Assembly (NCBI GenBank): GCA_017656135.1
Contig: JACDOJ010000002.1
Coordinates: 65,120 to 129,119 of the forward strand
Direction of reading: 5' to 3'
Source of the DNA: Bacillota bacterium
Lineage (GTDB): Bacteria > Bacillota > UBA5301
DNA: 64,000 nucleotides
The position numbers and the translations under genes were made by a program. The notes under the pieces were generated by a model. That model worked only from the letters and a program-made list of their open reading frames with translations, did not search any database and was not told where the DNA came from. This document shows positions 1 through 64,000 of the stretch, piece by piece; position 1 is the first letter of the stretch; every line of letters begins with the position of its first letter.

Positions 1-617
1 CTGCCCTGGCTTCCAGCTCCCTTCTGCCTGTGCCCGAATGTTTCCTGACTGTCCACCTCTCGGGGGGAACCAGTGAACTTTTGCTGGTTAAAAGGGAGGA
101 AACAGCTGCATCAGGACTGAAAATTGAGATGTTAGGCCAGGCCACAGATTTGAACGCCGGCCAGTTTGTGGACCGGGTGGGGGTGGCTCTGGGTCTGCCC
201 TTTCCAGCCGGCCCGGCTTTAGAGGAATTGGCCCAGGGAGCCCGTGGCGTCCTTCGCCTCAGCACGAGACTGATCGGGCTTAATCCTAGCTTTTCCGGTC
301 CCACTACTCAGGCCCTGCGCCTTATCGAAGAGGGCTGTGACCCCAAAGAGGTTGCTCTGGCCGTTCAGAACGCCATCAGCAAGGTCTTGGAGAAGTGGTT
401 GCTCAAAGCCCAAAAAGTGACCGGGGTCAACCAGGTCCTTTTGAGCGGCGGGGTGACTGCGAATAGATACATTCGCCGGAGATTAGTGGACCGACTGGCC
501 AAACGGGGAACAGGCCTTCGAGCCTACTTTGGCCAGGCGGCCTACAGCGGGGACAATGCCGTGGGCCTCGCTGTCTCCTACTGGTTTCCCAATTTACCCA
601 CAATCAGCGCAGACTAG
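1..617 (+). CDS. TsaD/Kae1-family ASKHA protein, C-terminal part (5' end lies outside the window)
   Basis: The frame is open to the window edge. Motifs 'VHLSGGTSEL', 'LLSGGVTANRYIRRRL' and 'YSGDNAVGLAVSYW' match the TsaD/Kae1 C-terminal core. Confidence 0.5.
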   Translation, partial: ALASSSLLPVPECFLTVHLSGGTSELLLVKREETAASGLKIEMLGQATDLNAGQFVDRVGVALGLPFPAGPALEELAQGARGVLRLSTRLIGLNPSFSGPTTQALRLIEEGCDPKEVALAVQNAISKVLEKWLLKAQKVTGVNQVLLSGGVTANRYIRRRLVDRLAKRGTGLRAYFGQAAYSGDNAVGLAVSYWFPNLPTISAD

Positions 618-625
618 GAGTTGTC

Positions 626-1990
626 ATGGAAAACTTCGACCAGAAGATATACACTGTGCTGGAAGTCAACCGGTTGATTAAGCGGGAGTTAGAGGCCTCC
701 CCCTTATTCCGCAGCCTCCTTGTCCGGGGCGAGATCGCCGGTAAAGTGACCCTGTCCCAGAGGGGCCACCTCTATTTTGACCTCAAAGATGAGGCCAGCC
801 AGATTCCGTGTGTGATGTTCAGTTCCTACCTGCAGAATTATGAGTTCGGTACCTTGGAACACGGGATGAAAGTGATCTGCTCGGGCTCAATCACGGTTTA
901 TCCCCAAGGGGGGAAGTACCAGCTCAGGGTGGAGGAGGTCTTTCCCGAGGGGTTAGGTCGGCTGTACTTAGCTGCGGAGGAACTGAAGAAGCGGCTGAAG
1001 GAGGAAGGCCTGCTGGACCCGGAGCGAAAACGCCCTCTCCCCAAACATCCCAAGCGTATTGGGGTGGTGACCAGTCCTGTGGGGGCGGCCATCAGGGATA
1101 TCGTCACGGTAGCCCGCCGACGCTACCCCAATATTGAGATTTTGCTTTCGCCCAGCCTGGTTCAGGGAGCCAAAGCCCCGGCCAGTTTGGTTGCGGCCCT
1201 TAAGAATCTGTACACCCAGTCTGATATTGATGTGATTATTATTGGCCGGGGTGGGGGATCCTTTGAAGAGCTGAACGCCTTCAACCACGAGGATGTGGTC
1301 AGGACCATCGCAGCCTCTCCGGTTCCGGTGGTTTCCGCTGTTGGGCACGAGACCGATTACACCATTGCCGACCTGGTGGCTGACCAGCGGGCACCGACCC
1401 CCTCGGCCGCGGCGGAACTGGTGGTACCCGAGAAGGATCAACTCTGTTCCCGCCTGAATGAGCTGGTTCAGAAGGCCTGTAGGGCTATGGGGCGGCGCTT
1501 GGAGCTCTCCCGGCGGGAGCTGGCCAGGCTCACCTCCAACCGGTACCTGGCCCATCCCCGCCTGCTCATCGAAGATGCCGTCCAAAAACACGATGAATTG
1601 GAGATCCGCCTTTTGCGCTATGGACCGGCTGCGGTGATCAAGTGCCGGCCGGAGTTAACTCAGGTTATGCACAGACTGCAGGTGATCATAAGGGCGTTGA
1701 TTAGGGAATCCCGGAGTCTAGTTGAACACACCAGCAAAGACCTGCAGAAAATTGCCTGCCAGCTGCTTAAGGGACTACGCACCCAGTTCCAGGGTGCCGC
1801 GGGCAAACTGCAGGCTTACAGCCCATTAAAGACTCTGGCCAGGGGATACAGCGTCTGTCAGGATCCGGTCACGGGTAAGGTGATTACAGCTGCAGGTCAA
1901 GTTAGCCGCGACCAGGAGCTGATAGTGAAGCTGGCTTCCGGCAGTCTGGATGTGACTGTGCGAGAAACCTACGGGGAGGAAACAACGTGA
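626..1990 (+). CDS. xseA: exodeoxyribonuclease VII large subunit
   Basis: 454 aa with an OB-fold N-terminus. It is followed by an overlapping small subunit gene. Confidence 0.85.
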   Translation: MENFDQKIYTVLEVNRLIKRELEASPLFRSLLVRGEIAGKVTLSQRGHLYFDLKDEASQIPCVMFSSYLQNYEFGTLEHGMKVICSGSITVYPQGGKYQLRVEEVFPEGLGRLYLAAEELKKRLKEEGLLDPERKRPLPKHPKRIGVVTSPVGAAIRDIVTVARRRYPNIEILLSPSLVQGAKAPASLVAALKNLYTQSDIDVIIIGRGGGSFEELNAFNHEDVVRTIAASPVPVVSAVGHETDYTIADLVADQRAPTPSAAAELVVPEKDQLCSRLNELVQKACRAMGRRLELSRRELARLTSNRYLAHPRLLIEDAVQKHDELEIRLLRYGPAAVIKCRPELTQVMHRLQVIIRALIRESRSLVEHTSKDLQKIACQLLKGLRTQFQGAAGKLQAYSPLKTLARGYSVCQDPVTGKVITAAGQVSRDQELIVKLASGSLDVTVRETYGEETT

Positions 1991-2274
1991 AGGAAAAAGA
2001 TTTTAGCCAACTATCCTATGAAGAAGCCTTCTCTAGATTGGAAAGAATAGTTGAAGCCCTGGAAAGAGGAGATCAGGGTCTGGATGAATCCTTGAAACTC
2101 TTTGAAGAGGGCATTCAGTTGAGCTCGATCTGTAATAAGCGTCTCAATGAGGCCGAAGCCCGCCTGGAGAAGCTGGTGCAAGATGCCAGCGGCCATTTAA
2201 GGCGGGAAGAGTTTACGGTCCAACCTGAGGAGCAGGCGGGGGAGGAAAACTTTCAAGATGACCTCCCCTTTTAG
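1987..2274 (+). CDS. xseB: exodeoxyribonuclease VII small subunit
   Basis: 95 aa helical protein with 'LSYEEAFSRLERIVEALE'. It overlaps the xseA stop by 4 nt. Confidence 0.85.
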   Translation: MKEKDFSQLSYEEAFSRLERIVEALERGDQGLDESLKLFEEGIQLSSICNKRLNEAEARLEKLVQDASGHLRREEFTVQPEEQAGEENFQDDLPF

Positions 2275-3133
2275 AGAATACAGCGAGCTGGTAGAGAAGG
2301 CCCTGGAAAGACTCTTGCCGGCAGAAAGTCTTCCCCCTGCCCAGCTTCACAGGGCCATGCGCTACACTTCGCTGGGTGGCGGGAAACGGCTCCGGGGTAT
2401 GCTGGTTTTGGCTGGGGCAGAAGCTATTGGTGGGGACCGGGAGCAGGTCTTGCCGGCGGCGGCAGCGGTGGAGTTGGTACATGCCTACTCTCTGATCCAT
2501 GATGACCTGCCGTGCATGGACGATGATGACTTGCGTCGGGGGAAACCCGCCAATCACGTGGTCTTCGGTGAAGCCGTAGCTCTCCTGGCCGGTGACGCCC
2601 TCCTCGCCGAGGCCTTCAAGATCTTGGCCGACCTGGATAGGGTCTATCCAAGTGAAAGGGTATTGGCGGCCATTAAGAGTCTGGCCAGGGCCTGCAGTTC
2701 CCAGGGGATGGTCGGCGGCCAAGCGGAAGACTTGGCCAACACCGGCGATTTGACCCTAGCTGAGTTGGACTGGATCAATGACCGCAAGACCGGGGTTCTG
2801 ATCGTGACCTCTCTGGTTATTGGGGCTCAACTGGCTGGAGGGGGCGGGGCTGAACTTGCAGCCCTCTCCACCTACGGAACCAAAGCCGGCCGGGCCTTTC
2901 AGATCATCGATGATATCTTAGATGAAGTTGGGGATCCGGAGGTTACCGGCAAACCCAGCGGCAGTGACCGGGCCTCTGGTAAGCGGACCTATCCGGGGCT
3001 TTTAGGCATCGAAGGCGCCCGGGCAAAAGCCGCCCAGTTAATTGAGGAGGCCAAGGCGGCCTTGGCTGAACTTCCGGGAGAGACAGGCTTTTTGGTTGAT
3101 CTTGCCGATTACATTTTAGCCAGGGACCGGTAA
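2258..3133 (+). CDS. ispA: farnesyl/geranyl diphosphate synthase (polyprenyl synthetase)
   Basis: The first DDxxD motif is 'LIHDDLPCMDDDDLRRGKP' and the second is 'FQIIDDILD'. Confidence 0.9.
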   Translation: MTSPFREYSELVEKALERLLPAESLPPAQLHRAMRYTSLGGGKRLRGMLVLAGAEAIGGDREQVLPAAAAVELVHAYSLIHDDLPCMDDDDLRRGKPANHVVFGEAVALLAGDALLAEAFKILADLDRVYPSERVLAAIKSLARACSSQGMVGGQAEDLANTGDLTLAELDWINDRKTGVLIVTSLVIGAQLAGGGGAELAALSTYGTKAGRAFQIIDDILDEVGDPEVTGKPSGSDRASGKRTYPGLLGIEGARAKAAQLIEEAKAALAELPGETGFLVDLADYILARDR

Positions 3134-3139
3134 AGAAGG

Positions 3140-3598
3140 TTGGAGGAGAATGTGGGTTTTTTTCACTTGTTGTTCGTGGAAAACCGGGTTTTTAAAGCGG
3201 CTTTAATCGCATGGCTCTTGGCCCAGGGTTTAAAGGGGATCTTCGTTTTCATCAAGAACAAACGTTTCAACTTCGAGCGCTTCGTCGGCCCAGGGGGTAT
3301 GCCCAGCTCTCATTCGGCCTTTGTTTCCTCGATCATCGTGGGGATTGGGCTCTCTGAGGGTTGGGACCAACCCATCACCGCTCTGGCCATAGTCTTCGGC
3401 CTGATTGTGATGTACGATGCCGCGGGGGTGCGGTATAACGCCGGCAAGCAGGCGGAGATCCTCAATAAAATCGTCGATGATATTTACCACGGTGGAAAAG
3501 TCCGGGAAGATCGCCTTAAGGAACTCCTGGGGCACACTCCGGTGGAGGTCTTTGCCGGAGCCCTTTTAGGGGCCGTGGTCTCTCTCTTGCTGGTTTAA
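3140..3598 (+). CDS. divergent PAP2-family (DUF212) membrane phosphatase-like protein
   Basis: 152 aa membrane protein with 'YNAGKQAEILN' and 'GMPSSHSA' motifs typical of DUF212/acid-phosphatase-like proteins. Confidence 0.6.
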   Translation: MEENVGFFHLLFVENRVFKAALIAWLLAQGLKGIFVFIKNKRFNFERFVGPGGMPSSHSAFVSSIIVGIGLSEGWDQPITALAIVFGLIVMYDAAGVRYNAGKQAEILNKIVDDIYHGGKVREDRLKELLGHTPVEVFAGALLGAVVSLLLV

Positions 3599-3614
3599 GC
3601 GGCGTATGTTATAA
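3586..3614 (+). promoter_or_regulatory. sigma-A-type promoter for OLE RNA (TTGCTG-17-TATAAT, extended TG)
   Basis: The -35 'ttgctg' lies at the end of the DUF212 gene. A 17-nt spacer separates it from 'tgttataat'. Confidence 0.45.
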
Positions 3615-3620
3615 TACCTA

Positions 3621-4240
3621 GCGAAATACTAGTCAAGGTGGCGCAGTATTCTAGTCAAAGCACAATTGCTTGAAGACGGGCCTAAAGATCCGTCAAAGGG
3701 CACATCGATGAAGTCCCTGGTGTTGGCTTTGGACGCCCAGTCCGGGGTTGATGCTGGGGGTTAAGGTATCGGGGCGATCCGTAAAGGCATACGGGCGTTG
3801 ACCCTGGTACCGCGGAGACCTAAGTGCGTGGGAAACCTGAGAGGGCCAACTACGGCTTAGGAAGAACCTGCACGCGATGCGAACCGTACATAGGATAGTG
3901 TTGGGTGCAGTGTAGCCTGCCTTGAGCGATGCTGGTGGGGAGCAGGTTCAAGTCTTTGCTGAAGGCCTAAGGCAAGGACCTTCCGCTGCTTGAAACCTTC
4001 ATCGCAAAAGAGGCTAGAGCAATTGGTGCTTTGTCGAGGAAATCTCCTAGACTGTTCCTACCGGAGGCTATGTGGGGATTGTAGTGTGGACTAAGTGGTA
4101 ATTCAGCCTGGCAGATGGTGACACTGCCATGCAGTTTTTAATGGGAAACCACCAGATCGGCGACGACTGGCAAACTGTAGGGAAATACCTGCTGGACCTA
4201 AGCCACAATCTTTACTCACATAGCTGCCACCTGACGCAGG
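3621..4240 (+). ncRNA. ole: OLE (ornate, large, extremophilic) RNA
   Basis: This roughly 620-nt GC-rich region has no ORF of 60 aa or more in any frame. It sits in the conserved xseA-xseB-ispA-[OLE]-oapA-dxs-tlyA-nadK-argR-recN context of OLE-carrying anaerobic Firmicutes, has a strong upstream promoter and many short complementary segments. The ends are approximate. Confidence 0.6.
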
Positions 4241-4249
4241 AGACAAGTA

Positions 4250-4786
4250 ATGTTAAGAAGTTTCTTAACTTTAGGTTTTTGGTCCGGATTATTTGCTCTT
4301 TTCTTTAACATCATTTCTCAAACACTGCTCACACAGGTCGGCTTGGTGCCGGCTTTTATCTTATTGCTTGCTGTCGTTGCTTTCGGTATCTTTTTTGACC
4401 TCATCGGAACCGCTGCTGCAGCTGCCGACGAAAAACCCTTTCATTCCATGGCCGCAGCCCGGGTCAAAGGCGCCAGGACCGCTGTTTGGCTGGTGCGAAA
4501 TGCCGATAGGGTCACCACGGTCTGCAATGACTTAATCGGCGATATTAGTGGAACTCTAAGTGGTGCCATGGCGGCAGCCATCGTTTACCGCATCCTCCTC
4601 ATCAGACCTGGATTGTCCGAGACAGTCCTCTCCACGCTGATGGTGACTGTGGTTGCGGCTCTGACGGTAGGAGGCAAAGCCGCCTGGAAGAAAGTTGCCC
4701 TCACCTATTCCGAACAGATTATTTACCGGGTTGCGAGGGTTATCAGATTCCTATATCGAAGAGAATTAGCCAGAAAAAAACGATGA
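4250..4786 (+). CDS. oapA: OLE-associated protein A (small four-helix membrane protein)
   Basis: 178 aa with four predicted transmembrane helices and a basic C-terminus, lying between the OLE region and dxs as in characterised OLE loci. Confidence 0.6.
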   Translation: MLRSFLTLGFWSGLFALFFNIISQTLLTQVGLVPAFILLLAVVAFGIFFDLIGTAAAAADEKPFHSMAAARVKGARTAVWLVRNADRVTTVCNDLIGDISGTLSGAMAAAIVYRILLIRPGLSETVLSTLMVTVVAALTVGGKAAWKKVALTYSEQIIYRVARVIRFLYRRELARKKR

Positions 4787-4802
4787 AACGGAGGCAGTTA
4801 CA

Positions 4803-6692
4803 GTGGCCCAGTGGTTAGAGAAGATCAAGTCTCCTGCGGACCTGCGTGGGCTCAGCAGGGACGAGCTTTACGCCTTGGCAGCTGAAATCCGCCGGGAGAT
4901 CATTAAGACTACCTCCCAGACCGGCGGCCACCTGGCCCCGAGTTTAGGCGTGGTGGAGCTGACCATCGCCTTACACTGCTGTTACAACAGCCCTAAAGAC
5001 AAAATAATCTGGGACGTGGGTCACCAGGCCTATGCGCATAAACTTCTGACCGGAAGATACGATCGTTTTTCCACCTTACGCCAGTTGGGGGGGATTAGTG
5101 GTTTCCCCAAGCGGGAAGAAAGCCCCCATGATCCCTTCGGCACTGGGCACAGCTCCACCAGCATTTCTGCAGCCCTAGGCTTCGCTGAGGCCCGGGACAT
5201 GGCCGGAGAAGATTATGAGGTGGTGGCGGTCATTGGCGATGGCGCCATGACAGGCGGAATGGCCTTTGAGGCCTTGAACCACGCCGGCCACTTAGGCACA
5301 AAGCTGACCGTTATTCTCAATGACAACGAGATGTCCATCGCTCCCAATGTGGGAGCCTTGTCCAATTATTTGACCCGGCTGCGCACTGATCCCACCTTCC
5401 GCCGGGCCAAGAACGACCTGGAGTACGTGCTCCGCCGAATACCGGCCATCGGTGAGACTGTAGTCAAGGCGGCTCAGCGTCTCAAAGATAGTCTGAAGTA
5501 CTTGCTGGTTCCCGGGATGCTCTTTGAGGAGTTGGGTTTCAAGTACTACGGTCCCATTGACGGTCACAACATCGATCTACTCATCAACACCCTTAATGAG
5601 GTGAAAACTAGACAGGATCCGGTTTTGGTGCACGTCCTCACCGAGAAGGGTCGGGGCTACAGACCGGCTGAGACCGATGCCTCCGCCTTTCATGGATTGG
5701 GACCCTTTGACATCAGAACCGGAAAGAAACACAAGAACAACGAGAAACCTCGGTTCACCCAGGCTTTCAGTCGGGCTTTGGTGGAACTGGCCAAAGAGGA
5801 CGAGCGTATTGTGGCCATAACGGCAGCTATGCCGTCGGGAACTGGGCTTGAGGAGTTTGCCCGCCTCTTTCCGGGCCGTTTCTACGATGTGGGCATAGCG
5901 GAACAGCACGCCACCACCTTTGCTGCCGGTTTGGCCGCTGGGGGCTTCAAGCCCGTCTTCGCCGTTTACTCCACTTTTTTACAGCGCGGTTACGATCAGG
6001 TCGTCCACGACATCTGCCTCCAGAACCTGCCGGTGGTTTTGGCTGTGGACCGGGGCGGGCTGGTAGGCGAGGATGGTCCGACTCACCACGGGGCTTTTGA
6101 TCTGAGTTTCTTGCGTTCCATACCTAACTTGGTTCTGATGGCTCCCAAAGACGGCCGGGAGCTTCGGGGTATGCTGCGGGCTGCCTTCCGGCACCAGGGC
6201 CCGGTTGCCCTGCGCTATCCCCGGGCTAACTGCCCGGACACCTTGGAGGATGAGAGCTGGCCCAGAATTGAGATTGGCAAGGGAGAAGTTCTAGCGGATG
6301 GTTCCGACTTGACCCTGATTGCAGTAGGTTCCATGGTACAGGTGGCCGAGGAAGTTGCCGCCCGCCTGAAGCCCCAAGGCATTGAAGCGGCTGTACTCAA
6401 TGCCCGCTTTGTCAAACCTCTGGATCAGGACCTTATACTACGCTACGCCGCCAAGTCCGGCAAGGTGGTTACCCTGGAAGAAAGCGCCGTGCAAGGAGGT
6501 TTCGGCTCGGCGGTCTTAGAGCTGTTAGCCAACGCCGGGCTCACCTGCCCTACCCTCACCCTGGGGATACCTGACAACTTCATCCCTCACGGCAGCCGCC
6601 AAGAGCTCTTGGAGCTAGTGGGGCTGACTCCAGAGAGAGTGCTGGAGACGGTGACCAGCTGGCTAGGTCACCGCTGGGTGAGCCATGGCTAA
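4803..6692 (+). CDS. dxs: 1-deoxy-D-xylulose-5-phosphate synthase
   Basis: 629 aa with the thiamine-diphosphate motif 'GDGAMTGG' and a transketolase-like C-terminus. It starts with GTG. Confidence 0.9.
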   Translation: MAQWLEKIKSPADLRGLSRDELYALAAEIRREIIKTTSQTGGHLAPSLGVVELTIALHCCYNSPKDKIIWDVGHQAYAHKLLTGRYDRFSTLRQLGGISGFPKREESPHDPFGTGHSSTSISAALGFAEARDMAGEDYEVVAVIGDGAMTGGMAFEALNHAGHLGTKLTVILNDNEMSIAPNVGALSNYLTRLRTDPTFRRAKNDLEYVLRRIPAIGETVVKAAQRLKDSLKYLLVPGMLFEELGFKYYGPIDGHNIDLLINTLNEVKTRQDPVLVHVLTEKGRGYRPAETDASAFHGLGPFDIRTGKKHKNNEKPRFTQAFSRALVELAKEDERIVAITAAMPSGTGLEEFARLFPGRFYDVGIAEQHATTFAAGLAAGGFKPVFAVYSTFLQRGYDQVVHDICLQNLPVVLAVDRGGLVGEDGPTHHGAFDLSFLRSIPNLVLMAPKDGRELRGMLRAAFRHQGPVALRYPRANCPDTLEDESWPRIEIGKGEVLADGSDLTLIAVGSMVQVAEEVAARLKPQGIEAAVLNARFVKPLDQDLILRYAAKSGKVVTLEESAVQGGFGSAVLELLANAGLTCPTLTLGIPDNFIPHGSRQELLELVGLTPERVLETVTSWLGHRWVSHG

Positions 6693-7497
6693 ACAACGGT
6701 TAGATGTGCTCTTGGTGGAACGGGGCTTTTTTGAGAGCCGGGAGAAGGCCCAGGCAGCAATCATGGCCGGGGGAGTGCTGGTCAATGGAAAGGTGCACAC
6801 AAAACCTGGCACCAAATTTCTCCCCTCTGAAACCGAAGTTGAGGTCGTCTCAGATCCTCTGCCTTATGTGAGCCGGGGCGGGTTAAAACTGGAAAAGGCC
6901 ATCAAAGTCTTCGGGATAGACCCCACCGGCAAGCACTGCCTGGATGTAGGGGCTTCCACCGGGGGGTTTACCGACTGCCTCCTGCAGCACGGGGCGGAGA
7001 AGGTCGTAGCTGTGGATGTTGGTTATGGGCAGCTGGCCTGGTCCCTGCGGCAGGACCCACGGGTCATTGTTATGGAGAAGACCAATATCAGGCACCTCCG
7101 CCTGGAGGACCTGCCCTTCGTCCCCGATGTGATTACGGTGGACACCTCCTTCATCTCCGTAACTAAGTTTTTGCACCTCTTGTACGAGTTTTTGCAGCCC
7201 GAAGGGGAATTGGTTTCTTTGATCAAGCCCCAGTTTGAGGCGGGCCCCCACCAGGTCGGCAAGGGAGGCATTGTCCGGGATCCTGGGGTCCAAAAAGAGG
7301 TTTTGGCCTCTGTTTTGGATCATGCCGAAGTGCTTGGTTTCAGCCTCAAGGGGCTGACCTTCTCACCGGTGAAGGGCACTAAGGGGAACGTCGAGTTTTT
7401 GGCCTACTTCACCAAATCAGATAAACCGGAGGCCCTTGACGCCCCCAAGACAGAACTAATTGAAAGGGTAGTCAAAGAGGCCCAGCAAGAGCTGTAG
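6685..7497 (+). CDS. tlyA: TlyA-family rRNA 2'-O-methyltransferase (hemolysin A-like)
   Basis: S4 domain 'RLDVLLVERGFFESREKAQAAIMAGGVLVNG' followed by a FtsJ-like methyltransferase domain 'LDVGASTGGFTDCLL'. Confidence 0.85.
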   Translation: MAKQRLDVLLVERGFFESREKAQAAIMAGGVLVNGKVHTKPGTKFLPSETEVEVVSDPLPYVSRGGLKLEKAIKVFGIDPTGKHCLDVGASTGGFTDCLLQHGAEKVVAVDVGYGQLAWSLRQDPRVIVMEKTNIRHLRLEDLPFVPDVITVDTSFISVTKFLHLLYEFLQPEGELVSLIKPQFEAGPHQVGKGGIVRDPGVQKEVLASVLDHAEVLGFSLKGLTFSPVKGTKGNVEFLAYFTKSDKPEALDAPKTELIERVVKEAQQEL

Positions 7498-7516
7498 GAG
7501 GTTACTTACCATAAGC

Positions 7517-8413
7517 GTGACATGGGCAGTATATATTAACCAATCGAAAGAGCGGGCTTTGGATACCGCCCGTCAGCTGCAAGAGTTTTGCAAAAAGCTG
7601 GGCTACCAAACGGTGACTCCACAAAAAGAGCTGGCCAAGAAGCTGAACTTCTCTCTGGAGGAGCCTGGTAGACCTCCCCAGTGCGCTGTGGTCATCGGAG
7701 GCGACGGGACGCTGTTAGGTGCAGCTCGGCACTATGCTCCCCTGGGGGTTCCGATCTTAGGTGTTAACCTGGGACACTTAGGTTTTTTGACCGAAGTGGA
7801 GGTCTCTAGCTTTGCCGAGGCCCTCCACCGGGTGGTCAAAGGGGAGTACACTCTCGACGAACGGAGGATGCTCTCGGTTAACCTCTGCCGGGATGGGCAA
7901 ACCATCGGGACCTACCTGGCTCTCAACGATATGGTTGTGACCAGAGGGACCTTTGCCCGGATCATCACTATTGATGTTTTAATTTCCGGGCATAAAGCCG
8001 ATCGCTACCGTGCCGACGGTATCATCGTGGCCTCTCCTACAGGTTCCACCGCCTATTCCTTGGCTGCCGGCGGCCCGGTTGTAGACCCCAAAGCTGAGGT
8101 CCTGGTGATTACCCCCATCTGTCCTCACAGCCTGCGAGGTCGGGTCATGGTCGTCCCGGATCAGGAACAGGTAGAGATAAAGGTGATTCACGGCGGCGGT
8201 GAGATCATGCTCACCGTGGATGGGCAGGTCGGTTGTCCCCTAAAGCCCGGGGATGTGGTGGAAGTGGTCCGCTCAAAGCACACCACCAAATTGATCCGCC
8301 TCGCCCAGCGCTATTTTTATGATCTCTTCCGCTCACGGATTGGCGGCAAGTGTGAGGAGGATGAAGGTGAAGGCGAAGCGTCACAGGCTAATTCTGGAAC
8401 TGGTGGAAAATGA
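7517..8413 (+). CDS. nadK: NAD+ kinase
   Basis: 'GGDGTLL' and 'NDMVV' motifs. The C-terminal acidic tail overlaps the argR start. Confidence 0.85.
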   Translation: MTWAVYINQSKERALDTARQLQEFCKKLGYQTVTPQKELAKKLNFSLEEPGRPPQCAVVIGGDGTLLGAARHYAPLGVPILGVNLGHLGFLTEVEVSSFAEALHRVVKGEYTLDERRMLSVNLCRDGQTIGTYLALNDMVVTRGTFARIITIDVLISGHKADRYRADGIIVASPTGSTAYSLAAGGPVVDPKAEVLVITPICPHSLRGRVMVVPDQEQVEIKVIHGGGEIMLTVDGQVGCPLKPGDVVEVVRSKHTTKLIRLAQRYFYDLFRSRIGGKCEEDEGEGEASQANSGTGGK

Positions 8414-8861
8414 GGTCATCGAGACTCAGGAACAACTCACCAAACGGCTGGCTGAGGAAGGAGTCGAGGTGACCCAAGCTACCGTCTCTCGGGATATCAA
8501 AGACCTGGGTTTGGTTAAGTTGTTCACTCCTGACGGAAGGTACAAGTACGGGCTTCCCTCAGCGGAGCAGGTTACCGGTGATGCGCTGCAGCGGGCCACC
8601 CGGATTTTTCAGGAGTTTGTCACCTCTGTGGAGCGTAGCTTCAACCTGGTTATTGTCAGATCGGCTCCGGGTACAGCCAACACGGTGGCAGCTGCCCTGG
8701 ATGCACTGGCCTGGCCGGAGATAGCCGGCACGGTAGCTGGTGATGACAGTGTGCTGGTCATCAGCCGGGACGGTCGTGAGGGGAGCGAGCGGACTGAGAT
8801 CAGCAGGATGGAGGAAATTACCAGAAGGCTTGAGGAAAAATTGAACCAGCTGCGAGGGTAA
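8361..8861 (+). CDS. argR: arginine repressor
   Basis: 'MKVKAKRHRLILELVENEVIETQEQL...VTQATVSRDIKDLGLVK' matches the AhrC/ArgR winged-helix N-terminus. The start was chosen internal to the track ORF. Confidence 0.85.
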   Translation: MKVKAKRHRLILELVENEVIETQEQLTKRLAEEGVEVTQATVSRDIKDLGLVKLFTPDGRYKYGLPSAEQVTGDALQRATRIFQEFVTSVERSFNLVIVRSAPGTANTVAAALDALAWPEIAGTVAGDDSVLVISRDGREGSERTEISRMEEITRRLEEKLNQLRG

Positions 8862-8865
8862 GAGC

Positions 8866-10569
8866 ATGCTCACCGATTTGCATGTAGAGAACTTCATACT
8901 CATTGAAAGCCTGGATGTGGAGTTTGGCCCGGGTCTCAACGTAATCACCGGTGAGACCGGAACCGGCAAATCCATCCTCATGGAGGCCATCACTCTCCTC
9001 GGAGGAGGCCGGGGTTTTGGTGAACAGGTCAGAGCAGGCAGCGAGGAAGCCATCATCGAAGGGGCTTTCGATGTAACCGGGCTGGTCGGAGTCAAGGAGC
9101 TCCTTGCGGCAAAGGGTTTGACTGTCGGGGAAGGAACCCTTGTCCTCTCCAGGCGTATCCAGGTCAAGGGCCCTAACCGCTGCCGGATCAATGGCCAGTT
9201 GACCACGTTAGGGGACCTGACTGAGGTCGGCAGCAGTCTGATGGACATCCAGAGCCAGGGGGAACACTACTCTTTGCTTAGTCCCAAAGAGCACCTGAGA
9301 ATCTTGGATGCCTACGCAGGGGCGGAACTAGCCGCTATTAAAGGCGAGTACCAAGAACTTTACGCCAAATACAGCCGGCTCCAGGAGGAACTGACCAAAC
9401 TCAGCCAATCTGAAGCTGAGCGGGCCCGCCGTATAGACATGCTGAAATTTCAGGTGGAGGAGATCGCTGCCGCCGGTTTTCAGGAAGGTGAGGACCAAGA
9501 GCTCATCGAACGCCGCAACATCCTGCGGAACGCTGAGAGGTTGGCGGAAGAGACCTCAAAGGCCTATGGTTTGATCAGAGAGGGTTTTGGTGAGCTGCCA
9601 GGGGCTTTGGACAGCTTGCACGAGGCTGCCGCCAGTTTAGAGAAGATATGCCGGATTGACTCCAGCTGGGAGGAAACCCTTACCGGGTACAATGCTTTGC
9701 TCAGTTCTTTGGAAGAGGTGGCCGACCGGCTCAGGTCTTACTTAGAGGAGCTGAATTACGATAATGCCGAGCTGGACCAGCTGGAGTCCCGGTTGGCTCT
9801 GGCTGAATCCCTCAAGCGCAAGTACGGTCCGGAGCTGGCCGATGTCTTGGAGTACTTAGCCCAGGCCCGGGAAGAGCTGGCCACTTTGGAGACCTCAGAC
9901 CTCCGCCGAAAGGAGCTGGAAGCCAAGATTGACCAGGTGGCCACAGACCTGAGAGAGTTGGGTTTGGCCCTGCGCCGGAGGAGGGAAGAAGGGGCCAAAC
10001 GGCTGGAAGCAGCGGTCCAGGCTGGCTTAGCTGAACTGAGATTTACCGGAGCCAGGTTCACTGTCAAGGTGGAACCTCTAGAGGGTTTTCACCCGGATGG
10101 TATGGAGGAAGTGGAGTTTTTCTTCAGCGCCAATCCCGGAGAAGATCTTAAACCCCTCAACAAGGTGGCCTCCGGTGGCGAGCTTTCGCGGCTGCTTTTG
10201 ACGCTCAAAGGGGCCCTGGCCGCCTCTGAGGGGGTTCCGGTTCTTATTTTCGATGAGATTGACACCGGTACCAGCGGTCGGACGGCCCAGGCTATCGCCG
10301 AGAAACTTTACCAGCTTTCCCGGGACTATCAGGTCATCTGTGTGACTCACCTGCCCCAGATTGCAGCCATGGGCGACCGGCACATCCTGCTGGAGAAGGA
10401 AATCGACCCTCAAGGCCAAAGCACAAAAGTGTGTGTCCGCATCTTGAATGAGGATGAACGCATCGCTGAGTTGGCCCGACTCCTTGGCGGAGTGGCAGTG
10501 AGTGAAGCTACTTATCAAGCAGCCCGTGACCTTTTGAAGCAGGCGGAAGGATATAAAAAACCCTACTAG
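8866..10569 (+). CDS. recN: DNA repair protein RecN
   Basis: 567 aa SMC-like protein with Walker A 'GETGTGKS', a coiled-coil middle and 'LIFDEIDTG'. Confidence 0.9.
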   Translation: MLTDLHVENFILIESLDVEFGPGLNVITGETGTGKSILMEAITLLGGGRGFGEQVRAGSEEAIIEGAFDVTGLVGVKELLAAKGLTVGEGTLVLSRRIQVKGPNRCRINGQLTTLGDLTEVGSSLMDIQSQGEHYSLLSPKEHLRILDAYAGAELAAIKGEYQELYAKYSRLQEELTKLSQSEAERARRIDMLKFQVEEIAAAGFQEGEDQELIERRNILRNAERLAEETSKAYGLIREGFGELPGALDSLHEAAASLEKICRIDSSWEETLTGYNALLSSLEEVADRLRSYLEELNYDNAELDQLESRLALAESLKRKYGPELADVLEYLAQAREELATLETSDLRRKELEAKIDQVATDLRELGLALRRRREEGAKRLEAAVQAGLAELRFTGARFTVKVEPLEGFHPDGMEEVEFFFSANPGEDLKPLNKVASGGELSRLLLTLKGALAASEGVPVLIFDEIDTGTSGRTAQAIAEKLYQLSRDYQVICVTHLPQIAAMGDRHILLEKEIDPQGQSTKVCVRILNEDERIAELARLLGGVAVSEATYQAARDLLKQAEGYKKPY

Positions 10570-10640
10570 AGTTGCCAGCATAAAGCTCCTGCTAGGAGGA
10601 GAACCTAAACCCCGAAACGGCAACAAGGCAGGGGTTTTTT

Positions 10641-11942
10641 TTGTGGTCTAAAGCGTGGCGGATTACCAAGTTCATTTTTTGGTCTTTTTTATTTCTCGGG
10701 TTCGCTCTATGGTTCGGTTGGTTCAACATCAACTCCTCCCTGGGGATTCCGGAGCACTTTCGGCTGATCCAGGGGAGGGAGCAGTCTTTCTCCACCAAGT
10801 GGCCCCTTAAGGTCGGTCTCTCCTCAGATACTTCCGGTATCATCCAGGTTAAAAAAGGTTCAGAGTTCAAGATCACCCCTTTAAGGCCAGGAGAAAGTAG
10901 CTTGGACCTGAGCCTTTTTGGGGTTATTCCCCTAAAAGACCGGGTGATTTCGGTAGTGCCGGAACTGAAGGTGGTTCCCGGCGGTGAATCCATTGGGGTG
11001 ATGTTAGCTGCTCAGGGGTTGATTGTAGCTGAGCTGGCCAGGGTCAGGGATCTGGACGGCCGGCTGGTTTCTCCGGCGGCTGAGGCCGGGGTCCGTCCAG
11101 GAGACCTTCTGATCCAGATCAACGAGGTAAAAATCAACGATCCCCTAGATGTGGAAGCCGCCCTCAGAAAGGCCAACCCTTCCCAAGTGACCTTGAAGAT
11201 CAAGCGGTCCGCCAAATACCTGACGATTCCGGTGAAGCCGGCGGTGGTCCCTGGGGAACAAGGAGGCTATAAGCTGCGGTTAGGGATATATCTGGAGGAT
11301 ACGGCGGCTGGGGTCGGGACGCTCAGTTTTTACCATCCTGAGACCGGCAAGTATGCTGCCTTGGGCCACATGATCACCGACGCCCGTACTGGGGAAAAGG
11401 CGGAAATCACCGACGGCAGGATCGTCCCGGCTTTGGTTGCCGGCATCAGGAAGGGGATCCGGGGACAGCCTGGGGAGAAAATAGGTGTTTTTCAGGACCG
11501 GGCGGCGAGCCTGGGCGTCATCTCCGAAAACTCGCCCATCGGCATTTTCGGCGTCTTAGAGGAGATTCCCAAGAAAGAGAAGGCGATACCTCTGGCCATG
11601 GCCCACGAGGTGGAGCCCGGTCCGGCTCAGATTCTGACGGTCATCGAGAATGACACTGTGGAGAGTTTCGAAATTGAGATCATTAAAGTCAACAGGCAAT
11701 CAGAGCCCAGCGGTAAGGGGATGGTAATTGAGGTTAAAGACCCCAGGCTGTTAGAGGTCACCGGGGGAATTGTGCAGGGCATGAGCGGCAGCCCCATTAT
11801 TCAAAAGGGAAAACTGGTAGGTGTGGTAACCCATGTTTTCGTCAACGATCCCACTAAGGGGTATGGAGTTTACGCCGAGTGGATGGCCTCGGAGGCCGGC
11901 ATCTTCTCTGACCTGGTCAAAAACCTAGAACCGGCAGCTTGA
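10641..11942 (+). CDS. spoIVB: stage IV sporulation protein B, S55 signalling serine peptidase
   Basis: N-terminal transmembrane segment, a PDZ domain and an S55 peptidase domain ('GMSGSPII'). It sits in the argR-recN-spoIVB-spo0A position. The TTG start is uncertain. Confidence 0.8.
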   Translation: MWSKAWRITKFIFWSFLFLGFALWFGWFNINSSLGIPEHFRLIQGREQSFSTKWPLKVGLSSDTSGIIQVKKGSEFKITPLRPGESSLDLSLFGVIPLKDRVISVVPELKVVPGGESIGVMLAAQGLIVAELARVRDLDGRLVSPAAEAGVRPGDLLIQINEVKINDPLDVEAALRKANPSQVTLKIKRSAKYLTIPVKPAVVPGEQGGYKLRLGIYLEDTAAGVGTLSFYHPETGKYAALGHMITDARTGEKAEITDGRIVPALVAGIRKGIRGQPGEKIGVFQDRAASLGVISENSPIGIFGVLEEIPKKEKAIPLAMAHEVEPGPAQILTVIENDTVESFEIEIIKVNRQSEPSGKGMVIEVKDPRLLEVTGGIVQGMSGSPIIQKGKLVGVVTHVFVNDPTKGYGVYAEWMASEAGIFSDLVKNLEPAA

Positions 11943-11992
11943 GCAGGAAGAAGCTGGAGCAGGTAGAAGTTACAGAATGGAGGTTTTTGACA

Positions 11993-12757
11993 ATGAGAAC
12001 TACCCGGGTTTTGATAGCCGACGACGAAATGGACTTAGCAGAATTACTTGCAGATGCCATCAGGCGGGTTTCCGACCTGTCTCTGGCGGGAGTTGCCCAT
12101 GACGGAGAACAGGCTCTTGCCCTCATTGATCAGGTCAAACCCGATGTGGTTCTTCTGGATATGATCATGCCCAAACTGGATGGGATAGCGGTCTTGGAGG
12201 AGCTCAAGCTCCGCTCTGGACCTAAACCTAAGGTTATAGCCCTAACAGCCCTGGGGGAAGCGGAGATGACCCAAAAAATCCTGGCTTTGGGGGCCAGTTA
12301 CTACATTATCAAGCCCTTTAAGACTGACCTTTTGCTCAGGAGGATCCGCCAGGTGGCTCAGGAGAAACCCGACTTGCGGCCTCTGGCCCTGCACCACCCT
12401 AATGTGGAAGTGGAAAGGAAAGTGGTAGAACTAGTCATCCAAATCGGCATCCCACCCTCTCTCAAAGGGTACAACTACGTCAAAGATGCTATTTTGATCG
12501 TCCTGGAAAACCCGGCTTACCTTACCGGGGTCACCAAGAAGCTATACCCGTACATTGCTGAGAAGTACGGCACGACCGCCGGGGTGGTGGAGCGTGCCCT
12601 GCGCAGCGCTATCGAGTACGCTTGGATGCACGGGGACCCCGATTACCTCTATTCCTTATTTGGCTCCACCATTAAGAGCAGCAAAGGCAAACCCACCAAT
12701 ACCGCTTTTATCGCCAGGGTGGCTGATTTGCTCAAATATGACTCCTCTACCGCATAG
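11993..12757 (+). CDS. spo0A: sporulation master regulator Spo0A
   Basis: Receiver domain 'VLIADDEMDLAELL...DVVLLDMIMPKLDG' plus the Spo0A-specific C-terminal DNA-binding domain 'GIPPSLKGYNYVKDAI'. Confidence 0.9.
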   Translation: MRTTRVLIADDEMDLAELLADAIRRVSDLSLAGVAHDGEQALALIDQVKPDVVLLDMIMPKLDGIAVLEELKLRSGPKPKVIALTALGEAEMTQKILALGASYYIIKPFKTDLLLRRIRQVAQEKPDLRPLALHHPNVEVERKVVELVIQIGIPPSLKGYNYVKDAILIVLENPAYLTGVTKKLYPYIAEKYGTTAGVVERALRSAIEYAWMHGDPDYLYSLFGSTIKSSKGKPTNTAFIARVADLLKYDSSTA

Positions 12758-12768
12758 GGGGTATTTGC

Positions 12769-13899
12769 ATGTTCCGCCCCATCAAAGGTGTGGCTAGGGT
12801 GGGAGACAAGACCAAAGCACTTGTTAAGAAACTTGCGCCTGGAGAGATAGCCGTAATTTGTCACCGAGACATGGACCAAGTGGCGGCGGAATCTCTCTGC
12901 CAAGCCAGAGTCAGTGCTGTGATTAATCGGCATCCTTTCATTAGCGGACGGTATCCCAATCGCGGACCCCTCTTCCTTATGGAACGAGGGGTTTTGCTTT
13001 TTGAACTGAACCCTGGTATTGAAGTTAAGGACTGGGAGGGCCGGCAGGTGGAGATCGATCCCGAAAAAGAGCTGCTGCTTTTGCCCTCGGGAGAGCAGGT
13101 CCGGGTGAGAGCTTACACCCAAGACCGTTTAGCTTCAGATCTGGCCAAGTCTCGGGTAAATGTCAACAGCGAGCTGGAAAAGTTCGTTACCAACACCTTG
13201 GAGTATGCCAAAAACGAGCTGGGTTTGGTCACCGGTGAGTACGAGGTTCCTGAGGTGGAGACGCCCATCAAAGGCAGGCACGCCCTGGTGGTGGTTCGTG
13301 GCAAAAATTACCATGAGGACCTCGCTGCCATTCGGAGCTACGTGGAGGAGCTTAACCCGGTGCTCATTGGGGTGGATGGCGGAGCCAACGCTCTTTTGGA
13401 ACTGGGGTGGCGGCCGGATCTGATTATCGGGGATATGGACAGTGTAACAGATGAAGCTCTGGTCTCTGGGGCAGAACTTATCGTTCACGGGTACCTGGAC
13501 GGCAGGGCTCCCGGAGCCGAACGTCTCCGGGAGATGGGTTTGAACTACAAAGTCTGGCACATCCCCGGTACCAGCGAGGACCTGGCTCTTCTCTTAGCCT
13601 ATGAGGCCGGGGCTGAGCTGATTGTGGCCGTTGGTACCCACTCCAACATGATGGATTTTCTGGATAAAGGGCGTCCCGGAATGGCCAGCACCTTTTTGGT
13701 AAGACTTAAAGTAGGGGAGATTCTGGTGGATGCCAAGGGCATCTATGCCTTGTACAAGGGCAGGCCCAGGGTATCTTACGCCCTGCCAATGCTGGTAGCT
13801 GCCGGTCTTCCCCTCTTGGTCATTATTTCTCTGACCGAACCCTTCAGGAGCTGGGTGAGGCTCTTGGTGATGTACCTGCAAACATCCCTGGGTTTTTAA
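12769..13899 (+). CDS. SteA-like protein (thiamine-pyrophosphokinase-like domain, C-terminal membrane anchor)
   Basis: 376 aa. The N-terminus resembles SteA of Actinobacteria. The hydrophobic C-terminal tail is 'LPMLVAAGLPLLVIISL'. Confidence 0.55.
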   Translation: MFRPIKGVARVGDKTKALVKKLAPGEIAVICHRDMDQVAAESLCQARVSAVINRHPFISGRYPNRGPLFLMERGVLLFELNPGIEVKDWEGRQVEIDPEKELLLLPSGEQVRVRAYTQDRLASDLAKSRVNVNSELEKFVTNTLEYAKNELGLVTGEYEVPEVETPIKGRHALVVVRGKNYHEDLAAIRSYVEELNPVLIGVDGGANALLELGWRPDLIIGDMDSVTDEALVSGAELIVHGYLDGRAPGAERLREMGLNYKVWHIPGTSEDLALLLAYEAGAELIVAVGTHSNMMDFLDKGRPGMASTFLVRLKVGEILVDAKGIYALYKGRPRVSYALPMLVAAGLPLLVIISLTEPFRSWVRLLVMYLQTSLGF

Positions 13900-13913
13900 G
13901 GTGGTCGCCCCTG

Positions 13914-14636
13914 ATGCTCATCGATTACCGATACCACATCATGACCCTGGTAGCAGTTTTTCTCGCTTTAGGGTTAGGGGTCCTCATCGGAGGAGCCCTC
14001 TTCAGTGATGAGAGCCTCCTGGAGAGCCAGGCTGAGTTAGTTAAACGTTTGGAACAGGACTTTCGCTCTCTTAGAGCCGAGAACCAGCGGCTCTCCCAGA
14101 GTCTGAACCTCTTGCGATTGGACTTGAACAGACAGCGGCAGTTCAGTCAGTGGCTGCTTCCCAAGGCCGTGGCGGGGAGGCTTGAAGGACAGAGTTTCGC
14201 TCTGGTCAGTGCAATCCCTCCGGACCGTCAGTACTTTTCTCAATTTACCAACCTGATCCAGCAGGCCGGGGGAAGACTCGTGGCCGAATTGAGCATTGAC
14301 CCCCAAAAGTGGAGGGAGGCGGGAAGAGCTGAATATCAGCAGTTGGCCGGGATTCTGGCCGTCGGCATCAGAGGACCGACCCTGACCAGCCTGGAGCAGG
14401 CAGGCTACATCCAGTTCTCCGGTAAGGAACCGTTTCCCGCCAGAGAAGTGCTTCTCTTGGAGGATGAGGATGATCCCGGCAGCCAGCTGGTCAAGGAGAG
14501 CCTGGTGGAGATGGGTCTTAGGGTTCACTCCCTTCCTGTTGGGGAAAGGACTATTGAAGAGCAGGCCAAATTTCTTTTTACCCTGATAGATGAGGTTCAG
14601 AATGAGCGCCATAACAGTGATCGTTCCGGCACATAA
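13914..14636 (+). CDS. SteB-like membrane protein (so-called 'copper transporter'/MctB family)
   Basis: 'MLIDYRYHIMTLVAVFLALGLGVLIGG' is the characteristic N-terminus of this family. It immediately follows the SteA-like gene. Confidence 0.5.
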   Translation: MLIDYRYHIMTLVAVFLALGLGVLIGGALFSDESLLESQAELVKRLEQDFRSLRAENQRLSQSLNLLRLDLNRQRQFSQWLLPKAVAGRLEGQSFALVSAIPPDRQYFSQFTNLIQQAGGRLVAELSIDPQKWREAGRAEYQQLAGILAVGIRGPTLTSLEQAGYIQFSGKEPFPAREVLLLEDEDDPGSQLVKESLVEMGLRVHSLPVGERTIEEQAKFLFTLIDEVQNERHNSDRSGT

Positions 14637-15279
14637 CGAGGCTGAGCAGATCGGTACCACCCTCCAGGGGATCCTGGAGCGCCGCCGGCACCATCAGGTG
14701 ATCGTAGTTGATGACGGCTCCCAAGATCAAACCCCAGAGATAGCAGCCAGTCTCGGAGTACACCTGGTTCGGCTGCCGAAAAATGTCGGAAAGGCCAAAG
14801 CTGTGGAGGCCGGACTCTCTCTGGCCACTGGAGAGATCATCGTCCTCCTTGATGCTGATCTTGGACCAACCGCCCGTTACTGGCCACGCCTGGTAGAACC
14901 CTTGCTAACCGGGGAGGCTCAGATGGCTGTGGCCCTTTTGACCTCCCCGGCAGGGACAGGTGGGATGGGCTTCGTCCGGAAGTTAGCCAATTGGGGCCTG
15001 TACTTTTTGACCGGTCAGCGTTTTCCGGCGGTTCTCTCTGGACAGCGGGCCTTCTTTCAAGCCGATTTACCCAAGCTTTTACCCCTCGGCTCCGGGTTCG
15101 GTTTAGAGCTGGCTTTGACCGTCCGGGCCATCAGAGGCGGTTTGACCCTGGCCCAGGTCCCACTGCCGATAGAACATGACTACACCGGCCGGGATTGGGC
15201 CGGTTTTGCCCACCGTTCCCGTCAGTTCCGGGATATTTTCCAGACCATTCTTTGGCTGAGACGGGATGGAAAGCCTTGA
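14602..15279 (+). CDS. family 2 glycosyltransferase (polyprenyl-phosphate sugar synthase-like)
   Basis: 'ITVIVPAHNEAE' and 'VIVVDDGSQDQT' are GT-A fold signatures. 'LLDADLG' is the DxD motif. Confidence 0.75.
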   Translation: MSAITVIVPAHNEAEQIGTTLQGILERRRHHQVIVVDDGSQDQTPEIAASLGVHLVRLPKNVGKAKAVEAGLSLATGEIIVLLDADLGPTARYWPRLVEPLLTGEAQMAVALLTSPAGTGGMGFVRKLANWGLYFLTGQRFPAVLSGQRAFFQADLPKLLPLGSGFGLELALTVRAIRGGLTLAQVPLPIEHDYTGRDWAGFAHRSRQFRDIFQTILWLRRDGKP

Positions 15280-16136
15280 ACCACTGGGAGATCGCTTTGG
15301 GCCTCGCTACAATTGCTGCGGCAGCTACCGGTCTGGTGCTTCCCTGGCTGGTAGGGCTGCATGAAAGGGCCGGTTGGGTGAACAGCAACTATCGGGGGGA
15401 GGAGATACCCACCGGAACCGGTCTCTTGCTCTTGGCCGGAATCACTGCAGCCTGGGCTTGGCTGGGCTTGTTAGCCCGCCTAGGTGTAGTTCCTCCCACA
15501 AATGCCCCGGTGGGGGCCGGAGCCACCTTGATTTGGAGCTTCGCGCTGTTAGGTTTCTTAGATGATGTGGGCGGCTCAGGGGAACACGGTGGCTTTAGCA
15601 GCCACTTCCGTTCACTGGCTCAGGGCAGGTTGACCACAGGGGGGCTGAAGGCTCTGGGAGGGGGATTGGTTGCCGCCTATGTTGCTTTGGAGGTGGTCCC
15701 GGATTGGCTGGGAGTCGTGGTCGGAGCCTTGACTCTCGCTCTTGGTGCCAATTTTTTGAACCTACTGGACCTTAGACCGGGTCGGGGTATCAAAGGTTAT
15801 CTGGTTCTGACTTTCCTGGGGCTGGTGGGTTCAGGCTTTGCTCCCGAAACCCTCGTGGTTGCAGCGGCAGGGATCGGGGCCAGTCTGGCCTTTTTGCCCG
15901 GGGATCTACGGGGTCAAATCATGCTGGGGGATGCCGGGGCCAATCTCCTTGGTGCCTTGGCGGGTTTTCAGTTTTTGACCGGCGGTGACCGCCTGCTCTT
16001 TTTTGTGGCTTTCACGGTTCTAGCAGGGTTGAATCTCTTGGCGGAGAAGGTTTCTTTTAGCCGTTTAATAGAGTCATCAGCGCTCCTGTCCTGGCTGGAC
16101 CGGTTGGGACAGGGCAAGCAAGGGGGAAAAGAATGA
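15195..16136 (+). CDS. MraY/WecA-family polyprenyl-phosphate N-acetylhexosamine-1-phosphate transferase (GT4 family)
   Basis: Polytopic membrane protein with 'LGFLDDVGG' (DD motif) and 'GANFLNLLDLRPG' (NxxNxxDGxDG-like). The true start is probably downstream of 15195. Confidence 0.6.
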   Translation: MGRFCPPFPSVPGYFPDHSLAETGWKALNHWEIALGLATIAAAATGLVLPWLVGLHERAGWVNSNYRGEEIPTGTGLLLLAGITAAWAWLGLLARLGVVPPTNAPVGAGATLIWSFALLGFLDDVGGSGEHGGFSSHFRSLAQGRLTTGGLKALGGGLVAAYVALEVVPDWLGVVVGALTLALGANFLNLLDLRPGRGIKGYLVLTFLGLVGSGFAPETLVVAAAGIGASLAFLPGDLRGQIMLGDAGANLLGALAGFQFLTGGDRLLFFVAFTVLAGLNLLAEKVSFSRLIESSALLSWLDRLGQGKQGGKE

Positions 16137-16990
16137 AATTTGGCTGTCACGTCTCCATCGCCGGTGGCCTGGATAAAGCCATAGCCCGGGGGAAGAAGTT
16201 GGGCTGTGAGGCCATCCAGATCTTCGCCAGCAATCCCAGGGGGTGGCGGGTCAAGAAACTGAACCCAGTTGAAGCGGTCAAGTTCAAAGAGGCCAGGGCC
16301 GAGTCGGAGATCGCCGTCGTGGCGGTGCATTCAACCTACCTGGTCAATTTGGCCTCGGCTAACCCCGAGATCCGGGAGAAATCGTACCAGCGGTTTAAAG
16401 AAGATGTGGAGAGGGCCGGTGAGATTGGGGCCGAGTTTATGGTCTTACATCCGGGAAGTCACGGAGGGGCCGGTTTGAATGCCGGAATCGATTTGGTCGC
16501 CGAGGCTTTGAGACGCCTCCAGGGGGAGTGCGAGCTGAAGACTACAGTCTTGTTGGAGATCGAAGCGGGGGGTGGCACCGAAATTGGTGGAACCTGGGAG
16601 AACCTGGTCCAGATAATGGAGAAACTTCCTGAACCCTCTGACTGGGTGGGGCTCTGCTTAGATACCTGCCACTCCTTTGCGGCCGGCTATGACCTGCGCC
16701 GGGAGGAAGGCTGGGAGGAGGTGCTGGGGCTCATTGATCGCCTCTGTGGTCTGGAGAGGCTGAAGCTCATCCACGCCAATGATGCTGCCGGAAGCCTCGG
16801 GGACCACTGGGACCGGCACGCCCACATCGGCCAAGGCAGCCTCGGGGAAGAGGGGTTTAAAGCCATGATGGCCCGGCCAGAGCTTTCAGAGCTGCCGGTG
16901 GTCCTGGAAACCCCCGAGGATGAATGGGGCAACTTCGCCACCAATTTGGCGGCGCTGCGCAGAATCTATCAGGAGAGGGAGAACCAATAA
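16133..16990 (+). CDS. nfo: endonuclease IV (AP endonuclease family 2)
   Basis: 'MKFGCHVSIAGG' and a TIM-barrel xylose-isomerase-like fold, with metal-ligand His/Glu residues conserved. Confidence 0.85.
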   Translation: MKFGCHVSIAGGLDKAIARGKKLGCEAIQIFASNPRGWRVKKLNPVEAVKFKEARAESEIAVVAVHSTYLVNLASANPEIREKSYQRFKEDVERAGEIGAEFMVLHPGSHGGAGLNAGIDLVAEALRRLQGECELKTTVLLEIEAGGGTEIGGTWENLVQIMEKLPEPSDWVGLCLDTCHSFAAGYDLRREEGWEEVLGLIDRLCGLERLKLIHANDAAGSLGDHWDRHAHIGQGSLGEEGFKAMMARPELSELPVVLETPEDEWGNFATNLAALRRIYQERENQ

Positions 16991-17078
16991 CTACCAGCTT
17001 TCGGCAGGTAACAGAAGAATTTTGTAGAATATGCGTAAATAATTAAGGAATGTCTATTTAGAGGTGAGAAGATTGCAG

Positions 17079-17825
17079 ATGAGGTCTGTGAGGGCAGGAT
17101 TTTTTTTACTTCTGCTTTTGGTGGGCTTTAGCTGGACAAGCTATGCCGCGGACTACCAGTACCATACGGTGGTGAAAGGGGATACCCTTTATAGCCTGGC
17201 TAAGGCCTATGGTTCTACAGTGGAGGAGATTATTGCCCTCAATGATCTGCCTGACTACACCATTAAGGTCGGGGACATCTTGAAACTGCCTGCCCCCAAA
17301 GAGGAGAGGGAACCTGGATTGTCTGTGGCCACCGTCTCCGTGGGCCTGTCCTTGCCTGCCCCCAAAGTGGAGAGACCGGTTTTCGAGGCGGAGAAACCTA
17401 CTCCTGAGGTCCAGGAAGCTGTTGCCCGGAAAGATAGCCGGAAAGACAGCCAACCGGTAGTTAAGCTGACTCCTGAGGAAGTGGAGCTTTTGTCGAAACT
17501 GGTTCATGCAGAAGCCAGAGGCGAACCCTTGGAGGGGCAGATTGCTGTGGCTGCTGTGGTCCTTAACCGAGTAAAGCACCCCAGCTTCCCTAATACTGTC
17601 AAGGAAGTGATTTTCGAGCCTGGACAGTTTCTCAGCGTGGAAAATGGGATGATCAATCAAGAGCCTTCTGAAAGCTGCCGCAAGGCAGTGGAGTATGCCC
17701 TCCAGGGACAAGATCCTTCCGGCGGTGCTCTCTTTTTCTACAATCCTAAGAAATCTAAGGCTTTGGCCTGGTGGCAGACCCGCAAGACCACTGCAGTCAT
17801 CGGGGACCACAATTTTGCCATTTGA
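17079..17825 (+). CDS. LysM-domain cell-wall hydrolase, SleB-like catalytic domain
   Basis: Signal peptide, LysM domain 'YHTVVKGDTLYSLAKAYGSTVEEIIALN', a PAPK-repeat linker and a SleB-type hydrolase domain 'VHAEARGEPLEGQIAVAAVVLNRV'. Confidence 0.8.
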   Translation: MRSVRAGFFLLLLLVGFSWTSYAADYQYHTVVKGDTLYSLAKAYGSTVEEIIALNDLPDYTIKVGDILKLPAPKEEREPGLSVATVSVGLSLPAPKVERPVFEAEKPTPEVQEAVARKDSRKDSQPVVKLTPEEVELLSKLVHAEARGEPLEGQIAVAAVVLNRVKHPSFPNTVKEVIFEPGQFLSVENGMINQEPSESCRKAVEYALQGQDPSGGALFFYNPKKSKALAWWQTRKTTAVIGDHNFAI

Positions 17826-17899
17826 CGAGCTTACGGCAAATACTTTTTGAGCCTCCTGTCGCATAAACATACTGCGATGAAGCACAGGAGGTTTTTGTT

Positions 17900-18697
17900 A
17901 TGGTCATCTATGTGCCTGGCCGGCGCTGGCGGCTTTTGGCCTGCGGCGTTCTGGCTTTAATGGTTCTCTTTTTCCTGCAGGGTTTGGCCTGGCAAGGTGC
18001 GGTCGCCGTTTTCAGCAGGCTGACAGAGAATCGGATTTTGCCTATCTATGAAGTAGATAGACCCGATAAAGCTATCTCCATCTCCTTGGATGCGGTCTGG
18101 GGGGCGGAGTACACCAACTCTTTCCTGGAGCTATTTGAAAAAGAAGGCATCAAGACTACCTTCTTTTTAGGCGGGTACTGGCTGGAAAAATACCCGGAAC
18201 TGGCCCGGAAGATCGTGGCTTCTGGCCATGAGATCGGCAATCACACCTATTCCCATCCCCATCTGAACTCCCTCTCCCGGGAGGAGATCCGGCACGAACT
18301 GGAGCGGAACCACGCTCTGATTGTGGAGATCACCGGGTTCACTCCCACCCTTTTTCGGCCTCCTTTCGGGGAATACAGCAACAAGGTGATTGAAGTAGCC
18401 GAGGCGGTCGGCTACAAAACCATTCAGTGGAGCATCGACTCTCTGGATTGGCGAAACCCTTCGGTGGATTACATTGTCAACCGGGTCATGTCCCAAGTTA
18501 GACCCGGGTCCATAATCTTGTTCCATAACAACGGGGTTAATACCCTGGCAGCTTTAAAGGTTCTCTTGCCGCGGCTGAAGGCCGATGGTTTCCAGATCGT
18601 TCCCATCTCCCAATTAATCTATACTGAAAACTACTGCATCGATGCCAACGGAGTCCAGCGCCGGCTACCCATGGCCCAAAGGGGTGAGGAGCGGTGA
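17900..18697 (+). CDS. polysaccharide deacetylase (NodB homology domain), membrane anchored
   Basis: N-terminal transmembrane segment, a NodB domain with 'HTYSHP', and 'LDAVWG' replacing the classical TFDDG motif. Confidence 0.75.
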   Translation: MVIYVPGRRWRLLACGVLALMVLFFLQGLAWQGAVAVFSRLTENRILPIYEVDRPDKAISISLDAVWGAEYTNSFLELFEKEGIKTTFFLGGYWLEKYPELARKIVASGHEIGNHTYSHPHLNSLSREEIRHELERNHALIVEITGFTPTLFRPPFGEYSNKVIEVAEAVGYKTIQWSIDSLDWRNPSVDYIVNRVMSQVRPGSIILFHNNGVNTLAALKVLLPRLKADGFQIVPISQLIYTENYCIDANGVQRRLPMAQRGEER

Positions 18698-19656
18698 AGA
18701 ACAAGTATCTCTTTATTTTTCTGCTCGTAGTTGGCATCTTGATTGGCATTGCCCTACCCGGTGCCATTGACGGCCTGCGCCGGCACTTTTACGGTGCGGC
18801 CCCGGGGGTGCGGGTGGAAGGTTACGCCGTCGGCGGTCTCCTCCCAGAGGAGGTCATGACCGTTTTGGAAGAAGTGGCCAAGAAGGTGGAACGGCCTCCA
18901 GAGAACGCCTATTACGATCCGGACCAGGGCCGGGTGGTCCCAGAGGTGGTAGGCAAGAAATTGAATCGCCAAAAAACCCTGGAGTTGGTGATGGCCGCAG
19001 GCCAAAATGAGCAGGTTTCAGCTGTTCTGGAACCGGTACACCCTCAGGTGACCCACTCCTTCTTTCAGCCGGTCTTTCGCGGGGACTTAAGCCGAAAAGC
19101 CATGGCCTTGATGATCAATGTGGCCTGGGGCAATGAGTACATTCCCCAGATGCTGCGTATTCTAGAAGAGTACCAGGTTAAGGCCACCTTTTTCTTCATC
19201 GGCAGGTGGGTAGAGCGGTTTCCCAGCCTCTTTAACCAGATCGTCGAGGCCGGCCACGAGATTGCCAACCACGGCTACTACCACGGTGAAACCAACAAGA
19301 TGAGCGAAGCCGAGCTTACTCAGTTAATCCTGCAGGGCAAGGAGGCCCTGGAAAAGGCCGGAGCTCAGCCGGCCATGCTTTTTGCTCCGCCGGCAGGGGA
19401 ATACGACAACCGGCTGCTGAGGATAGCAGCCAGCTTAGGGTACAGAACCATTCTCTGGACCTTGGACACCGTGGACTGGAAACGCCCGGCGCCGGAGGTG
19501 ATTGTCGGTCGGGTTGTCCTCAAGGCCCAAAACGGGGCTCTGGTCTTGATGCATCCCACCGAGCCCACAGTGGCTGCCTTGCCCCGGATAATCCAGGGAT
19601 TAACCGAAAAGGGCTTCACTCTCACCACGGTTTCAGATCTGATTGGTGGGCCTTAG
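18694..19656 (+). CDS. polysaccharide deacetylase (NodB domain), second copy
   Basis: 'INVAWGNEY', 'HGYYHGE' and 'ILWTLDTVDW'. It is an overlapping tandem paralog of the upstream deacetylase. Confidence 0.75.
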   Translation: MKNKYLFIFLLVVGILIGIALPGAIDGLRRHFYGAAPGVRVEGYAVGGLLPEEVMTVLEEVAKKVERPPENAYYDPDQGRVVPEVVGKKLNRQKTLELVMAAGQNEQVSAVLEPVHPQVTHSFFQPVFRGDLSRKAMALMINVAWGNEYIPQMLRILEEYQVKATFFFIGRWVERFPSLFNQIVEAGHEIANHGYYHGETNKMSEAELTQLILQGKEALEKAGAQPAMLFAPPAGEYDNRLLRIAASLGYRTILWTLDTVDWKRPAPEVIVGRVVLKAQNGALVLMHPTEPTVAALPRIIQGLTEKGFTLTTVSDLIGGP

Positions 19657-21008
19657 TACAGGTGAGCTCCAATGACCTCCCAGGTCCTGGGGTCTTCCAG
19701 ACCTAGGCGCCAGAGGGCGATTCCTTTTAATCCGTACTTCTTGACCAGGTCCAGTTTGTACTCTAGGCTCCAACTGGATTCAAACCAGACCTCCCGGATC
19801 ATGCTGCCGGAGACATAGCTGAAGTAGGGCACCTTGTAGGTGGGATGCCACTTGGGCTGAATCCCGTTGTCCCTGGCAATTTTCATCGCTTGAGCGTAGC
19901 TCACCGAACGACCGGGGTTGCCGTTGGTGGGCCAGTCGTACCCGTAGGTAGGCACCCCGAGAATTATCTTTTCTCTGGGGATGGTGCTGATGGCGTATTT
20001 GACCACCTGTTCCACCCAATCGATCGCGGCCACCGGTCCCGGTCGGCCGGTCTTGTAGTGCTGGTCATAAGCCATGATCATCACCCAGTCTGCATACTCT
20101 CCAATGGCTTTATAGTCATAAGCACCCGACCAGCTGTTATTGCGGTCATCCCAGGTCTTGGCCGGAACCGAGATGGTCAAAAGGTACCCTTTGGGCCTGA
20201 GAGCCCAGGAGAGTTCCCGGACGAAGCTGGTGAGATAGTTACGGTCTGAAGGCTTCACCGCTTCGAGATCCAGGTTGACCCCGTCATAGCCGTACTTTTT
20301 CAGGATGTCCAAAATCTGGTTAATGGCCCTGGTCCGGTTTACCTCTTTGGAGAGCAGGTTGTGGGCCACTTGGGTATTAAACCAGTCACCACGGACATTA
20401 TGAACCAAAGCCAAGGTGGTCCTCCCGGCTTTTTTAGCCTGTTCCATGGCCTGCCAGTCGTTGTCACCAAAGATGTTTCCATAACTGTCTACGGTGAAAA
20501 GGAAAGGGGCAACGCCGGTAAGAGTGCTGCCGGCTTCAGCCATGGACCGAAGAGAAGAGTCATCCCCAGGGTAGCTGGTGGCATAATAGCCTATAGTTTG
20601 CAGGCCCGCGGGCACGTGCGGACTGATGATCCTGCCGGGTTCAGCAGGGGTGACCAACCAGTCTGCCACCCATCCGGTCAGATTATCTTGAAAACGCAGT
20701 TTCAGCCAGCCATTGGAGCCGTCTTCCACAGTGGCAGCCTGTCCCCTTTTGGCCTTAGTCAGGGCAGGATAGCTGGTTCCGGGGCCTGTGCGAATGTTGA
20801 CAACATCGCCGGATACCCGCACGTAATCCCCTACTTTGACGGTAACACCGGTGGATAATTCAAAGCGTCCCGAGGCAGAGTTGGCCGGAGCCGGTTCTTC
20901 CAGTCTGGGAACATCGGGCGCCTGAGCTTGGGATCCTCCGCCGAACCCAAAGAGGCTGGCGATATACAGGATTATGGTCAACAGAGAAATCAGCGAGCTC
21001 TGGAACAT
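19653..21008 (-). CDS. GH18-family spore peptidoglycan hydrolase with N-terminal SH3b domain (YaaH/YdhD-like)
   Basis: Catalytic 'DGVNLDLE' (DxDxE) motif, an SH3b-like segment 'VRVSGDVVNIRTGPGTSY...GWLKL' and a signal peptide. It is the only credible minus-strand gene in the window. Confidence 0.8.
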   Translation of the reverse strand: MFQSSLISLLTIILYIASLFGFGGGSQAQAPDVPRLEEPAPANSASGRFELSTGVTVKVGDYVRVSGDVVNIRTGPGTSYPALTKAKRGQAATVEDGSNGWLKLRFQDNLTGWVADWLVTPAEPGRIISPHVPAGLQTIGYYATSYPGDDSSLRSMAEAGSTLTGVAPFLFTVDSYGNIFGDNDWQAMEQAKKAGRTTLALVHNVRGDWFNTQVAHNLLSKEVNRTRAINQILDILKKYGYDGVNLDLEAVKPSDRNYLTSFVRELSWALRPKGYLLTISVPAKTWDDRNNSWSGAYDYKAIGEYADWVMIMAYDQHYKTGRPGPVAAIDWVEQVVKYAISTIPREKIILGVPTYGYDWPTNGNPGRSVSYAQAMKIARDNGIQPKWHPTYKVPYFSYVSGSMIREVWFESSWSLEYKLDLVKKYGLKGIALWRLGLEDPRTWEVIGAHLY

Positions 21009-21252
21009 CTACGGACTCCTTTTGTGATGAATTTTAATATCCGATGAAACCGGTAAAGCTAGTGTAGACGGGTCTTTGCGGCCTACTTTCGTTATTACAA
21101 GGTATTCTAGCTGCAAGAGCTGCTACCTTTAAGTAATATCCGCCTCCAATCCGTGGGATTGACTGTGTTGGCTCCCTAGCCTAAAAGGACCATCATTTGG
21201 TATAATCGTACAGGCAGGTTCACCGATGTTGGAATAGGAAGGGTTGAAGTGG

Positions 21253-22485
21253 ATGCAATACCAGCGCACTGTCCTAGACAACGGCATCAGGATTATCTCC
21301 GAAGAATTGAATCATGTCCGATCAGCATCAATCGGTTTTTGGTTCAGAACTGGCTCCCGAAACGAGCGGCCGGAACAGGCCGGGCTCTCTCATCTCATCG
21401 AACACCTAACCTTCAAGGGGACCGCAAAACGTTCAGCCAAAGACATTGCTGTGGCCTTTGATACCTTAGGCGGCCAGGTCAATGCTGTTACCAGCAAGGA
21501 GTATACTTGCTACTACGCTAAGATTTTAGATGAACACTTCGCCACGGCAGTGGAAGTCCTGGCAGACATGATCCTGAACTCCACCTACCAGGAGGACCTC
21601 CTGGAGCGGGAGAAAGGGGTGGTTCTGGAGGAGATCAAGATGTACGAGGATTCCCCAGATGAGTTGGTGCACGATCTCTTCAACGAGGCGGTCTTCGCCC
21701 ACCACCCTTTAGGGAGGCCCATTCTTGGGACGGAAGAGACCTTACGCAGTTTCAGCCAAGATGATATTTGGGAATACCGAAAAGCACGTTACACCCCTGA
21801 TAACTTAGTGGTAGCCGTTGCCGGCCATGTGGACCACGCTACGGTGGTGAAAGAGGTCGAGAGATACTTCGGTGGTTGGCAGGGGGAGAAAAAAGGTGAA
21901 CCGAAGGATATTCCTCCCTACCGTCCTTCCAATCTCAAGCGGACCAAAGACATCGAACAGGCCCACATCATCCTGGGAGTTCCGGGTTTGTCCCGGGTTG
22001 ACTCCCGAAAGTACGCTCTGTTTCTTTTGGACAACATCTTAGGCGGCGGGATGAGTTCTCGACTCTTCCAAGAACTGCGGGAGGAACGGGGGATGGTCTA
22101 CACCACCTACTCTTACCACGCGGCTTATTACGACTCCGGAGTTTTTGGCGTCTACGCTGGGACCAGCCCGGATAGGGTCGATGAAGTTAGGGCCATCGTA
22201 GAGGAGCAGTTTGCCGACATCGCGAATAATGGAGTTACCGAAGAAGAACTCAGCCGGTCCAAGGAGCAGTTGAAAGGTTCTCTTATGCTGGGTCTGGAGA
22301 ACACTTCCAGCCGGATGGGGCGGCTGGGAAAAGGCGAGCTTTTCGGCGAGACTATTAAAACCCCCAGTGAACTGGTAGAGATTGTCAACAAAATCACCGG
22401 TGAGGAAGTGGCGAAAGTGGCCAGGGAAGTTCTGGCCCAGGAGCTCTCCAGCGCCTTAGTCCTACCGGGGAAAGGGTCAGCTTAA
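21253..22485 (+). CDS. M16-family zinc peptidase (insulinase-like)
   Basis: Inverted zinc motif '[11 protein letters not shown]' (HxxEH) in a roughly 410 aa protein. Confidence 0.8.
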
Positions 22486-22940
22486 TGGTGGAATTGGAAG
22501 TACAGGTTCAGGTGGAAGAGGGCTGCGAGGACCTGGGGCTCCCTCAATACATGAGCGAGTCAGCCAGCGGATTGGATTTAAAGGCTGCCGTAGAGGAAGA
22601 CGTGGTTTTGAAACCTGGCCAGTGGAGGTTGATCCCAACCGGCTTGCGTTTGGCCATTCCCCCGGGCTACGAAGGTCAGGTGAGACCCAGGAGCGGTTTG
22701 GCCCTCCGCCATGGGATCACCTGTCTAAACAGCCCTGGCACCATCGATGCTGATTACCGGGGCCCGCTGGGCGTGATTCTTATCAACCTGGGGGAAGAAG
22801 ACTTCGTGATCTCCCGGGGGGATCGCATTGCCCAGCTGGTTTTGACCCAGGTCGTCAAGGCCAAGCTGGTTCCGGTGCTCCGGTTAGAGGAGACCAAAAG
22901 GGGCGCAGGTGGCTTCGGACATACTGGAGTTTCCTCTTGA
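22485..22940 (+). CDS. dut: dUTP diphosphatase
   Basis: 151 aa with a 'RSGLAL' motif and a beta-rich dUTPase fold. Confidence 0.8.
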
Positions 22941-22997
22941 ACCCCTCTCGCCTGCTGTGTTATTATATTTACCCTGCAAAGGAGCGGCGGAGTCAAC

Positions 22998-23204
22998 ATG
23001 GATTTGGAGAAACGCTTGTCCCGGTTAAAGGGAGAGATCTTGGCTATCAAACGGAATTTGGATGTTCAAGGGGACCCGGAAGTTCCGGCGGCCGCAGCTG
23101 ACTCTGGGGCAGTCACGGTCAGCTACAAACTGGACCAATTGATTTCTGAGTATTTACGGCTTAAAGAAAAGATCGATTCCCTGAAGGAGCAGGGTCGTCT
23201 ATAA
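22998..23204 (+). CDS. small coiled-coil hypothetical protein
   Basis: 68 aa with a heptad-like 'LSRLKGEILAIKRNL...LISEYLRLKEKIDSLKE'. No family was recognised. Confidence 0.35.
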   Translation: MDLEKRLSRLKGEILAIKRNLDVQGDPEVPAAAADSGAVTVSYKLDQLISEYLRLKEKIDSLKEQGRL

Positions 23205-23287
23205 AAAAAGATACAGGCTGCATAAATAAGCCTCCTGCGGGAAGAGTAGGAAGTGTGATTCACTTTTTCCTAAAAGGAGGTTGTTTT

Positions 23288-23761
23288 ATGCCTACAGTAG
23301 TCGGAACGTTTTCCAGTACTAATGATGCTGAACAGGCGGTAGGAGCTCTGAAAGAGCAAGGATTTGACGAAAAGGAGATCTCCTTAGTGGCCAAGGACGA
23401 GGGCCGCGAAGAAGAGAATGAAGGCCTGACTATGGGCCAAGATCTCACCGGCGGCACTGCCACCGGAGGAGCCCTTGGCGGTCTGGCCGGACTCTTGGCC
23501 GGAGCCGGAGCTTTGGCTATTCCGGGAATCGGTCCCATCGTCGCCGCCGGTCCCATTGCTGCCGGGCTCAGTGGAGCAGTAGTAGGCGGTATCGCCGGCG
23601 GCTTGGTTGACTTGGGCATTCCCCAGGAACGAGGCGAGTACTACGAGGAACAAGTGCAAAAGGGCAATATCCTGGTGGCCCTGAAGGCTGAGGATGACCA
23701 AGTGGACCAAGCAGCTAATATCCTCAGGGACTACGGTGCTAAAGACGTCGAGAGTCATTAA
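23288..23761 (+). CDS. general stress protein 17M / YflT-like glycine-rich protein
   Basis: 'VVGTFSSTNDAEQAVGALKEQGFDEKEISLVAKD' plus a Gly/Ala-rich membrane-like core. An RBS of 'aaggagg' precedes the ATG. Confidence 0.6.
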   Translation: MPTVVGTFSSTNDAEQAVGALKEQGFDEKEISLVAKDEGREEENEGLTMGQDLTGGTATGGALGGLAGLLAGAGALAIPGIGPIVAAGPIAAGLSGAVVGGIAGGLVDLGIPQERGEYYEEQVQKGNILVALKAEDDQVDQAANILRDYGAKDVESH

Positions 23762-23901
23762 CCTGATTTAGCGGTCTGATTTTCCGCGGGGCTCTTTGTG
23801 GGCCCCTTTTTGCTGCTTCTTAAGAGAGGATTGACCTTCAGTAAAGAGAATGGTTTACACAGGAATCTTTTCCAGTCTGCCAGAGGAAAGGATGTACGTG
23901 C

Positions 23902-24726
23902 ATGGAAAACCGGATCAAAGTTCTCGTCATAGGTGCCCTCGGCAAAATGGGCAGTGAAGTGGTGCGTACCATCGCTCGCCAACCAGATATGCAGCTGGTG
24001 GGGGCCGTCGGCCGGTCCCATCACGGAGAGGACGTGGGTAAGCTGGTTTTGGGGGAGGAAAACGGGATTGAGATAGACACTGACCTAGAGCGGGCTATAG
24101 CCCAGTCAGAGCCCGATGTGGCTGTGGATTTCACCAGGCCGGAGGGGCTTTTCGCCAGGATCCAGACTCTCTGCCAGGCTGGTGTTTCGCCGGTGGTGGG
24201 AACTACTGGCCTCAGCCAGGCGGAGATTTCTGACCTGAAGGACCTTTGCCAACGCCTGAATATCGGTGCTTTGGTGGCCCCTAATTTTGCCATCGGGGCT
24301 CTGCTTATGATGCGCTTCGCCAAAGAAGCAGCCCGGTTTTTCCCGGCGGTGGAGATCATCGAGTTGCACCATCCCAATAAAGTGGACGCTCCTTCCGGGA
24401 CGGCCATCAAAACCGCGGAAATGATCGTCAATACTAAGCGGCGCGAGGATACTTTCCCCTCCTCCCACGAGTCAGTTCAGGGGGTCCGCGGCGGAGAACT
24501 GGGAGGCATTAGAATTCACAGTGTGCGTCTGCCTGGCCTTGTGGCTCACCAGGAAGTTATCTTCGGCGGTTCGGGTCAGGTCTTGACTATTCGGCACGAT
24601 TCTATGAACCGAGAGTCATTTATGCCGGGGGTGATGTTGGCCATCAGAAAGATTAGGGGGATAAAGGGGCTGGTCTACGGGTTGGAACCACTCCTTGAGC
24701 ACCAGGACACGGCAGAAGGCATATAA
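23902..24726 (+). CDS. dapB: 4-hydroxy-tetrahydrodipicolinate reductase
   Basis: Rossmann 'VIGALGKMG' and 'ELHHPNKVDAPSGTA'. Confidence 0.85.
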   Translation: MENRIKVLVIGALGKMGSEVVRTIARQPDMQLVGAVGRSHHGEDVGKLVLGEENGIEIDTDLERAIAQSEPDVAVDFTRPEGLFARIQTLCQAGVSPVVGTTGLSQAEISDLKDLCQRLNIGALVAPNFAIGALLMMRFAKEAARFFPAVEIIELHHPNKVDAPSGTAIKTAEMIVNTKRREDTFPSSHESVQGVRGGELGGIRIHSVRLPGLVAHQEVIFGGSGQVLTIRHDSMNRESFMPGVMLAIRKIRGIKGLVYGLEPLLEHQDTAEGI

Positions 24727-24761
24727 TTAGATAAAGTCGTGGAACGATTGGTGTGAGGATA

Positions 24762-25643
24762 ATGTCTAAACCACTAGCAGGGAGAAAAGTAGCCTTTTTA
24801 GGGGGCGGACTGCGCGAGGTAGAGCTGGCCAAAGCCCTCCAGGACGACGGGGCCGAGGTCCGGGTATCCAGCTTCCAGGCGGCAGGCCAGATTCGCCTGC
24901 CTATGCAGGAGCCCAAGGTGGCTCTCTCTGGGGCCGATGCCCTCATTCTACCGGTCAGCGGAGTGACTGCAGAAGGAATGATCAAAGAGGCCGGCGGTGA
25001 GGAAGGGGTTTATATCATCCCGGAGCTCTTGGCCCTCCTTAAGCCAGGGGCCCCGGTTGTGGTGGGCAAGACCAATCCCTATCTTAGCGAGGCCTTGGAA
25101 AAGGCAGGCTGTAACCTCATTGAACTGGTGGAAGATGATGAGTTTGCGGTACTGAACGCCATTCCCACTGCTGAAGGGGCTTTGGTAGTCGCTATTGAGT
25201 CTTCGGGTATCACCCTCGCCGGCAGCAAGTGTTTTGTCTTAGGTTTCGGCCGGTGTGGGAGAGCCATCTCACGCCGGCTTTTAGGTCTTGGTGCTGAGGT
25301 CCATGTCCTGGAGCGTTCAGGTGTGGGCAGAGCGTTAGCTACCGAGATGGGTGTTAAGGTCCACCCCTTTACAGATATCAAGAAGGAACTGCCCGAGGCC
25401 GACTTCATCTTCAACACCGTTCCCTGTTTAGTCCTAACTACAGATGTTTTAGAGATCCTGAAGAAAGAGGTTTTGATTGTTGATATTGCCTCCGCTCCTG
25501 GGGGAGTGGATTTTGCCGCCGCCAAATCCCTGGGAATTCAAGCGGTATTGGCTCTGGGCCTGCCTGGAAAATACGCACCTAAGACTGCAGGACAGATTTT
25601 AGCCAGAATCGTTCCGCGAAAAATTGCCGAATTTTTCAGGTGA
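24762..25643 (+). CDS. dpaA: dipicolinate synthase subunit A
   Basis: Located directly between dapB and dpaB, as spoVFA is in B. subtilis. It has a Rossmann-like domain 'VLGFGRCG'. Confidence 0.75.
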   Translation: MSKPLAGRKVAFLGGGLREVELAKALQDDGAEVRVSSFQAAGQIRLPMQEPKVALSGADALILPVSGVTAEGMIKEAGGEEGVYIIPELLALLKPGAPVVVGKTNPYLSEALEKAGCNLIELVEDDEFAVLNAIPTAEGALVVAIESSGITLAGSKCFVLGFGRCGRAISRRLLGLGAEVHVLERSGVGRALATEMGVKVHPFTDIKKELPEADFIFNTVPCLVLTTDVLEILKKEVLIVDIASAPGGVDFAAAKSLGIQAVLALGLPGKYAPKTAGQILARIVPRKIAEFFR

Positions 25644-25661
25644 TTGCGGGAGGTTTCCAGG

Positions 25662-26246
25662 ATGGATCTTGCAGGAGTTAAGATCGGCTTTGCCCTGACC
25701 GGTTCGTTTTGTACCTTTGGTCGGGTTTTCCCTCAAATTGAAAGGTTATTGGAGTTGGATGCCGAAATAATCCCTATTGTATCCAAGGTTGTTAGGGAGA
25801 CGGACACACGCTTTGGGCCGGCTTCCTGCTGGCTGGATCGGCTGCAGAGTTTGACCGGAAGAGCCGTCCTGAGTGAAATCACGGAAGTTGAGCCTTTTGG
25901 CCCCCAGAAACAGCTGGATGTCTTGGTTGTTGCCCCCTGCACGGGCAATACCCTAGCCAAGCTGGCCAATGGAATTGTGGATGAGACCGTGCCTTTTGCC
26001 GTCAAAGCCCACCTGCGTAACGAGCGCCCGGTGGTGTTGGCCGTCTCCACCAATGACGGTTTGGCCGGAAACGCAAAGAATATTGGGTCTCTGCTTAACA
26101 TAAAGAACGTATACATGGTGCCTTTTGGCCAGGACGCTCCGGAAAGCAAGCACAATTCCCTGGTGGCGAAGATGGAGCTGATTCCGGAGACCGTGGCCGA
26201 GGCCTTAGATGGCAGGCAGATCCAACCAGTCATCATCGCATATTGA
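25662..26246 (+). CDS. dpaB: dipicolinate synthase subunit B (flavoprotein)
   Basis: 'KIGFALTGSFCTF' is the flavoprotein-family N-terminus. Confidence 0.75.
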   Translation: MDLAGVKIGFALTGSFCTFGRVFPQIERLLELDAEIIPIVSKVVRETDTRFGPASCWLDRLQSLTGRAVLSEITEVEPFGPQKQLDVLVVAPCTGNTLAKLANGIVDETVPFAVKAHLRNERPVVLAVSTNDGLAGNAKNIGSLLNIKNVYMVPFGQDAPESKHNSLVAKMELIPETVAEALDGRQIQPVIIAY

Positions 26247-26268
26247 TTTCCAGGAAAAGGGGATGTTC

Positions 26269-27309
26269 ATGGGTTATAAGGTAGCGATTGTCGGGGCAAC
26301 CGGCGCCGTTGGAGAGGAATTATTGAAAATTTTGGAACAGCGGTCTTTTCCCATCTCTGAACTTAGGCTCTTGGCCTCAGCCCGGTCGGTCGGAAAGAGG
26401 CTGGAGTTCGCGGGTGAGGAGCTTGAAGTCGAGGAAGCCAGGCCTGAGAGTTTCGCCGGTATCGATATCGCCTTCTTCAGCGCCGGCGGCTCCGTCAGCG
26501 CCAAGCTGGCTCCGGAGGCTGTCAAAAGAGGAACCGTTGTCATCGACAACACGAGCCACTTTCGGTTGGACCCCGATGTTCCTCTGGTGGTTCCCCAGAT
26601 CAACTCCGATGATTTAGAGGGCCACCGGGGTATCATCGCCAACCCTAATTGTTCAACGATCATTATTGATTTGGTACTGGCCCCGATCCTTAAGAAAGCC
26701 GGAATCAAGCGGGTAGTGCTCGCTACCTACCAGGCGGTGTCAGGAGCAGGGGCAAAAGCCATGGCGGAATTGGACCGCCAGGTCAAAGATTATGTGGCCG
26801 GCAGAACTAGTGAGCCTCAGGTGCTGCCCTTTGCCTCGGCAGAAAAGCACTATCCCATTGCTTTCAATCTGATTCCTCAAATCGACGTCTTCCGGGAAGA
26901 CGACTACACCAAAGAAGAGTGGAAGATGGTCAAAGAAACCCGGAAGGTGCTGCACCAACCTGACCTTAGGATAACCGCTACTGCCGTGCGGGTCCCTGTT
27001 TTTAGGTGCCACTCTATCGCTGCCAATGTGGAGACCGTGGAAAGCCTGGAAGTGGCCGAGTTGAAGGAACTTCTGGCTTCAGCTCCCGGTGTGACAGTCA
27101 TGGATGATCCTGCCCGGCAGGTTTACCCCATGCCGACGGAACTCAGCGGCCGAGACGATGTCTACGTGGGCCGGATCCGCAAGGACAATTCCACGGAAAA
27201 CGGGTTTAACCTCTGGGTTGTGGGGGACCAGATTCGCAAGGGCGCGGCGCTCAATGCTGTGGAGATCGGAGAGGAGCTGGACCGCAGGGGTCTGGTTCGC
27301 GTCGGCTGA
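26269..27309 (+). CDS. asd: aspartate-semialdehyde dehydrogenase
   Basis: 'VAIVGATGAVG' and active-site 'NPNCSTI'. Confidence 0.9.
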   Translation: MGYKVAIVGATGAVGEELLKILEQRSFPISELRLLASARSVGKRLEFAGEELEVEEARPESFAGIDIAFFSAGGSVSAKLAPEAVKRGTVVIDNTSHFRLDPDVPLVVPQINSDDLEGHRGIIANPNCSTIIIDLVLAPILKKAGIKRVVLATYQAVSGAGAKAMAELDRQVKDYVAGRTSEPQVLPFASAEKHYPIAFNLIPQIDVFREDDYTKEEWKMVKETRKVLHQPDLRITATAVRVPVFRCHSIAANVETVESLEVAELKELLASAPGVTVMDDPARQVYPMPTELSGRDDVYVGRIRKDNSTENGFNLWVVGDQIRKGAALNAVEIGEELDRRGLVRVG

Positions 27310-27315
27310 AACTGA

Positions 27316-28563
27316 GTGAGGTTTCAGAAATTGGAAATAATTATTCAGAAATTTGGTGGTACGTCTCTCAGGACTCCTGAGGAGAGGAAAAAGGCTGTTC
27401 AGATTGTAACCGCAACTCGAAATACCGGATACAGTGTGGTCGTGGTGGTGTCGGCCATTGGCCGCAGCGGGGACCCCTACGCCACCGATACCTTGTTGGA
27501 AATGTTCGCAGAAGGGAGTAAAACAGGCGGCCGGGGAGCCTCCCCTCGGGAGACAGACCTTTTGCTCTCCTGCGGTGAGATTATCTCGGCGACGCTCTTT
27601 GCCGGTCTGTTACAGGCCAGCGGACTTTCGGCTCAGGCCTTAACCGGTGCTCAAGCCGGAATCATCACCGATGACAATTTCGGTAATGCCCACATCATCA
27701 GAATAGTACCAGATCGGGTCTTACAGGCCTTAGAACAAGGTCAAGTGGTTGTGGTGGCCGGTTTTCAGGGGCGCACTGATTCCGGAGAGATCACCACTTT
27801 AGGCCGGGGCGGTAGCGACACCACCGCTGTTGCCTTGGGGGCAGCTCTGAAAGCCAAGCGAGTGGAGATCTTCACCGATGTCTCCGGGATCATGACCGCA
27901 GATCCTAGAATATCCCGGGAGGCCAAACTGCTCAAACGAGTTACCTATCAGGAGGTCGTGGAGTTGGCTCACCTAGGGGCCAAGGTCATTCACCCCCGGG
28001 CGGTGGAGCTGGCCATGGCCGCTGGGCTTGAGCTCTGGATCAAGGGTTTCAATGACGACTCTGAAGGCACTTTGGTCGCAGGCAGCCCTGAACGGGGCGT
28101 GGAGATCCACGGAGACAAGGTGATAACCGGCATTGCCCATATATCCGGTGTGGCTCAGGTGCGGGTGAACTTAAACCCAGAGACGCCCGCTCCCCGCCAG
28201 CATGTGGAGATATTCTCAATTATGGCTAGGCATGATATAAGTGTAGATATCATCAATGTCTTTCCGGATTTAGTGGTCTTCACGGTTCAGGAAAAGGATT
28301 TGGAGACTGCCGATACAGCCTTACGGGAGGCAGGTTACTCCCCTGAATCCCGGGGCGGTTTTGCCAAGGTTTCAGCTGTTGGAGCCGGGATGCGGGGAGT
28401 ACCTGGGGTAATGGCGCGCATCGCTAAGGCCTTGACTGAGGCCGGGGTGGAGATCTTCCAGTCCGTGGACTCTCACGCCAATATCTCCTGTTTGGTGCGG
28501 GAAGATCAGTTAGAAGCAGCTATTCGGGCGCTGCATAAAGAGTTTGCTTTAGCGGGCGATTGA
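27316..28563 (+). CDS. dapG: aspartate kinase
   Basis: 'IQKFGGTSL' and C-terminal ACT domains. The start codon is uncertain (GTG or TTG). Confidence 0.85.
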   Translation: MRFQKLEIIIQKFGGTSLRTPEERKKAVQIVTATRNTGYSVVVVVSAIGRSGDPYATDTLLEMFAEGSKTGGRGASPRETDLLLSCGEIISATLFAGLLQASGLSAQALTGAQAGIITDDNFGNAHIIRIVPDRVLQALEQGQVVVVAGFQGRTDSGEITTLGRGGSDTTAVALGAALKAKRVEIFTDVSGIMTADPRISREAKLLKRVTYQEVVELAHLGAKVIHPRAVELAMAAGLELWIKGFNDDSEGTLVAGSPERGVEIHGDKVITGIAHISGVAQVRVNLNPETPAPRQHVEIFSIMARHDISVDIINVFPDLVVFTVQEKDLETADTALREAGYSPESRGGFAKVSAVGAGMRGVPGVMARIAKALTEAGVEIFQSVDSHANISCLVREDQLEAAIRALHKEFALAGD

Positions 28564-28592
28564 TTTGCCTGATTTTTGGGGAGGTCGTTAAG

Positions 28593-29477
28593 ATGAATGA
28601 TTTGGGCGTTGTATTGACAGCCATGGTGACGCCGTTCAAGGAGGATGGGAGAGTCAATTACGAGGTCGCGGCTAACTTAGCCCAAGAGCTGGTAGCCAAT
28701 GGCAGTGATGGCTTGGTGGTTTCCGGCACCACTGGGGAGTCCCCGACCCTCACTGAGGAAGAGAAGCTCAAGCTGTTCTCGGCGGTTGTGGAAGCTGTAG
28801 GCGGCAAGGCCACGGTCATCGCCGGTACCGGTTCCTACTCCACCAAAGAGAGCGTCAAACTCACCACCTTGAGCGAGAAGACCGGGGTAGACGGGGTGAT
28901 GTGCGTCAGCCCCTACTATAACAAGCCCACTCAGGAGGGGCTCTACCGACACTTCAAGGCGATAGCCGAGAGCACCACCCTCCCGGTGATCATTTACAAT
29001 GTTCCCGGTCGTACCGGGGTTAACGTGGAACCTGACACGGTGATACGCCTGGCCAGGGATGTAAGCAACGTGGTTGCGGTTAAAGAAGCCAGCGGAAACC
29101 TGGATCAGGTGGCCAAGATTCGCCGGGAGGCACCGTCTTCCTTCCTCATCTACAGCGGGGAAGACCACTTGACCCTGCCGATTCTGGCCGTCGGCGGTCA
29201 CGGTGTCATCAGCGTTGCTTCTCACTTGGTGGGTTCGGAAATCAAGGAAATGTGCACTGCTTATGCCCGGGGAGACGTGAAGCGGGCTCAAGATATCCAT
29301 CTGCGTCTTTGGCCTTTGTTCAAAGCTCTCTTCGTTCGGACCAACCCAATTCCGGTGAAGATGGCTTTGAAGATGCTCGGATTTGAGGTGGGTGGTTTCC
29401 GCTTGCCCCTTTGTGAAGTCAGTGAGGCCGAAATTGCGCCAGTCAAAGCGGAGCTGAAGTCATTGGGTTTGCTATAA
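28593..29477 (+). CDS. dapA: 4-hydroxy-tetrahydrodipicolinate synthase
   Basis: 'VVSGTTGESPTLT' and 'VIIYNVPGRTG', with the Schiff-base lysine region 'VAVKEASG'. Confidence 0.9.
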   Translation: MNDLGVVLTAMVTPFKEDGRVNYEVAANLAQELVANGSDGLVVSGTTGESPTLTEEEKLKLFSAVVEAVGGKATVIAGTGSYSTKESVKLTTLSEKTGVDGVMCVSPYYNKPTQEGLYRHFKAIAESTTLPVIIYNVPGRTGVNVEPDTVIRLARDVSNVVAVKEASGNLDQVAKIRREAPSSFLIYSGEDHLTLPILAVGGHGVISVASHLVGSEIKEMCTAYARGDVKRAQDIHLRLWPLFKALFVRTNPIPVKMALKMLGFEVGGFRLPLCEVSEAEIAPVKAELKSLGLL

Positions 29478-29505
29478 ACACTGTTCTTTTAGGAGGTAAT
29501 AGTGA

Positions 29506-31173
29506 TTGGGCAAGAAAAAGAATAGGCTACGGGTCATTCCCCTAGGAGGTCTAGGGGAAATCGGCAAAAACATGACGGTGATTGAATACGGCAATGACAT
29601 CATTATCATCGACGCTGGTTTGGCTTTCCCCGATGATGAACTCTTAGGAATCGACCTGGTTATTCCTGATTTTACTTATGTTTTGGAGAACAAGGATAAG
29701 GTTCGGGCCATCTTTTTGACCCACGGTCATGAGGACCACATCGGTGCCCTGCCCTATCTCCTGCAGCACCTGGATGTGCCGGTCTACGGTCCCAGGTTGG
29801 CGCTGGGGCTGGTCGAAGGCAAACTGGCCGAACTGGCTTCTTCCTTGAAACCCGAGTTGCGGGAGGTTACCCCGCAGCAGAGGGTTACAGCCGGCTGCTT
29901 TAAACTGGAGTTTATCAGGGTAAATCACTCTATCGCTGATGCCGTGGCCTTGGCCATTGAAACACCCATCGGATACATCGTACACTCCGGAGACTTCAAA
30001 TTTGACCAGACTCCAATTGACGGGGAAGTCACCCAGTTCCACCGGTTTGCCTACTATGGGGACAAGGGTGTGCTTTTGCTTTTATCGGATAGCACCAATG
30101 CTGAAAGGCCAGGTTATACTTTGTCTGAACGGGAAGTAGGTAAGTCCCTGGACGAAACCTTCCGGACCGCTCGGCAGCGGATCATCGTGGCCACTTTCGC
30201 CTCTAATATTCACCGGGTCCAGCAGATCTTGGACATGGCCGAAAAATACGGCCGTAAAGTGGCGGTTGTCGGCCGGAGCATGGTCAACGTCTTTAACATC
30301 GCCCGGGATTTGGGTTACCTTAGAGTTCCCAAAGGTCTGGAAATGGATCTCAACAAGATTGACAACATTCCCCCGGAACGCCAGGTGATTATCTCCACCG
30401 GCAGCCAGGGTGAGCCGATGTCTGCCTTAAGCCGGATGGCCAACAATGATCACCGCAAGGTTTCCATCGTTTCTGGAGATACGGTGGTTATTTCCGCTAT
30501 TCCCATCCCTGGTAACGAAAAATTGGTGGCCAGAACGGTGAACCACCTGTACGAGTTGGGGGCCAACGTTATCTACGAGTCCAGCTCCGGAATCCACGTC
30601 TCCGGACACGCCAGCCAAGAGGAGCTGAAGATGATGCTCAACCTGGTCCGGCCCAAGTACTTCGTACCTGTCCACGGCGAGAGCAGGCACCTATACAAAC
30701 ACGCTGAGCTGGCCGAACTCGTTGGGATACCCCGGAAGAATATTTTTGTCCTAAAAAATGGACAGGTCCTGGAGATCGATAAGGAGAGCGCCAAGATTAC
30801 AACTAAGGTTGCCACCGGCCAAGTACTGGTGGACGGTTTGGGCGTCGGTGACGTGGGTAATGTGGTGCTCCGGGACCGCAGGGTCCTTTCCCAGGACGGC
30901 ATCCTGATTGTGGTGGTGACTACCGACAAGGAAAGCGGCAAGATCGTCGCCGGTCCGGATATCATCTCTCGGGGCTTTGTTTACGTTCGGGAGTCCGAAG
31001 CTCTCCTGGAGGAGGCCCGGGAAAAGGTGAAAAAGGCTCTGGAAAGCTTCAACGAAGAGGAACTCAAAGAGTGGTCAGTGCTGAAACGCCGGACCAAAGA
31101 AGTCTTGGATTCCTTCCTTTGGGAGCGGACCAAGAGACGCCCGATGATTATGCCGATTATTACGGAGGTTTAG
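29506..31173 (+). CDS. rnj: ribonuclease J
   Basis: Metallo-beta-lactamase 'THGHEDHIGALP', beta-CASP and C-terminal domains. 555 aa. Confidence 0.9.
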   Translation: MGKKKNRLRVIPLGGLGEIGKNMTVIEYGNDIIIIDAGLAFPDDELLGIDLVIPDFTYVLENKDKVRAIFLTHGHEDHIGALPYLLQHLDVPVYGPRLALGLVEGKLAELASSLKPELREVTPQQRVTAGCFKLEFIRVNHSIADAVALAIETPIGYIVHSGDFKFDQTPIDGEVTQFHRFAYYGDKGVLLLLSDSTNAERPGYTLSEREVGKSLDETFRTARQRIIVATFASNIHRVQQILDMAEKYGRKVAVVGRSMVNVFNIARDLGYLRVPKGLEMDLNKIDNIPPERQVIISTGSQGEPMSALSRMANNDHRKVSIVSGDTVVISAIPIPGNEKLVARTVNHLYELGANVIYESSSGIHVSGHASQEELKMMLNLVRPKYFVPVHGESRHLYKHAELAELVGIPRKNIFVLKNGQVLEIDKESAKITTKVATGQVLVDGLGVGDVGNVVLRDRRVLSQDGILIVVVTTDKESGKIVAGPDIISRGFVYVRESEALLEEAREKVKKALESFNEEELKEWSVLKRRTKEVLDSFLWERTKRRPMIMPIITEV

Positions 31174-31244
31174 CAGGCTAGAAGGGAATTGTTCGGCTTC
31201 AAATACTCCATACTAAAGTTATGACTTGGTATGGAGGTAAGAAA

Positions 31245-32081
31245 ATGGATAAATTACGAGTGGAGAGCGAAGCGGCTCCTGGCGAACAGAAGGAGGCTAA
31301 GGATGAGGCCCAGAAGCAGCAGGCGACCCTGCAGGGCCTGAAACAGATGGGGCAGATGCCGGTAAGCCCTCCTCAGGAGCCGATGATTCACGCTGTTCCC
31401 ATCATCGGACAGATCGAAGGTCATTTGGTCATGCCTCCGAAGAACAAGACCACCAAGTATGAGCATATTCTGCCCCAGTTGGTTGCCATTGAGCAGAACC
31501 CGAAGATCAAAGGGGTGCTCTTCATGCTCAACACGGTTGGCGGAGACATTGAAGCCGGTTTGGCCATAGCAGAGATGATTCGGACTCTCTCCAAGCCTAC
31601 AGTCTCGCTGGTCTTAGGTGGGGGGCACTCCATCGGCATACCTATTGCGGTGGCGGCTGACCGGTCCTACATTGCCGAATCGGCTACCATGACCATCCAT
31701 CCTGTCCGTCTCACGGGGATGGTGATCTCAGTCCCCCAGACCTACGAGTACCTGGAGAAGATGCAGGATCGGATCGTCCATTTTATTGTGAAGAACTCCC
31801 GCATCACCGAAGAGAGGCTCAGGGAACTGATGTTCAGGTCGGGGGAGCTGATGCGGGATATCGGCACGGTTCTGGTGGGCAGAGAGGCTGTCAGAGAGGG
31901 GCTTATTGACCAAGCCGGCGGTGTAGGCGAAGCTATGGACTGTCTCTGGTCCCTCATTGCCCAGGCAGAAGAGGGGGCCGGTCGGGAAAGAGATAAACGA
32001 GGTGAAGATAAATATGCTCTACACAATCGTTCCGGAAGAAATCGTGTTAGAGGGTATCGACGAAGAGTACCCCGCTATTAA
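31245..32081 (+). CDS. tepA: ClpP-like translocation-enhancing protein TepA
   Basis: ClpP/crotonase fold '[18 protein letters not shown]'. The position after rnj matches rnjB-tepA-ylzJ in B. subtilis. The C-terminal roughly 25 aa overlap ylzJ and look like off-frame translation. Confidence 0.65.
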
Positions 32082-32223
32082 GGAAATTGTGCACCAGGGC
32101 GTGCTGGTTCAGGTGACCCAGTCCGGGGAAGACCTGGTGATCCAAAGGGTCATCAGCTCCAATCCCCAGGATTATCTCAGGCCGGACCTGATGCCGGGCA
32201 CGGTAATCAGCGCGAAGTATTGA
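32014..32223 (+). CDS. YlzJ-like small protein
   Basis: '[14 protein letters not shown]' has a good RBS 'gaggtgaag' and follows tepA as ylzJ does in B. subtilis. Confidence 0.55.
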
Positions 32224-32276
32224 CCACTTAGGGCGGTCATTAAGGCCGCTCCTTTTTCATATCCCTAGAGAAGGAA

Positions 32277-33257
32277 GTGGGGAAGCGAGGAAAAGGAGTG
32301 GCCATACTGGGTTACGTCCTGCTGGGGGCAGGAGGCTTTTTTTTAGGACTCAAGACCCTTTCCGGAGCTCTGGAAGGGCTCTTCAGCCAGAATTTCCGGC
32401 GCAAGCTGGGAGGAGCGGCCAGGGAGCATCTCTGGCAGGTTTTTCTGGTCTCCATTGTCTTTGCCGGACTGGTACAATCGAGCAGCGCCGTCACAGTCAT
32501 TGGGGTCTGCCTGGTTAACGCCGGTGTCTTAAGTCTAACTGATGCCGTGGCTCTGACCCTGGGAGCTAATATCGGGACGACGGTTACCTCCCAGCTCATC
32601 AGCTTCCCCTTGCGCCGGTGTATCCCCTGGCTGTTTCTGGTGGGTTTACCGGTAGCTTTCTGGGGCTTTGCTACCAAAAGAAAAGGCCGCCGGGTCTACC
32701 TGGTTGGCTTGACCCTGTTAGGATTGGGTCTTCTCTTCACCGGGTTCGAGCTGCTTCAGTATGCTCTAGGCCAGGCTGCCAGGAGCACAGAGTACTTTCG
32801 GGCTTGTTTGCGGTGGGCATCGACCGGGCCTGGGGAAGGTTTCACCGCTGGGCTGGTGGGGACAGGAGTGCTGCAGAGCAGTTCTCTGTTTATGGCTTCG
32901 ATCATCTCTTTGGCTAACCAGGGTGCCATTTCATTTACTGCTGCCTTCTTTGCCATGTTAGGCAGCAACATCGGCACTTCTTTTACTACCCTTTTAGCTG
33001 GGCTGGGAGCCTCCAGGGCAGGGAAGGCCGCTTCTCTGGCCAATTTGAGTTTCAACATTTTGAGTGTCTTGTTGATCCTGCCGTTCTGGTACTTACTTGC
33101 CACCTGGGCCCAAGGGAGCAGTTCCGTGCCTGGAAGACAGCTGGCCAACGCCCACACGGCCTTCAATGTTATCACCGCAGTGGCAGTACTGCCACTCGCC
33201 CCGGCGCTGGCAGGGTTTTTAGGGAAAATTACTAATCTACACACACGGGAGGATTAG
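32277..33257 (+). CDS. Na+/phosphate cotransporter-family membrane protein (transporter domain only)
   Basis: Two Na_Pi_cotrans repeats 'QSSSAVTVIGVCLVNAG...GANIGTTVTSQL'. No PhoU-like C-terminal domain is present. Confidence 0.65.
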   Translation: MGKRGKGVAILGYVLLGAGGFFLGLKTLSGALEGLFSQNFRRKLGGAAREHLWQVFLVSIVFAGLVQSSSAVTVIGVCLVNAGVLSLTDAVALTLGANIGTTVTSQLISFPLRRCIPWLFLVGLPVAFWGFATKRKGRRVYLVGLTLLGLGLLFTGFELLQYALGQAARSTEYFRACLRWASTGPGEGFTAGLVGTGVLQSSSLFMASIISLANQGAISFTAAFFAMLGSNIGTSFTTLLAGLGASRAGKAASLANLSFNILSVLLILPFWYLLATWAQGSSSVPGRQLANAHTAFNVITAVAVLPLAPALAGFLGKITNLHTRED

Positions 33258-33260
33258 GAA

Positions 33261-34031
33261 ATGCAGATCTGGGAAGCCATCTTACTAGGAATCATCCAGG
33301 GATTGACGGAGTTTTTGCCGGTGAGCAGCTCAGGCCATCTGGTCATCTTTCAGGACTTGTTAGGAGTGGCTCAAAGCGGGGTCACCTTTGAAGTGGCGGT
33401 TCACGTTGGCACTGCTTTGGCGGTGGCTTTTTACTTCCGCAATCACCTCTGGCAGATACTCAAGAACCTGCGCCTTTTATCCCTGCTGGTGGTAGCCTCA
33501 ATCCCTGCAGCCGTCCTGGGAATTTTTGCTGAAGACTTTTTGACCGGGCTTTTTTCCCAGACCCTAGTGGTCGGGGTGGCCCTTTTATTCACTGGAGGCA
33601 TACTCTGGTATGCCGAGAAAAAGACCAGGCAGGATGCTTCCTCCAAAAATTTTCCCGAACTCTCTTACGCCGACGCCTTCTTTATCGGTTTCGGTCAGGC
33701 ACTGGCCATTGTTCCGGGGATAAGCCGCTCTGGCTCGACTATCTCTGCTGGGCTCTTTCGCGATGTCCGGCGGGAGACGGCGGCGGAGTTTTCTTTTTTA
33801 ATGAGTGTGCCGGTCATTCTGGGTGCCGCTCTTTTGGAACTCCCTAATTTGGAGGCGGCAAGCGCCGGTCTGTCTTTGGGCCCGGTTGTGGTAGGGACCG
33901 TTTTTTCCTTTCTCTCGGGACTTTTTGCCATCTACTTTTTGCTTGCAGTCATCCGTCGCTACAGCCTCACTTACTTTTCCTACTACACCTGGTTTTTAGG
34001 GGCCATCGTGATCCTCTTAAATCTACTCTAG
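33261..34031 (+). CDS. uppP: undecaprenyl-diphosphate phosphatase
   Basis: 'GIIQGLTEFLPVSSSGHL' and a 'PGISRSG' motif. Confidence 0.9.
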   Translation: MQIWEAILLGIIQGLTEFLPVSSSGHLVIFQDLLGVAQSGVTFEVAVHVGTALAVAFYFRNHLWQILKNLRLLSLLVVASIPAAVLGIFAEDFLTGLFSQTLVVGVALLFTGGILWYAEKKTRQDASSKNFPELSYADAFFIGFGQALAIVPGISRSGSTISAGLFRDVRRETAAEFSFLMSVPVILGAALLELPNLEAASAGLSLGPVVVGTVFSFLSGLFAIYFLLAVIRRYSLTYFSYYTWFLGAIVILLNLL

Positions 34032-34104
34032 AGGCAAATAATGGCAGGAGTGCCAGGGGGAAACCGGAATATATATCACTGAAACCTATTTGGAGGTGGA
34101 TGTG

Positions 34105-34746
34105 ATGTTTGTCAAAGATAAAATGTCCACGGACCTGGTGACAGTCTCCCCGGAGACCAACATCTTAGATGCTCTGGAACTGATGAGGAAGAACAACATT
34201 CGTCGTTTACCGGTAGTAGAAGGAGATAAGTTAGTAGGAATGGTGACGGAGATGGACCTGGTGAGGCTCTCTCCATCCCCAGCCACCTCGTTAAGTGTAT
34301 TTGAGCTCAATTACTTATTGGCCAAGACCAAGGTCAAAGATGCGATGACAGCCAACCCCATCACAGTCGACTCCGAGGCTACCGTGGAGGAAGCCGCCCT
34401 GATCATGCGGACGAACCAGATCGGAGGTCTGCCAGTAGTCCACAACGGCAAACTGGTGGGGATTATTACTGAGACAAATATTTTTGATGCCTTCATTGAA
34501 TCCATGGGCCTACGGCGGGCCGGCACCAGGATCGCCATCGATGTGGAAGACCACCCTGGAGTCCTGGCCGATATCACTCAGGTCATCTACAAATCGGGCA
34601 TTGACATCATCACCTTAGCCACCTTCTCCGGAGAAGAGGGCAAGGCCCGGATTGTGGTGAGACTCGCGGTGGATTCAGCTGATCAGCTCATCAAGGAGCT
34701 GGAAAGTCACGGCTACAAGGTAGCCCACGTGGCCAACCTGCACTGA
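34105..34746 (+). CDS. CBS-pair plus ACT domain protein (AcuB-like)
   Basis: Two CBS motifs ('LVTVSP...', 'PITVDSEATV') followed by a C-terminal ACT-like domain. Confidence 0.65.
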   Translation: MFVKDKMSTDLVTVSPETNILDALELMRKNNIRRLPVVEGDKLVGMVTEMDLVRLSPSPATSLSVFELNYLLAKTKVKDAMTANPITVDSEATVEEAALIMRTNQIGGLPVVHNGKLVGIITETNIFDAFIESMGLRRAGTRIAIDVEDHPGVLADITQVIYKSGIDIITLATFSGEEGKARIVVRLAVDSADQLIKELESHGYKVAHVANLH

Positions 34747-34854
34747 AAGGCTCGGGCCTCGGAGCTTCTCCGGGGCCTGCTTCTTACGGAGGACAGGAAA
34801 TGGTAAACTCAGTGTAGAATTTCTTTAAGACCACCAATAAAGGTAGAGAAGTCC

Positions 34855-35922
34855 ATGGCTCCAAAGAAACCAAGCCTAAAACGACGTCGTGTACGTGCCT
34901 TAATTGGTCTTGCAGTAGCTTTAGTTTTCATCATTGCTTTGGTGGGATGGGGGGTCACTCTGGACTGGCGGGCCCTCAAACCTTCGGTGCCGGCCAGGTA
35001 CGGGCGGGTAGAGACCGCCTATTCCGGTACTGCTTTGGCCCTTAGAAAGGAACAAGTAGTTTACTCTCCTCTTACCGGTGAGGTCGATCAGTATGTTTCT
35101 GAGGGTACTCGGGTTCCCGCCGGAAAAGTGGTGGTCAAGGTAACAGATGAGGCTGCAAGGAGTACACTGATTAGTGAACGGGAATCCTTAGAGCGTCGCT
35201 TGATCGACCTTTCCAGCCGCAACCCCTTCAATAAGACGGATCTTGTTTCCCAAGAGCTTTCTCCGGAGGAGAAAGCAGTTCGGGAAGAGTTGGAAAAGGT
35301 CACCAGGGAGTTGGAGAGCTGCCAGGCGGAGGTCGTTTCCCCGATAGCCGGGATTATCGCCTACCGAATCGACGGCCTGGAGAGCCCGGGGCCGGAAGTT
35401 GCCATCAGTAACCTGCTTAATCTGGAGAAGGAGCTTTCAACTTTTCCCCAGATTCCGGCCAGAACAACGCCGACTGTAAGACACCGCCAGGTACAGTTGG
35501 ACAAACCCTTGTTCAAAGTCGTTGATAGCCTGCAGTTTTGGGTTGTAGCTGATCTACCGCCAGGTGTGGAGTTGACTCGCGGTCAAAGGGTCCAGGTTCG
35601 CTTCTTTGAACGGCCGAACCGGAGAATTGCGGCCGAGGTGAGGCAGGTAGTTTCCAACCCTGAGTACACCAGGGTGGTTTTGTTTTTCCAAGATTATCAA
35701 GATTTTTTCACCGAGATGCGCTGGACGGAAGTTACTGTGATTACCTCCTACCATGAAGGTGTTATCGTTCCGGTAGAGGCCTTGCACCAGGAGGATGGTG
35801 TCTGCGGTGTCTATGTCAAGGGGATAGGCGGGGTGGTCTTCAAACCGGTGGAAGTCATCGGGCAAGACCAAGAAAGCGCTGTCGTAGACGGTTTGGCCGA
35901 AGGGTCTCGGGTAATCTTGTAA
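34855..35922 (+). CDS. membrane-anchored hypothetical protein with HlyD/biotin-lipoyl-like barrel and coiled coil
   Basis: Basic N-terminus and a single transmembrane segment. 'SPLTGEVDQYVSEGTRVPAGKVVVKV' resembles membrane-fusion-protein lipoyl folds. Confidence 0.35.
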   Translation: MAPKKPSLKRRRVRALIGLAVALVFIIALVGWGVTLDWRALKPSVPARYGRVETAYSGTALALRKEQVVYSPLTGEVDQYVSEGTRVPAGKVVVKVTDEAARSTLISERESLERRLIDLSSRNPFNKTDLVSQELSPEEKAVREELEKVTRELESCQAEVVSPIAGIIAYRIDGLESPGPEVAISNLLNLEKELSTFPQIPARTTPTVRHRQVQLDKPLFKVVDSLQFWVVADLPPGVELTRGQRVQVRFFERPNRRIAAEVRQVVSNPEYTRVVLFFQDYQDFFTEMRWTEVTVITSYHEGVIVPVEALHQEDGVCGVYVKGIGGVVFKPVEVIGQDQESAVVDGLAEGSRVIL

Positions 35923-35943
35923 CCGTAGGCGGAGGGGAAATAA

Positions 35944-37269
35944 GTGAAAAAGACTTTTGTTCTGGATACCAGTGTTTTGCTGCATGATCCGCAAGCCCTA
36001 TTTTACTTTGAAGATAATGATGTGGTAATCCCCATTGCGGTCATCGAGGAGATCGACGGGCACAAACGCAAATCCGACCAGATTGGCCGGAGCGCCCGCA
36101 TGGTTTCCCGCTATTTAGATGAGCTGCGCAGCAAAGGGCATCTCAACGAGGGTGTGGACAACGGCCAGGGGGGGATGCTGAAAATCGAGCTCAACCACCA
36201 GGAGCTGGAGGGGCTTCCCTTTGGTTTGGACCGAGTCAAGAACGACAACCGGATTTTGGCGGTGGCCCTCAGTCTACAAAAGGACGAGCGCTGTCAGAAA
36301 CCGGTTATCTTGGTCTCCAAGGACATCAACATGCGGGTTAAGGCGGATGCCCTCGGGCTTTTAGCCGAAGACTACGAGACCAACAAAGTTAACATCGATG
36401 AACTCTACCCCGGCTTTGAAACGGTCTTGGTGGCCCCTGAGAAGGTCAATGAGTTTTATCAACAAGGCTGGCTGTCTTTGGCGGACCTTGGAGGTAGGTA
36501 CTACGCCAATCAGTTTATCATGCTGCAGGACAACGCCGGCCAGTCCCAAACCGCTCTCGGCAGGGTCGATGTCGGGCAAAAACGCCTTTTGCCTTTGAGA
36601 CATCCCAACGCGGACTTATCCGGCATCAGGGCCAGGAACCGAGAGCAGAAGTTTGCCATCGAGGCTTTACTGGATGACGACATTCAACTGGTAACTCTGG
36701 TGGGGCAGGCCGGGACCGGGAAGACTCTGCTGGCCTTGGCAGCAGGAATTGAAAAGGTATTGGAAGAGAAGAAATACCGCAAATTACTGGTCACCCGGCC
36801 GGTAGTGCCCCTGGGTAATGACATCGGTTTCCTGCCGGGAGATGTGGAGGAAAAGCTCCGGCCTTGGATGCAGCCTTTATATGACAACCTGGAGCTGATC
36901 TTTGGCAATCGGGACCGCCAGGAAAAGCTGGATGCCTATATTAATCACCTCCAGGATTTGGATATACTAGATATTGAGGCCCTCACCTACATTCGCGGCC
37001 GATCTATCCCAGGTCAGTACTTCATCTTGGATGAGGCGCAAAACCTCACCCCCCACGAGGTCAAAACGGTGATTACCAGGGTGGGAGAGGGGACTAAAAT
37101 TGTATTGACCGGGGATCCCTACCAAATCGATAACCCCTACCTGGACGCCAACAGTAACGGACTTACCTACGTGGTGGAGCGGTTCAAGGATTACCAGGGC
37201 GCAGCCCACATCACGCTGACCAAAGGTGAGCGTTCAGCCCTGGCTGAGATGGCAGCAGAACTTCTGTAG
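35944..37269 (+). CDS. PIN-domain plus PhoH-like ATPase (YlaK family)
   Basis: N-terminal PIN domain ('FVLDTSVLLHD'), Walker A 'GQAGTGKT' and Walker B 'ILDEAQN'. Confidence 0.85.
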   Translation: MKKTFVLDTSVLLHDPQALFYFEDNDVVIPIAVIEEIDGHKRKSDQIGRSARMVSRYLDELRSKGHLNEGVDNGQGGMLKIELNHQELEGLPFGLDRVKNDNRILAVALSLQKDERCQKPVILVSKDINMRVKADALGLLAEDYETNKVNIDELYPGFETVLVAPEKVNEFYQQGWLSLADLGGRYYANQFIMLQDNAGQSQTALGRVDVGQKRLLPLRHPNADLSGIRARNREQKFAIEALLDDDIQLVTLVGQAGTGKTLLALAAGIEKVLEEKKYRKLLVTRPVVPLGNDIGFLPGDVEEKLRPWMQPLYDNLELIFGNRDRQEKLDAYINHLQDLDILDIEALTYIRGRSIPGQYFILDEAQNLTPHEVKTVITRVGEGTKIVLTGDPYQIDNPYLDANSNGLTYVVERFKDYQGAAHITLTKGERSALAEMAAELL

Positions 37270-37282
37270 TGAGGTAGAGATA

Positions 37283-37987
37283 ATGTCGGAGCGTGCCCAA
37301 AATATAGCTGACAGGGTAGCCAGAGTCCAAGAGAGGATTGTGGCTGCCTGTGCCCGGGCCGGTCGGCGGCCGGAAGAAGTTCTCCTGGTGGCGGTAAGCA
37401 AGAACATGCCGGCCAGCGATATTCAAGCTGCCTACCGGTGCGGACTGCGGAACTTCGGTGAAAATAGGGTTCAAGAGGCCGTCTCCAAGGTGCCTGAATT
37501 GCCCAAGGACATCAGGTGGCATTTCCTAGGCCAGCTGCAGCGCAACAAGGCCCGTAAGGCTCTGGAGTTTGCGGAGCTAATTCACTCCCTAGACCGTATG
37601 AGCTTGGCCGAAACCTTAAACAGGCTGGGCAAAGAGCGGAATCAGGTGGTTTCGGTTCTGGTAGAGGTGAACACCGGCGGCGAGGAGTCCAAGGCCGGGA
37701 TTTCTCCTGCCGAGCTTGAACCCTTTCTCTATCGGCTGCAGGATTTGGAGTGGATAGCTGTCAAGGGGCTGATGACCATCGCTCCCTACGTTGACGACCC
37801 TGAGGCGGCCCGACCCTTCTTCGCTGAGCTGAAGAGACTTGCCCAGCAGGCGGAAGGATATAAGTTGCCCCGGGTTTCCATGGAGGTGCTCTCCATGGGG
37901 ATGACTAATGATTATGAAGCAGCCATTTTGGAAGGATCCACTTTGGTCAGAATCGGCCGGGGGATTTTTGGCCCCCGCCGGAGTTAG
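37283..37987 (+). CDS. YggS-family PLP-binding protein
   Basis: 'LVAVSKN' (PLP lysine) in a TIM barrel. It sits upstream of sepF as ylmE does. Confidence 0.8.
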   Translation: MSERAQNIADRVARVQERIVAACARAGRRPEEVLLVAVSKNMPASDIQAAYRCGLRNFGENRVQEAVSKVPELPKDIRWHFLGQLQRNKARKALEFAELIHSLDRMSLAETLNRLGKERNQVVSVLVEVNTGGEESKAGISPAELEPFLYRLQDLEWIAVKGLMTIAPYVDDPEAARPFFAELKRLAQQAEGYKLPRVSMEVLSMGMTNDYEAAILEGSTLVRIGRGIFGPRRS

Positions 37988-38000
37988 GGAGGAGACTTAG

Positions 38001-38465
38001 ATGCCAGGTTTTTTAGACAAAATCTTGGATCTGATGGGGATAGAGGATGAGGAGTATGAGGAGGAGCCGGCCTTTGCCAGGGCTGAGGAATCGGCTAACC
38101 GGGCCATCAAGGTGCGGAAGGTGCCCCGGCCCACCAAAGGGAGGTTGATTTCCTTTCCTACCGGTAAGAATGAGGAAGACGGGGTCAGCAAGGTGGTGCT
38201 CTGTGAGTTGACCGATTACGATCAGATCCCGGAGGTTGTGGCCCATTTGCGCTCCGCTTTTCCGGTGGTAGTCAACTTGCGGAGGAGCAACCCCCAAACG
38301 GCCCAGCGCTTCTTAGATCTGTTGTGTGGGGTGATTTTCGCCCTGGACGGTAAGATCGCCAAAGTAGAAGAGGCGATTTACTTGCTTACTCCTAAGGGAG
38401 TGGACATCAGCGCAGATTTGGATCTGTTCAGTTTGGACCCGCAATTGGATTGGTTAAACAGGTAA
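38001..38465 (+). CDS. sepF: cell division protein SepF
   Basis: 'MPGFLDKILDLMGIEDEE' N-terminus and a conserved C-terminal domain. Confidence 0.85.
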   Translation: MPGFLDKILDLMGIEDEEYEEEPAFARAEESANRAIKVRKVPRPTKGRLISFPTGKNEEDGVSKVVLCELTDYDQIPEVVAHLRSAFPVVVNLRRSNPQTAQRFLDLLCGVIFALDGKIAKVEEAIYLLTPKGVDISADLDLFSLDPQLDWLNR

Positions 38466-38478
38466 AGGAGGGGATGGC

Positions 38479-39288
38479 GTGAACGGCCGGGTAGCCATTA
38501 TAGGGACAGGTGTCATGGGAGGAGCAATCCTTAAGAGGCTGGTCAAAGATTTGGCTGACCCAACCCGAGTGGTAGCCGTTGATATCAATGAGGAGAGACT
38601 TGCCGAACTCAGCCAGGAGTTGGGGGTAGCCACCACCACTTCGGTGCCGGAAGCGATCGCAGATAGCACGATGGCGGTTTTAGCGGTTAAACCCTGGGTG
38701 GTTCCCCAGATTTTGAAAGAACACGGACGGGAGTGGCCAGAGGGGTGTCTGCTGGTCTCGGTGGCGGCGGGAGTCAAGACTCAGACCCTGGAAAAGTACC
38801 TACCTGTCCAGGTTCCGGTGGTTCGGGCCATGCCCAATACACCGGCCTTAATTGGTGCCGGAATCACCGCTTTGGCAGCCGGAAGTGCCGCTAACGAGGA
38901 ACACCTGCGTCAGGCCGCAGAAGTTCTTGGGAAGGTCGGCGAGGTAGTCATCGTTCCTGAGAGTTCCTTGGATGCGGTGACCGGGTTGAGCGGCAGCGGG
39001 CCGGCTTATGTCTACATGTTCATTGAGGCTTTGATCGACGCCGGGGTCAGAGAAGGCTTACCTAGGGAAACCGCCCGTAAACTGGCTGTAGAGACAGTCT
39101 TGGGAGCGGCGAAACTGGTGAAGGAGACCGGTGAACACCCGGCAAAGCTGAAAGATGCGGTCACCACCCCAGGTGGTACCACTATTGCCGGCCTGGCCGC
39201 TTTAGAGACCGGCGGTTTCAGAGGACTGGTATTAGATGCAGTTAGTGAGGCAACCAAAATATCCCGTTTGTTAGGGAAGGATGAGTGA
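38479..39288 (+). CDS. proC: pyrroline-5-carboxylate reductase
   Basis: 'VAIIGTGVMGGAI' and 'RAMPNTPALIGAG'. Confidence 0.9.
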   Translation: MNGRVAIIGTGVMGGAILKRLVKDLADPTRVVAVDINEERLAELSQELGVATTTSVPEAIADSTMAVLAVKPWVVPQILKEHGREWPEGCLLVSVAAGVKTQTLEKYLPVQVPVVRAMPNTPALIGAGITALAAGSAANEEHLRQAAEVLGKVGEVVIVPESSLDAVTGLSGSGPAYVYMFIEALIDAGVREGLPRETARKLAVETVLGAAKLVKETGEHPAKLKDAVTTPGGTTIAGLAALETGGFRGLVLDAVSEATKISRLLGKDE

Positions 39289-39553
39289 ATTGAGTTTGTG
39301 GGGGCTGGTTAACAGCATTTTCGAAGTTTACACCTGGATTATCATTGCCAGGGTAATTATTTCTTGGGTGGCTCCGGCTTCCCGCCACCCGGCAGTGCGG
39401 TTCGTCTACGATATGACCGAACCTTTGCTGGGCCTGATCCGGAGGTATATTCCGGCCACCGGGGGAATTGACTTCAGTCCTCTGGTAGCTTTGATCATCG
39501 TCCAGCTTGTTCAGAGAATTGTTCTCAACCTTTTGATCAGTATCATGTACTAA
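39281..39553 (+). CDS. YggT-family membrane protein
   Basis: 90 aa with two transmembrane segments and 'YTWIIIARVIISW'. Confidence 0.75.
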   Translation: MSELSLWGLVNSIFEVYTWIIIARVIISWVAPASRHPAVRFVYDMTEPLLGLIRRYIPATGGIDFSPLVALIIVQLVQRIVLNLLISIMY

Positions 39554-39564
39554 GGTGGGTAGAT

Positions 39565-40347
39565 ATGCGCCAGGAGATTCTGCAGCTTCTGACGACTCCT
39601 GAAGAGCGGGAAGTTGCCGGTCATGTATTAGATCTGGTGGAAAGAGTCAAAGAGCGAGGGAGCGTTGAGACTTCCTGGTTTTTAGCCCTGGCCGAACAGG
39701 ATCTGGTCTCTCAAATCATGCGCCGGTTTCCGGATCTGGAGCATATCTTTCTCGGTGGCTTTCCAAAAGCTGAGCGCAAACGCCTGGTCCTTGGTCCACA
39801 ATATTCAGATCTCCAGAGCCACGGGGAGATCGGGGCGGTGCGGATTGAGGTGAAGACCGGTCCTGAGGGAGAAATCTCTCACCGGGATCTCTTAGGAGCG
39901 GTACTGGGCCTCGGGCTGAACAGGCGATATCTCGGAGATGTGGTGGTCACCGAAACCGGTGGGGAGCTGGTGGCAGCGAACTACCTAGTGCCGGAGATAG
40001 TTAGAGGACTGGTCAGTGTGAGCCGGTACCCGGCCCGGGCTGAGAGGATCCCTTTAGAGGAACTCTCCGTCGGCCTGGAACGCAAAAAACTGGTGAAGGC
40101 CACTGTACCTTCTTTGCGCTTGGATGCAGTGGCGGCGGCCGGTTTCGGCAAGAGCCGCTCCGTTATGGCTAGAGAGATAAAGGCCATGCGGATCAGGGTC
40201 AATGGAAGCCCGGCTAAATCCCCATCTCAAAGTGTGGGTCAGGGAGATATGATCTCTGTACACGGCAAGGGACGGATTGTAATTGCAAAGGTCGGCGGTC
40301 AGACTAAAAAGGGCCGCACAGTCCTGGAAATTGAGCGTTATTATTAA
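39565..40347 (+). CDS. YlmH-like RNA-binding protein (S4 domain)
   Basis: Located between yggT and divIVA. S4-like 'LRLDAVAAAGFGKSRS'. Confidence 0.7.
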   Translation: MRQEILQLLTTPEEREVAGHVLDLVERVKERGSVETSWFLALAEQDLVSQIMRRFPDLEHIFLGGFPKAERKRLVLGPQYSDLQSHGEIGAVRIEVKTGPEGEISHRDLLGAVLGLGLNRRYLGDVVVTETGGELVAANYLVPEIVRGLVSVSRYPARAERIPLEELSVGLERKKLVKATVPSLRLDAVAAAGFGKSRSVMAREIKAMRIRVNGSPAKSPSQSVGQGDMISVHGKGRIVIAKVGGQTKKGRTVLEIERYY

Positions 40348-40358
40348 AGGGGGGGCAG

Positions 40359-40850
40359 TTGATGCTAACACCGCTGGATATTCAAAATGCCGCTTTTCAT
40401 AGGTCTTTCAGAGGGTATAATGAGGAAGAGGTAGATGACTTTTTAGACAAGGTTTTTTTGGAGTACGAGGCTTTATACCGAGAGAACCAGGAGCTTAAGA
40501 AGAAGCTGGAAGCCTCCTCAAAAAACCCTAAGGTCATCAGTTCTTTGACTGCCGGTCCCACCAACGAGGATGCCCTAGCCAAGAGCAGTCAAATCATTGC
40601 CGATGCCCAGCGCCAGGCCAATGAGATTCTGGCCCGGGCCCAGGAGCAGGTGGCCAGGGAGAAAGCCAGGCTGGAAGAGCTCAAACAGCAGCGTCGGATG
40701 TTCAAAGAACAGTTCCAGGCTATGTTGCAGACCTTTTTCCACATCCTTAAGAACTATGAGGATGGAGAAGTGCCTGACCAAACCTTAGTGCTGAATAGGT
40801 TGAACCAGGACTGGCAGGCTGAGGTATCCGCTGGGGTTGAGAAAGAGTAA
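40359..40850 (+). CDS. divIVA: cell division protein DivIVA
   Basis: 'LTPLDIQNAAFHRSFRGYNEEEVDDFLD' followed by a coiled coil. Confidence 0.9.
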   Translation: MMLTPLDIQNAAFHRSFRGYNEEEVDDFLDKVFLEYEALYRENQELKKKLEASSKNPKVISSLTAGPTNEDALAKSSQIIADAQRQANEILARAQEQVAREKARLEELKQQRRMFKEQFQAMLQTFFHILKNYEDGEVPDQTLVLNRLNQDWQAEVSAGVEKE

Positions 40851-40852
40851 CC

Positions 40853-40882
40853 TTGACCGCCATGCCGCCGGTGTAGTATAAT
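40853..40882 (+). promoter_or_regulatory. sigma-A promoter of ileS leader (TTGACC-18-TATAAT)
   Basis: Read directly from the sequence. Confidence 0.55.
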
Positions 40883-40888
40883 TCTCAC

Positions 40889-41140
40889 TAAAATGTCATC
40901 TGCTACAGCGATGAAGGGAAGAGTAGCAGCGCTCAGCCTGTTCCAGAGAGCCGATGTAAGGTGCGAGTTCGGCACAGGAACCGCTGTGAAGATCATCCCT
41001 GAGTTGAGAGCCGAAGTTTTCCAGTAGGCCTCACGGGTGCTGCCGTTATCCAGCAAAAGAGCGGACAGTTTTCTTCTGTCAATTAGGGTGGTACCGCGGG
41101 AGTACTCTCGCCCCTTAGGGGCGAGTTTTTTATTTTTCAG
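40889..41140 (+). promoter_or_regulatory. T-box riboswitch leader (Ile-specific) with intrinsic terminator
   Basis: Conserved T-box 'AATTAGGGTGGTACCGCG' at 41081-41098. Terminator 'CTCGCCCCttagGGGGCGAG' plus a U-tract at 41107-41135. An AUC codon candidate lies at 40992-40994. The region is upstream of ileS. Confidence 0.85.
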
Positions 41141-41174
41141 CAATGTCCAAGACTAAATTTGGAGGTGCTTTTCT

Positions 41175-43982
41175 GTGAGCGACGCAGTCAAGGTCAATTA
41201 CTCAGATACCTTGAACTTGCCGAAGACTGATTTCCCCATGCGGGGCAACCTTCCCAAGAGGGAGCCGGAGATCCAGGCCTTTTGGGAGGAGCACCAGATC
41301 TACCGCAAAGTCCAAGAGCAAGCCAAAGAACGGGGTTATCCCACCTGGATCCTGCACGATGGCCCCCCATATGCCAACGGACACATCCACATCGGGCATG
41401 CTTTGAATAAGACCCTGAAAGATATTTGCGTGAAGTACAAGGCCATGCAGGGCTACCACACCCCCTATGTACACGGTTGGGACACCCATGGCCTTCCCAT
41501 TGAGACCAGGGTTATCAAGGACCTAGGGGTCAATCGCAAGGGTGTCAGCCCCTTGGAGTTCCGCAAAAAATGCAAAGACTACGCCCTGAAGTTCATGAAC
41601 ATCCAGAAGCAGGAGTTCCAGCGGCTGGGGGTCTGGGGGAACTGGGATGACTCCTACTATACTCTCCTCCCTAAGTATGAGGCCAAACAGATTGAGGTTT
41701 TTGGGGAGATGGCCCTCCGGGGGCATATTTACAAGGGCCTGAAACCGGTCTACTGGTGTGTCTCCTGTGAGACCGCCTTAGCTGAAGCTGAGGTTGAGTA
41801 CGATGATAAGAAGTCTCCTTCCATCTACGTGAAGTTCCCGATGATCGATGATAACAAGCTCTTTGGCGGCGATCTGACCAATACCTACGTCATCATCTGG
41901 ACTACAACCCCCTGGACGATTCCGGCCAACCTGGCCATCTGTCTGCATCCGGATTTTGATTACGCTTTGGTCCAGGTGGGAGGGGAACGGTATGTGGTCG
42001 CCGCTGAGCTAGTGGAAAAACTCTCCCAGGAGCTGAACTGGGAAGAGTATGAAGTCCTGCTGAGGTTCAAGGGCAGGGAGCTGGAACGGGCTTTGTGTAA
42101 GCACCCCTTGTTTGACCGGGAATCCTTGCTCATCCTTGGTGAGCACGTCACTTTAGAACAAGGTACCGGTTGTGTTCACACCGCCCCCGGCCACGGTGAA
42201 GAGGACTTTTTGGTCGGTTCCGAATACGGTCTGCCGGTCTTCAACCCAGTGGATCCCACCGGCCACTTCACTGAGGAAGCCGGTCCCTACGCCGGTTTAG
42301 ACTTGGAGGAAGGTAACAAGGTCATTGCCAAGGACCTGGATGAAGCCGGAGCGCTGGTGAAGTTCGGCTTCATTCGGCACCAATTCCCCCACTGCTGGCG
42401 CTGTAAAAACCCGATCGTTTTCCGTGCTACTGAGCAGTGGTTCGCCTCTGTAGACGGTTTCCGGGAGGCTGCCCTAAAAGCCATCGGCGAAGTCAAATGG
42501 CATCCGGCCTGGGGTGAAAACCGCATAGCCAACATGGTTAGGGAGCGCCGGGACTGGTGCATCTCCCGTCAGCGGGTTTGGGGCGTGCCGATTCCGGTCT
42601 TCTACTGCCAGGCTTGCGGGGAGCATATCATCACCCGCGAGACCATTGATGCAGTCAAGGAGCGCTTTGCTGAAGAAGGCTCTGATGCCTGGTTTAAATA
42701 CGAGGCCAAGGAACTCTTGCCCGACGGGTTCACCTGTCCCCACTGCGGTGCTGCTGAGTTTCGGAAGGAGAGCGACATCATGGATGTCTGGTTTGACTCA
42801 GGCTCCAGTCACAGGGCCGTGCTGACCCAGTGGCCGGATCTGAAATGGCCTGCTGACCTCTACTTGGAAGGGAGCGATCAGCATAGGGGCTGGTTCCAGT
42901 CCTCCCTACTGACCTCAGTGGCCACCACCGGGAAAGCACCGTACAAAGAGGTGTTGACCCACGGGTTCATCGTCGATGAAGAGGGCCGGAAGATGTCTAA
43001 ATCCCTGGGGAATGTCATCGCCCCTGACAAGGTCATCAAAGAGTACGGAGCGGATATTCTGCGCCTCTGGGTTTCTTCGGCCGATTACACCGATGACATC
43101 CGGGTATCCAATAACATTCTGAAACAAATGGCTGAGGTTTACCGCCGGATCCGCAACACCGGACGGTTCATCCTTGGAAACCTCTCCGATTTTGATCCGG
43201 AGAAAGACAGTGTACCCTATGAGGAGCTGCCTGAGATTGACCGCTTCGCCCTACACAGGCTCCAGGAGATCCTGGATAAGCTGACCACGGCTTTTGATAA
43301 CTACCAGTTCCACGTCTTCTACCACACCGTGCACAACTACTCGGCGGTGGACTTAGGCGGCTTCTACTTGGATGTGTTGAAGGACCGGCTGTACACCTCA
43401 CCGGCTAAGAGTCATCTCAGGCGCTCCGCTCAGACCGTGCTCTATGAGATCATCAACGTTCTGGTCAGGGTAATCAGCCCGGTTTTGGTCCACACCGCCG
43501 AGGAGATGTGGCAGCACCTGCCACAGACTACCGATAAACCTGTGAGCGTACAGCTGACTTCCTGGCCCAAGGTGAATGAGAAGTACCGGGATGAAGAGTT
43601 GGCGGAGAGGTGGAACCGGTTGTTGAAGATCAGAGATGTGGTGAACAGGGCCCTGGAGGCTGCCCGCTCAGAAAAGACCATCGGAAACAGCTTGGAAGCG
43701 GCGGTGACCCTGTACACCTCCGATGGTGAACTGAGAAAATTCTTGGAGCAGTACAAGTCGGAGTTGGCCACGGTCTTCATCGTCTCCAAGGCGGAGCTGG
43801 CGCCGGAGGGGGCTGCTCCTGGGGCAGAAGCCGTGCGGGATTCCGAACTGGATTTGGCTGTCTTGGTAAGTGAAGCACCTGGGGATAAGTGCGAACGCTG
43901 CTGGATGTACTCTGAGGAAGTGGGGCAGAGCAGCCAACATCCCACACTTTGTCCTCGCTGCGTTGAGGCTATTAGCGGCTAA
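41175..43982 (+). CDS. ileS: isoleucine--tRNA ligase
   Basis: 'HIGHAL' (HIGH), 'KMSKS' and a C-terminal Zn-finger 'CERC...CPRC'. It starts with GTG. Confidence 0.95.
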   Translation: MSDAVKVNYSDTLNLPKTDFPMRGNLPKREPEIQAFWEEHQIYRKVQEQAKERGYPTWILHDGPPYANGHIHIGHALNKTLKDICVKYKAMQGYHTPYVHGWDTHGLPIETRVIKDLGVNRKGVSPLEFRKKCKDYALKFMNIQKQEFQRLGVWGNWDDSYYTLLPKYEAKQIEVFGEMALRGHIYKGLKPVYWCVSCETALAEAEVEYDDKKSPSIYVKFPMIDDNKLFGGDLTNTYVIIWTTTPWTIPANLAICLHPDFDYALVQVGGERYVVAAELVEKLSQELNWEEYEVLLRFKGRELERALCKHPLFDRESLLILGEHVTLEQGTGCVHTAPGHGEEDFLVGSEYGLPVFNPVDPTGHFTEEAGPYAGLDLEEGNKVIAKDLDEAGALVKFGFIRHQFPHCWRCKNPIVFRATEQWFASVDGFREAALKAIGEVKWHPAWGENRIANMVRERRDWCISRQRVWGVPIPVFYCQACGEHIITRETIDAVKERFAEEGSDAWFKYEAKELLPDGFTCPHCGAAEFRKESDIMDVWFDSGSSHRAVLTQWPDLKWPADLYLEGSDQHRGWFQSSLLTSVATTGKAPYKEVLTHGFIVDEEGRKMSKSLGNVIAPDKVIKEYGADILRLWVSSADYTDDIRVSNNILKQMAEVYRRIRNTGRFILGNLSDFDPEKDSVPYEELPEIDRFALHRLQEILDKLTTAFDNYQFHVFYHTVHNYSAVDLGGFYLDVLKDRLYTSPAKSHLRRSAQTVLYEIINVLVRVISPVLVHTAEEMWQHLPQTTDKPVSVQLTSWPKVNEKYRDEELAERWNRLLKIRDVVNRALEAARSEKTIGNSLEAAVTLYTSDGELRKFLEQYKSELATVFIVSKAELAPEGAAPGAEAVRDSELDLAVLVSEAPGDKCERCWMYSEEVGQSSQHPTLCPRCVEAISG

Positions 43983-44015
43983 ATGAATAGGCAGGGAACT
44001 GGGTAGGCTATAGAT

Positions 44016-44345
44016 GTGCCTGGAGGTAGTTCCCTGATGGATCCCACCGATCGCAGAGTCTTAGCCGAGTTTTCAGACCGGTTGGAAAAATTGATCGAGG
44101 GGTTGGAGAAGGCCAGCATCGCCGAGTACGTTCAGATGCTGGAGAACCCTGCCAAGATGCTGACTATCAATTTTTTCAACGGGGTGGCCAGGGGCTTTGG
44201 CTTTGCGGTCGGTTTTTCTATAATCGCAGCCTTTTTCCTGTATATTCTAGGTTATCTGGCCCGGTTGAACCTACCGATTATCGGATCGTTCATTGCTGAA
44301 CTGGTCCAACTGGTCCAAGGGCAGCTGGAGAGCTATTCCAGGTAA
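44016..44345 (+). CDS. small membrane protein (DUF5665-like)
   Basis: 109 aa with two transmembrane helices in the C-terminal half. Confidence 0.45.
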   Translation: MPGGSSLMDPTDRRVLAEFSDRLEKLIEGLEKASIAEYVQMLENPAKMLTINFFNGVARGFGFAVGFSIIAAFFLYILGYLARLNLPIIGSFIAELVQLVQGQLESYSR

Positions 44346-44371
44346 CCTCACCTTTTCAGGAGGTAGATAGT

Positions 44372-45082
44372 ATGCTTACCGAGGGCCAACTTGCTCACTA
44401 CAAACGTAAATTGTTCCAGGAGCAAAAACGGATTTCAGATGAGTTGGCAGAGTTGAGGGCACCCCAAAGTGTTGACTCCTTGAAAGATTCCGTGGGAGAG
44501 CTTTCAGCATATGACAACCATTCTTCAGATTTGGCCACAGAGACTTTTGAGCGGGAGAAGGATATTGGCCTGGCCGACAATCTGAAGATCATCCAATCTC
44601 AGATCGATGAAGCCCTGGAAAGGATCGAAGACGGAACCTACGGTCGGTGTGCCATCTGTGGCCGGGAAATTTCCGAAGAGCGGTTGGAGGCTGTGCCTTA
44701 TGCCACTACATGTCTGGAGCATGCTGATGATGAATTCAACCGTACTACTGAACAGCGCCCTGCAGAGGAAGAAAACCTCTACGCTCCCTTTGACCGTACT
44801 TTTACCGACGGTGCTGAGAATGAAAACATCGGTTTTGACGGTGAAGATACCTGGCAGGCTGTGGCCAGATACGGGACAGCCAACTCGCCCCAAGATATAC
44901 CCGACGCCATTGACTACGACGAGGTATACGTTGATGCCGATGAGGACCGGGGGATTGTGCAGCTTACCGACGCCATCATCGATGTCACCGAGGGCGAGCA
45001 GGATCAGGACCACCTTATCTTTCCGGAGCCGGACAGGAATCGGGAGCGCCGGCCTCACAAGAAGAGGCTTCGGGAGAAGTGA
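44372..45082 (+). CDS. DksA/TraR-family C4 zinc-finger protein (YlyA-like) with long acidic C-terminal tail
   Basis: 'CAICGREISEERLEAVPYATTCLEHAD'. It occupies the position between ileS and lspA that ylyA does in B. subtilis. Confidence 0.7.
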   Translation: MLTEGQLAHYKRKLFQEQKRISDELAELRAPQSVDSLKDSVGELSAYDNHSSDLATETFEREKDIGLADNLKIIQSQIDEALERIEDGTYGRCAICGREISEERLEAVPYATTCLEHADDEFNRTTEQRPAEEENLYAPFDRTFTDGAENENIGFDGEDTWQAVARYGTANSPQDIPDAIDYDEVYVDADEDRGIVQLTDAIIDVTEGEQDQDHLIFPEPDRNRERRPHKKRLREK

Positions 45083-45154
45083 CTCAATGGCAGATTGTGC
45101 CTTACCAGTCAGCTGTGGTAAAATAATGAAAAAGAGTACAAGGATTGAGTAAAT

Positions 45155-45616
45155 TTGAATCCAATGGCCCTAGTGCCCCTGATTCTCCTGGTGGACCAGG
45201 GGCTTAAATTCTATGTCAAGACCCACTTTCGCCCCGGTTGGTCGGTTGAGCTGATCCCCGGGGTTATTGACTTAACTTACCTGCGTAACCCCGGTGCCGC
45301 TTTTGGCCTCTTTCACCACCGGACCGAACTTTTGATTCTGATGGGCGTTCTGGCGGTGACCTTGATTTTCATCTACTACCGACGGCTGCCACCGGAGAAA
45401 TATATTCTCCGCTACGGCTTAGCTTTTGGTCTCACCGGGGCGCTGGGAAACCTCTTGGACCGGCTTTTCTACGGTTACGTCATTGACATGTTCAACCTCA
45501 GCTTCTGGCCAGGAGTCTTTAACGTGGCAGATGTCGCCATTATTGTAGGGATCGCCTTGATCGTGATTGAGTTATGGCAGGATGCGGAAGCTGTCGGAGA
45601 GGAGGCTGGGGAATGA
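45155..45616 (+). CDS. lspA: lipoprotein signal peptidase II
   Basis: 'LVDQGLKFYV', 'NPGAAFGL' and 'FNVADVAI' motifs. Confidence 0.9.
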   Translation: MNPMALVPLILLVDQGLKFYVKTHFRPGWSVELIPGVIDLTYLRNPGAAFGLFHHRTELLILMGVLAVTLIFIYYRRLPPEKYILRYGLAFGLTGALGNLLDRLFYGYVIDMFNLSFWPGVFNVADVAIIVGIALIVIELWQDAEAVGEEAGE

Positions 45617-46392
45617 GACCGGTCTTAATTGAAGTTTTCGGAATTCCGGTGTTCAGTTACGGTTTCATGATGGCGGTGGCTTTTCTGGCTGGCTATTTCT
45701 TGGTTCTGCGCCGCTTCAGGGAGCTGGGCCTCAGCCTGGAGAAGCTGGCTGATTTCGCCGTGATCCTGGCGGTTTCCGGTATCATTGGGGCTCGCCTGTT
45801 ATATGTTCTGATCGGTTGGGAGTACTACTCGGCCCACCCGGCCCAGATCTTCAATCTGCCTGCCGGGGGTCTCTCCTTTCACGGCGGAGCGGTCTTAGCT
45901 GTCATCACCGGGGTCTACTACGTTCGCCGGCAACGGCTCCCCCTGGGGAAAATCGCCGATGCTATAGCTCCCGCCTTCGCTCTCGGGGTGGCCCTGGTCC
46001 GAATCGGTTGTTTGCTCAATGGCTGCTGCTATGGCTTGCCATCCACTGTGCCCTGGGCTTTTGACAGCTCTTACCTTCATGATGTACCCAGGCATCCGAC
46101 CCAGCTTTATGAGAGCCTGGCCATGTTTCTAGTCTTTCTTTACCTGCTAAAAAGGGAGAAACACACTTTCTTTCCCGGCTATCTTTTGGTCTTATTCACG
46201 GTGCTCTACTCGGCCAGCCGATTTATCATCGAGTTTTTTCGGGATGTCCCGGAGTTTTGGCCTCCCCTGACCATGGCCCAGGTGGCGAGCCTGTTCTTCA
46301 TTGTTCTCGGGACAGCGGTGATTGTCGTCGGGCAAAAACGCTTTGAGGCCCAAAAGAACAGTATTCAGGGTGAACAAGATGTCTCGCGCTGA
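45613..46392 (+). CDS. lgt: prolipoprotein diacylglyceryl transferase
   Basis: 'GIPVFSYGFMMAVAFLAGY' and the Lgt signature 'HGGAV...G...YYVRR'. Confidence 0.85.
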   Translation: MRPVLIEVFGIPVFSYGFMMAVAFLAGYFLVLRRFRELGLSLEKLADFAVILAVSGIIGARLLYVLIGWEYYSAHPAQIFNLPAGGLSFHGGAVLAVITGVYYVRRQRLPLGKIADAIAPAFALGVALVRIGCLLNGCCYGLPSTVPWAFDSSYLHDVPRHPTQLYESLAMFLVFLYLLKREKHTFFPGYLLVLFTVLYSASRFIIEFFRDVPEFWPPLTMAQVASLFFIVLGTAVIVVGQKRFEAQKNSIQGEQDVSR

Positions 46393-47344
46393 GAAAAAAC
46401 TGGAGGTGACCGTTGTTCCGGAAGCGGCCAACCAGCGTTTAGACAAGTACCTGGCCCAACTTCCTGAGGTCCCCTCTCGCTCTTACGCTGAGAAAGCCAT
46501 CTCAGAGGGTTTGATCACCGTCAACGGAGAGCAGGTCAAACGGAGCTATAAGGTATGCGCCGGGGATCGGATTTCTGTGGTGCTTCCTCCTCCCAAGGAA
46601 ATCTCTTTGGAACCTGAACCCATTCCCCTGAAGGTCCTCTATGAAGATGCTGACCTGATCATTGTTGACAAACCCAGAGGCATGGTGGTGCACCCGGCGG
46701 CGGGACATGAAAGCCGGACTTTGGTCAATGCCCTTTTGTACCACGCCGACGATCTCTCCGGCATTGGAGGAGAGTTGCGCCCCGGCATCGTCCACCGCTT
46801 GGACAAAGATACAACTGGACTTTTGGTCGCCGCCAAAAATGATTTCACCCACCTGGCCCTCTCTAAGGCTCTTAAAGCCAGGGAGATTCATCGCTGGTAT
46901 TTGGCTCTGGTCCACGGCCGGCCTAAGGCGGAGGAAGGGAGCATTGAAGCTCCGGTGGGTCGGCATCCGGTGAATCGGAAAAAGATGGCGGTTACTGCCG
47001 GTGGCAGGCCCGCCTTCACCAGATATCGGGTTCTTGAGACTTATGGCGAATACTCTCTTCTTCAGTTAAAGCTGAAGACCGGCCGGACCCACCAGATCAG
47101 AGTGCACCTGGCCTATATTGGTCTGCCGGTGGTCGCCGATCCGGTCTACGGGAAAGGCGGGGAATTGGGCCTTGCCGGACAGGCTCTACACGCCTTCAGA
47201 CTACGGTTGATTCACCCGAGAAGTGGGGAGCTCCTGGATTATTACACACCTCCTCCCGCCGACTTTCAAAGGGCCCTGGGGGACATCGGCGGTTTGTCAC
47301 CCGATTATGCACAACTGGCAGTTGACAACTGGGGTTTGGACTGA
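46379..47344 (+). CDS. rluD: RluA-family 23S rRNA pseudouridine synthase (RluD-like)
   Basis: S4 domain plus 'HRLDKDTTGLLVAAKN' catalytic Asp motif. Confidence 0.85.
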   Translation: MSRAEKKLEVTVVPEAANQRLDKYLAQLPEVPSRSYAEKAISEGLITVNGEQVKRSYKVCAGDRISVVLPPPKEISLEPEPIPLKVLYEDADLIIVDKPRGMVVHPAAGHESRTLVNALLYHADDLSGIGGELRPGIVHRLDKDTTGLLVAAKNDFTHLALSKALKAREIHRWYLALVHGRPKAEEGSIEAPVGRHPVNRKKMAVTAGGRPAFTRYRVLETYGEYSLLQLKLKTGRTHQIRVHLAYIGLPVVADPVYGKGGELGLAGQALHAFRLRLIHPRSGELLDYYTPPPADFQRALGDIGGLSPDYAQLAVDNWGLD

Positions 47345-47384
47345 TACACTAACATAGAAAATGAATAACCGAAGCACCCTTTAA

Positions 47385-48057
<673 letters not shown>

Positions 48058-48081
48058 AACAAATCTGAGGGGGAAAGTGAA

Positions 48082-49329
48082 ATGAGAGATTCGGAGACAA
48101 AAACTGCTGTCCAGGAAGTCGCTGCTGCTGCCGCTACCCTGTCGGCTACAGGGATAGTTACCACTGAGAGCGATATTGGTCTGAAGAAAGAACTTATCTT
48201 GGCCGTCCAACACACCATAGCCATGTTCGGAGCGACTGTCTTGGTGCCGTTCTTGACAGGTTTGAGTCCGACTGTGGCTCTTTTCACCGCCGGCTTAGGA
48301 ACCCTAATTTTTCACTTGATCACCAAAGGCATGGTTCCGGTCTTTCTAGGAAGTTCCTTCGCCTTTATCGCTCCAATTTTAGCCGTCAAAGAAAACTTTG
48401 GACTTCCCTATGCCACCGGGGGGATTATGGTTGCCGGTCTGGTTTACGTAGCCATGTCCCTGGTGATCAAATTACTCGGGGTTGAACGGGTTAGGAGCTT
48501 CTTCCCGCCGACGGTAACCGGTCCAGTGATCATGGTGATCGGGTTGACTCTGGCTCCGGTAGCCATCGATATGGCGAAGGAAAACTGGGTGGTTGCCATC
48601 ATCGTATTGATCTCTGTGATCCTCTCCTCGGTCTTCATGAAAGGTTTCTTTAAGATGGTTCCGATTCTCATTGGGGTGGTCGTCGGGTATCTTGCCAGCA
48701 TGCTCTTGGGTATCGTTGATTTTGAGGCCATTAAGAACGCCGCTGTCTTTGCCGTTCCCGACTTCATGGCGCCCAAATTCAGCTGGGGTGCGATCGCCAT
48801 AGTGGCACCTGTCGCTCTGGTCACTATGATGGAGCACATCGGAGATATCATGACCAACGGAGCGGTAGTCAAAAAAGACTTTCTGGTGAAACCAGGGCTG
48901 CATAGGACCATGCTCGGCGACGGTTTGGCTACCATGGCGGCTGCACTTCTCGGCGGACCGGCTAACACTACTTACAGTGAGAATACCGGTGTTTTGGCCC
49001 TGACAAAAGTCTACGATCCGAAGATCCTGCGCTATGCTGCTATTTTCGCCATTGCTTTGAGTTTCGTCGGGAAACTAGGTGCCATTATCCAAACCATTCC
49101 TACGCCGGTCATGGGCGGCATCTGTATCTTGCTCTTCGGTATGATTGCATCTATCGGTATGCGCACTGTAGCCGAGAGGGTGGATTTCTCCCACTCCCGA
49201 AACCTCATCATCTCAGCGGTGATTCTGGTCTTCGGTCTGAGCGGCGTAGAGATCTTAGGCTTATCTGGTATGAGCCTGGCAGCGGTTCTTGGAGTCATCC
49301 TAAACAAGCTTCTCCCTGAAGAGGTTTGA
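48082..49329 (+). CDS. pyrP: uracil permease (NCS2 family)
   Basis: 415 aa polytopic NCS2-family protein in the position after pyrR. Confidence 0.85.
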   Translation: MRDSETKTAVQEVAAAAATLSATGIVTTESDIGLKKELILAVQHTIAMFGATVLVPFLTGLSPTVALFTAGLGTLIFHLITKGMVPVFLGSSFAFIAPILAVKENFGLPYATGGIMVAGLVYVAMSLVIKLLGVERVRSFFPPTVTGPVIMVIGLTLAPVAIDMAKENWVVAIIVLISVILSSVFMKGFFKMVPILIGVVVGYLASMLLGIVDFEAIKNAAVFAVPDFMAPKFSWGAIAIVAPVALVTMMEHIGDIMTNGAVVKKDFLVKPGLHRTMLGDGLATMAAALLGGPANTTYSENTGVLALTKVYDPKILRYAAIFAIALSFVGKLGAIIQTIPTPVMGGICILLFGMIASIGMRTVAERVDFSHSRNLIISAVILVFGLSGVEILGLSGMSLAAVLGVILNKLLPEEV

Positions 49330-49344
49330 TTATAAATATACATA

Positions 49345-49373
49345 AATGTTGCATAATTATACAACAAGTGGTA
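49345..49373 (+). promoter_or_regulatory. candidate sigma-A promoter for carAB (TTGCAT-17-TAGAAT) in AT-rich spacer
   Basis: The hexamers and spacing were read directly. It is embedded in 'ttataaatatacataaatgttgcataattatacaa'. Confidence 0.4.
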
Positions 49374-49414
49374 GAATTGGTTTAGCAAATGGGCTGATGG
49401 GAGAGGTGACCACT

Positions 49415-50515
49415 GTGAAAAAGACCAAAGGCATCATCCTTCTGGAGGATGGCACCACATTTTCCGGGGAGATAGCCACTTCCAGCGGTGAACCGATCAT
49501 CGGGGAACTGGTCTTCAATACCAACATGGTCGGCTACCAAGAGGTTTTAACTGACCCTTCCTACGCCGGTCAGCTGGTGGTGATGACTTACCCCCTGATC
49601 GGAAACTACGGTGTCTCCCCCCTCTATTCTCAATCCCCCAAGGTTCAGACAAAAGGGCTTATTGTCCGCGAACTGTGGGGAGAGGCTGAATACCGTCCAG
49701 CCAGGATACAGTTGGAGGAGTTTCTGGCCATCCATGGGACTCCGGTGGTCACTGGGGTTGATACCAGAGCTCTCACTAGGCACCTGCGGAAGGCCGGAAC
49801 AATGAAAGGCGTCTGCGCCTCCGCTGAATATTCCCTGGACGAACTGAGGGAGATGTTGGAAGCGGCCCCTGACTTCGGGAGCCTGAACTTTCTTCCGGAG
49901 GTGTCCTGTAGCGAACCTACCTACTACTCTGTCCAAAAAGAATGTGGTAAGATAGCCATCATCGACTTGGGGCTGAAGAAGGGAATCTTACACTCTTTCT
50001 TAGAACGAGGGTATTCAGTGGTCGTTTTGCCCTTTTCAACCACCCCCCAAGAGGTGCTGAGTCTCGATGTAGATGGGGTTCTCTTCTCCAACGGACCTGG
50101 GAACCCGGCTCTCTTGAGAGAACAGGTTCAACTGGCCAAGTCGCTTATCGGGAAGTTGCCGGTCTTCGGCATCTGTCTCGGACACCAGATTATTGCTCTG
50201 GCCTTAGGAGCTAAGACCTACAAACTCAAGTTCGGTCACCGAGGGGGAAACCACCCGGTAAGAGATCTGGAGACCGGAAAGGTCTATATCACCGCCCAGA
50301 ACCACGGGTATGCGGTGGATGAGGAGAGTCTGGCCGGAACCGGGCTTGTGGTCACCCACCGCAATCTCAACGACGATACCGTCGAAGGCTTAGTTCATCA
50401 GTATCTGCCGGTGGTCAGTGTCCAATTCCATCCCGAGGGGAGCCCCGGGACTTTAGATGCAACCCACCTCTTCGATCGGTTCATCCATTACTTACCGGAA
50501 GCAAAAGCCAGTTAA
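49415..50515 (+). CDS. carA: carbamoyl-phosphate synthase small (glutaminase) subunit
   Basis: The GTG start gives 'VKKTKGIILLEDGT', the typical CarA N-terminus. The GATase catalytic motif is 'GICLGHQ'. Confidence 0.85.
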   Translation: MKKTKGIILLEDGTTFSGEIATSSGEPIIGELVFNTNMVGYQEVLTDPSYAGQLVVMTYPLIGNYGVSPLYSQSPKVQTKGLIVRELWGEAEYRPARIQLEEFLAIHGTPVVTGVDTRALTRHLRKAGTMKGVCASAEYSLDELREMLEAAPDFGSLNFLPEVSCSEPTYYSVQKECGKIAIIDLGLKKGILHSFLERGYSVVVLPFSTTPQEVLSLDVDGVLFSNGPGNPALLREQVQLAKSLIGKLPVFGICLGHQIIALALGAKTYKLKFGHRGGNHPVRDLETGKVYITAQNHGYAVDEESLAGTGLVVTHRNLNDDTVEGLVHQYLPVVSVQFHPEGSPGTLDATHLFDRFIHYLPEAKAS

Positions 50516-50542
50516 TGGAAGTAGGGAGGAGCAGCCAGTTTA

Positions 50543-53500
50543 ATGTCCACAGCTAAAACAGTGCACAAGGTCCTGGTTATTGGGTCTGGCCCGATCATCA
50601 TCGGCCAGGCAGCAGAGTTCGATTACGCAGGCACTCAAGCCTGCCGAGCCCTGAAAGAAGAGGGTTTGGAAGTCGTTTTAATTAACAGCAATCCTGCTAC
50701 AATCATGACCGATCTGAACATCGCCGACCGGGTCTATCTGGAACCTTTGACCCTGGAGTATGCCAAACAGGTCATTGAGGAGGAAAGACCCGATGGACTC
50801 CTTCCCACTCTAGGCGGTCAGGTTGGGCTGAACCTGGTGGTAGAGCTCTCTGAGGCCGGCATTTTAGAACGCTACGGGGTTAAGCTTTTAGGAACCCCCT
50901 TGGAGGCAATCCAGAGGGCAGAGGACAGAGAGAAATTTAAGAGAACCATGGAGGAGATCGGTGAACCGGTGCCTCCCTCCAGCATCGTCTCTTCCGTGGA
51001 AGAAGCCAAGGCTTTTGCCGCTAAAGTCGGTTATCCGGTCATTGTACGCCCTGCTTACACCTTGGGAGGGACCGGCGGAGGCATCGCCTCTTCCGCAGCC
51101 GAACTAGAGGAGGTGGCGGCCAGGGGGCTTCACTATAGCCCCATCCACCAGGTCTTAGTGGAAAAAAGCGTCGCCGGCTGGAAGGAAATCGAGTTTGAGG
51201 TTCTCCGGGATGCCAAGGACAACTGTATCGCCGTCTGCAGCATGGAAAATATCGATCCAGTGGGCATCCACACCGGAGATTCTATCGTGGTGGCGCCGGC
51301 TTTAACCTTGAACAATATGGAGTATCAAGTGCTCCGCAGCGCCTCCCTGAAAATCATCCGGGCTCTGGGGATTGAGGGGGGCTGCAATATCCAGTTTGCC
51401 TTGCACCCAGAACGCCTGGAGTACTACCTGATTGAGGTTAATCCAAGGGTTAGCCGGTCTTCAGCCTTAGCCTCCAAGGCCACCGGATATCCCATCGCCA
51501 AGGTGGCCGCTAAGATTGCCGTAGGCCGCGGCCTGGATGAGATCTTGAACCCAGTCACCCAAAAGACCTACGCCTGTTTTGAACCAAGCATTGATTATGT
51601 GGTGGTCAAGTGGCCGAGGTGGCCTTTTGACAAGTTTACGGCCGCTGACACCTCTCTTGGTACCCAGATGAAAGCCACTGGAGAGGTTATGGCTATCGAC
51701 CGTTCTCTGGAAGCCGCTCTCCTCAAGGCCGTTCGTTCCCTGGAAATCGGGACAGAAGGTCTTTGGCTGCCGGAGATCGCCGAGGCTTCCCAAAAGGAGC
51801 TGGAGGAGACTTGCCGGTGCCCGAATCACCTCAGGCTTTTCGCTGTGGCTGAGCTCCTCAGGAGGGGTAAGAGCCTCCAGTGGCTTGCCCAGGAGACTGG
51901 CATCAACGAGTTTTTCTTACGGCGGATTCAAAAAATAGTGGAAATGGAGAACAGCCTCAAAGCTGCCGACGGGGAGCTTTCCGCCGAGTTGCTCTGGTCA
52001 GCTAAACGATTGGGTTTCGCCGACGGGGAGATCGGCCGCTTAGTGGGAAAAAGGCACCAAGAAATCAGGTCTATGCGCTTGGATGTCGGTTTCCGGCCGG
52101 TCTATAAGATGGTGGATACCTGTGCCGGAGAATTCGAGGCTCATACCCCCTACTTCTATTCTACCTACGAGTCGGAAGACGAGGCCCAGTACACTCCCAG
52201 ACCAAAGGTCATTGTTTTGGGCTCGGGTCCGATCCGCATCGGCCAGGGTATAGAGTTCGACTACTGCAGTGTTCACTCGGTCTGGGCTCTGAAGGAAGCG
52301 GGTTTTGACGCCTACATCATCAACAACAATCCAGAGACAGTGAGCACCGATTTTGATACCTCTGACCGCCTCTACTTTGAACCACTGACCCTTGAGGATG
52401 TGCTCAATGTAGTGGATAAAGAGAAGCCGGAGGGTGTGATCGTCCAGTTCGGTGGCCAAACCGCCATTAACCTATCTGTGCCTCTGAAAGAAGCTGGGGT
52501 AAAAATCTTAGGAACCAGTGTGGATTCCATTGACCGGGCTGAAGACCGGGAGCGTTTTGATCAGTTGCTTGGGGATCTGAAGATACCTAGGCCGGCCGGA
52601 GGAACGGCTCGTTCAGTGACAGAGGCCGTTCAGATTGCCGGTAAGATCGGATATCCCGTCTTAGTCAGGCCCTCTTATGTCCTGGGCGGCCGGGCCATGG
52701 AGATTGTCTCCACCGAATCCGAGCTGTTGGAGTATATGACTAACGCCGTCAAGGTCTCTCCCCATCACCCGGTTTTGATCGACAAGTACCTTTTAGGCAG
52801 AGAGATTGAGGTCGATGCCATCTGTGACGGCAGCGAGATTCTCATACCCGGAATCATGGAACACATCGAGCGGGCCGGGGTTCATTCCGGTGACAGCATG
52901 GCGGTCTACCCGGCTTTAGGCCTTGATTCCAAGGTTAAAGACCAGATTGTTGAGTATAGCCGGAAAATCGCCGCTGCCCTGGAAGTTCGGGGCCTAGTAA
53001 ACATCCAATACGTGTTGCACCAGGGGAAACTCTATGTTTTAGAAGTCAACCCCAGGGCCAGTCGGACGATACCGTATTTGAGCAAGGTCACCGGAATTCC
53101 CATGGTCAAGGTAGCCACCGAAACCATCCTGGGCAAAAGCCTACGGGAGCTGGGCTACAAGCCGGGCCTCTGGCCGGAGAAAAGTTTCTATGCCGTCAAA
53201 GTACCGGTCTTCTCCTTTAATAAGCTGGCTGAGGTTGAAACTTCTTTAGGTCCAGAGATGAAGTCCACCGGCGAGGTCTTAGGGGTAGACCCTGACTACT
53301 ATACCGCCTTATACAAGGGGCTAGCCGCAGCCGGAATCAACCTCCGGGAGGTTCCCAAAACGGTGCTGTTGTCGGTGAACGAGCGTTCTAGGCCGGAGTT
53401 GGCAGAGGTGGCCGCTGACCTCACCTCTTTGGGGTTCTCTCTCTTAGCCACCCCGGGAACTGCTGCTTGGCTGGCCAAGCAGGGATTCTCGGTTCAGGAG

Positions 53501-53746
53501 GTTCCAAAAGAAAGCTCACCGGACAGTCCCGTATTCTCTCTGCTCAAGCAGGGGAAAATTGGCATGGTAGTGAATACCACTACCCGAGGCAAAGCCGGTG
53601 AGCGGTTTGGTTTCCGCCTGCGAAGGCGCTGTGCCGAGCTGGGTGTGCCTTGTTTCACTTCCCTGGATACAGCTAAAGCCGCTGTAGAGGCTTTGATCCG
53701 TTCGGTTCCCGAGCCTCGGAGCCGAGCTTTGCAAGCATATCTGTAA
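50543..53746 (+). CDS. carB: carbamoyl-phosphate synthase large subunit
   Basis: 1067 aa with duplicated ATP-grasp domains and a C-terminal MGS-like domain. Confidence 0.95.
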
Positions 53747-53760
53747 AGGAGGACCAGTCC

Positions 53761-54264
53761 TTGAAGATTGGTGTGGTAATGGGCAGCGATTCAGATTTGG
53801 AGAAGGTAAAGAAGGCCTTTGCGGTCTGGGATGAGCTTGAGGTTGAGTATGAGGTAGATGTAATCTCGGCCCACCGGACCCCGGACCTGGCACTCCGGTA
53901 TGCTGAGACTGCCGAGGAGCGGGGCATAGGTGTGATTGTTGCCGCCGCCGGCTTAGCTGCCCACTTGCCAGGTGTCTTGGCGGCTAAAACGGTTCTGCCC
54001 GTTATTGGGCTACCGGTGGGAGCAGGACCTCTGGCGGGCACTGATGCCCTTTACTCTATAGTGCAAATGCCTCCGGGCATTCCGGTGGCAACAGTTGGTA
54101 TTGATAATCCGGTGAACGCAGCGTACCTTGCGGTCCAGATCCTGGCGGTTTCAGACGGTCGACTCAGGGAGAAGCTGCGCCGGTACCGGCAGGGTCTGGA
54201 AGAGAAAATCCGAGCCAAGAACCAAGGGCTGCGGGTTCAAGGGTTAAAAGGTTTTGTCCGCTAG
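53761..54264 (+). CDS. purE: 5-(carboxyamino)imidazole ribonucleotide mutase / AIR carboxylase catalytic subunit
   Basis: 'KIGVVMGSDSD' and 'SAHRTP'. It starts with TTG, 14 nt after the carB stop. Confidence 0.9.
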   Translation: MKIGVVMGSDSDLEKVKKAFAVWDELEVEYEVDVISAHRTPDLALRYAETAEERGIGVIVAAAGLAAHLPGVLAAKTVLPVIGLPVGAGPLAGTDALYSIVQMPPGIPVATVGIDNPVNAAYLAVQILAVSDGRLREKLRRYRQGLEEKIRAKNQGLRVQGLKGFVR

Positions 54265-54268
54265 AGTA

Positions 54269-54297
54269 TTGACTATTTTGGGATGCTCTGGTAGTAT
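54269..54297 (+). promoter_or_regulatory. sigma-A promoter (TTGACT-17-TAGTAT) for purB..purH transcript
   Basis: Read directly. It lies immediately downstream of the purE stop. Confidence 0.55.
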
Positions 54298-54324
54298 GAA
54301 AACGTCCAAGTGAATATGATGAAG

Positions 54325-54455
54325 TGCACCTAGGGTTCCGCTGGTATTCCAGGTCTGGTCCAAGTGGTGCAGGCGCCTCTGGCGCTACACCCTAGAGGGA
54401 TAAAAGCCCGGGCGGGTAGGTTCGAGTATGTGACCTACTCGCCTTCTGTTTTTTC
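54325..54455 (+). promoter_or_regulatory. ykkC-family riboswitch aptamer (subtype 2, probably PRPP-sensing) plus intrinsic terminator expression platform
   Basis: 'CTAGGGTTCCG...GGTCTGGTCCAAG...GCGCTACACCCTAGAGGGATAAAAG' matches the ykkC core, with 'GTCCAAG' instead of the guanidine-I 'GTCCGAGAG'. Terminator 'GTAGGTtcgagtatgtgACCTAC' plus a T-tract at 54415-54452. It sits upstream of purB-purH. Confidence 0.6.
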
Positions 54456-54484
54456 TGGGGTGAACTATCAAACTGCAGGAGGAG

Positions 54485-55885
54485 ATGTGTTTGGAGCGGG
54501 AGATCTTTGCCAACATTAGTCCGTTGGACCACCGGTATTCGGTGGGCAATGAAGAACTCTGGCAGCGGATGTCCGACTATCTCTCGGAGGAAGCGGCCAT
54601 CAGGTATCTGGCTAAGGTAGAGGCGGCTTTGGCCAAGGCCTTGGCGGCCCAAGGAGTTGCCCCCGAGGAGGCGGCAGAAGAGATCAGCCGGGCAGCCGGG
54701 GAAGTCAGGCCGGAAGAGGTCATCGCTGAGGAAGCCAAAACCAGGCACAACATCAGAGCCCTGGTCAACGTCATTCAGGCTAAGGTCAGTCCACAGGTCC
54801 GGCCCTGGGTTCACTTCACGGCTACCTCAGCTGACATCATCGACAGCGCCAATGCCTTGAGGTACAAGGAATTTACCAGAGATGTTCTCTTGCCCCAGTT
54901 GAAAGAGTTAATCGGCACTTTAGTTGAAATGGCCCAGCGGGAAAAAGACACTCTCCAGGTGGGCCGGACCCACGGCCAGCATGCAGTTCCGATTACCTTT
55001 GGGTACTACTTGGCCGGGTACGTCCAGCGCCTAGGCACGAGTTACCAGCGCATCCAAGAGGCGGCCGAAAACCTGCGGGGCAAGATGGCCGGAGCGGTGG
55101 GAGCCTACAATGCCTCCTCCTTAGTAGTGGAGGATCCCCTGGCTTTGGAGGAGCAGGTCATGGCGGAGTTGGGTATAAAGGCTTCACCCTTTGCCACCCA
55201 AGTGGTGGAGGCCGAGTACATGTTGGCCCTGATGCACGAGTACGTCACTTGCCTGGGAATTTTGGCCAACTTCGCTGATGACATGCGCCACTTGCAGCGT
55301 ACCGAAATTGGCGAGGTGGGTGAGTATTTCGCCCCTGAGCAGGTGGGTTCATCGACCATGCCCCATAAACGCAACCCCTGGAACTACGAGCACGTCAAAT
55401 CCCTTTGGAAAACCTTCCTGCCTCGAATTATGACCGTCTACATGGATCAAATATCCGAACATCAGCGTGACCTCTCTAATAGCGCCAGTTCCCGTTTCCT
55501 GGCTGAACTCGCCGCCGGATGTGTGCTGGCCATGAACCGTCTGAACCAAGTCACCAAAAAGCTTAGAGTCGATGCGGAGGCCATGCGGAGGAATTTCGCT
55601 GCATCCGCTCGCATGATTGTGGCTGAACCCTTGTATATCCTACTGGCTTCCAAAGGCCATCCTGATGCCCATGAGGCTGTGCGGGTTTTAACCCTGGAAG
55701 CGGAGAAGACCGGCCGACCAGTGGTGGAGCTGGCCAAGTCCAAGGCCGAGCTCGAACCGTATCTGGCCCAGTTAACTACTGAACAGTGGAAAGTTCTGGA
55801 GGATCCGGCAGCCTACACGGGTCAGGCCGCCCGCAAAACTGAGCTTATCTGCAACCACTGGATTAGTCAGCTGAACATATCATAA
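54485..55885 (+). CDS. purB: adenylosuccinate lyase
   Basis: Fumarate-lyase family with 'SSTMPHKRNP'. The start is ATG 54485 or TTG 54491. Confidence 0.9.
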   Translation: MCLEREIFANISPLDHRYSVGNEELWQRMSDYLSEEAAIRYLAKVEAALAKALAAQGVAPEEAAEEISRAAGEVRPEEVIAEEAKTRHNIRALVNVIQAKVSPQVRPWVHFTATSADIIDSANALRYKEFTRDVLLPQLKELIGTLVEMAQREKDTLQVGRTHGQHAVPITFGYYLAGYVQRLGTSYQRIQEAAENLRGKMAGAVGAYNASSLVVEDPLALEEQVMAELGIKASPFATQVVEAEYMLALMHEYVTCLGILANFADDMRHLQRTEIGEVGEYFAPEQVGSSTMPHKRNPWNYEHVKSLWKTFLPRIMTVYMDQISEHQRDLSNSASSRFLAELAAGCVLAMNRLNQVTKKLRVDAEAMRRNFAASARMIVAEPLYILLASKGHPDAHEAVRVLTLEAEKTGRPVVELAKSKAELEPYLAQLTTEQWKVLEDPAAYTGQAARKTELICNHWISQLNIS

Positions 55886-55907
55886 GAGCCTGGAGGGGGA
55901 GAAAACC

Positions 55908-56621
55908 ATGGAAACAGTAGAAAAAAGGGAACAGCTTTACGAAGGTAAGGCCAAGATCATTTACCAGACCGAGAACCCCGACTACGTCATTATCCACTAC
56001 AAGGATGATGCCACCGCCTTTAACGGGGCGAAAAAAGAGAGCATCCCTGGTAAGGGCGAACTGAACGCCAAGATATCCTCGGTCTTCTTTGAACTCTTGC
56101 ACTCTAAAGGTATACCTACCCACTTCGTGCGCCAGCTGAACGACCACGAACTTTTGGTCCGCAAACTGGAGATCATCCCGGTAGAAGTGGTGATCCGCAA
56201 CATTGCAGCCGGCAGCCTGGTACGGCGGCTAGGTTTAAAGGAGGGCACAAAACTTCCCTTTGTAATCCGAGAGTTCTACTACAAAGATGATGCTTTGGGC
56301 GACCCTCTGGTCAACGAGTACCATCTTCAGGCGATGGGCGTTGCCACCTTTGAACAGCTCTCTGAACTCAGTAGACAAGCCCTGGAGATCAACCGGGTCC
56401 TCCGGGAATTCTTGAGACAGCACCAATTGGACCTGGTCGATTTCAAGCTGGAGTTCGGAATCTTCAACGGCCAGATTCTTCTCGGGGACGAAATCTCACC
56501 TGATACCTGCCGGTTCTGGGATACCGAGACCCATGAAAAACTGGATAAAGACCGTTTTCGCGAGGACCTTGGCGGTTTGACTGAAGCCTACAGCGAGGTC
56601 TACCGCCGGATTATCGGCTAA
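55908..56621 (+). CDS. purC: SAICAR synthetase
   Basis: 'LYEGKAKIIY'. Confidence 0.9.
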   Translation: METVEKREQLYEGKAKIIYQTENPDYVIIHYKDDATAFNGAKKESIPGKGELNAKISSVFFELLHSKGIPTHFVRQLNDHELLVRKLEIIPVEVVIRNIAAGSLVRRLGLKEGTKLPFVIREFYYKDDALGDPLVNEYHLQAMGVATFEQLSELSRQALEINRVLREFLRQHQLDLVDFKLEFGIFNGQILLGDEISPDTCRFWDTETHEKLDKDRFREDLGGLTEAYSEVYRRIIG

Positions 56622-56634
56622 GGGGGAAAGGGAC

Positions 56635-56901
56635 GTGTATAAAGCTGAGATCAAAGTCATGTTGAAACCCGGAGTGCTGGATCCCCAAGGCAAGGCTGTG
56701 GCCGGCGGACTCAGCTCTATGGGTTACAACCAGGTGGAGTCCGTCCGGGTCGGCAAGTACATCGAAGTTTTTTTGAGGGCAGATTCCCAGGCGGATGCTG
56801 AGAGGCAGGTGGCTGAAATGACCCACCGCCTTCTGGCTAATCCGGTCATCGAAACCTACCAGTACACTCTGGTGCCGGTGGAAAGCGAGGAGGTCTCATG
56901 A
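56635..56901 (+). CDS. purS: FGAM synthase PurS subunit
   Basis: 88 aa protein immediately before purQ. Confidence 0.85.
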
Positions 56902-57596
56902 AAATCGGAATCGTGGTCTATCCAGGCTCCAACTGTGACCGGGACTGCCAGCATGTTTTAGCCGATGTGTTGGGGTTGGATGCCGAGCTGATCTGGCACG
57001 ATCGTACCGACCTTGCCAAATATGACGCCCTAATATTGCCGGGGGGCTTCAGCTACGGGGATTATCTTCGCTCAGGTGCCATCGCCCGGTTCTCTCCGGT
57101 TACCGAAAGTGTTATAAGCGCCGCACAAAAAGGCGTGCCGGTCCTAGGGATCTGTAATGGGTTTCAGGTGCTCCTGGAGGCCGGCCTGCTCCCAGGGGCG
57201 ATGCTGGTTAACGACTCTCTACACTTTCGCTGTCACTCCCAGTACGTCAGGGTAGAGAGGGACCATACTCCCTTCACTTACGGGATTGAGCCGGGAACCG
57301 TTCTGGAGATGCCGGTGGCTCACGGCGAGGGCAACTACTATCTGGACCCGGTGGACCTGGCCGAGTTGGAAGAGAAGGGGCAAGTGATTTTCAGGTACGT
57401 GGATGCTGAGGGAAGGGCCACACCGGAGGCTAATCCCAACGGCTCCGTGAACAACATCGCCGGCATCTGCAACGAACAGGGAAATGTAGTGGGCCTAATG
57501 CCCCACCCTGAGCGGGCCTCAGAGGCCATTTTGGGATCAGCTGACGGTCTAAAGGTCTTTCAAGCATTAATTAAGTTCTGGGAGGCTGGCCAATGA
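56898..57596 (+). CDS. purQ: FGAM synthase glutaminase subunit
   Basis: 'LGICNGFQ' GATase motif. Confidence 0.9.
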
Positions 57597-59842
57597 AGGA
57601 ACCTACTCTTACGGAAATTAAAGAAAACCGGCTCTGGCGCTCCATGGGCTTAAGCGATGAGGAGTACCAAAAGATCTGTGAAACCTTGCAGAGGGAGCCT
57701 AACTACACCGAGCTGGGTATGTATGCGGTCCTCTGGTCGGAGCACTGCGCCTACAAACACACCCGCCCCTTCTTCAAGCTCTTTCCGACCAGCGGGGAAC
57801 GTATCCTCCAAGGCCCCGGAGAGAACGCTGGGATAGTGGATATTGGTGACGGTTGGGCTGTGGTCTTCAAGGTGGAGAGCCACAACCACCCTTCGGCCAT
57901 CGAACCCTACGAGGGGGCGGCCACCGGTGTCGGCGGTATCCTCCGGGACATCTTCACCATGGGGGCGAGGCCTATAGCCTGCCTCAACTCCCTGCGTTTC
58001 GGTGAGCTAGCCAATGATCGGGTTAAACACTTGGTCAAAGGAGTGGTTTCCGGAATCGCCGGCTACGGAAACGCTGTGGGGGTCCCCACAGTAGGAGGCG
58101 AGGTCTACTTCGATCAGGGCTACGCCGGAAACCCATTGGTCAATGTGATGGCCGTCGGTCTGGTCCGGCACGAGCAGATCACTAAAGCGGTAGCTTCAGG
58201 TGTCGGTAATCCGGTGATGGTGGTTGGCTCCTACACCGGCCGGGATGGCATCCACGGCGCCACTTTTGCCTCTGAGGAGTTGACTGAGGAATCCGAGGAG
58301 CGGCGGCCAGCGGTTCAGGTGGGCGACCCCTTCACTGAGAAGCTCTTGATCGAAGCCTGCCTGGAACTGATCAGCTCAGGGGTAGTCGTAGGCATCCAAG
58401 ACATGGGGGCAGCGGGTTTGACCAGCTCAGCTTGTGAGATGGCCAGCCGTTCCGGCAGCGGTATCGAGATGGATATCTCCTTGGTCCCCAGGCGGGAAGC
58501 GGGAATGACCCCCTATGAAGTCATGCTCTCCGAGTCTCAGGAGCGAATGCTGGTGGTCCCCAAGGACGGTTCGGAGGAACAGGTGAAGGCGATTTTTGCC
58601 AAATACGGCTTGCCGGCAGTAGTGGTCGGCAGGGTCACCGACGACGGTATGATCCGCATCTATGACGGGGAGAAGTTGGTCGCGGAAGTTCCGGCCAAAT
58701 CCCTCTCCACCGACGGAGCACCGGTATACCTCCGGGAAGGGAAGCGCCCTGCTTATTTAGACGAGGCACACAGCTTCGATCCGGAGATCCTGCCGCTAAA
58801 ATCCGATTACACCGCCGATCTTTTGAAACTGTTGGAGTCGCCGACCATTGCCAGCAAAGAATGGATTTACCGGCAGTATGACCACATGGTTCAGCTCAAC
58901 ACAGTAGTTCCCCCGGGTCCGGCCGATGCCGCCGTCCTGAGGGTGAAAGGGACCACCAAGGGCATTGCAGTGACCATCGACGGCAATGGCCGCCAGGTGT
59001 ACTTGGATCCTTACCAGGGTGCAATGGCTGTGGTGGCCGAAGCCGCCCGGAATCTGATTTGCTGTGGTGCGGAGCCTATCGGACTCACCGACGGCCTGAA
59101 TTTTGGAAACCCGGAAAGGCCTGAGGTGTACTGGCAGTTGGAGCAGGCCATCAAGGGGCTGGCCGATGCCGCCAGGTTCTTAGGCATCCCAGTCACCGGT
59201 GGAAACGCAAGCTTATACAATGAGTCCTCTGGGGAGGCCATCTATCCTACGCCCATCGTCGGTATGGTCGGTCTTTTGGAAGACATCAGTACCAGACTCA
59301 CCAGCTCCTTCAAAGAGGTCGGGGATGTTATCGCCTTGCTGGGCTGGCCCGGCAGCGAGCTAGGGGGCAGCGAGTATCTGAAACTCGTGAACCCGATACC
59401 GGTGGGCAAACCACCTCGGGTGGACCTCGCCCGGGAAAAGGCGCTCCAGAAGGTGATGCTGGAAGCTGCCGGAGAAAGGCTTTTAAAGAGCGCTCACGAC
59501 ATCTCTGAAGGCGGACTCGCCGTCTGTGTGGCCGAATCCTGTCTGCAAGGTGGTTTAGGCGCCGAAATTGAGCTGCCCTGGGAAGGACGCCCTGATGCCC
59601 TGCTCTTTGCCGAATCCGGTGCCCGCATCGTGGTTTCTCTCAAAGGGGAAAACTGGGCTCGCCTGCAGCAGATTGCGAGTGAGAGCGGCGTCCCCCTGAC
59701 CCGTTTGGGCCAGGTTCAGGGATCGGAGATCCAGTTTCGCCATACCGGAGTCGAGCACCCGCTGATCACGGTATCAGTGCGACAAGCCAAGGATGTTTGG
59801 AAGATGGCGCTGGAGAAGGCGCTTTTGGCTGAAAGGGGTTAG
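57593..59842 (+). CDS. purL: FGAM synthase large subunit
   Basis: 749 aa with duplicated PurM-like domains. Confidence 0.9.
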
Positions 59843-59848
59843 AAGAGT

Positions 59849-61225
59849 ATGTGTGGAGTTTTCGGGGTTTTCTTAGAGGAGAGCCAGGAGGCGGCCAGAT
59901 ATACTTACTTAGGTTTATACGCCCTGCAGCACCGAGGCCAGGAGTCTTGCGGAGTGGTGACCTCCGATGGTTCCTTCTTAAGAACCCACAAGGATATGGG
60001 CTTGGTCTCTGAGGTTTTCAATGAGGAAGTCCTCGCGGGGCTCCCGGGGCGCATCGGCATCGGACATGTCCGCTACTCCACTACTGGGGAATCCAGTATC
60101 CTCAACGCTCAGCCTCTGGTAGTTCGGACTCGCTACGGCACTGTGGCCTTGGCCCACAACGGCAACCTGGTCAATTCCTCTCTGTTAGAAAAAGAGCTGC
60201 AGCAGGATGGGGCGGTCTTTCAAAGCACCACAGACACTGAGATTATCCTCAACTTAATTGCCAAAACCAAGGCCAAGAACTTGGAGGAGGCGGTCATCAA
60301 AGCCTGTCGACACCTCAAAGGCTCCTTTGCCCTGACCATCATGACCGATGACACCCTCATCGGTATCCGGGATCCCTTAGGAATCAGGCCCCTCTGCTTG
60401 GGACGTTTGGACCGGGGTTACGTTCTGGCTTCTGAATCCTGCGCTTTGACCAGCGTAGGAGCGGAGTACGTCCGGGAAGTGCTACCCGGCGAAATGATCG
60501 TCATCGGGCCAGGAGGGTTTAACTCGTACTACTACGGCGGACACGGCTCGGAGACCCTGTGCATCTTTGAATACATCTATTTCGCCCGCCCCGACTCGGT
60601 GTTGAGCGGTAAGAACGTCTATAAGGTTCGGACCAGGATCGGAGCTGAGCTGGCCCGGGAGCACCCAATTGAGGCTGATGTGGTGGTGCCGGCGCCTGAT
60701 TCAGGGGTAGCTGCGGCCTTGGGTTTTTCCAAGGAGAGCGGGATCCCCTATGATTACGGTTTAATTAAAAACAGATACGTAGGCAGGACCTTCATCCAAC
60801 CCAGCCAGGGGCTGAGGGATTTGGGGGTCAAGATTAAGCTTAACCCGGTCCCTTCGGTGCTGAAAGGCAAGAGGGTCGTTTTAATCGATGACTCTGTTGT
60901 CCGGGGTACAACCAGTGCCAACACTGTGCGCCTCCTTAAAGAAGCCGGTGCCAGGGAGGTCCACTTATATGTGGCCTCGCCCCCTTACATTAAACCCTGC
61001 TACTACGGTATCGATACCTCTTCAGAAGAAGAGCTTTTGGCGGCCAAGTACTCCTTGGATAAAATCAGTGAGCGCATCGGGGCCGACAGTGTCACCTATC
61101 TCTCTTTAGAAGGCCTGGAAAAGGCGGTCGGCACCGGGGCCGATCAAATGTGCCGGGCCTGTTTCACCGGGAGGTATCCGGTTCCGGTGGTTTTGGAAAG
61201 CGAGGTTAAGGTCAGGTGTTCATGA
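59849..61225 (+). CDS. purF: amidophosphoribosyltransferase
   Basis: 'MCGVFGVF' N-terminal Cys and the PRT motif 'VVLIDDSVVRGTT'. Confidence 0.95.
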   Translation: MCGVFGVFLEESQEAARYTYLGLYALQHRGQESCGVVTSDGSFLRTHKDMGLVSEVFNEEVLAGLPGRIGIGHVRYSTTGESSILNAQPLVVRTRYGTVALAHNGNLVNSSLLEKELQQDGAVFQSTTDTEIILNLIAKTKAKNLEEAVIKACRHLKGSFALTIMTDDTLIGIRDPLGIRPLCLGRLDRGYVLASESCALTSVGAEYVREVLPGEMIVIGPGGFNSYYYGGHGSETLCIFEYIYFARPDSVLSGKNVYKVRTRIGAELAREHPIEADVVVPAPDSGVAAALGFSKESGIPYDYGLIKNRYVGRTFIQPSQGLRDLGVKIKLNPVPSVLKGKRVVLIDDSVVRGTTSANTVRLLKEAGAREVHLYVASPPYIKPCYYGIDTSSEEELLAAKYSLDKISERIGADSVTYLSLEGLEKAVGTGADQMCRACFTGRYPVPVVLESEVKVRCS

Positions 61226-62256
61226 TGGCAAAAGAGACGACTTATCAGTCAGCAGGTGTGAACATTCAAGCCGGTTACGAAGTTGTCCGGCGCATCAAAA
61301 AGCTGGTTGCTCCGGTTCAGCCGTCGGCGGTTCTGGAGGGCATCGGTGCTTTTGGAGGCCTTTATGAACTTCCCCACGGCTATCAGGAACCGGTGCTGGT
61401 TTCCGGCTGTGACGGAGTGGGGACTAAGATTCTCATCGCCCGTCGGTGGGATAAGCTGGAGACTATCGGAGTTGACCTGGTGGCCATGTCGGTGAACGAC
61501 ATCGCTGCCATGGGAGCCAAGCCCCTTTTCTTCTTGGATTATCTGGCGGTGGGCAAGCTAGAGCCCGATGAGGCTGAACGCCTGCTGGTAGGCGTGGTGG
61601 AAGGGTGTAAACAGGCGGATTGTGCCCTGTTAGGCGGGGAGACTGCGGAGATGCCCGGGGTCTATGATCCTGGCGAGTTTGATTTGGCCGGCTTCGCCGT
61701 GGGGATCGTGGAAAAATCCAAGATTATTGCGGGTGCCGGTATAGCGCCTGGTGATGTTTTGCTTGGTCTGCCCAGTTCAGGTTTGCACAGCAACGGCTAC
61801 TCACTGGCTCGGAAGATTTGTTTCGAGCTGAACGACTGGACCTTGGATTGGATTCCCCCAGGATTTACTGAGCCTTTAGGAGAGCTGCTGCTTGAACCGA
61901 CCAAGATCTACGTCAAAGCCATTCAGGGAGTGCTCCAGGAGGTAGAGGTCAAGGGGATAGCCCACATCACCGGCGGGGGACTGCCAGAGAATGTAGCCAG
62001 GATCATTCCCCAGGGTTTGACCGCTGTAATTGAAACCGGTAAGTGGCCTGTACCCCCTGTTTTTGACCTGTTGAAAGAGGCCGGCCGGGTGAGTAAAGAG
62101 GAGATGTATTCGGCTTTCAATATGGGAATCGGCCTGGTCTTGGTGATTTCCCCGGAAGCCGCCTGCCTGGCCCAAAAAGCCCTGAGCGCCGCCGGGGAGA
62201 CGGCTTATGTCATCGGATCTGTGGTTTCTGGTGAAGGGGGTGTGCGTCTTGTCTAA
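61222..62256 (+). CDS. purM: AIR synthetase
   Basis: 'YQSAGVNIQAGYE' and 'GVDLVAMSVNDI'. Confidence 0.9.
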   Translation: MMAKETTYQSAGVNIQAGYEVVRRIKKLVAPVQPSAVLEGIGAFGGLYELPHGYQEPVLVSGCDGVGTKILIARRWDKLETIGVDLVAMSVNDIAAMGAKPLFFLDYLAVGKLEPDEAERLLVGVVEGCKQADCALLGGETAEMPGVYDPGEFDLAGFAVGIVEKSKIIAGAGIAPGDVLLGLPSSGLHSNGYSLARKICFELNDWTLDWIPPGFTEPLGELLLEPTKIYVKAIQGVLQEVEVKGIAHITGGGLPENVARIIPQGLTAVIETGKWPVPPVFDLLKEAGRVSKEEMYSAFNMGIGLVLVISPEAACLAQKALSAAGETAYVIGSVVSGEGGVRLV

Positions 62257-62857
62257 AAAACGGATACTCATCATGGCCTCAGGTCGGGGAAGCAATATGG
62301 AGGCCATACTGGATGCAGTCCAGGCAGGTCGGATCAACGGTGAGGTGGTGGGAGTCATCAGCAGCAACCCGCGGGCCCAGGCTTTGGAGAAGTGTCGGAA
62401 ACGCGGCATCCGGTCAGTGGTAGTTGACCGGAAGAGTTTCTCCACCAAGTCTACCTGGGAGGAGGAACTTTTGGCTGTCTGCTCCTCTTTTGAGCCGGAT
62501 CTGATCTGCCTGGCAGGATTCATGCACATTTTGAGTTCCAGCTTTGTCAATCGATTCCGAGGGCGGATCATGAACATTCACCCTTCGCTTCTGCCTAGTT
62601 TTCCTGGCCTGGCCGCCCAGAGACAGGCGGTGGAGTACGGGGTGAAGGTTTCCGGATGCACAGTGCACTTCGTTGATGAGGGTATGGATACCGGACCGAT
62701 TATTCTCCAGGCGGCGGTTCCTGTCAAGGATGGAGATGATGCTGACACTTTGGCAGCCCGAATCTTAAAGGAAGAACACAAGCTCTATCCGGAAGCAGTG
62801 AGGCTTTTCTGTGAAGATCGACTGCGCCTGGAGGGCAGGAAAGTATTCAAGCTTTGA
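62249..62857 (+). CDS. purN: GAR transformylase
   Basis: '[12 protein letters not shown]' and 'MNIHPSLLP'. The start is probably TTG. Confidence 0.85.
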
Positions 62858-62874
62858 GAGGGAGGAATTGGAAA

Positions 62875-64000
62875 GTGGCAACTAAGCGTGCAATTATCAG
62901 CGTTTATGATAAAACCGGAGTGGAAGAGTTCGCCAGGCGCCTGGTGGCCCTAGGTTATGAGTTGGTTTCCACTGGCGGAACCTATAAGGTCTTGAAAGCC
63001 GCCGGCCTTGACGTCACCTACATCTCTGAGGTCACCGGTTTTCCGGAGATTCTCGGCGGCCGGGTTAAAACTCTCCATCCCAAGGTGCACGGCGGCATTT
63101 TGGCCAACCGGGCCCTGCCTGACCACCTGGCTGAGCTGGCTGAGAACGGCATAACCCCAGTGGATTTGGTGGCCGTTAATCTTTACCCCTTCCAAGCCAC
63201 CATAGCCAAAGAAGGGGTCACCATGGAAGATGCCCTGGAAAACATCGATATCGGCGGTCCGACCATGATTCGGGCGGCGGCCAAAAACTTCCCCAGTGTG
63301 ATTGTGGTGACCAATCCTGCTAGATACGATGAGGTTTGTCATCAGCTGGAGACCTCCGGAGACCTGGATTATTCTGCCCGCTTGGAGCTGGCTCAGGAGG
63401 CTTTTGCTCACACGGCCCAGTATGATGCCGCGATTCAGAACTACCTTTGGAAGCAGATAGGCCACGAAGGTTTGCCACAGGTTTTGACCTTAAGCTTACA
63501 GAAGGTTCAGGACCTGCGCTACGGGGAGAACCCCCATCAGAAAGGGGCTTTCTACAAAGAGACAGGAAGTGTGCCCTCGGGAATTCTGAAAGCCCGGCAG
63601 CTCCACGGCAAACAGCTCTCCTTCAATAACATCAATGATGCCAATGCGGCTATGGAGGTTCTTGCGGAGTTTACTGAGCCGGCGGCGGTTTGTTTGAAAC
63701 ACACCAATCCCTGTGGCGTAGCGGTAGGAGAAAATATTTACGAGGCCTACATCAGAGCGTATGAAGGGGATCCAGTATCCATCTTTGGCGGTATTGTTGC
63801 TTTGAACCGGGAGGTGGACAAGGCCACCGCAGAGAAACTCCACGAGATTTTCCTGGAGATAATCCTGGCCCCCAGGTTCAGCCCTGAGGCTTTAGAGATC
63901 CTGACTACCAAGAAAAACCTGCGGCTTTTGGAGATCGACGCACAGGGTTATCAGGCTGATCTGGACTTTAAAAAGGTCGTCGGTGGCCTCTTGGTCCAAG
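62875..64000 (+). CDS. purH: AICAR transformylase / IMP cyclohydrolase, 3' end lies outside the window
   Basis: The GTG start gives '[23 protein letters not shown]...[11 protein letters not shown]'. It is absent from the ORF track because of the non-ATG start, and the frame is open to the window end. Confidence 0.85.

Follow-up and report, generated by a model that had tools for sequence, protein, structure and literature searches.

OLE is among the largest structured bacterial RNAs still without a solved biochemical function. More than 2,800 representatives have been catalogued in GTDB genomes, with hosts that are Bacillota, typically anaerobic or extremophilic and spore-forming, and all that is said of its functional role comes from the literature on homologues. 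The membrane protein OapA, of about 180–210 aa with four transmembrane helices, is reported to bind OLE RNA 2:1 and to be needed for its membrane localisation. The OapA of Halalkalibacterium (Bacillus) halodurans shows a distant similarity to CNNM domains without accompanying CBS or CorC domains and has CorB as its closest structure, and a DxxxD motif, absent from CNNM domains, is distinctive of OapA proteins (PMC11332333). In the same organism, binding of OapB to OLE requires a GNRA loop, there GUGA, together with a single-nucleotide bulge in P13, and P14.1 serves as a weak secondary OapB site (PMC7936274), while the J4a/5 and J5/6 segments form the two halves of a k-turn bound by OapC/YbxF (PMC9723947).

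The window, the whole 64-kb stretch of DNA that was analysed, stems from an uncultured spore-forming member of the Bacillota and almost certainly carries a full-length ole gene (3622–4246) followed by oapA (4250–4786), which encodes the obligatory membrane partner of the RNA (Table 1). The Rfam OLE model (RF01071, gathering score 50 bits) matches the forward strand with 492.9 bits (E = 1.3e-141) and is covered from position 1 to 616 of 616, such that the match is not truncated. Over 154 residues, the product of the adjacent gene shares 43% identity (E = 2e-33) with an OapA sequence published in Supplementary Table 4 of Kretsch et al. (PMC12286853); this sequence, which is not H. halodurans BH2780 itself, was taken from a PDF, and small errors in it are possible. 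An earlier, sequence-only reading had proposed OLE and OapA and had named these two comparisons as checks; the covariance model is indeed matched end to end and the OapA similarity was found, albeit to the published sequence and not to BH2780. None of the observations that it had listed as fatal (no OLE match, no OapA similarity, a degraded protein gene in the gap) was made.

Table 1. Positions of the ole–oapA locus, its sub-elements and flanking genes in the window
Feature	Position	Strand	Basis or remark
xseA	626–1990	+	Pfam/NCBIfam
xseB	1987–2274	+	Pfam/NCBIfam
ispA	2258–3133	+	Pfam/NCBIfam
DUF212 (divergent PAP2) gene	3140–3598	+	Pfam
Putative sigma-A-type promoter of ole	3587–3615	+	Read from sequence
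ole	3622–4246	+	Limits from RF01071 match
Conserved folded core of OLE (597 nt)	P1 5' strand 3636–3642 to P1 3' strand 4226–4232	+	
Conserved J4a/5 segment AAAGGGCACAUCGAUGAAG	3695–3713	+	Same as Rfam consensus
J5/6 segment GUUAAGG	3760–3766	+	Consensus match
Clade-specific 15-nt insertion AACCGUACAUAGGAU	3882–3896	+	Insert relative to Rfam consensus
P13 hairpin	4109–4129	+	Sequence and covariance-model alignment
P14.1 apex, GCGA tetraloop (4160–4163)	4157–4166	+	Sequence
Shine-Dalgarno AGGAG of oapA	4238–4242	+	Sequence
oapA	4250–4786	+	178-aa membrane protein; CNNM-like transmembrane domain
Terminator-like hairpin (8 bp, 5-nt loop) and U-rich tract	4335–4366	+	oapA codons 29–39
dxs	4803–6692	+	Pfam/NCBIfam
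tlyA-like rRNA methyltransferase gene (S4 + FtsJ)	6685–7497	+	Pfam/NCBIfam
nadK	7517–8413	+	Pfam/NCBIfam
argR	8319–8861	+	Pfam/NCBIfam
recN	8866–10569	+	Pfam/NCBIfam
spoIVB	10641–11942		Pfam/NCBIfam
spo0A	11939–12757		Pfam/NCBIfam

The genes around ole and oapA, namely xseA, xseB, ispA and the DUF212 gene upstream and the tightly packed, same-strand cluster from dxs to recN downstream, were verified by Pfam and NCBIfam as first read, and their description as the canonical neighbourhood holds, this being the commonest arrangement among 80 other ole–oapA loci. Upstream of other ole genes, ispA is present at 56 of 62 loci, xseA at 52 and a DUF212 gene at nine; downstream, dxs is found at 62 and tlyA at 65 of 69 loci. 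OLE lies directly upstream of the oapA homologue at all 69 loci by nhmmer, these being the genome loci that encode an OapA homologue with enough upstream DNA, and at 17 of 17 loci by Rfam. An exception is L053, where neither nhmmer nor Rfam (E ≤ 0.01) finds OLE in the 585 nt that precede the oapA homologue; assembly at a contig end or a longer spacer could be the cause. Comparison of approximately 60 ORFs of the window with Pfam revealed neither oapB (KOW) nor oapC (L7Ae/YbxF); to our knowledge, these genes do not normally adjoin ole. ArgR, the product of one neighbouring gene, has been put forward as a possible partner of OLE on the basis of unpublished work (PMC12265935). The host is a member of the Bacillota, and sporulation-related genes in the window include those for Spo0A, SpoIVB and dipicolinate synthase A and B. 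Elsewhere in the window, the segment 54300–54460 bears the Rfam label Guanidine-I, which may be wrong there, with PRPP as a candidate alternative ligand.

Immediately upstream of ole, a putative sigma-A-type promoter comprises TTGCTG (3587–3592), a 17-nt spacer and the extended −10 element TGtTATAAT (3607–3615), which ends 6 nt before the OLE match and places the predicted transcription start near 3620–3623. The promoter had been called strong: its sequence and spacer are as stated, yet any strength would come from the perfect extended −10 element alone, since the −35 element agrees with TTGACA at only three of six positions, which is also why a consensus scan missed it. Related loci have TTGAGG-18-TATAAT (L081, 10/12) and TTGAGA-18-TATAAT (L083, 11/12), where the TG-TATAAT promoter likewise ends 5–6 nt upstream of the OLE match; the position of the promoter is conserved in three related lineages. 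At the other end, the oapA ATG begins 18 nt past the 3' strand of P1, and its Shine-Dalgarno sequence, which is kept in relatives, is located 5 nt past that strand and 7 nt upstream of the ATG. A scan for terminator-like sites between OLE and oapA found none, and with the two genes contiguous the primary transcript very probably carries both. Transcription from the predicted start would run through OLE into oapA and probably extend into dxs, which begins 16 nt beyond oapA, and read-through into ole from ispA and the DUF212 gene may also occur.

Within oapA, a terminator-like hairpin with a U-rich tract has a predicted stability of −12.3 kcal/mol (z = −2.15). Three lineages of the window's clade retain this hairpin, with one compensatory change from G:C to A:U, which alters two OapA residues (G31D and P34S). 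Outside the clade, only eight of 79 loci have a hairpin at this position, so that the structure probably arises incidentally from Gly, Pro, Ala, Phe and Ile codons; on the same count, an intragenic terminator was rejected as a family-wide feature. We consider it unlikely that ole forms, in this clade, an autonomous and highly expressed unit with its own promoter and a partial intrinsic terminator at this hairpin. If it did, most transcripts would stop at this terminator, some 120 nt past OLE, leading to a high ratio of OLE to OapA, and the terminated transcript would supply the precursor for 3' trimming of the RNA.

The close junction of the two genes also bears on whether the 650-nt region serves solely as an extended, structured 5' leader through which the expression of oapA (and dxs) is controlled in cis. 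The contiguity of OLE and oapA, the Shine-Dalgarno sequence so near the last OLE helix and the lack of a terminator between them would all suit a leader. However, in H. halodurans the homologous RNA undergoes 3' processing and ranks fifth in abundance once rRNA and tRNA are set aside; there it binds OapA, OapB and OapC in trans and is located at the membrane, and the motifs for protein binding that such a role in trans would need are intact in the RNA of the window. Nor is any platform for riboswitch-like control apparent in the region, be it an alternative terminator or a sequestered Shine-Dalgarno sequence. A role confined to cis is therefore very unlikely, and a full-length OLE RNA with its own protein partners is the reading that we retain.

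The fold of this RNA is supported by covariation across the family. In an alignment of 21 OLE sequences, 83.4% of the cells are paired, compared with 40–48.9% when the partners are slid, double changes on both sides are observed at 107 pairs, and none of 500 shuffles reaches as high a pairing score. The complementary stretches pointed out in the gap from sequence are real and far above chance, as the OLE covariance-model score (492.9 bits) attests. The terminal helix P1 covaries as well, with 91.8% of its cells paired and double changes in six of its seven pairs. The structure was projected from the Rfam model via the window row of a MAFFT alignment, so that variable helices are undercounted; with this projection, 141 of the 155 model pairs are standard in the copy of the window. 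The remaining 14 are concentrated at the apices of P7 and P9, in regions where the family as a whole is variable.

These 14 mismatched pairs, together with the 15-nt insertion that breaks one hairpin loop, could be taken as signs of a decaying, non-functional relic, and rare defective ole genes are indeed described in the literature, though in organisms without OapA. Several observations speak against decay. The score lies in the middle of the range of 17 other OLE RNAs (404–558 bits), and every highly conserved block, such blocks making up approximately 25% of positions in OLE, is intact, namely GCAGUAUUCUAGUC, AAAGGGCACAUCGAUGAAG, GACGCCCAGUC, GUAGCCUGCCUUGAG, GCAAAAGAGGCUAG, GAGGAAAnCUCCUAGACUGU, GGACUAAGUGGUAAU, GGGAAACC and GGACCUAAGCC. 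Among three lineages of the clade, whose RNAs are 84–86% identical, 30 of the 42 variable pairs remain standard, and in 16 of these both partners have changed. In addition, the insertion is identical throughout the clade members, and oapA is intact with all invariant residues present. We therefore regard a relic as highly improbable and the RNA as an intact OLE.

The sub-elements that contact proteins in other OLE RNAs can be recognised individually. A P4a-type hairpin (3675–3694) directly precedes the J4a/5 segment, in which the G, A and A of GAUGAAG are invariant among the 21 sequences. Both k-turn sequences, AUCGAUGAAG (3704–3713) in J4a/5 and GUUAAGG in J5/6, are identical to the consensus, such that a candidate OapC k-turn site is present in the RNA. 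In P13, a 6-bp stem is followed by one bulged nucleotide (A4115; the Rfam register places the bulge at G4114), two further pairs and a GUGA tetraloop (4118–4121), an arrangement that is, as predicted from its sequence, the OapB-binding architecture. The OapA-binding sites, said to have been mapped by Block et al. in 2011, are reportedly palindromic and situated in or near P2 and P4a; the window has CUAG-containing segments at 3651–3656 and 4047–4054 as well as conserved segments around the hairpin at 3675–3694.

With P7–P9 and the OapB-site sequence both present, the RNA is of the full-length type as defined by these elements (PMC7936274, PMC11332333). The consensus mismatches fall in the P7–P9 region, which is the part that reduced variants 1 and 2 shorten, and might hint at a variant without P7/P8 or the OapB site and with fewer partners, yet the match covers the whole model, hairpins occupy all three P7–P9 positions, one of them extended rather than shortened, and P13 retains its GNRA loop and bulge, leaving a reduced variant with a negligible probability.

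The 15-nt insertion sits in the loop of the hairpin at 3868–3910. The same 15 nt recur unchanged in L081, L083 and L084, although the stems on either side vary, and in other lineages (L004 and L002) different extensions occupy this place. Such a clade-invariant loop could be a lineage-specific docking site, an idea that we consider weaker than that of a partial terminator. A pairing between CAUAG of the insertion (3890–3894) and CUAUG (4068–4072) was considered and discarded, as the partner changes in L081 with the loop unchanged, and CUAUG is already paired in P12.

The gap between the end of the DUF212 gene (3598) and the oapA start codon (4250) measures 651 nt, in place of the approximately 620 nt given initially, and it is not GC-rich as had been stated, since its GC content of 52.5% is below that of the whole window (54.8%) and of xseA, ispA and dxs (57–59%). 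The statement that it lacks an ORF of 60 aa or more holds for ATG, GTG and TTG starts. A degraded or unannotated protein gene, or small ORFs with the RNA-like features incidental, can practically be dismissed: although open frames between stop codons extend to 84 codons on the minus strand and an ATG ORF of 59 aa, the longest overlapping the gap, runs from 4129 to 4308, Pfam returns nothing significant for any of the four longest open frames (best E = 0.27), the substitutions are compensatory in RNA helices and not codon-like, and the OLE covariance model returns an E-value of 1e-141.

The protein encoded downstream had been read as a four-helix membrane protein that fits OapA, and both parts of this description are borne out. 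Its DxxxD motif, D94-L-I-G-D98 (encoded at 4529–4543), contains D94, G97 and D98 that are invariant across 30 aligned homologues, drawn from a total of 843. The AlphaFold2 model (pLDDT 87.6) has four long helices (2–29, 32–58, 85–118 and 124–152) and an additional C-terminal amphipathic helix; Kyte-Doolittle analysis strongly supports three helices and the third helix weakly. At 178 aa, we count the protein within the size range of OapA. The similarity to the Pfam CNNM domain (PF01595) is weak, with 31.3 bits against a cut-off of 28.4, and no other Pfam domain, neither CBS nor CorC, is found in the 178 aa. Foldseek with the model places the archaeal MtCorB entries 7M1T and 7M1U as the top four matches (TM-score 0.51–0.62, probability 1.00, E-values only 0.02–0.2), CorB thus being the best fold match, and the sequence match to 7M1T has E = 0.07. 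Because its 178 aa hold only the transmembrane domain, the protein is not a member of the MpfA/CorB/CNNM transporters, although it may work partly like one. The sequence is identical to NCBI MBO8125892.1 ('MAG: ... [Firmicutes bacterium]'), and its best matches outside the clade, at 54% identity, come from MAGs of Bacillota or Limnochordia. Relatives are present in the runs SRR34110880, SRR33305000 and SRR23857664 and in the assembly GCA_036678605.1. In GenBank, the protein bears the generic label 'DUF21 protein'.

By analogy with the work on H. halodurans and Clostridium acetobutylicum, we suggest that the OLE RNA would be trimmed and fold as a homodimer, and that OapA dimers would bind it and anchor it at the cell membrane, with OapB, OapC and bS21 binding where the genome encodes them. 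Such a particle may help the cell to withstand alcohol, cold and excess Mg2+ and to manage on poor carbon sources. A published hypothesis holds that OapA is a CNNM-like module for the transport of divalent cations (Mg2+) and that OLE replaces its missing regulatory domains, a proposal that we favour over other mechanisms but whose chances we place slightly short of even. According to this hypothesis, the CBS and CorC domains, which are cytosolic and regulatory in MpfA/CorB, would be missing from OapA, and the RNA would supply their regulatory and scaffolding role.

The locus is an ordinary full-length member of the known OLE family, and this copy neither opens a new question nor makes an old one more testable. 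Nevertheless, the correct label keeps a functional locus of 650 nt from being read as empty intergenic DNA and oapA from being filed under a generic name. The locus extends the family's record to an uncultured clade of the Bacillota that appears to branch deeply, and the new copy is useful for covariation analyses and for determining which peripheral elements tolerate change.

Compared with the H. halodurans system (RF01071; OapA is BH2780), the RNA belongs to the same family and has the same length and fold, a P13 with a GUGA tetraloop and single-nucleotide bulge, and k-turn-forming J4a/5 and J5/6 sequences, and oapA follows directly 3' of ole within the same ispA...dxs-tlyA-nadK-argR-recN cluster. 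Identity to two Halalkalibacter species is about 61–62% for the RNA and about 46–47% for OapA. The locus differs, however, in several respects: a 15-nt loop insertion and a remodelled P7 apex are particular to its clade, ole is separated from ispA by a DUF212 gene, as in a minority of loci (9 of 62), oapA follows ole after a very short spacer, and the system is known from sequence alone. The C. acetobutylicum OLE RNA (577 nt), resolved by cryo-EM as a homodimer (Kretsch et al. 2025, PMC12286853), is of the same family, and the sequence of its resolved 5' domain, with the k-turn and the P4a region of the OapA site, is conserved in the window. The RNA of the window may dimerise as well.

The MpfA/CorB/CorC/CNNM transporters, which combine PF01595 with a CBS pair and CorC_HlyC, resemble the OapA of the window weakly in the transmembrane domain and provide its best structural matches. 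In contrast to these transporters, OapA has four instead of three transmembrane helices, is without CBS and CorC domains, carries the DxxxD motif that CNNM domains lack, and is partnered with an RNA. OLE variants 1 and 2 of the TANB77 and RF39 clades (Fernando and Breaker 2024) share the same conserved core nucleotides but shorten or lose P7–P9 and the OapB site, all of which the RNA of the window keeps.

The 651-nt gap between the end of the DUF212 gene (3598) and the start of the next long ORF (4250) contains a match to the OLE RNA family. In an Rfam scan of the whole window, RF01071 scores 492.9 bits (E = 1.3e-141; gathering score, 50 bits) over model positions 1–616 of 616, without truncation, and running the OLE covariance model on the gap as a check is therefore positive over the full model. 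The proposal of an OLE RNA with its partner gene oapA, made in the sequence-only reading, is supported in full, with corrections limited to the quality of a promoter element, the gap length (measured as 651 nt rather than about 620 nt) and the GC content, since the gap described as GC-rich has 52.5% GC versus 54.8% for the whole window (xseA, ispA and dxs reach 57–59%). The ORF listing bears out that no start-codon-initiated ORF of at least 60 aa lies in the gap, the biggest one touching it being 59 aa; stop-to-stop frames extend up to 84 codons (minus strand), and a Pfam scan of the four longest frames of the gap returned nothing significant (best E = 0.27).

Coordinates of the features discussed, as window positions unless another locus is named
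Feature	Locus	Position	Strand	Remark
TsaD/Kae1-like gene	window	30-617	+	partial copy
TsaD/Kae1-like gene	L081	1392-2366		324-329 aa in relatives
TsaD/Kae1-like gene	L083	1372-2361		324-329 aa in relatives
Putative ole promoter, -35 (TTGCTG)	window	3587-3592		
Putative ole promoter, extended -10 (TGtTATAAT)	window	3607-3615		
ole (RF01071)	window	3622-4246	+	
Closing helix, AGGUGGC with GCCACCU	window	3636-3642 with 4226-4232		
J4a/5 segment AUCGAUGAAG	window	3704-3713		
J5/6 segment GUUAAGG	window	3760-3766		
15-nt insertion AACCGUACAUAGGAU	window	3882-3896	+	loop of hairpin 3868-3910
P13 GUGA loop	window	4118-4121		
59-aa ORF	window	4129-4308		
P14.1 GCGA loop	window	4160-4163		
AGGAG	window	4238-4242		
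oapA	window	4250-4786		178 aa
Terminator-like hairpin and U-tract UUUUAUCUUAUU	window	4335-4366	+	oapA codons 29-39
Equivalent hairpin	L081	6087-6115		
Equivalent hairpin	L083	6084-6118		
argR	window	8319-8861	+	
CBS-pair plus ACT domain protein	window	34090-34746	+	
T-box leader	window	40902-41118	+	136.7 bits; upstream of ileS (41175-43982); routine
PyrR binding site	window	47373-47490	+	61.4 bits; upstream of pyrR, uracil permease, carA, carB; routine
purE	window	53761-54264		
Promoter-like site	window	54269-54297		
Guanidine-I match	window	54319-54416	+	
Predicted terminator stem	window	54411-54421 with 54433-54443		
purB	window	54485-55885		
OLE of Anaerosolibacter MAG	L030	3213-3833		
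Contig end of Eubacteriales MAG	L053	1-585		

When the model pairs are projected onto the sequence, 141 of the 155 having residues in the window copy are standard (G-C, A-U or G-U), and the 14 non-standard pairs cluster in the hairpin apices at ~3819–3862 and 3926–4004, corresponding to the peripheral P7–P9, the region known from the literature to vary within the OLE family. Alignment of the window OLE with 20 other OLEs, with the structure projected, yields 83.4% standard-pair cells versus 40–49% after shifting the 3' partners by 1–3 columns, as well as changes on both sides at 107 of 155 pairs, and the observed pairing values were reached by none of 500 shuffles. A helix that closes the whole RNA, and is absent from the Rfam structure, clearly covaries: other species carry GAGGGGU/ACCCUCG, UAAAGAU/GUCUUUA or GGCCGGC/GCCGGCC, the helix is 91.8% paired and double changes occur in six of its seven pairs.

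The window OapA is present in NCBI as MBO8125892.1 ('MAG: DUF21 domain-containing protein [Firmicutes bacterium]'), and its nearest relatives share 79%, 74%, 72% and 72% identity before a drop to 54%. The contigs encoding the 79% and 72% proteins (loci L081–L084, which together with the window lineage form its clade) have the gene order of the window, from Asp23-family genes and nusB to spoIVB, with an OLE at the equivalent place (487–493 bits). RNA identity among the three clade lineages is 84–86%, and 42 of the 162 modelled pairs vary. As 30 of these 42 keep standard pairing in every one of the three lineages, 16 of them via changes on both sides, we conclude that the window OLE is under selection for structure and is not a relic. 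All clade members (L081, L083 and L084 included) share without change the insertion that sets the window OLE apart from the Rfam consensus, and the neighbouring stems vary; because the OLEs of Limnochordia (L004) and AS23 (L002) bear unrelated, longer extensions at this site, we regard it as ordinary peripheral variation. Between nusB and xseA, the clade also carries a TsaD/Kae1-like gene with a HypF_C_2 domain, and the partial copy in the window scores 92 bits, so far under the TsaD equivalog cut-off of 296 bits as to suggest a paralogue.

The linkage of OLE with oapA was followed in 80 fetched genome loci encoding OapA homologues. A full-length OLE lies directly upstream on the same strand in all 17 loci scanned with Rfam (404–558 bits), which include Halalkalibacter, Rossellomorea, Aeribacillus, Thermovenabulum and Limnochordia, and an nhmmer profile locates OLE upstream in 69/69 loci with 760 nt or more of upstream sequence (66 essentially full length), with most loci having shorter upstream DNA showing the expected OLE 3' fragment. 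The lowest score (403.9 bits) belongs to the Anaerosolibacter MAG, where the first ~95 nt cannot be aligned with those of other OLEs, resembling instead the coding 3' end of the DUF212 gene upstream, and the nhmmer match starts at profile position 94; this OLE may be 5'-truncated, rearranged or an assembly artefact. The Eubacteriales MAG is the sole locus with an oapA homologue and several hundred upstream bases but no OLE match (nhmmer or Rfam, E up to 0.01), pointing to an unusually long spacer or to an OLE that is absent or divergent.

All of the flanking genes named previously were identified, namely xseA, xseB, ispA and the DUF212/PAP2-like gene upstream, and dxs, a tlyA-type S4 and FtsJ methyltransferase gene, nadK, argR and recN downstream, followed by spoIVB and spo0A. 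Counts in other loci confirm this neighbourhood as canonical, with ispA (56/62 loci) and xseA (52/62) upstream and dxs (62/69) and tlyA (65/69) downstream, DUF212 alone (9/62) being a minority feature. Four genes downstream of oapA is argR; recent OLE papers (PMC12265935, PMC12054373), citing unpublished evidence, list its product among the candidates for OLE binding.

The putative ole promoter, with a 17-nt spacer, is present as the sequence-only reading described, but the -35 element is weaker than the label 'strong' implies, matching TTGACA at 3/6 positions, and was therefore missed by a consensus scan. The Rfam match and conserved AGCGAA start at 3620–3622, shortly after the extended -10, whose last base is 3615. 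Equivalent elements are found in L081 (TTGAGG-18-TATAAT with an upstream TG, ending 6 nt before the OLE match) and L083 (TTGAGA-18-TATAAT with TG, ending 5 nt before), whereas sequence farther upstream is not conserved in the clade, which makes a dedicated ole promoter likely. Given that the scan saw no terminator-like site between ole and oapA, that AGGAG begins 5 nt past the last OLE helix and that dxs starts 16 nt past the oapA stop, co-transcription of ole and oapA is very likely, in agreement with the polycistronic transcript reported in Halalkalibacterium halodurans, and transcription may plausibly run on into dxs and further genes. The three clade lineages all keep the terminator-like hairpin inside oapA (-11 to -12 kcal/mol, z = -2.2 to -3.4), with one compensatory G:C to A:U change that replaces two amino acids (G31D and P34S). 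A role for this hairpin as a partial terminator setting the OLE:OapA ratio is improbable; outside the clade, no more than 8/79 oapA loci have it at the corresponding place, and it is therefore probably a by-product of the codons.

A further RNA element within the pur operon, between purE and purB, is matched by the Rfam Guanidine-I model with 65.4 bits, barely over the gathering score of 63, and is not located beside guanidine-detoxification genes. Its core reads GGUCCaAGuG versus the consensus GGUCCGAGAG. RNAs of ykkC subtype 2b bind PRPP and regulate genes for purine biosynthesis, and one singlet member, located ahead of purB in Heliobacterium modesticaldum, has been validated (PMC5912903). 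On the basis of the marginal score, the operon position, the core change and this precedent, we consider it most likely that Rfam mislabels a PRPP riboswitch here as a guanidine sensor. A promoter-like site is also present, and an ON switch would fit, because the 5' arm of an 11-bp terminator stem, predicted by eye and followed by a U-run, overlaps the 3' end of the aptamer.

The membrane protein encoded downstream of ole fits OapA, as had been proposed. Pfam reports CNNM/DUF21 alone, and weakly (31.3 bits; cut-off 28.4), and NCBIfam has no model for the protein. Compared with the OapA that Kretsch et al. 2025 list in Supplementary Table 4, it shows 43% identity (E = 2e-33), and 843 homologues match it at E up to 0.001. 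Among 30 aligned homologues, D50, E61, H65, D94, G97, D98, G101, G105, T139, G142, K143 and K147 are invariant, including the DxxxD (D94-x-x-x-D98) that is distinctive of OapA and missing from CNNM domains (Fernando and Breaker, PMC11332333). The AlphaFold2 model (pLDDT 87.6, pTM 0.76) consists of four long helices and a C-terminal amphipathic helix, and the top four PDB matches in a fold search are to the archaeal CNNM protein MtCorB (7M1T and 7M1U; TM-scores 0.51–0.62, probability 1.00, E-values only 0.02–0.2), a member of the family reported to match H. halodurans OapA best in structure (PMC11332333). An MpfA/CorB transporter can be rejected, since Pfam finds neither CBS nor CorC domains in the 178-aa product.

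According to the literature on other organisms, OLE RNA is a homodimer bound by OapA dimers, which are required for its membrane localisation; in H. halodurans, OapB and OapC are needed as partners, and bS21 has also been reported to bind. Cells that have lost the OLE complex cope badly with cold, short-chain alcohols, poor carbon sources and a modest excess of Mg2+. A distant relationship links OapA to the transmembrane domain of the Mg2+ exporters MpfA/CorB, and OLE-bearing genomes tend to be without MpfA. In the best-supported mechanism, to which we would give slightly less than an even chance, OapA would be an ion-transport or ion-sensing module and OLE RNA would stand in for the cytosolic regulatory domains present in MpfA and absent from OapA; a ribozyme role and a transmembrane-RNA role have also been proposed but are unproven. 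The window copy provides no evidence for or against any of these mechanisms. The 64-kb window contains no MpfA-type CNNM-CBS-CorC gene, an observation that fits the reported anticorrelation of MpfA and OLE but tells little about it; the window does encode a protein with a CBS pair and an ACT domain, which has no transmembrane domain.

With 2,822 OLE representatives already catalogued in Bacillota genomes of GTDB (PMC11332333), the window element is an ordinary, already known full-length member that any Rfam scan would find. Reduced OLE variants 1 and 2 were rejected, as the OapB-type hairpins and k-turn segments are all kept. OapC binds a k-turn made of J4a/5 and J5/6 (PMC9723947), and both segments are identical to the consensus. 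The presence of these segments together with the P13 and P14.1 loops places the window OLE, as judged from its predicted elements, in the full-length type. [quoted passage not shown] The window RNA has the same P14.1 loop, and its P13, consisting of a 6-bp stem, the bulged A4115, U-A and G-C pairs and the GUGA loop, shares with that of H. halodurans both the loop and the single bulge two pairs below.
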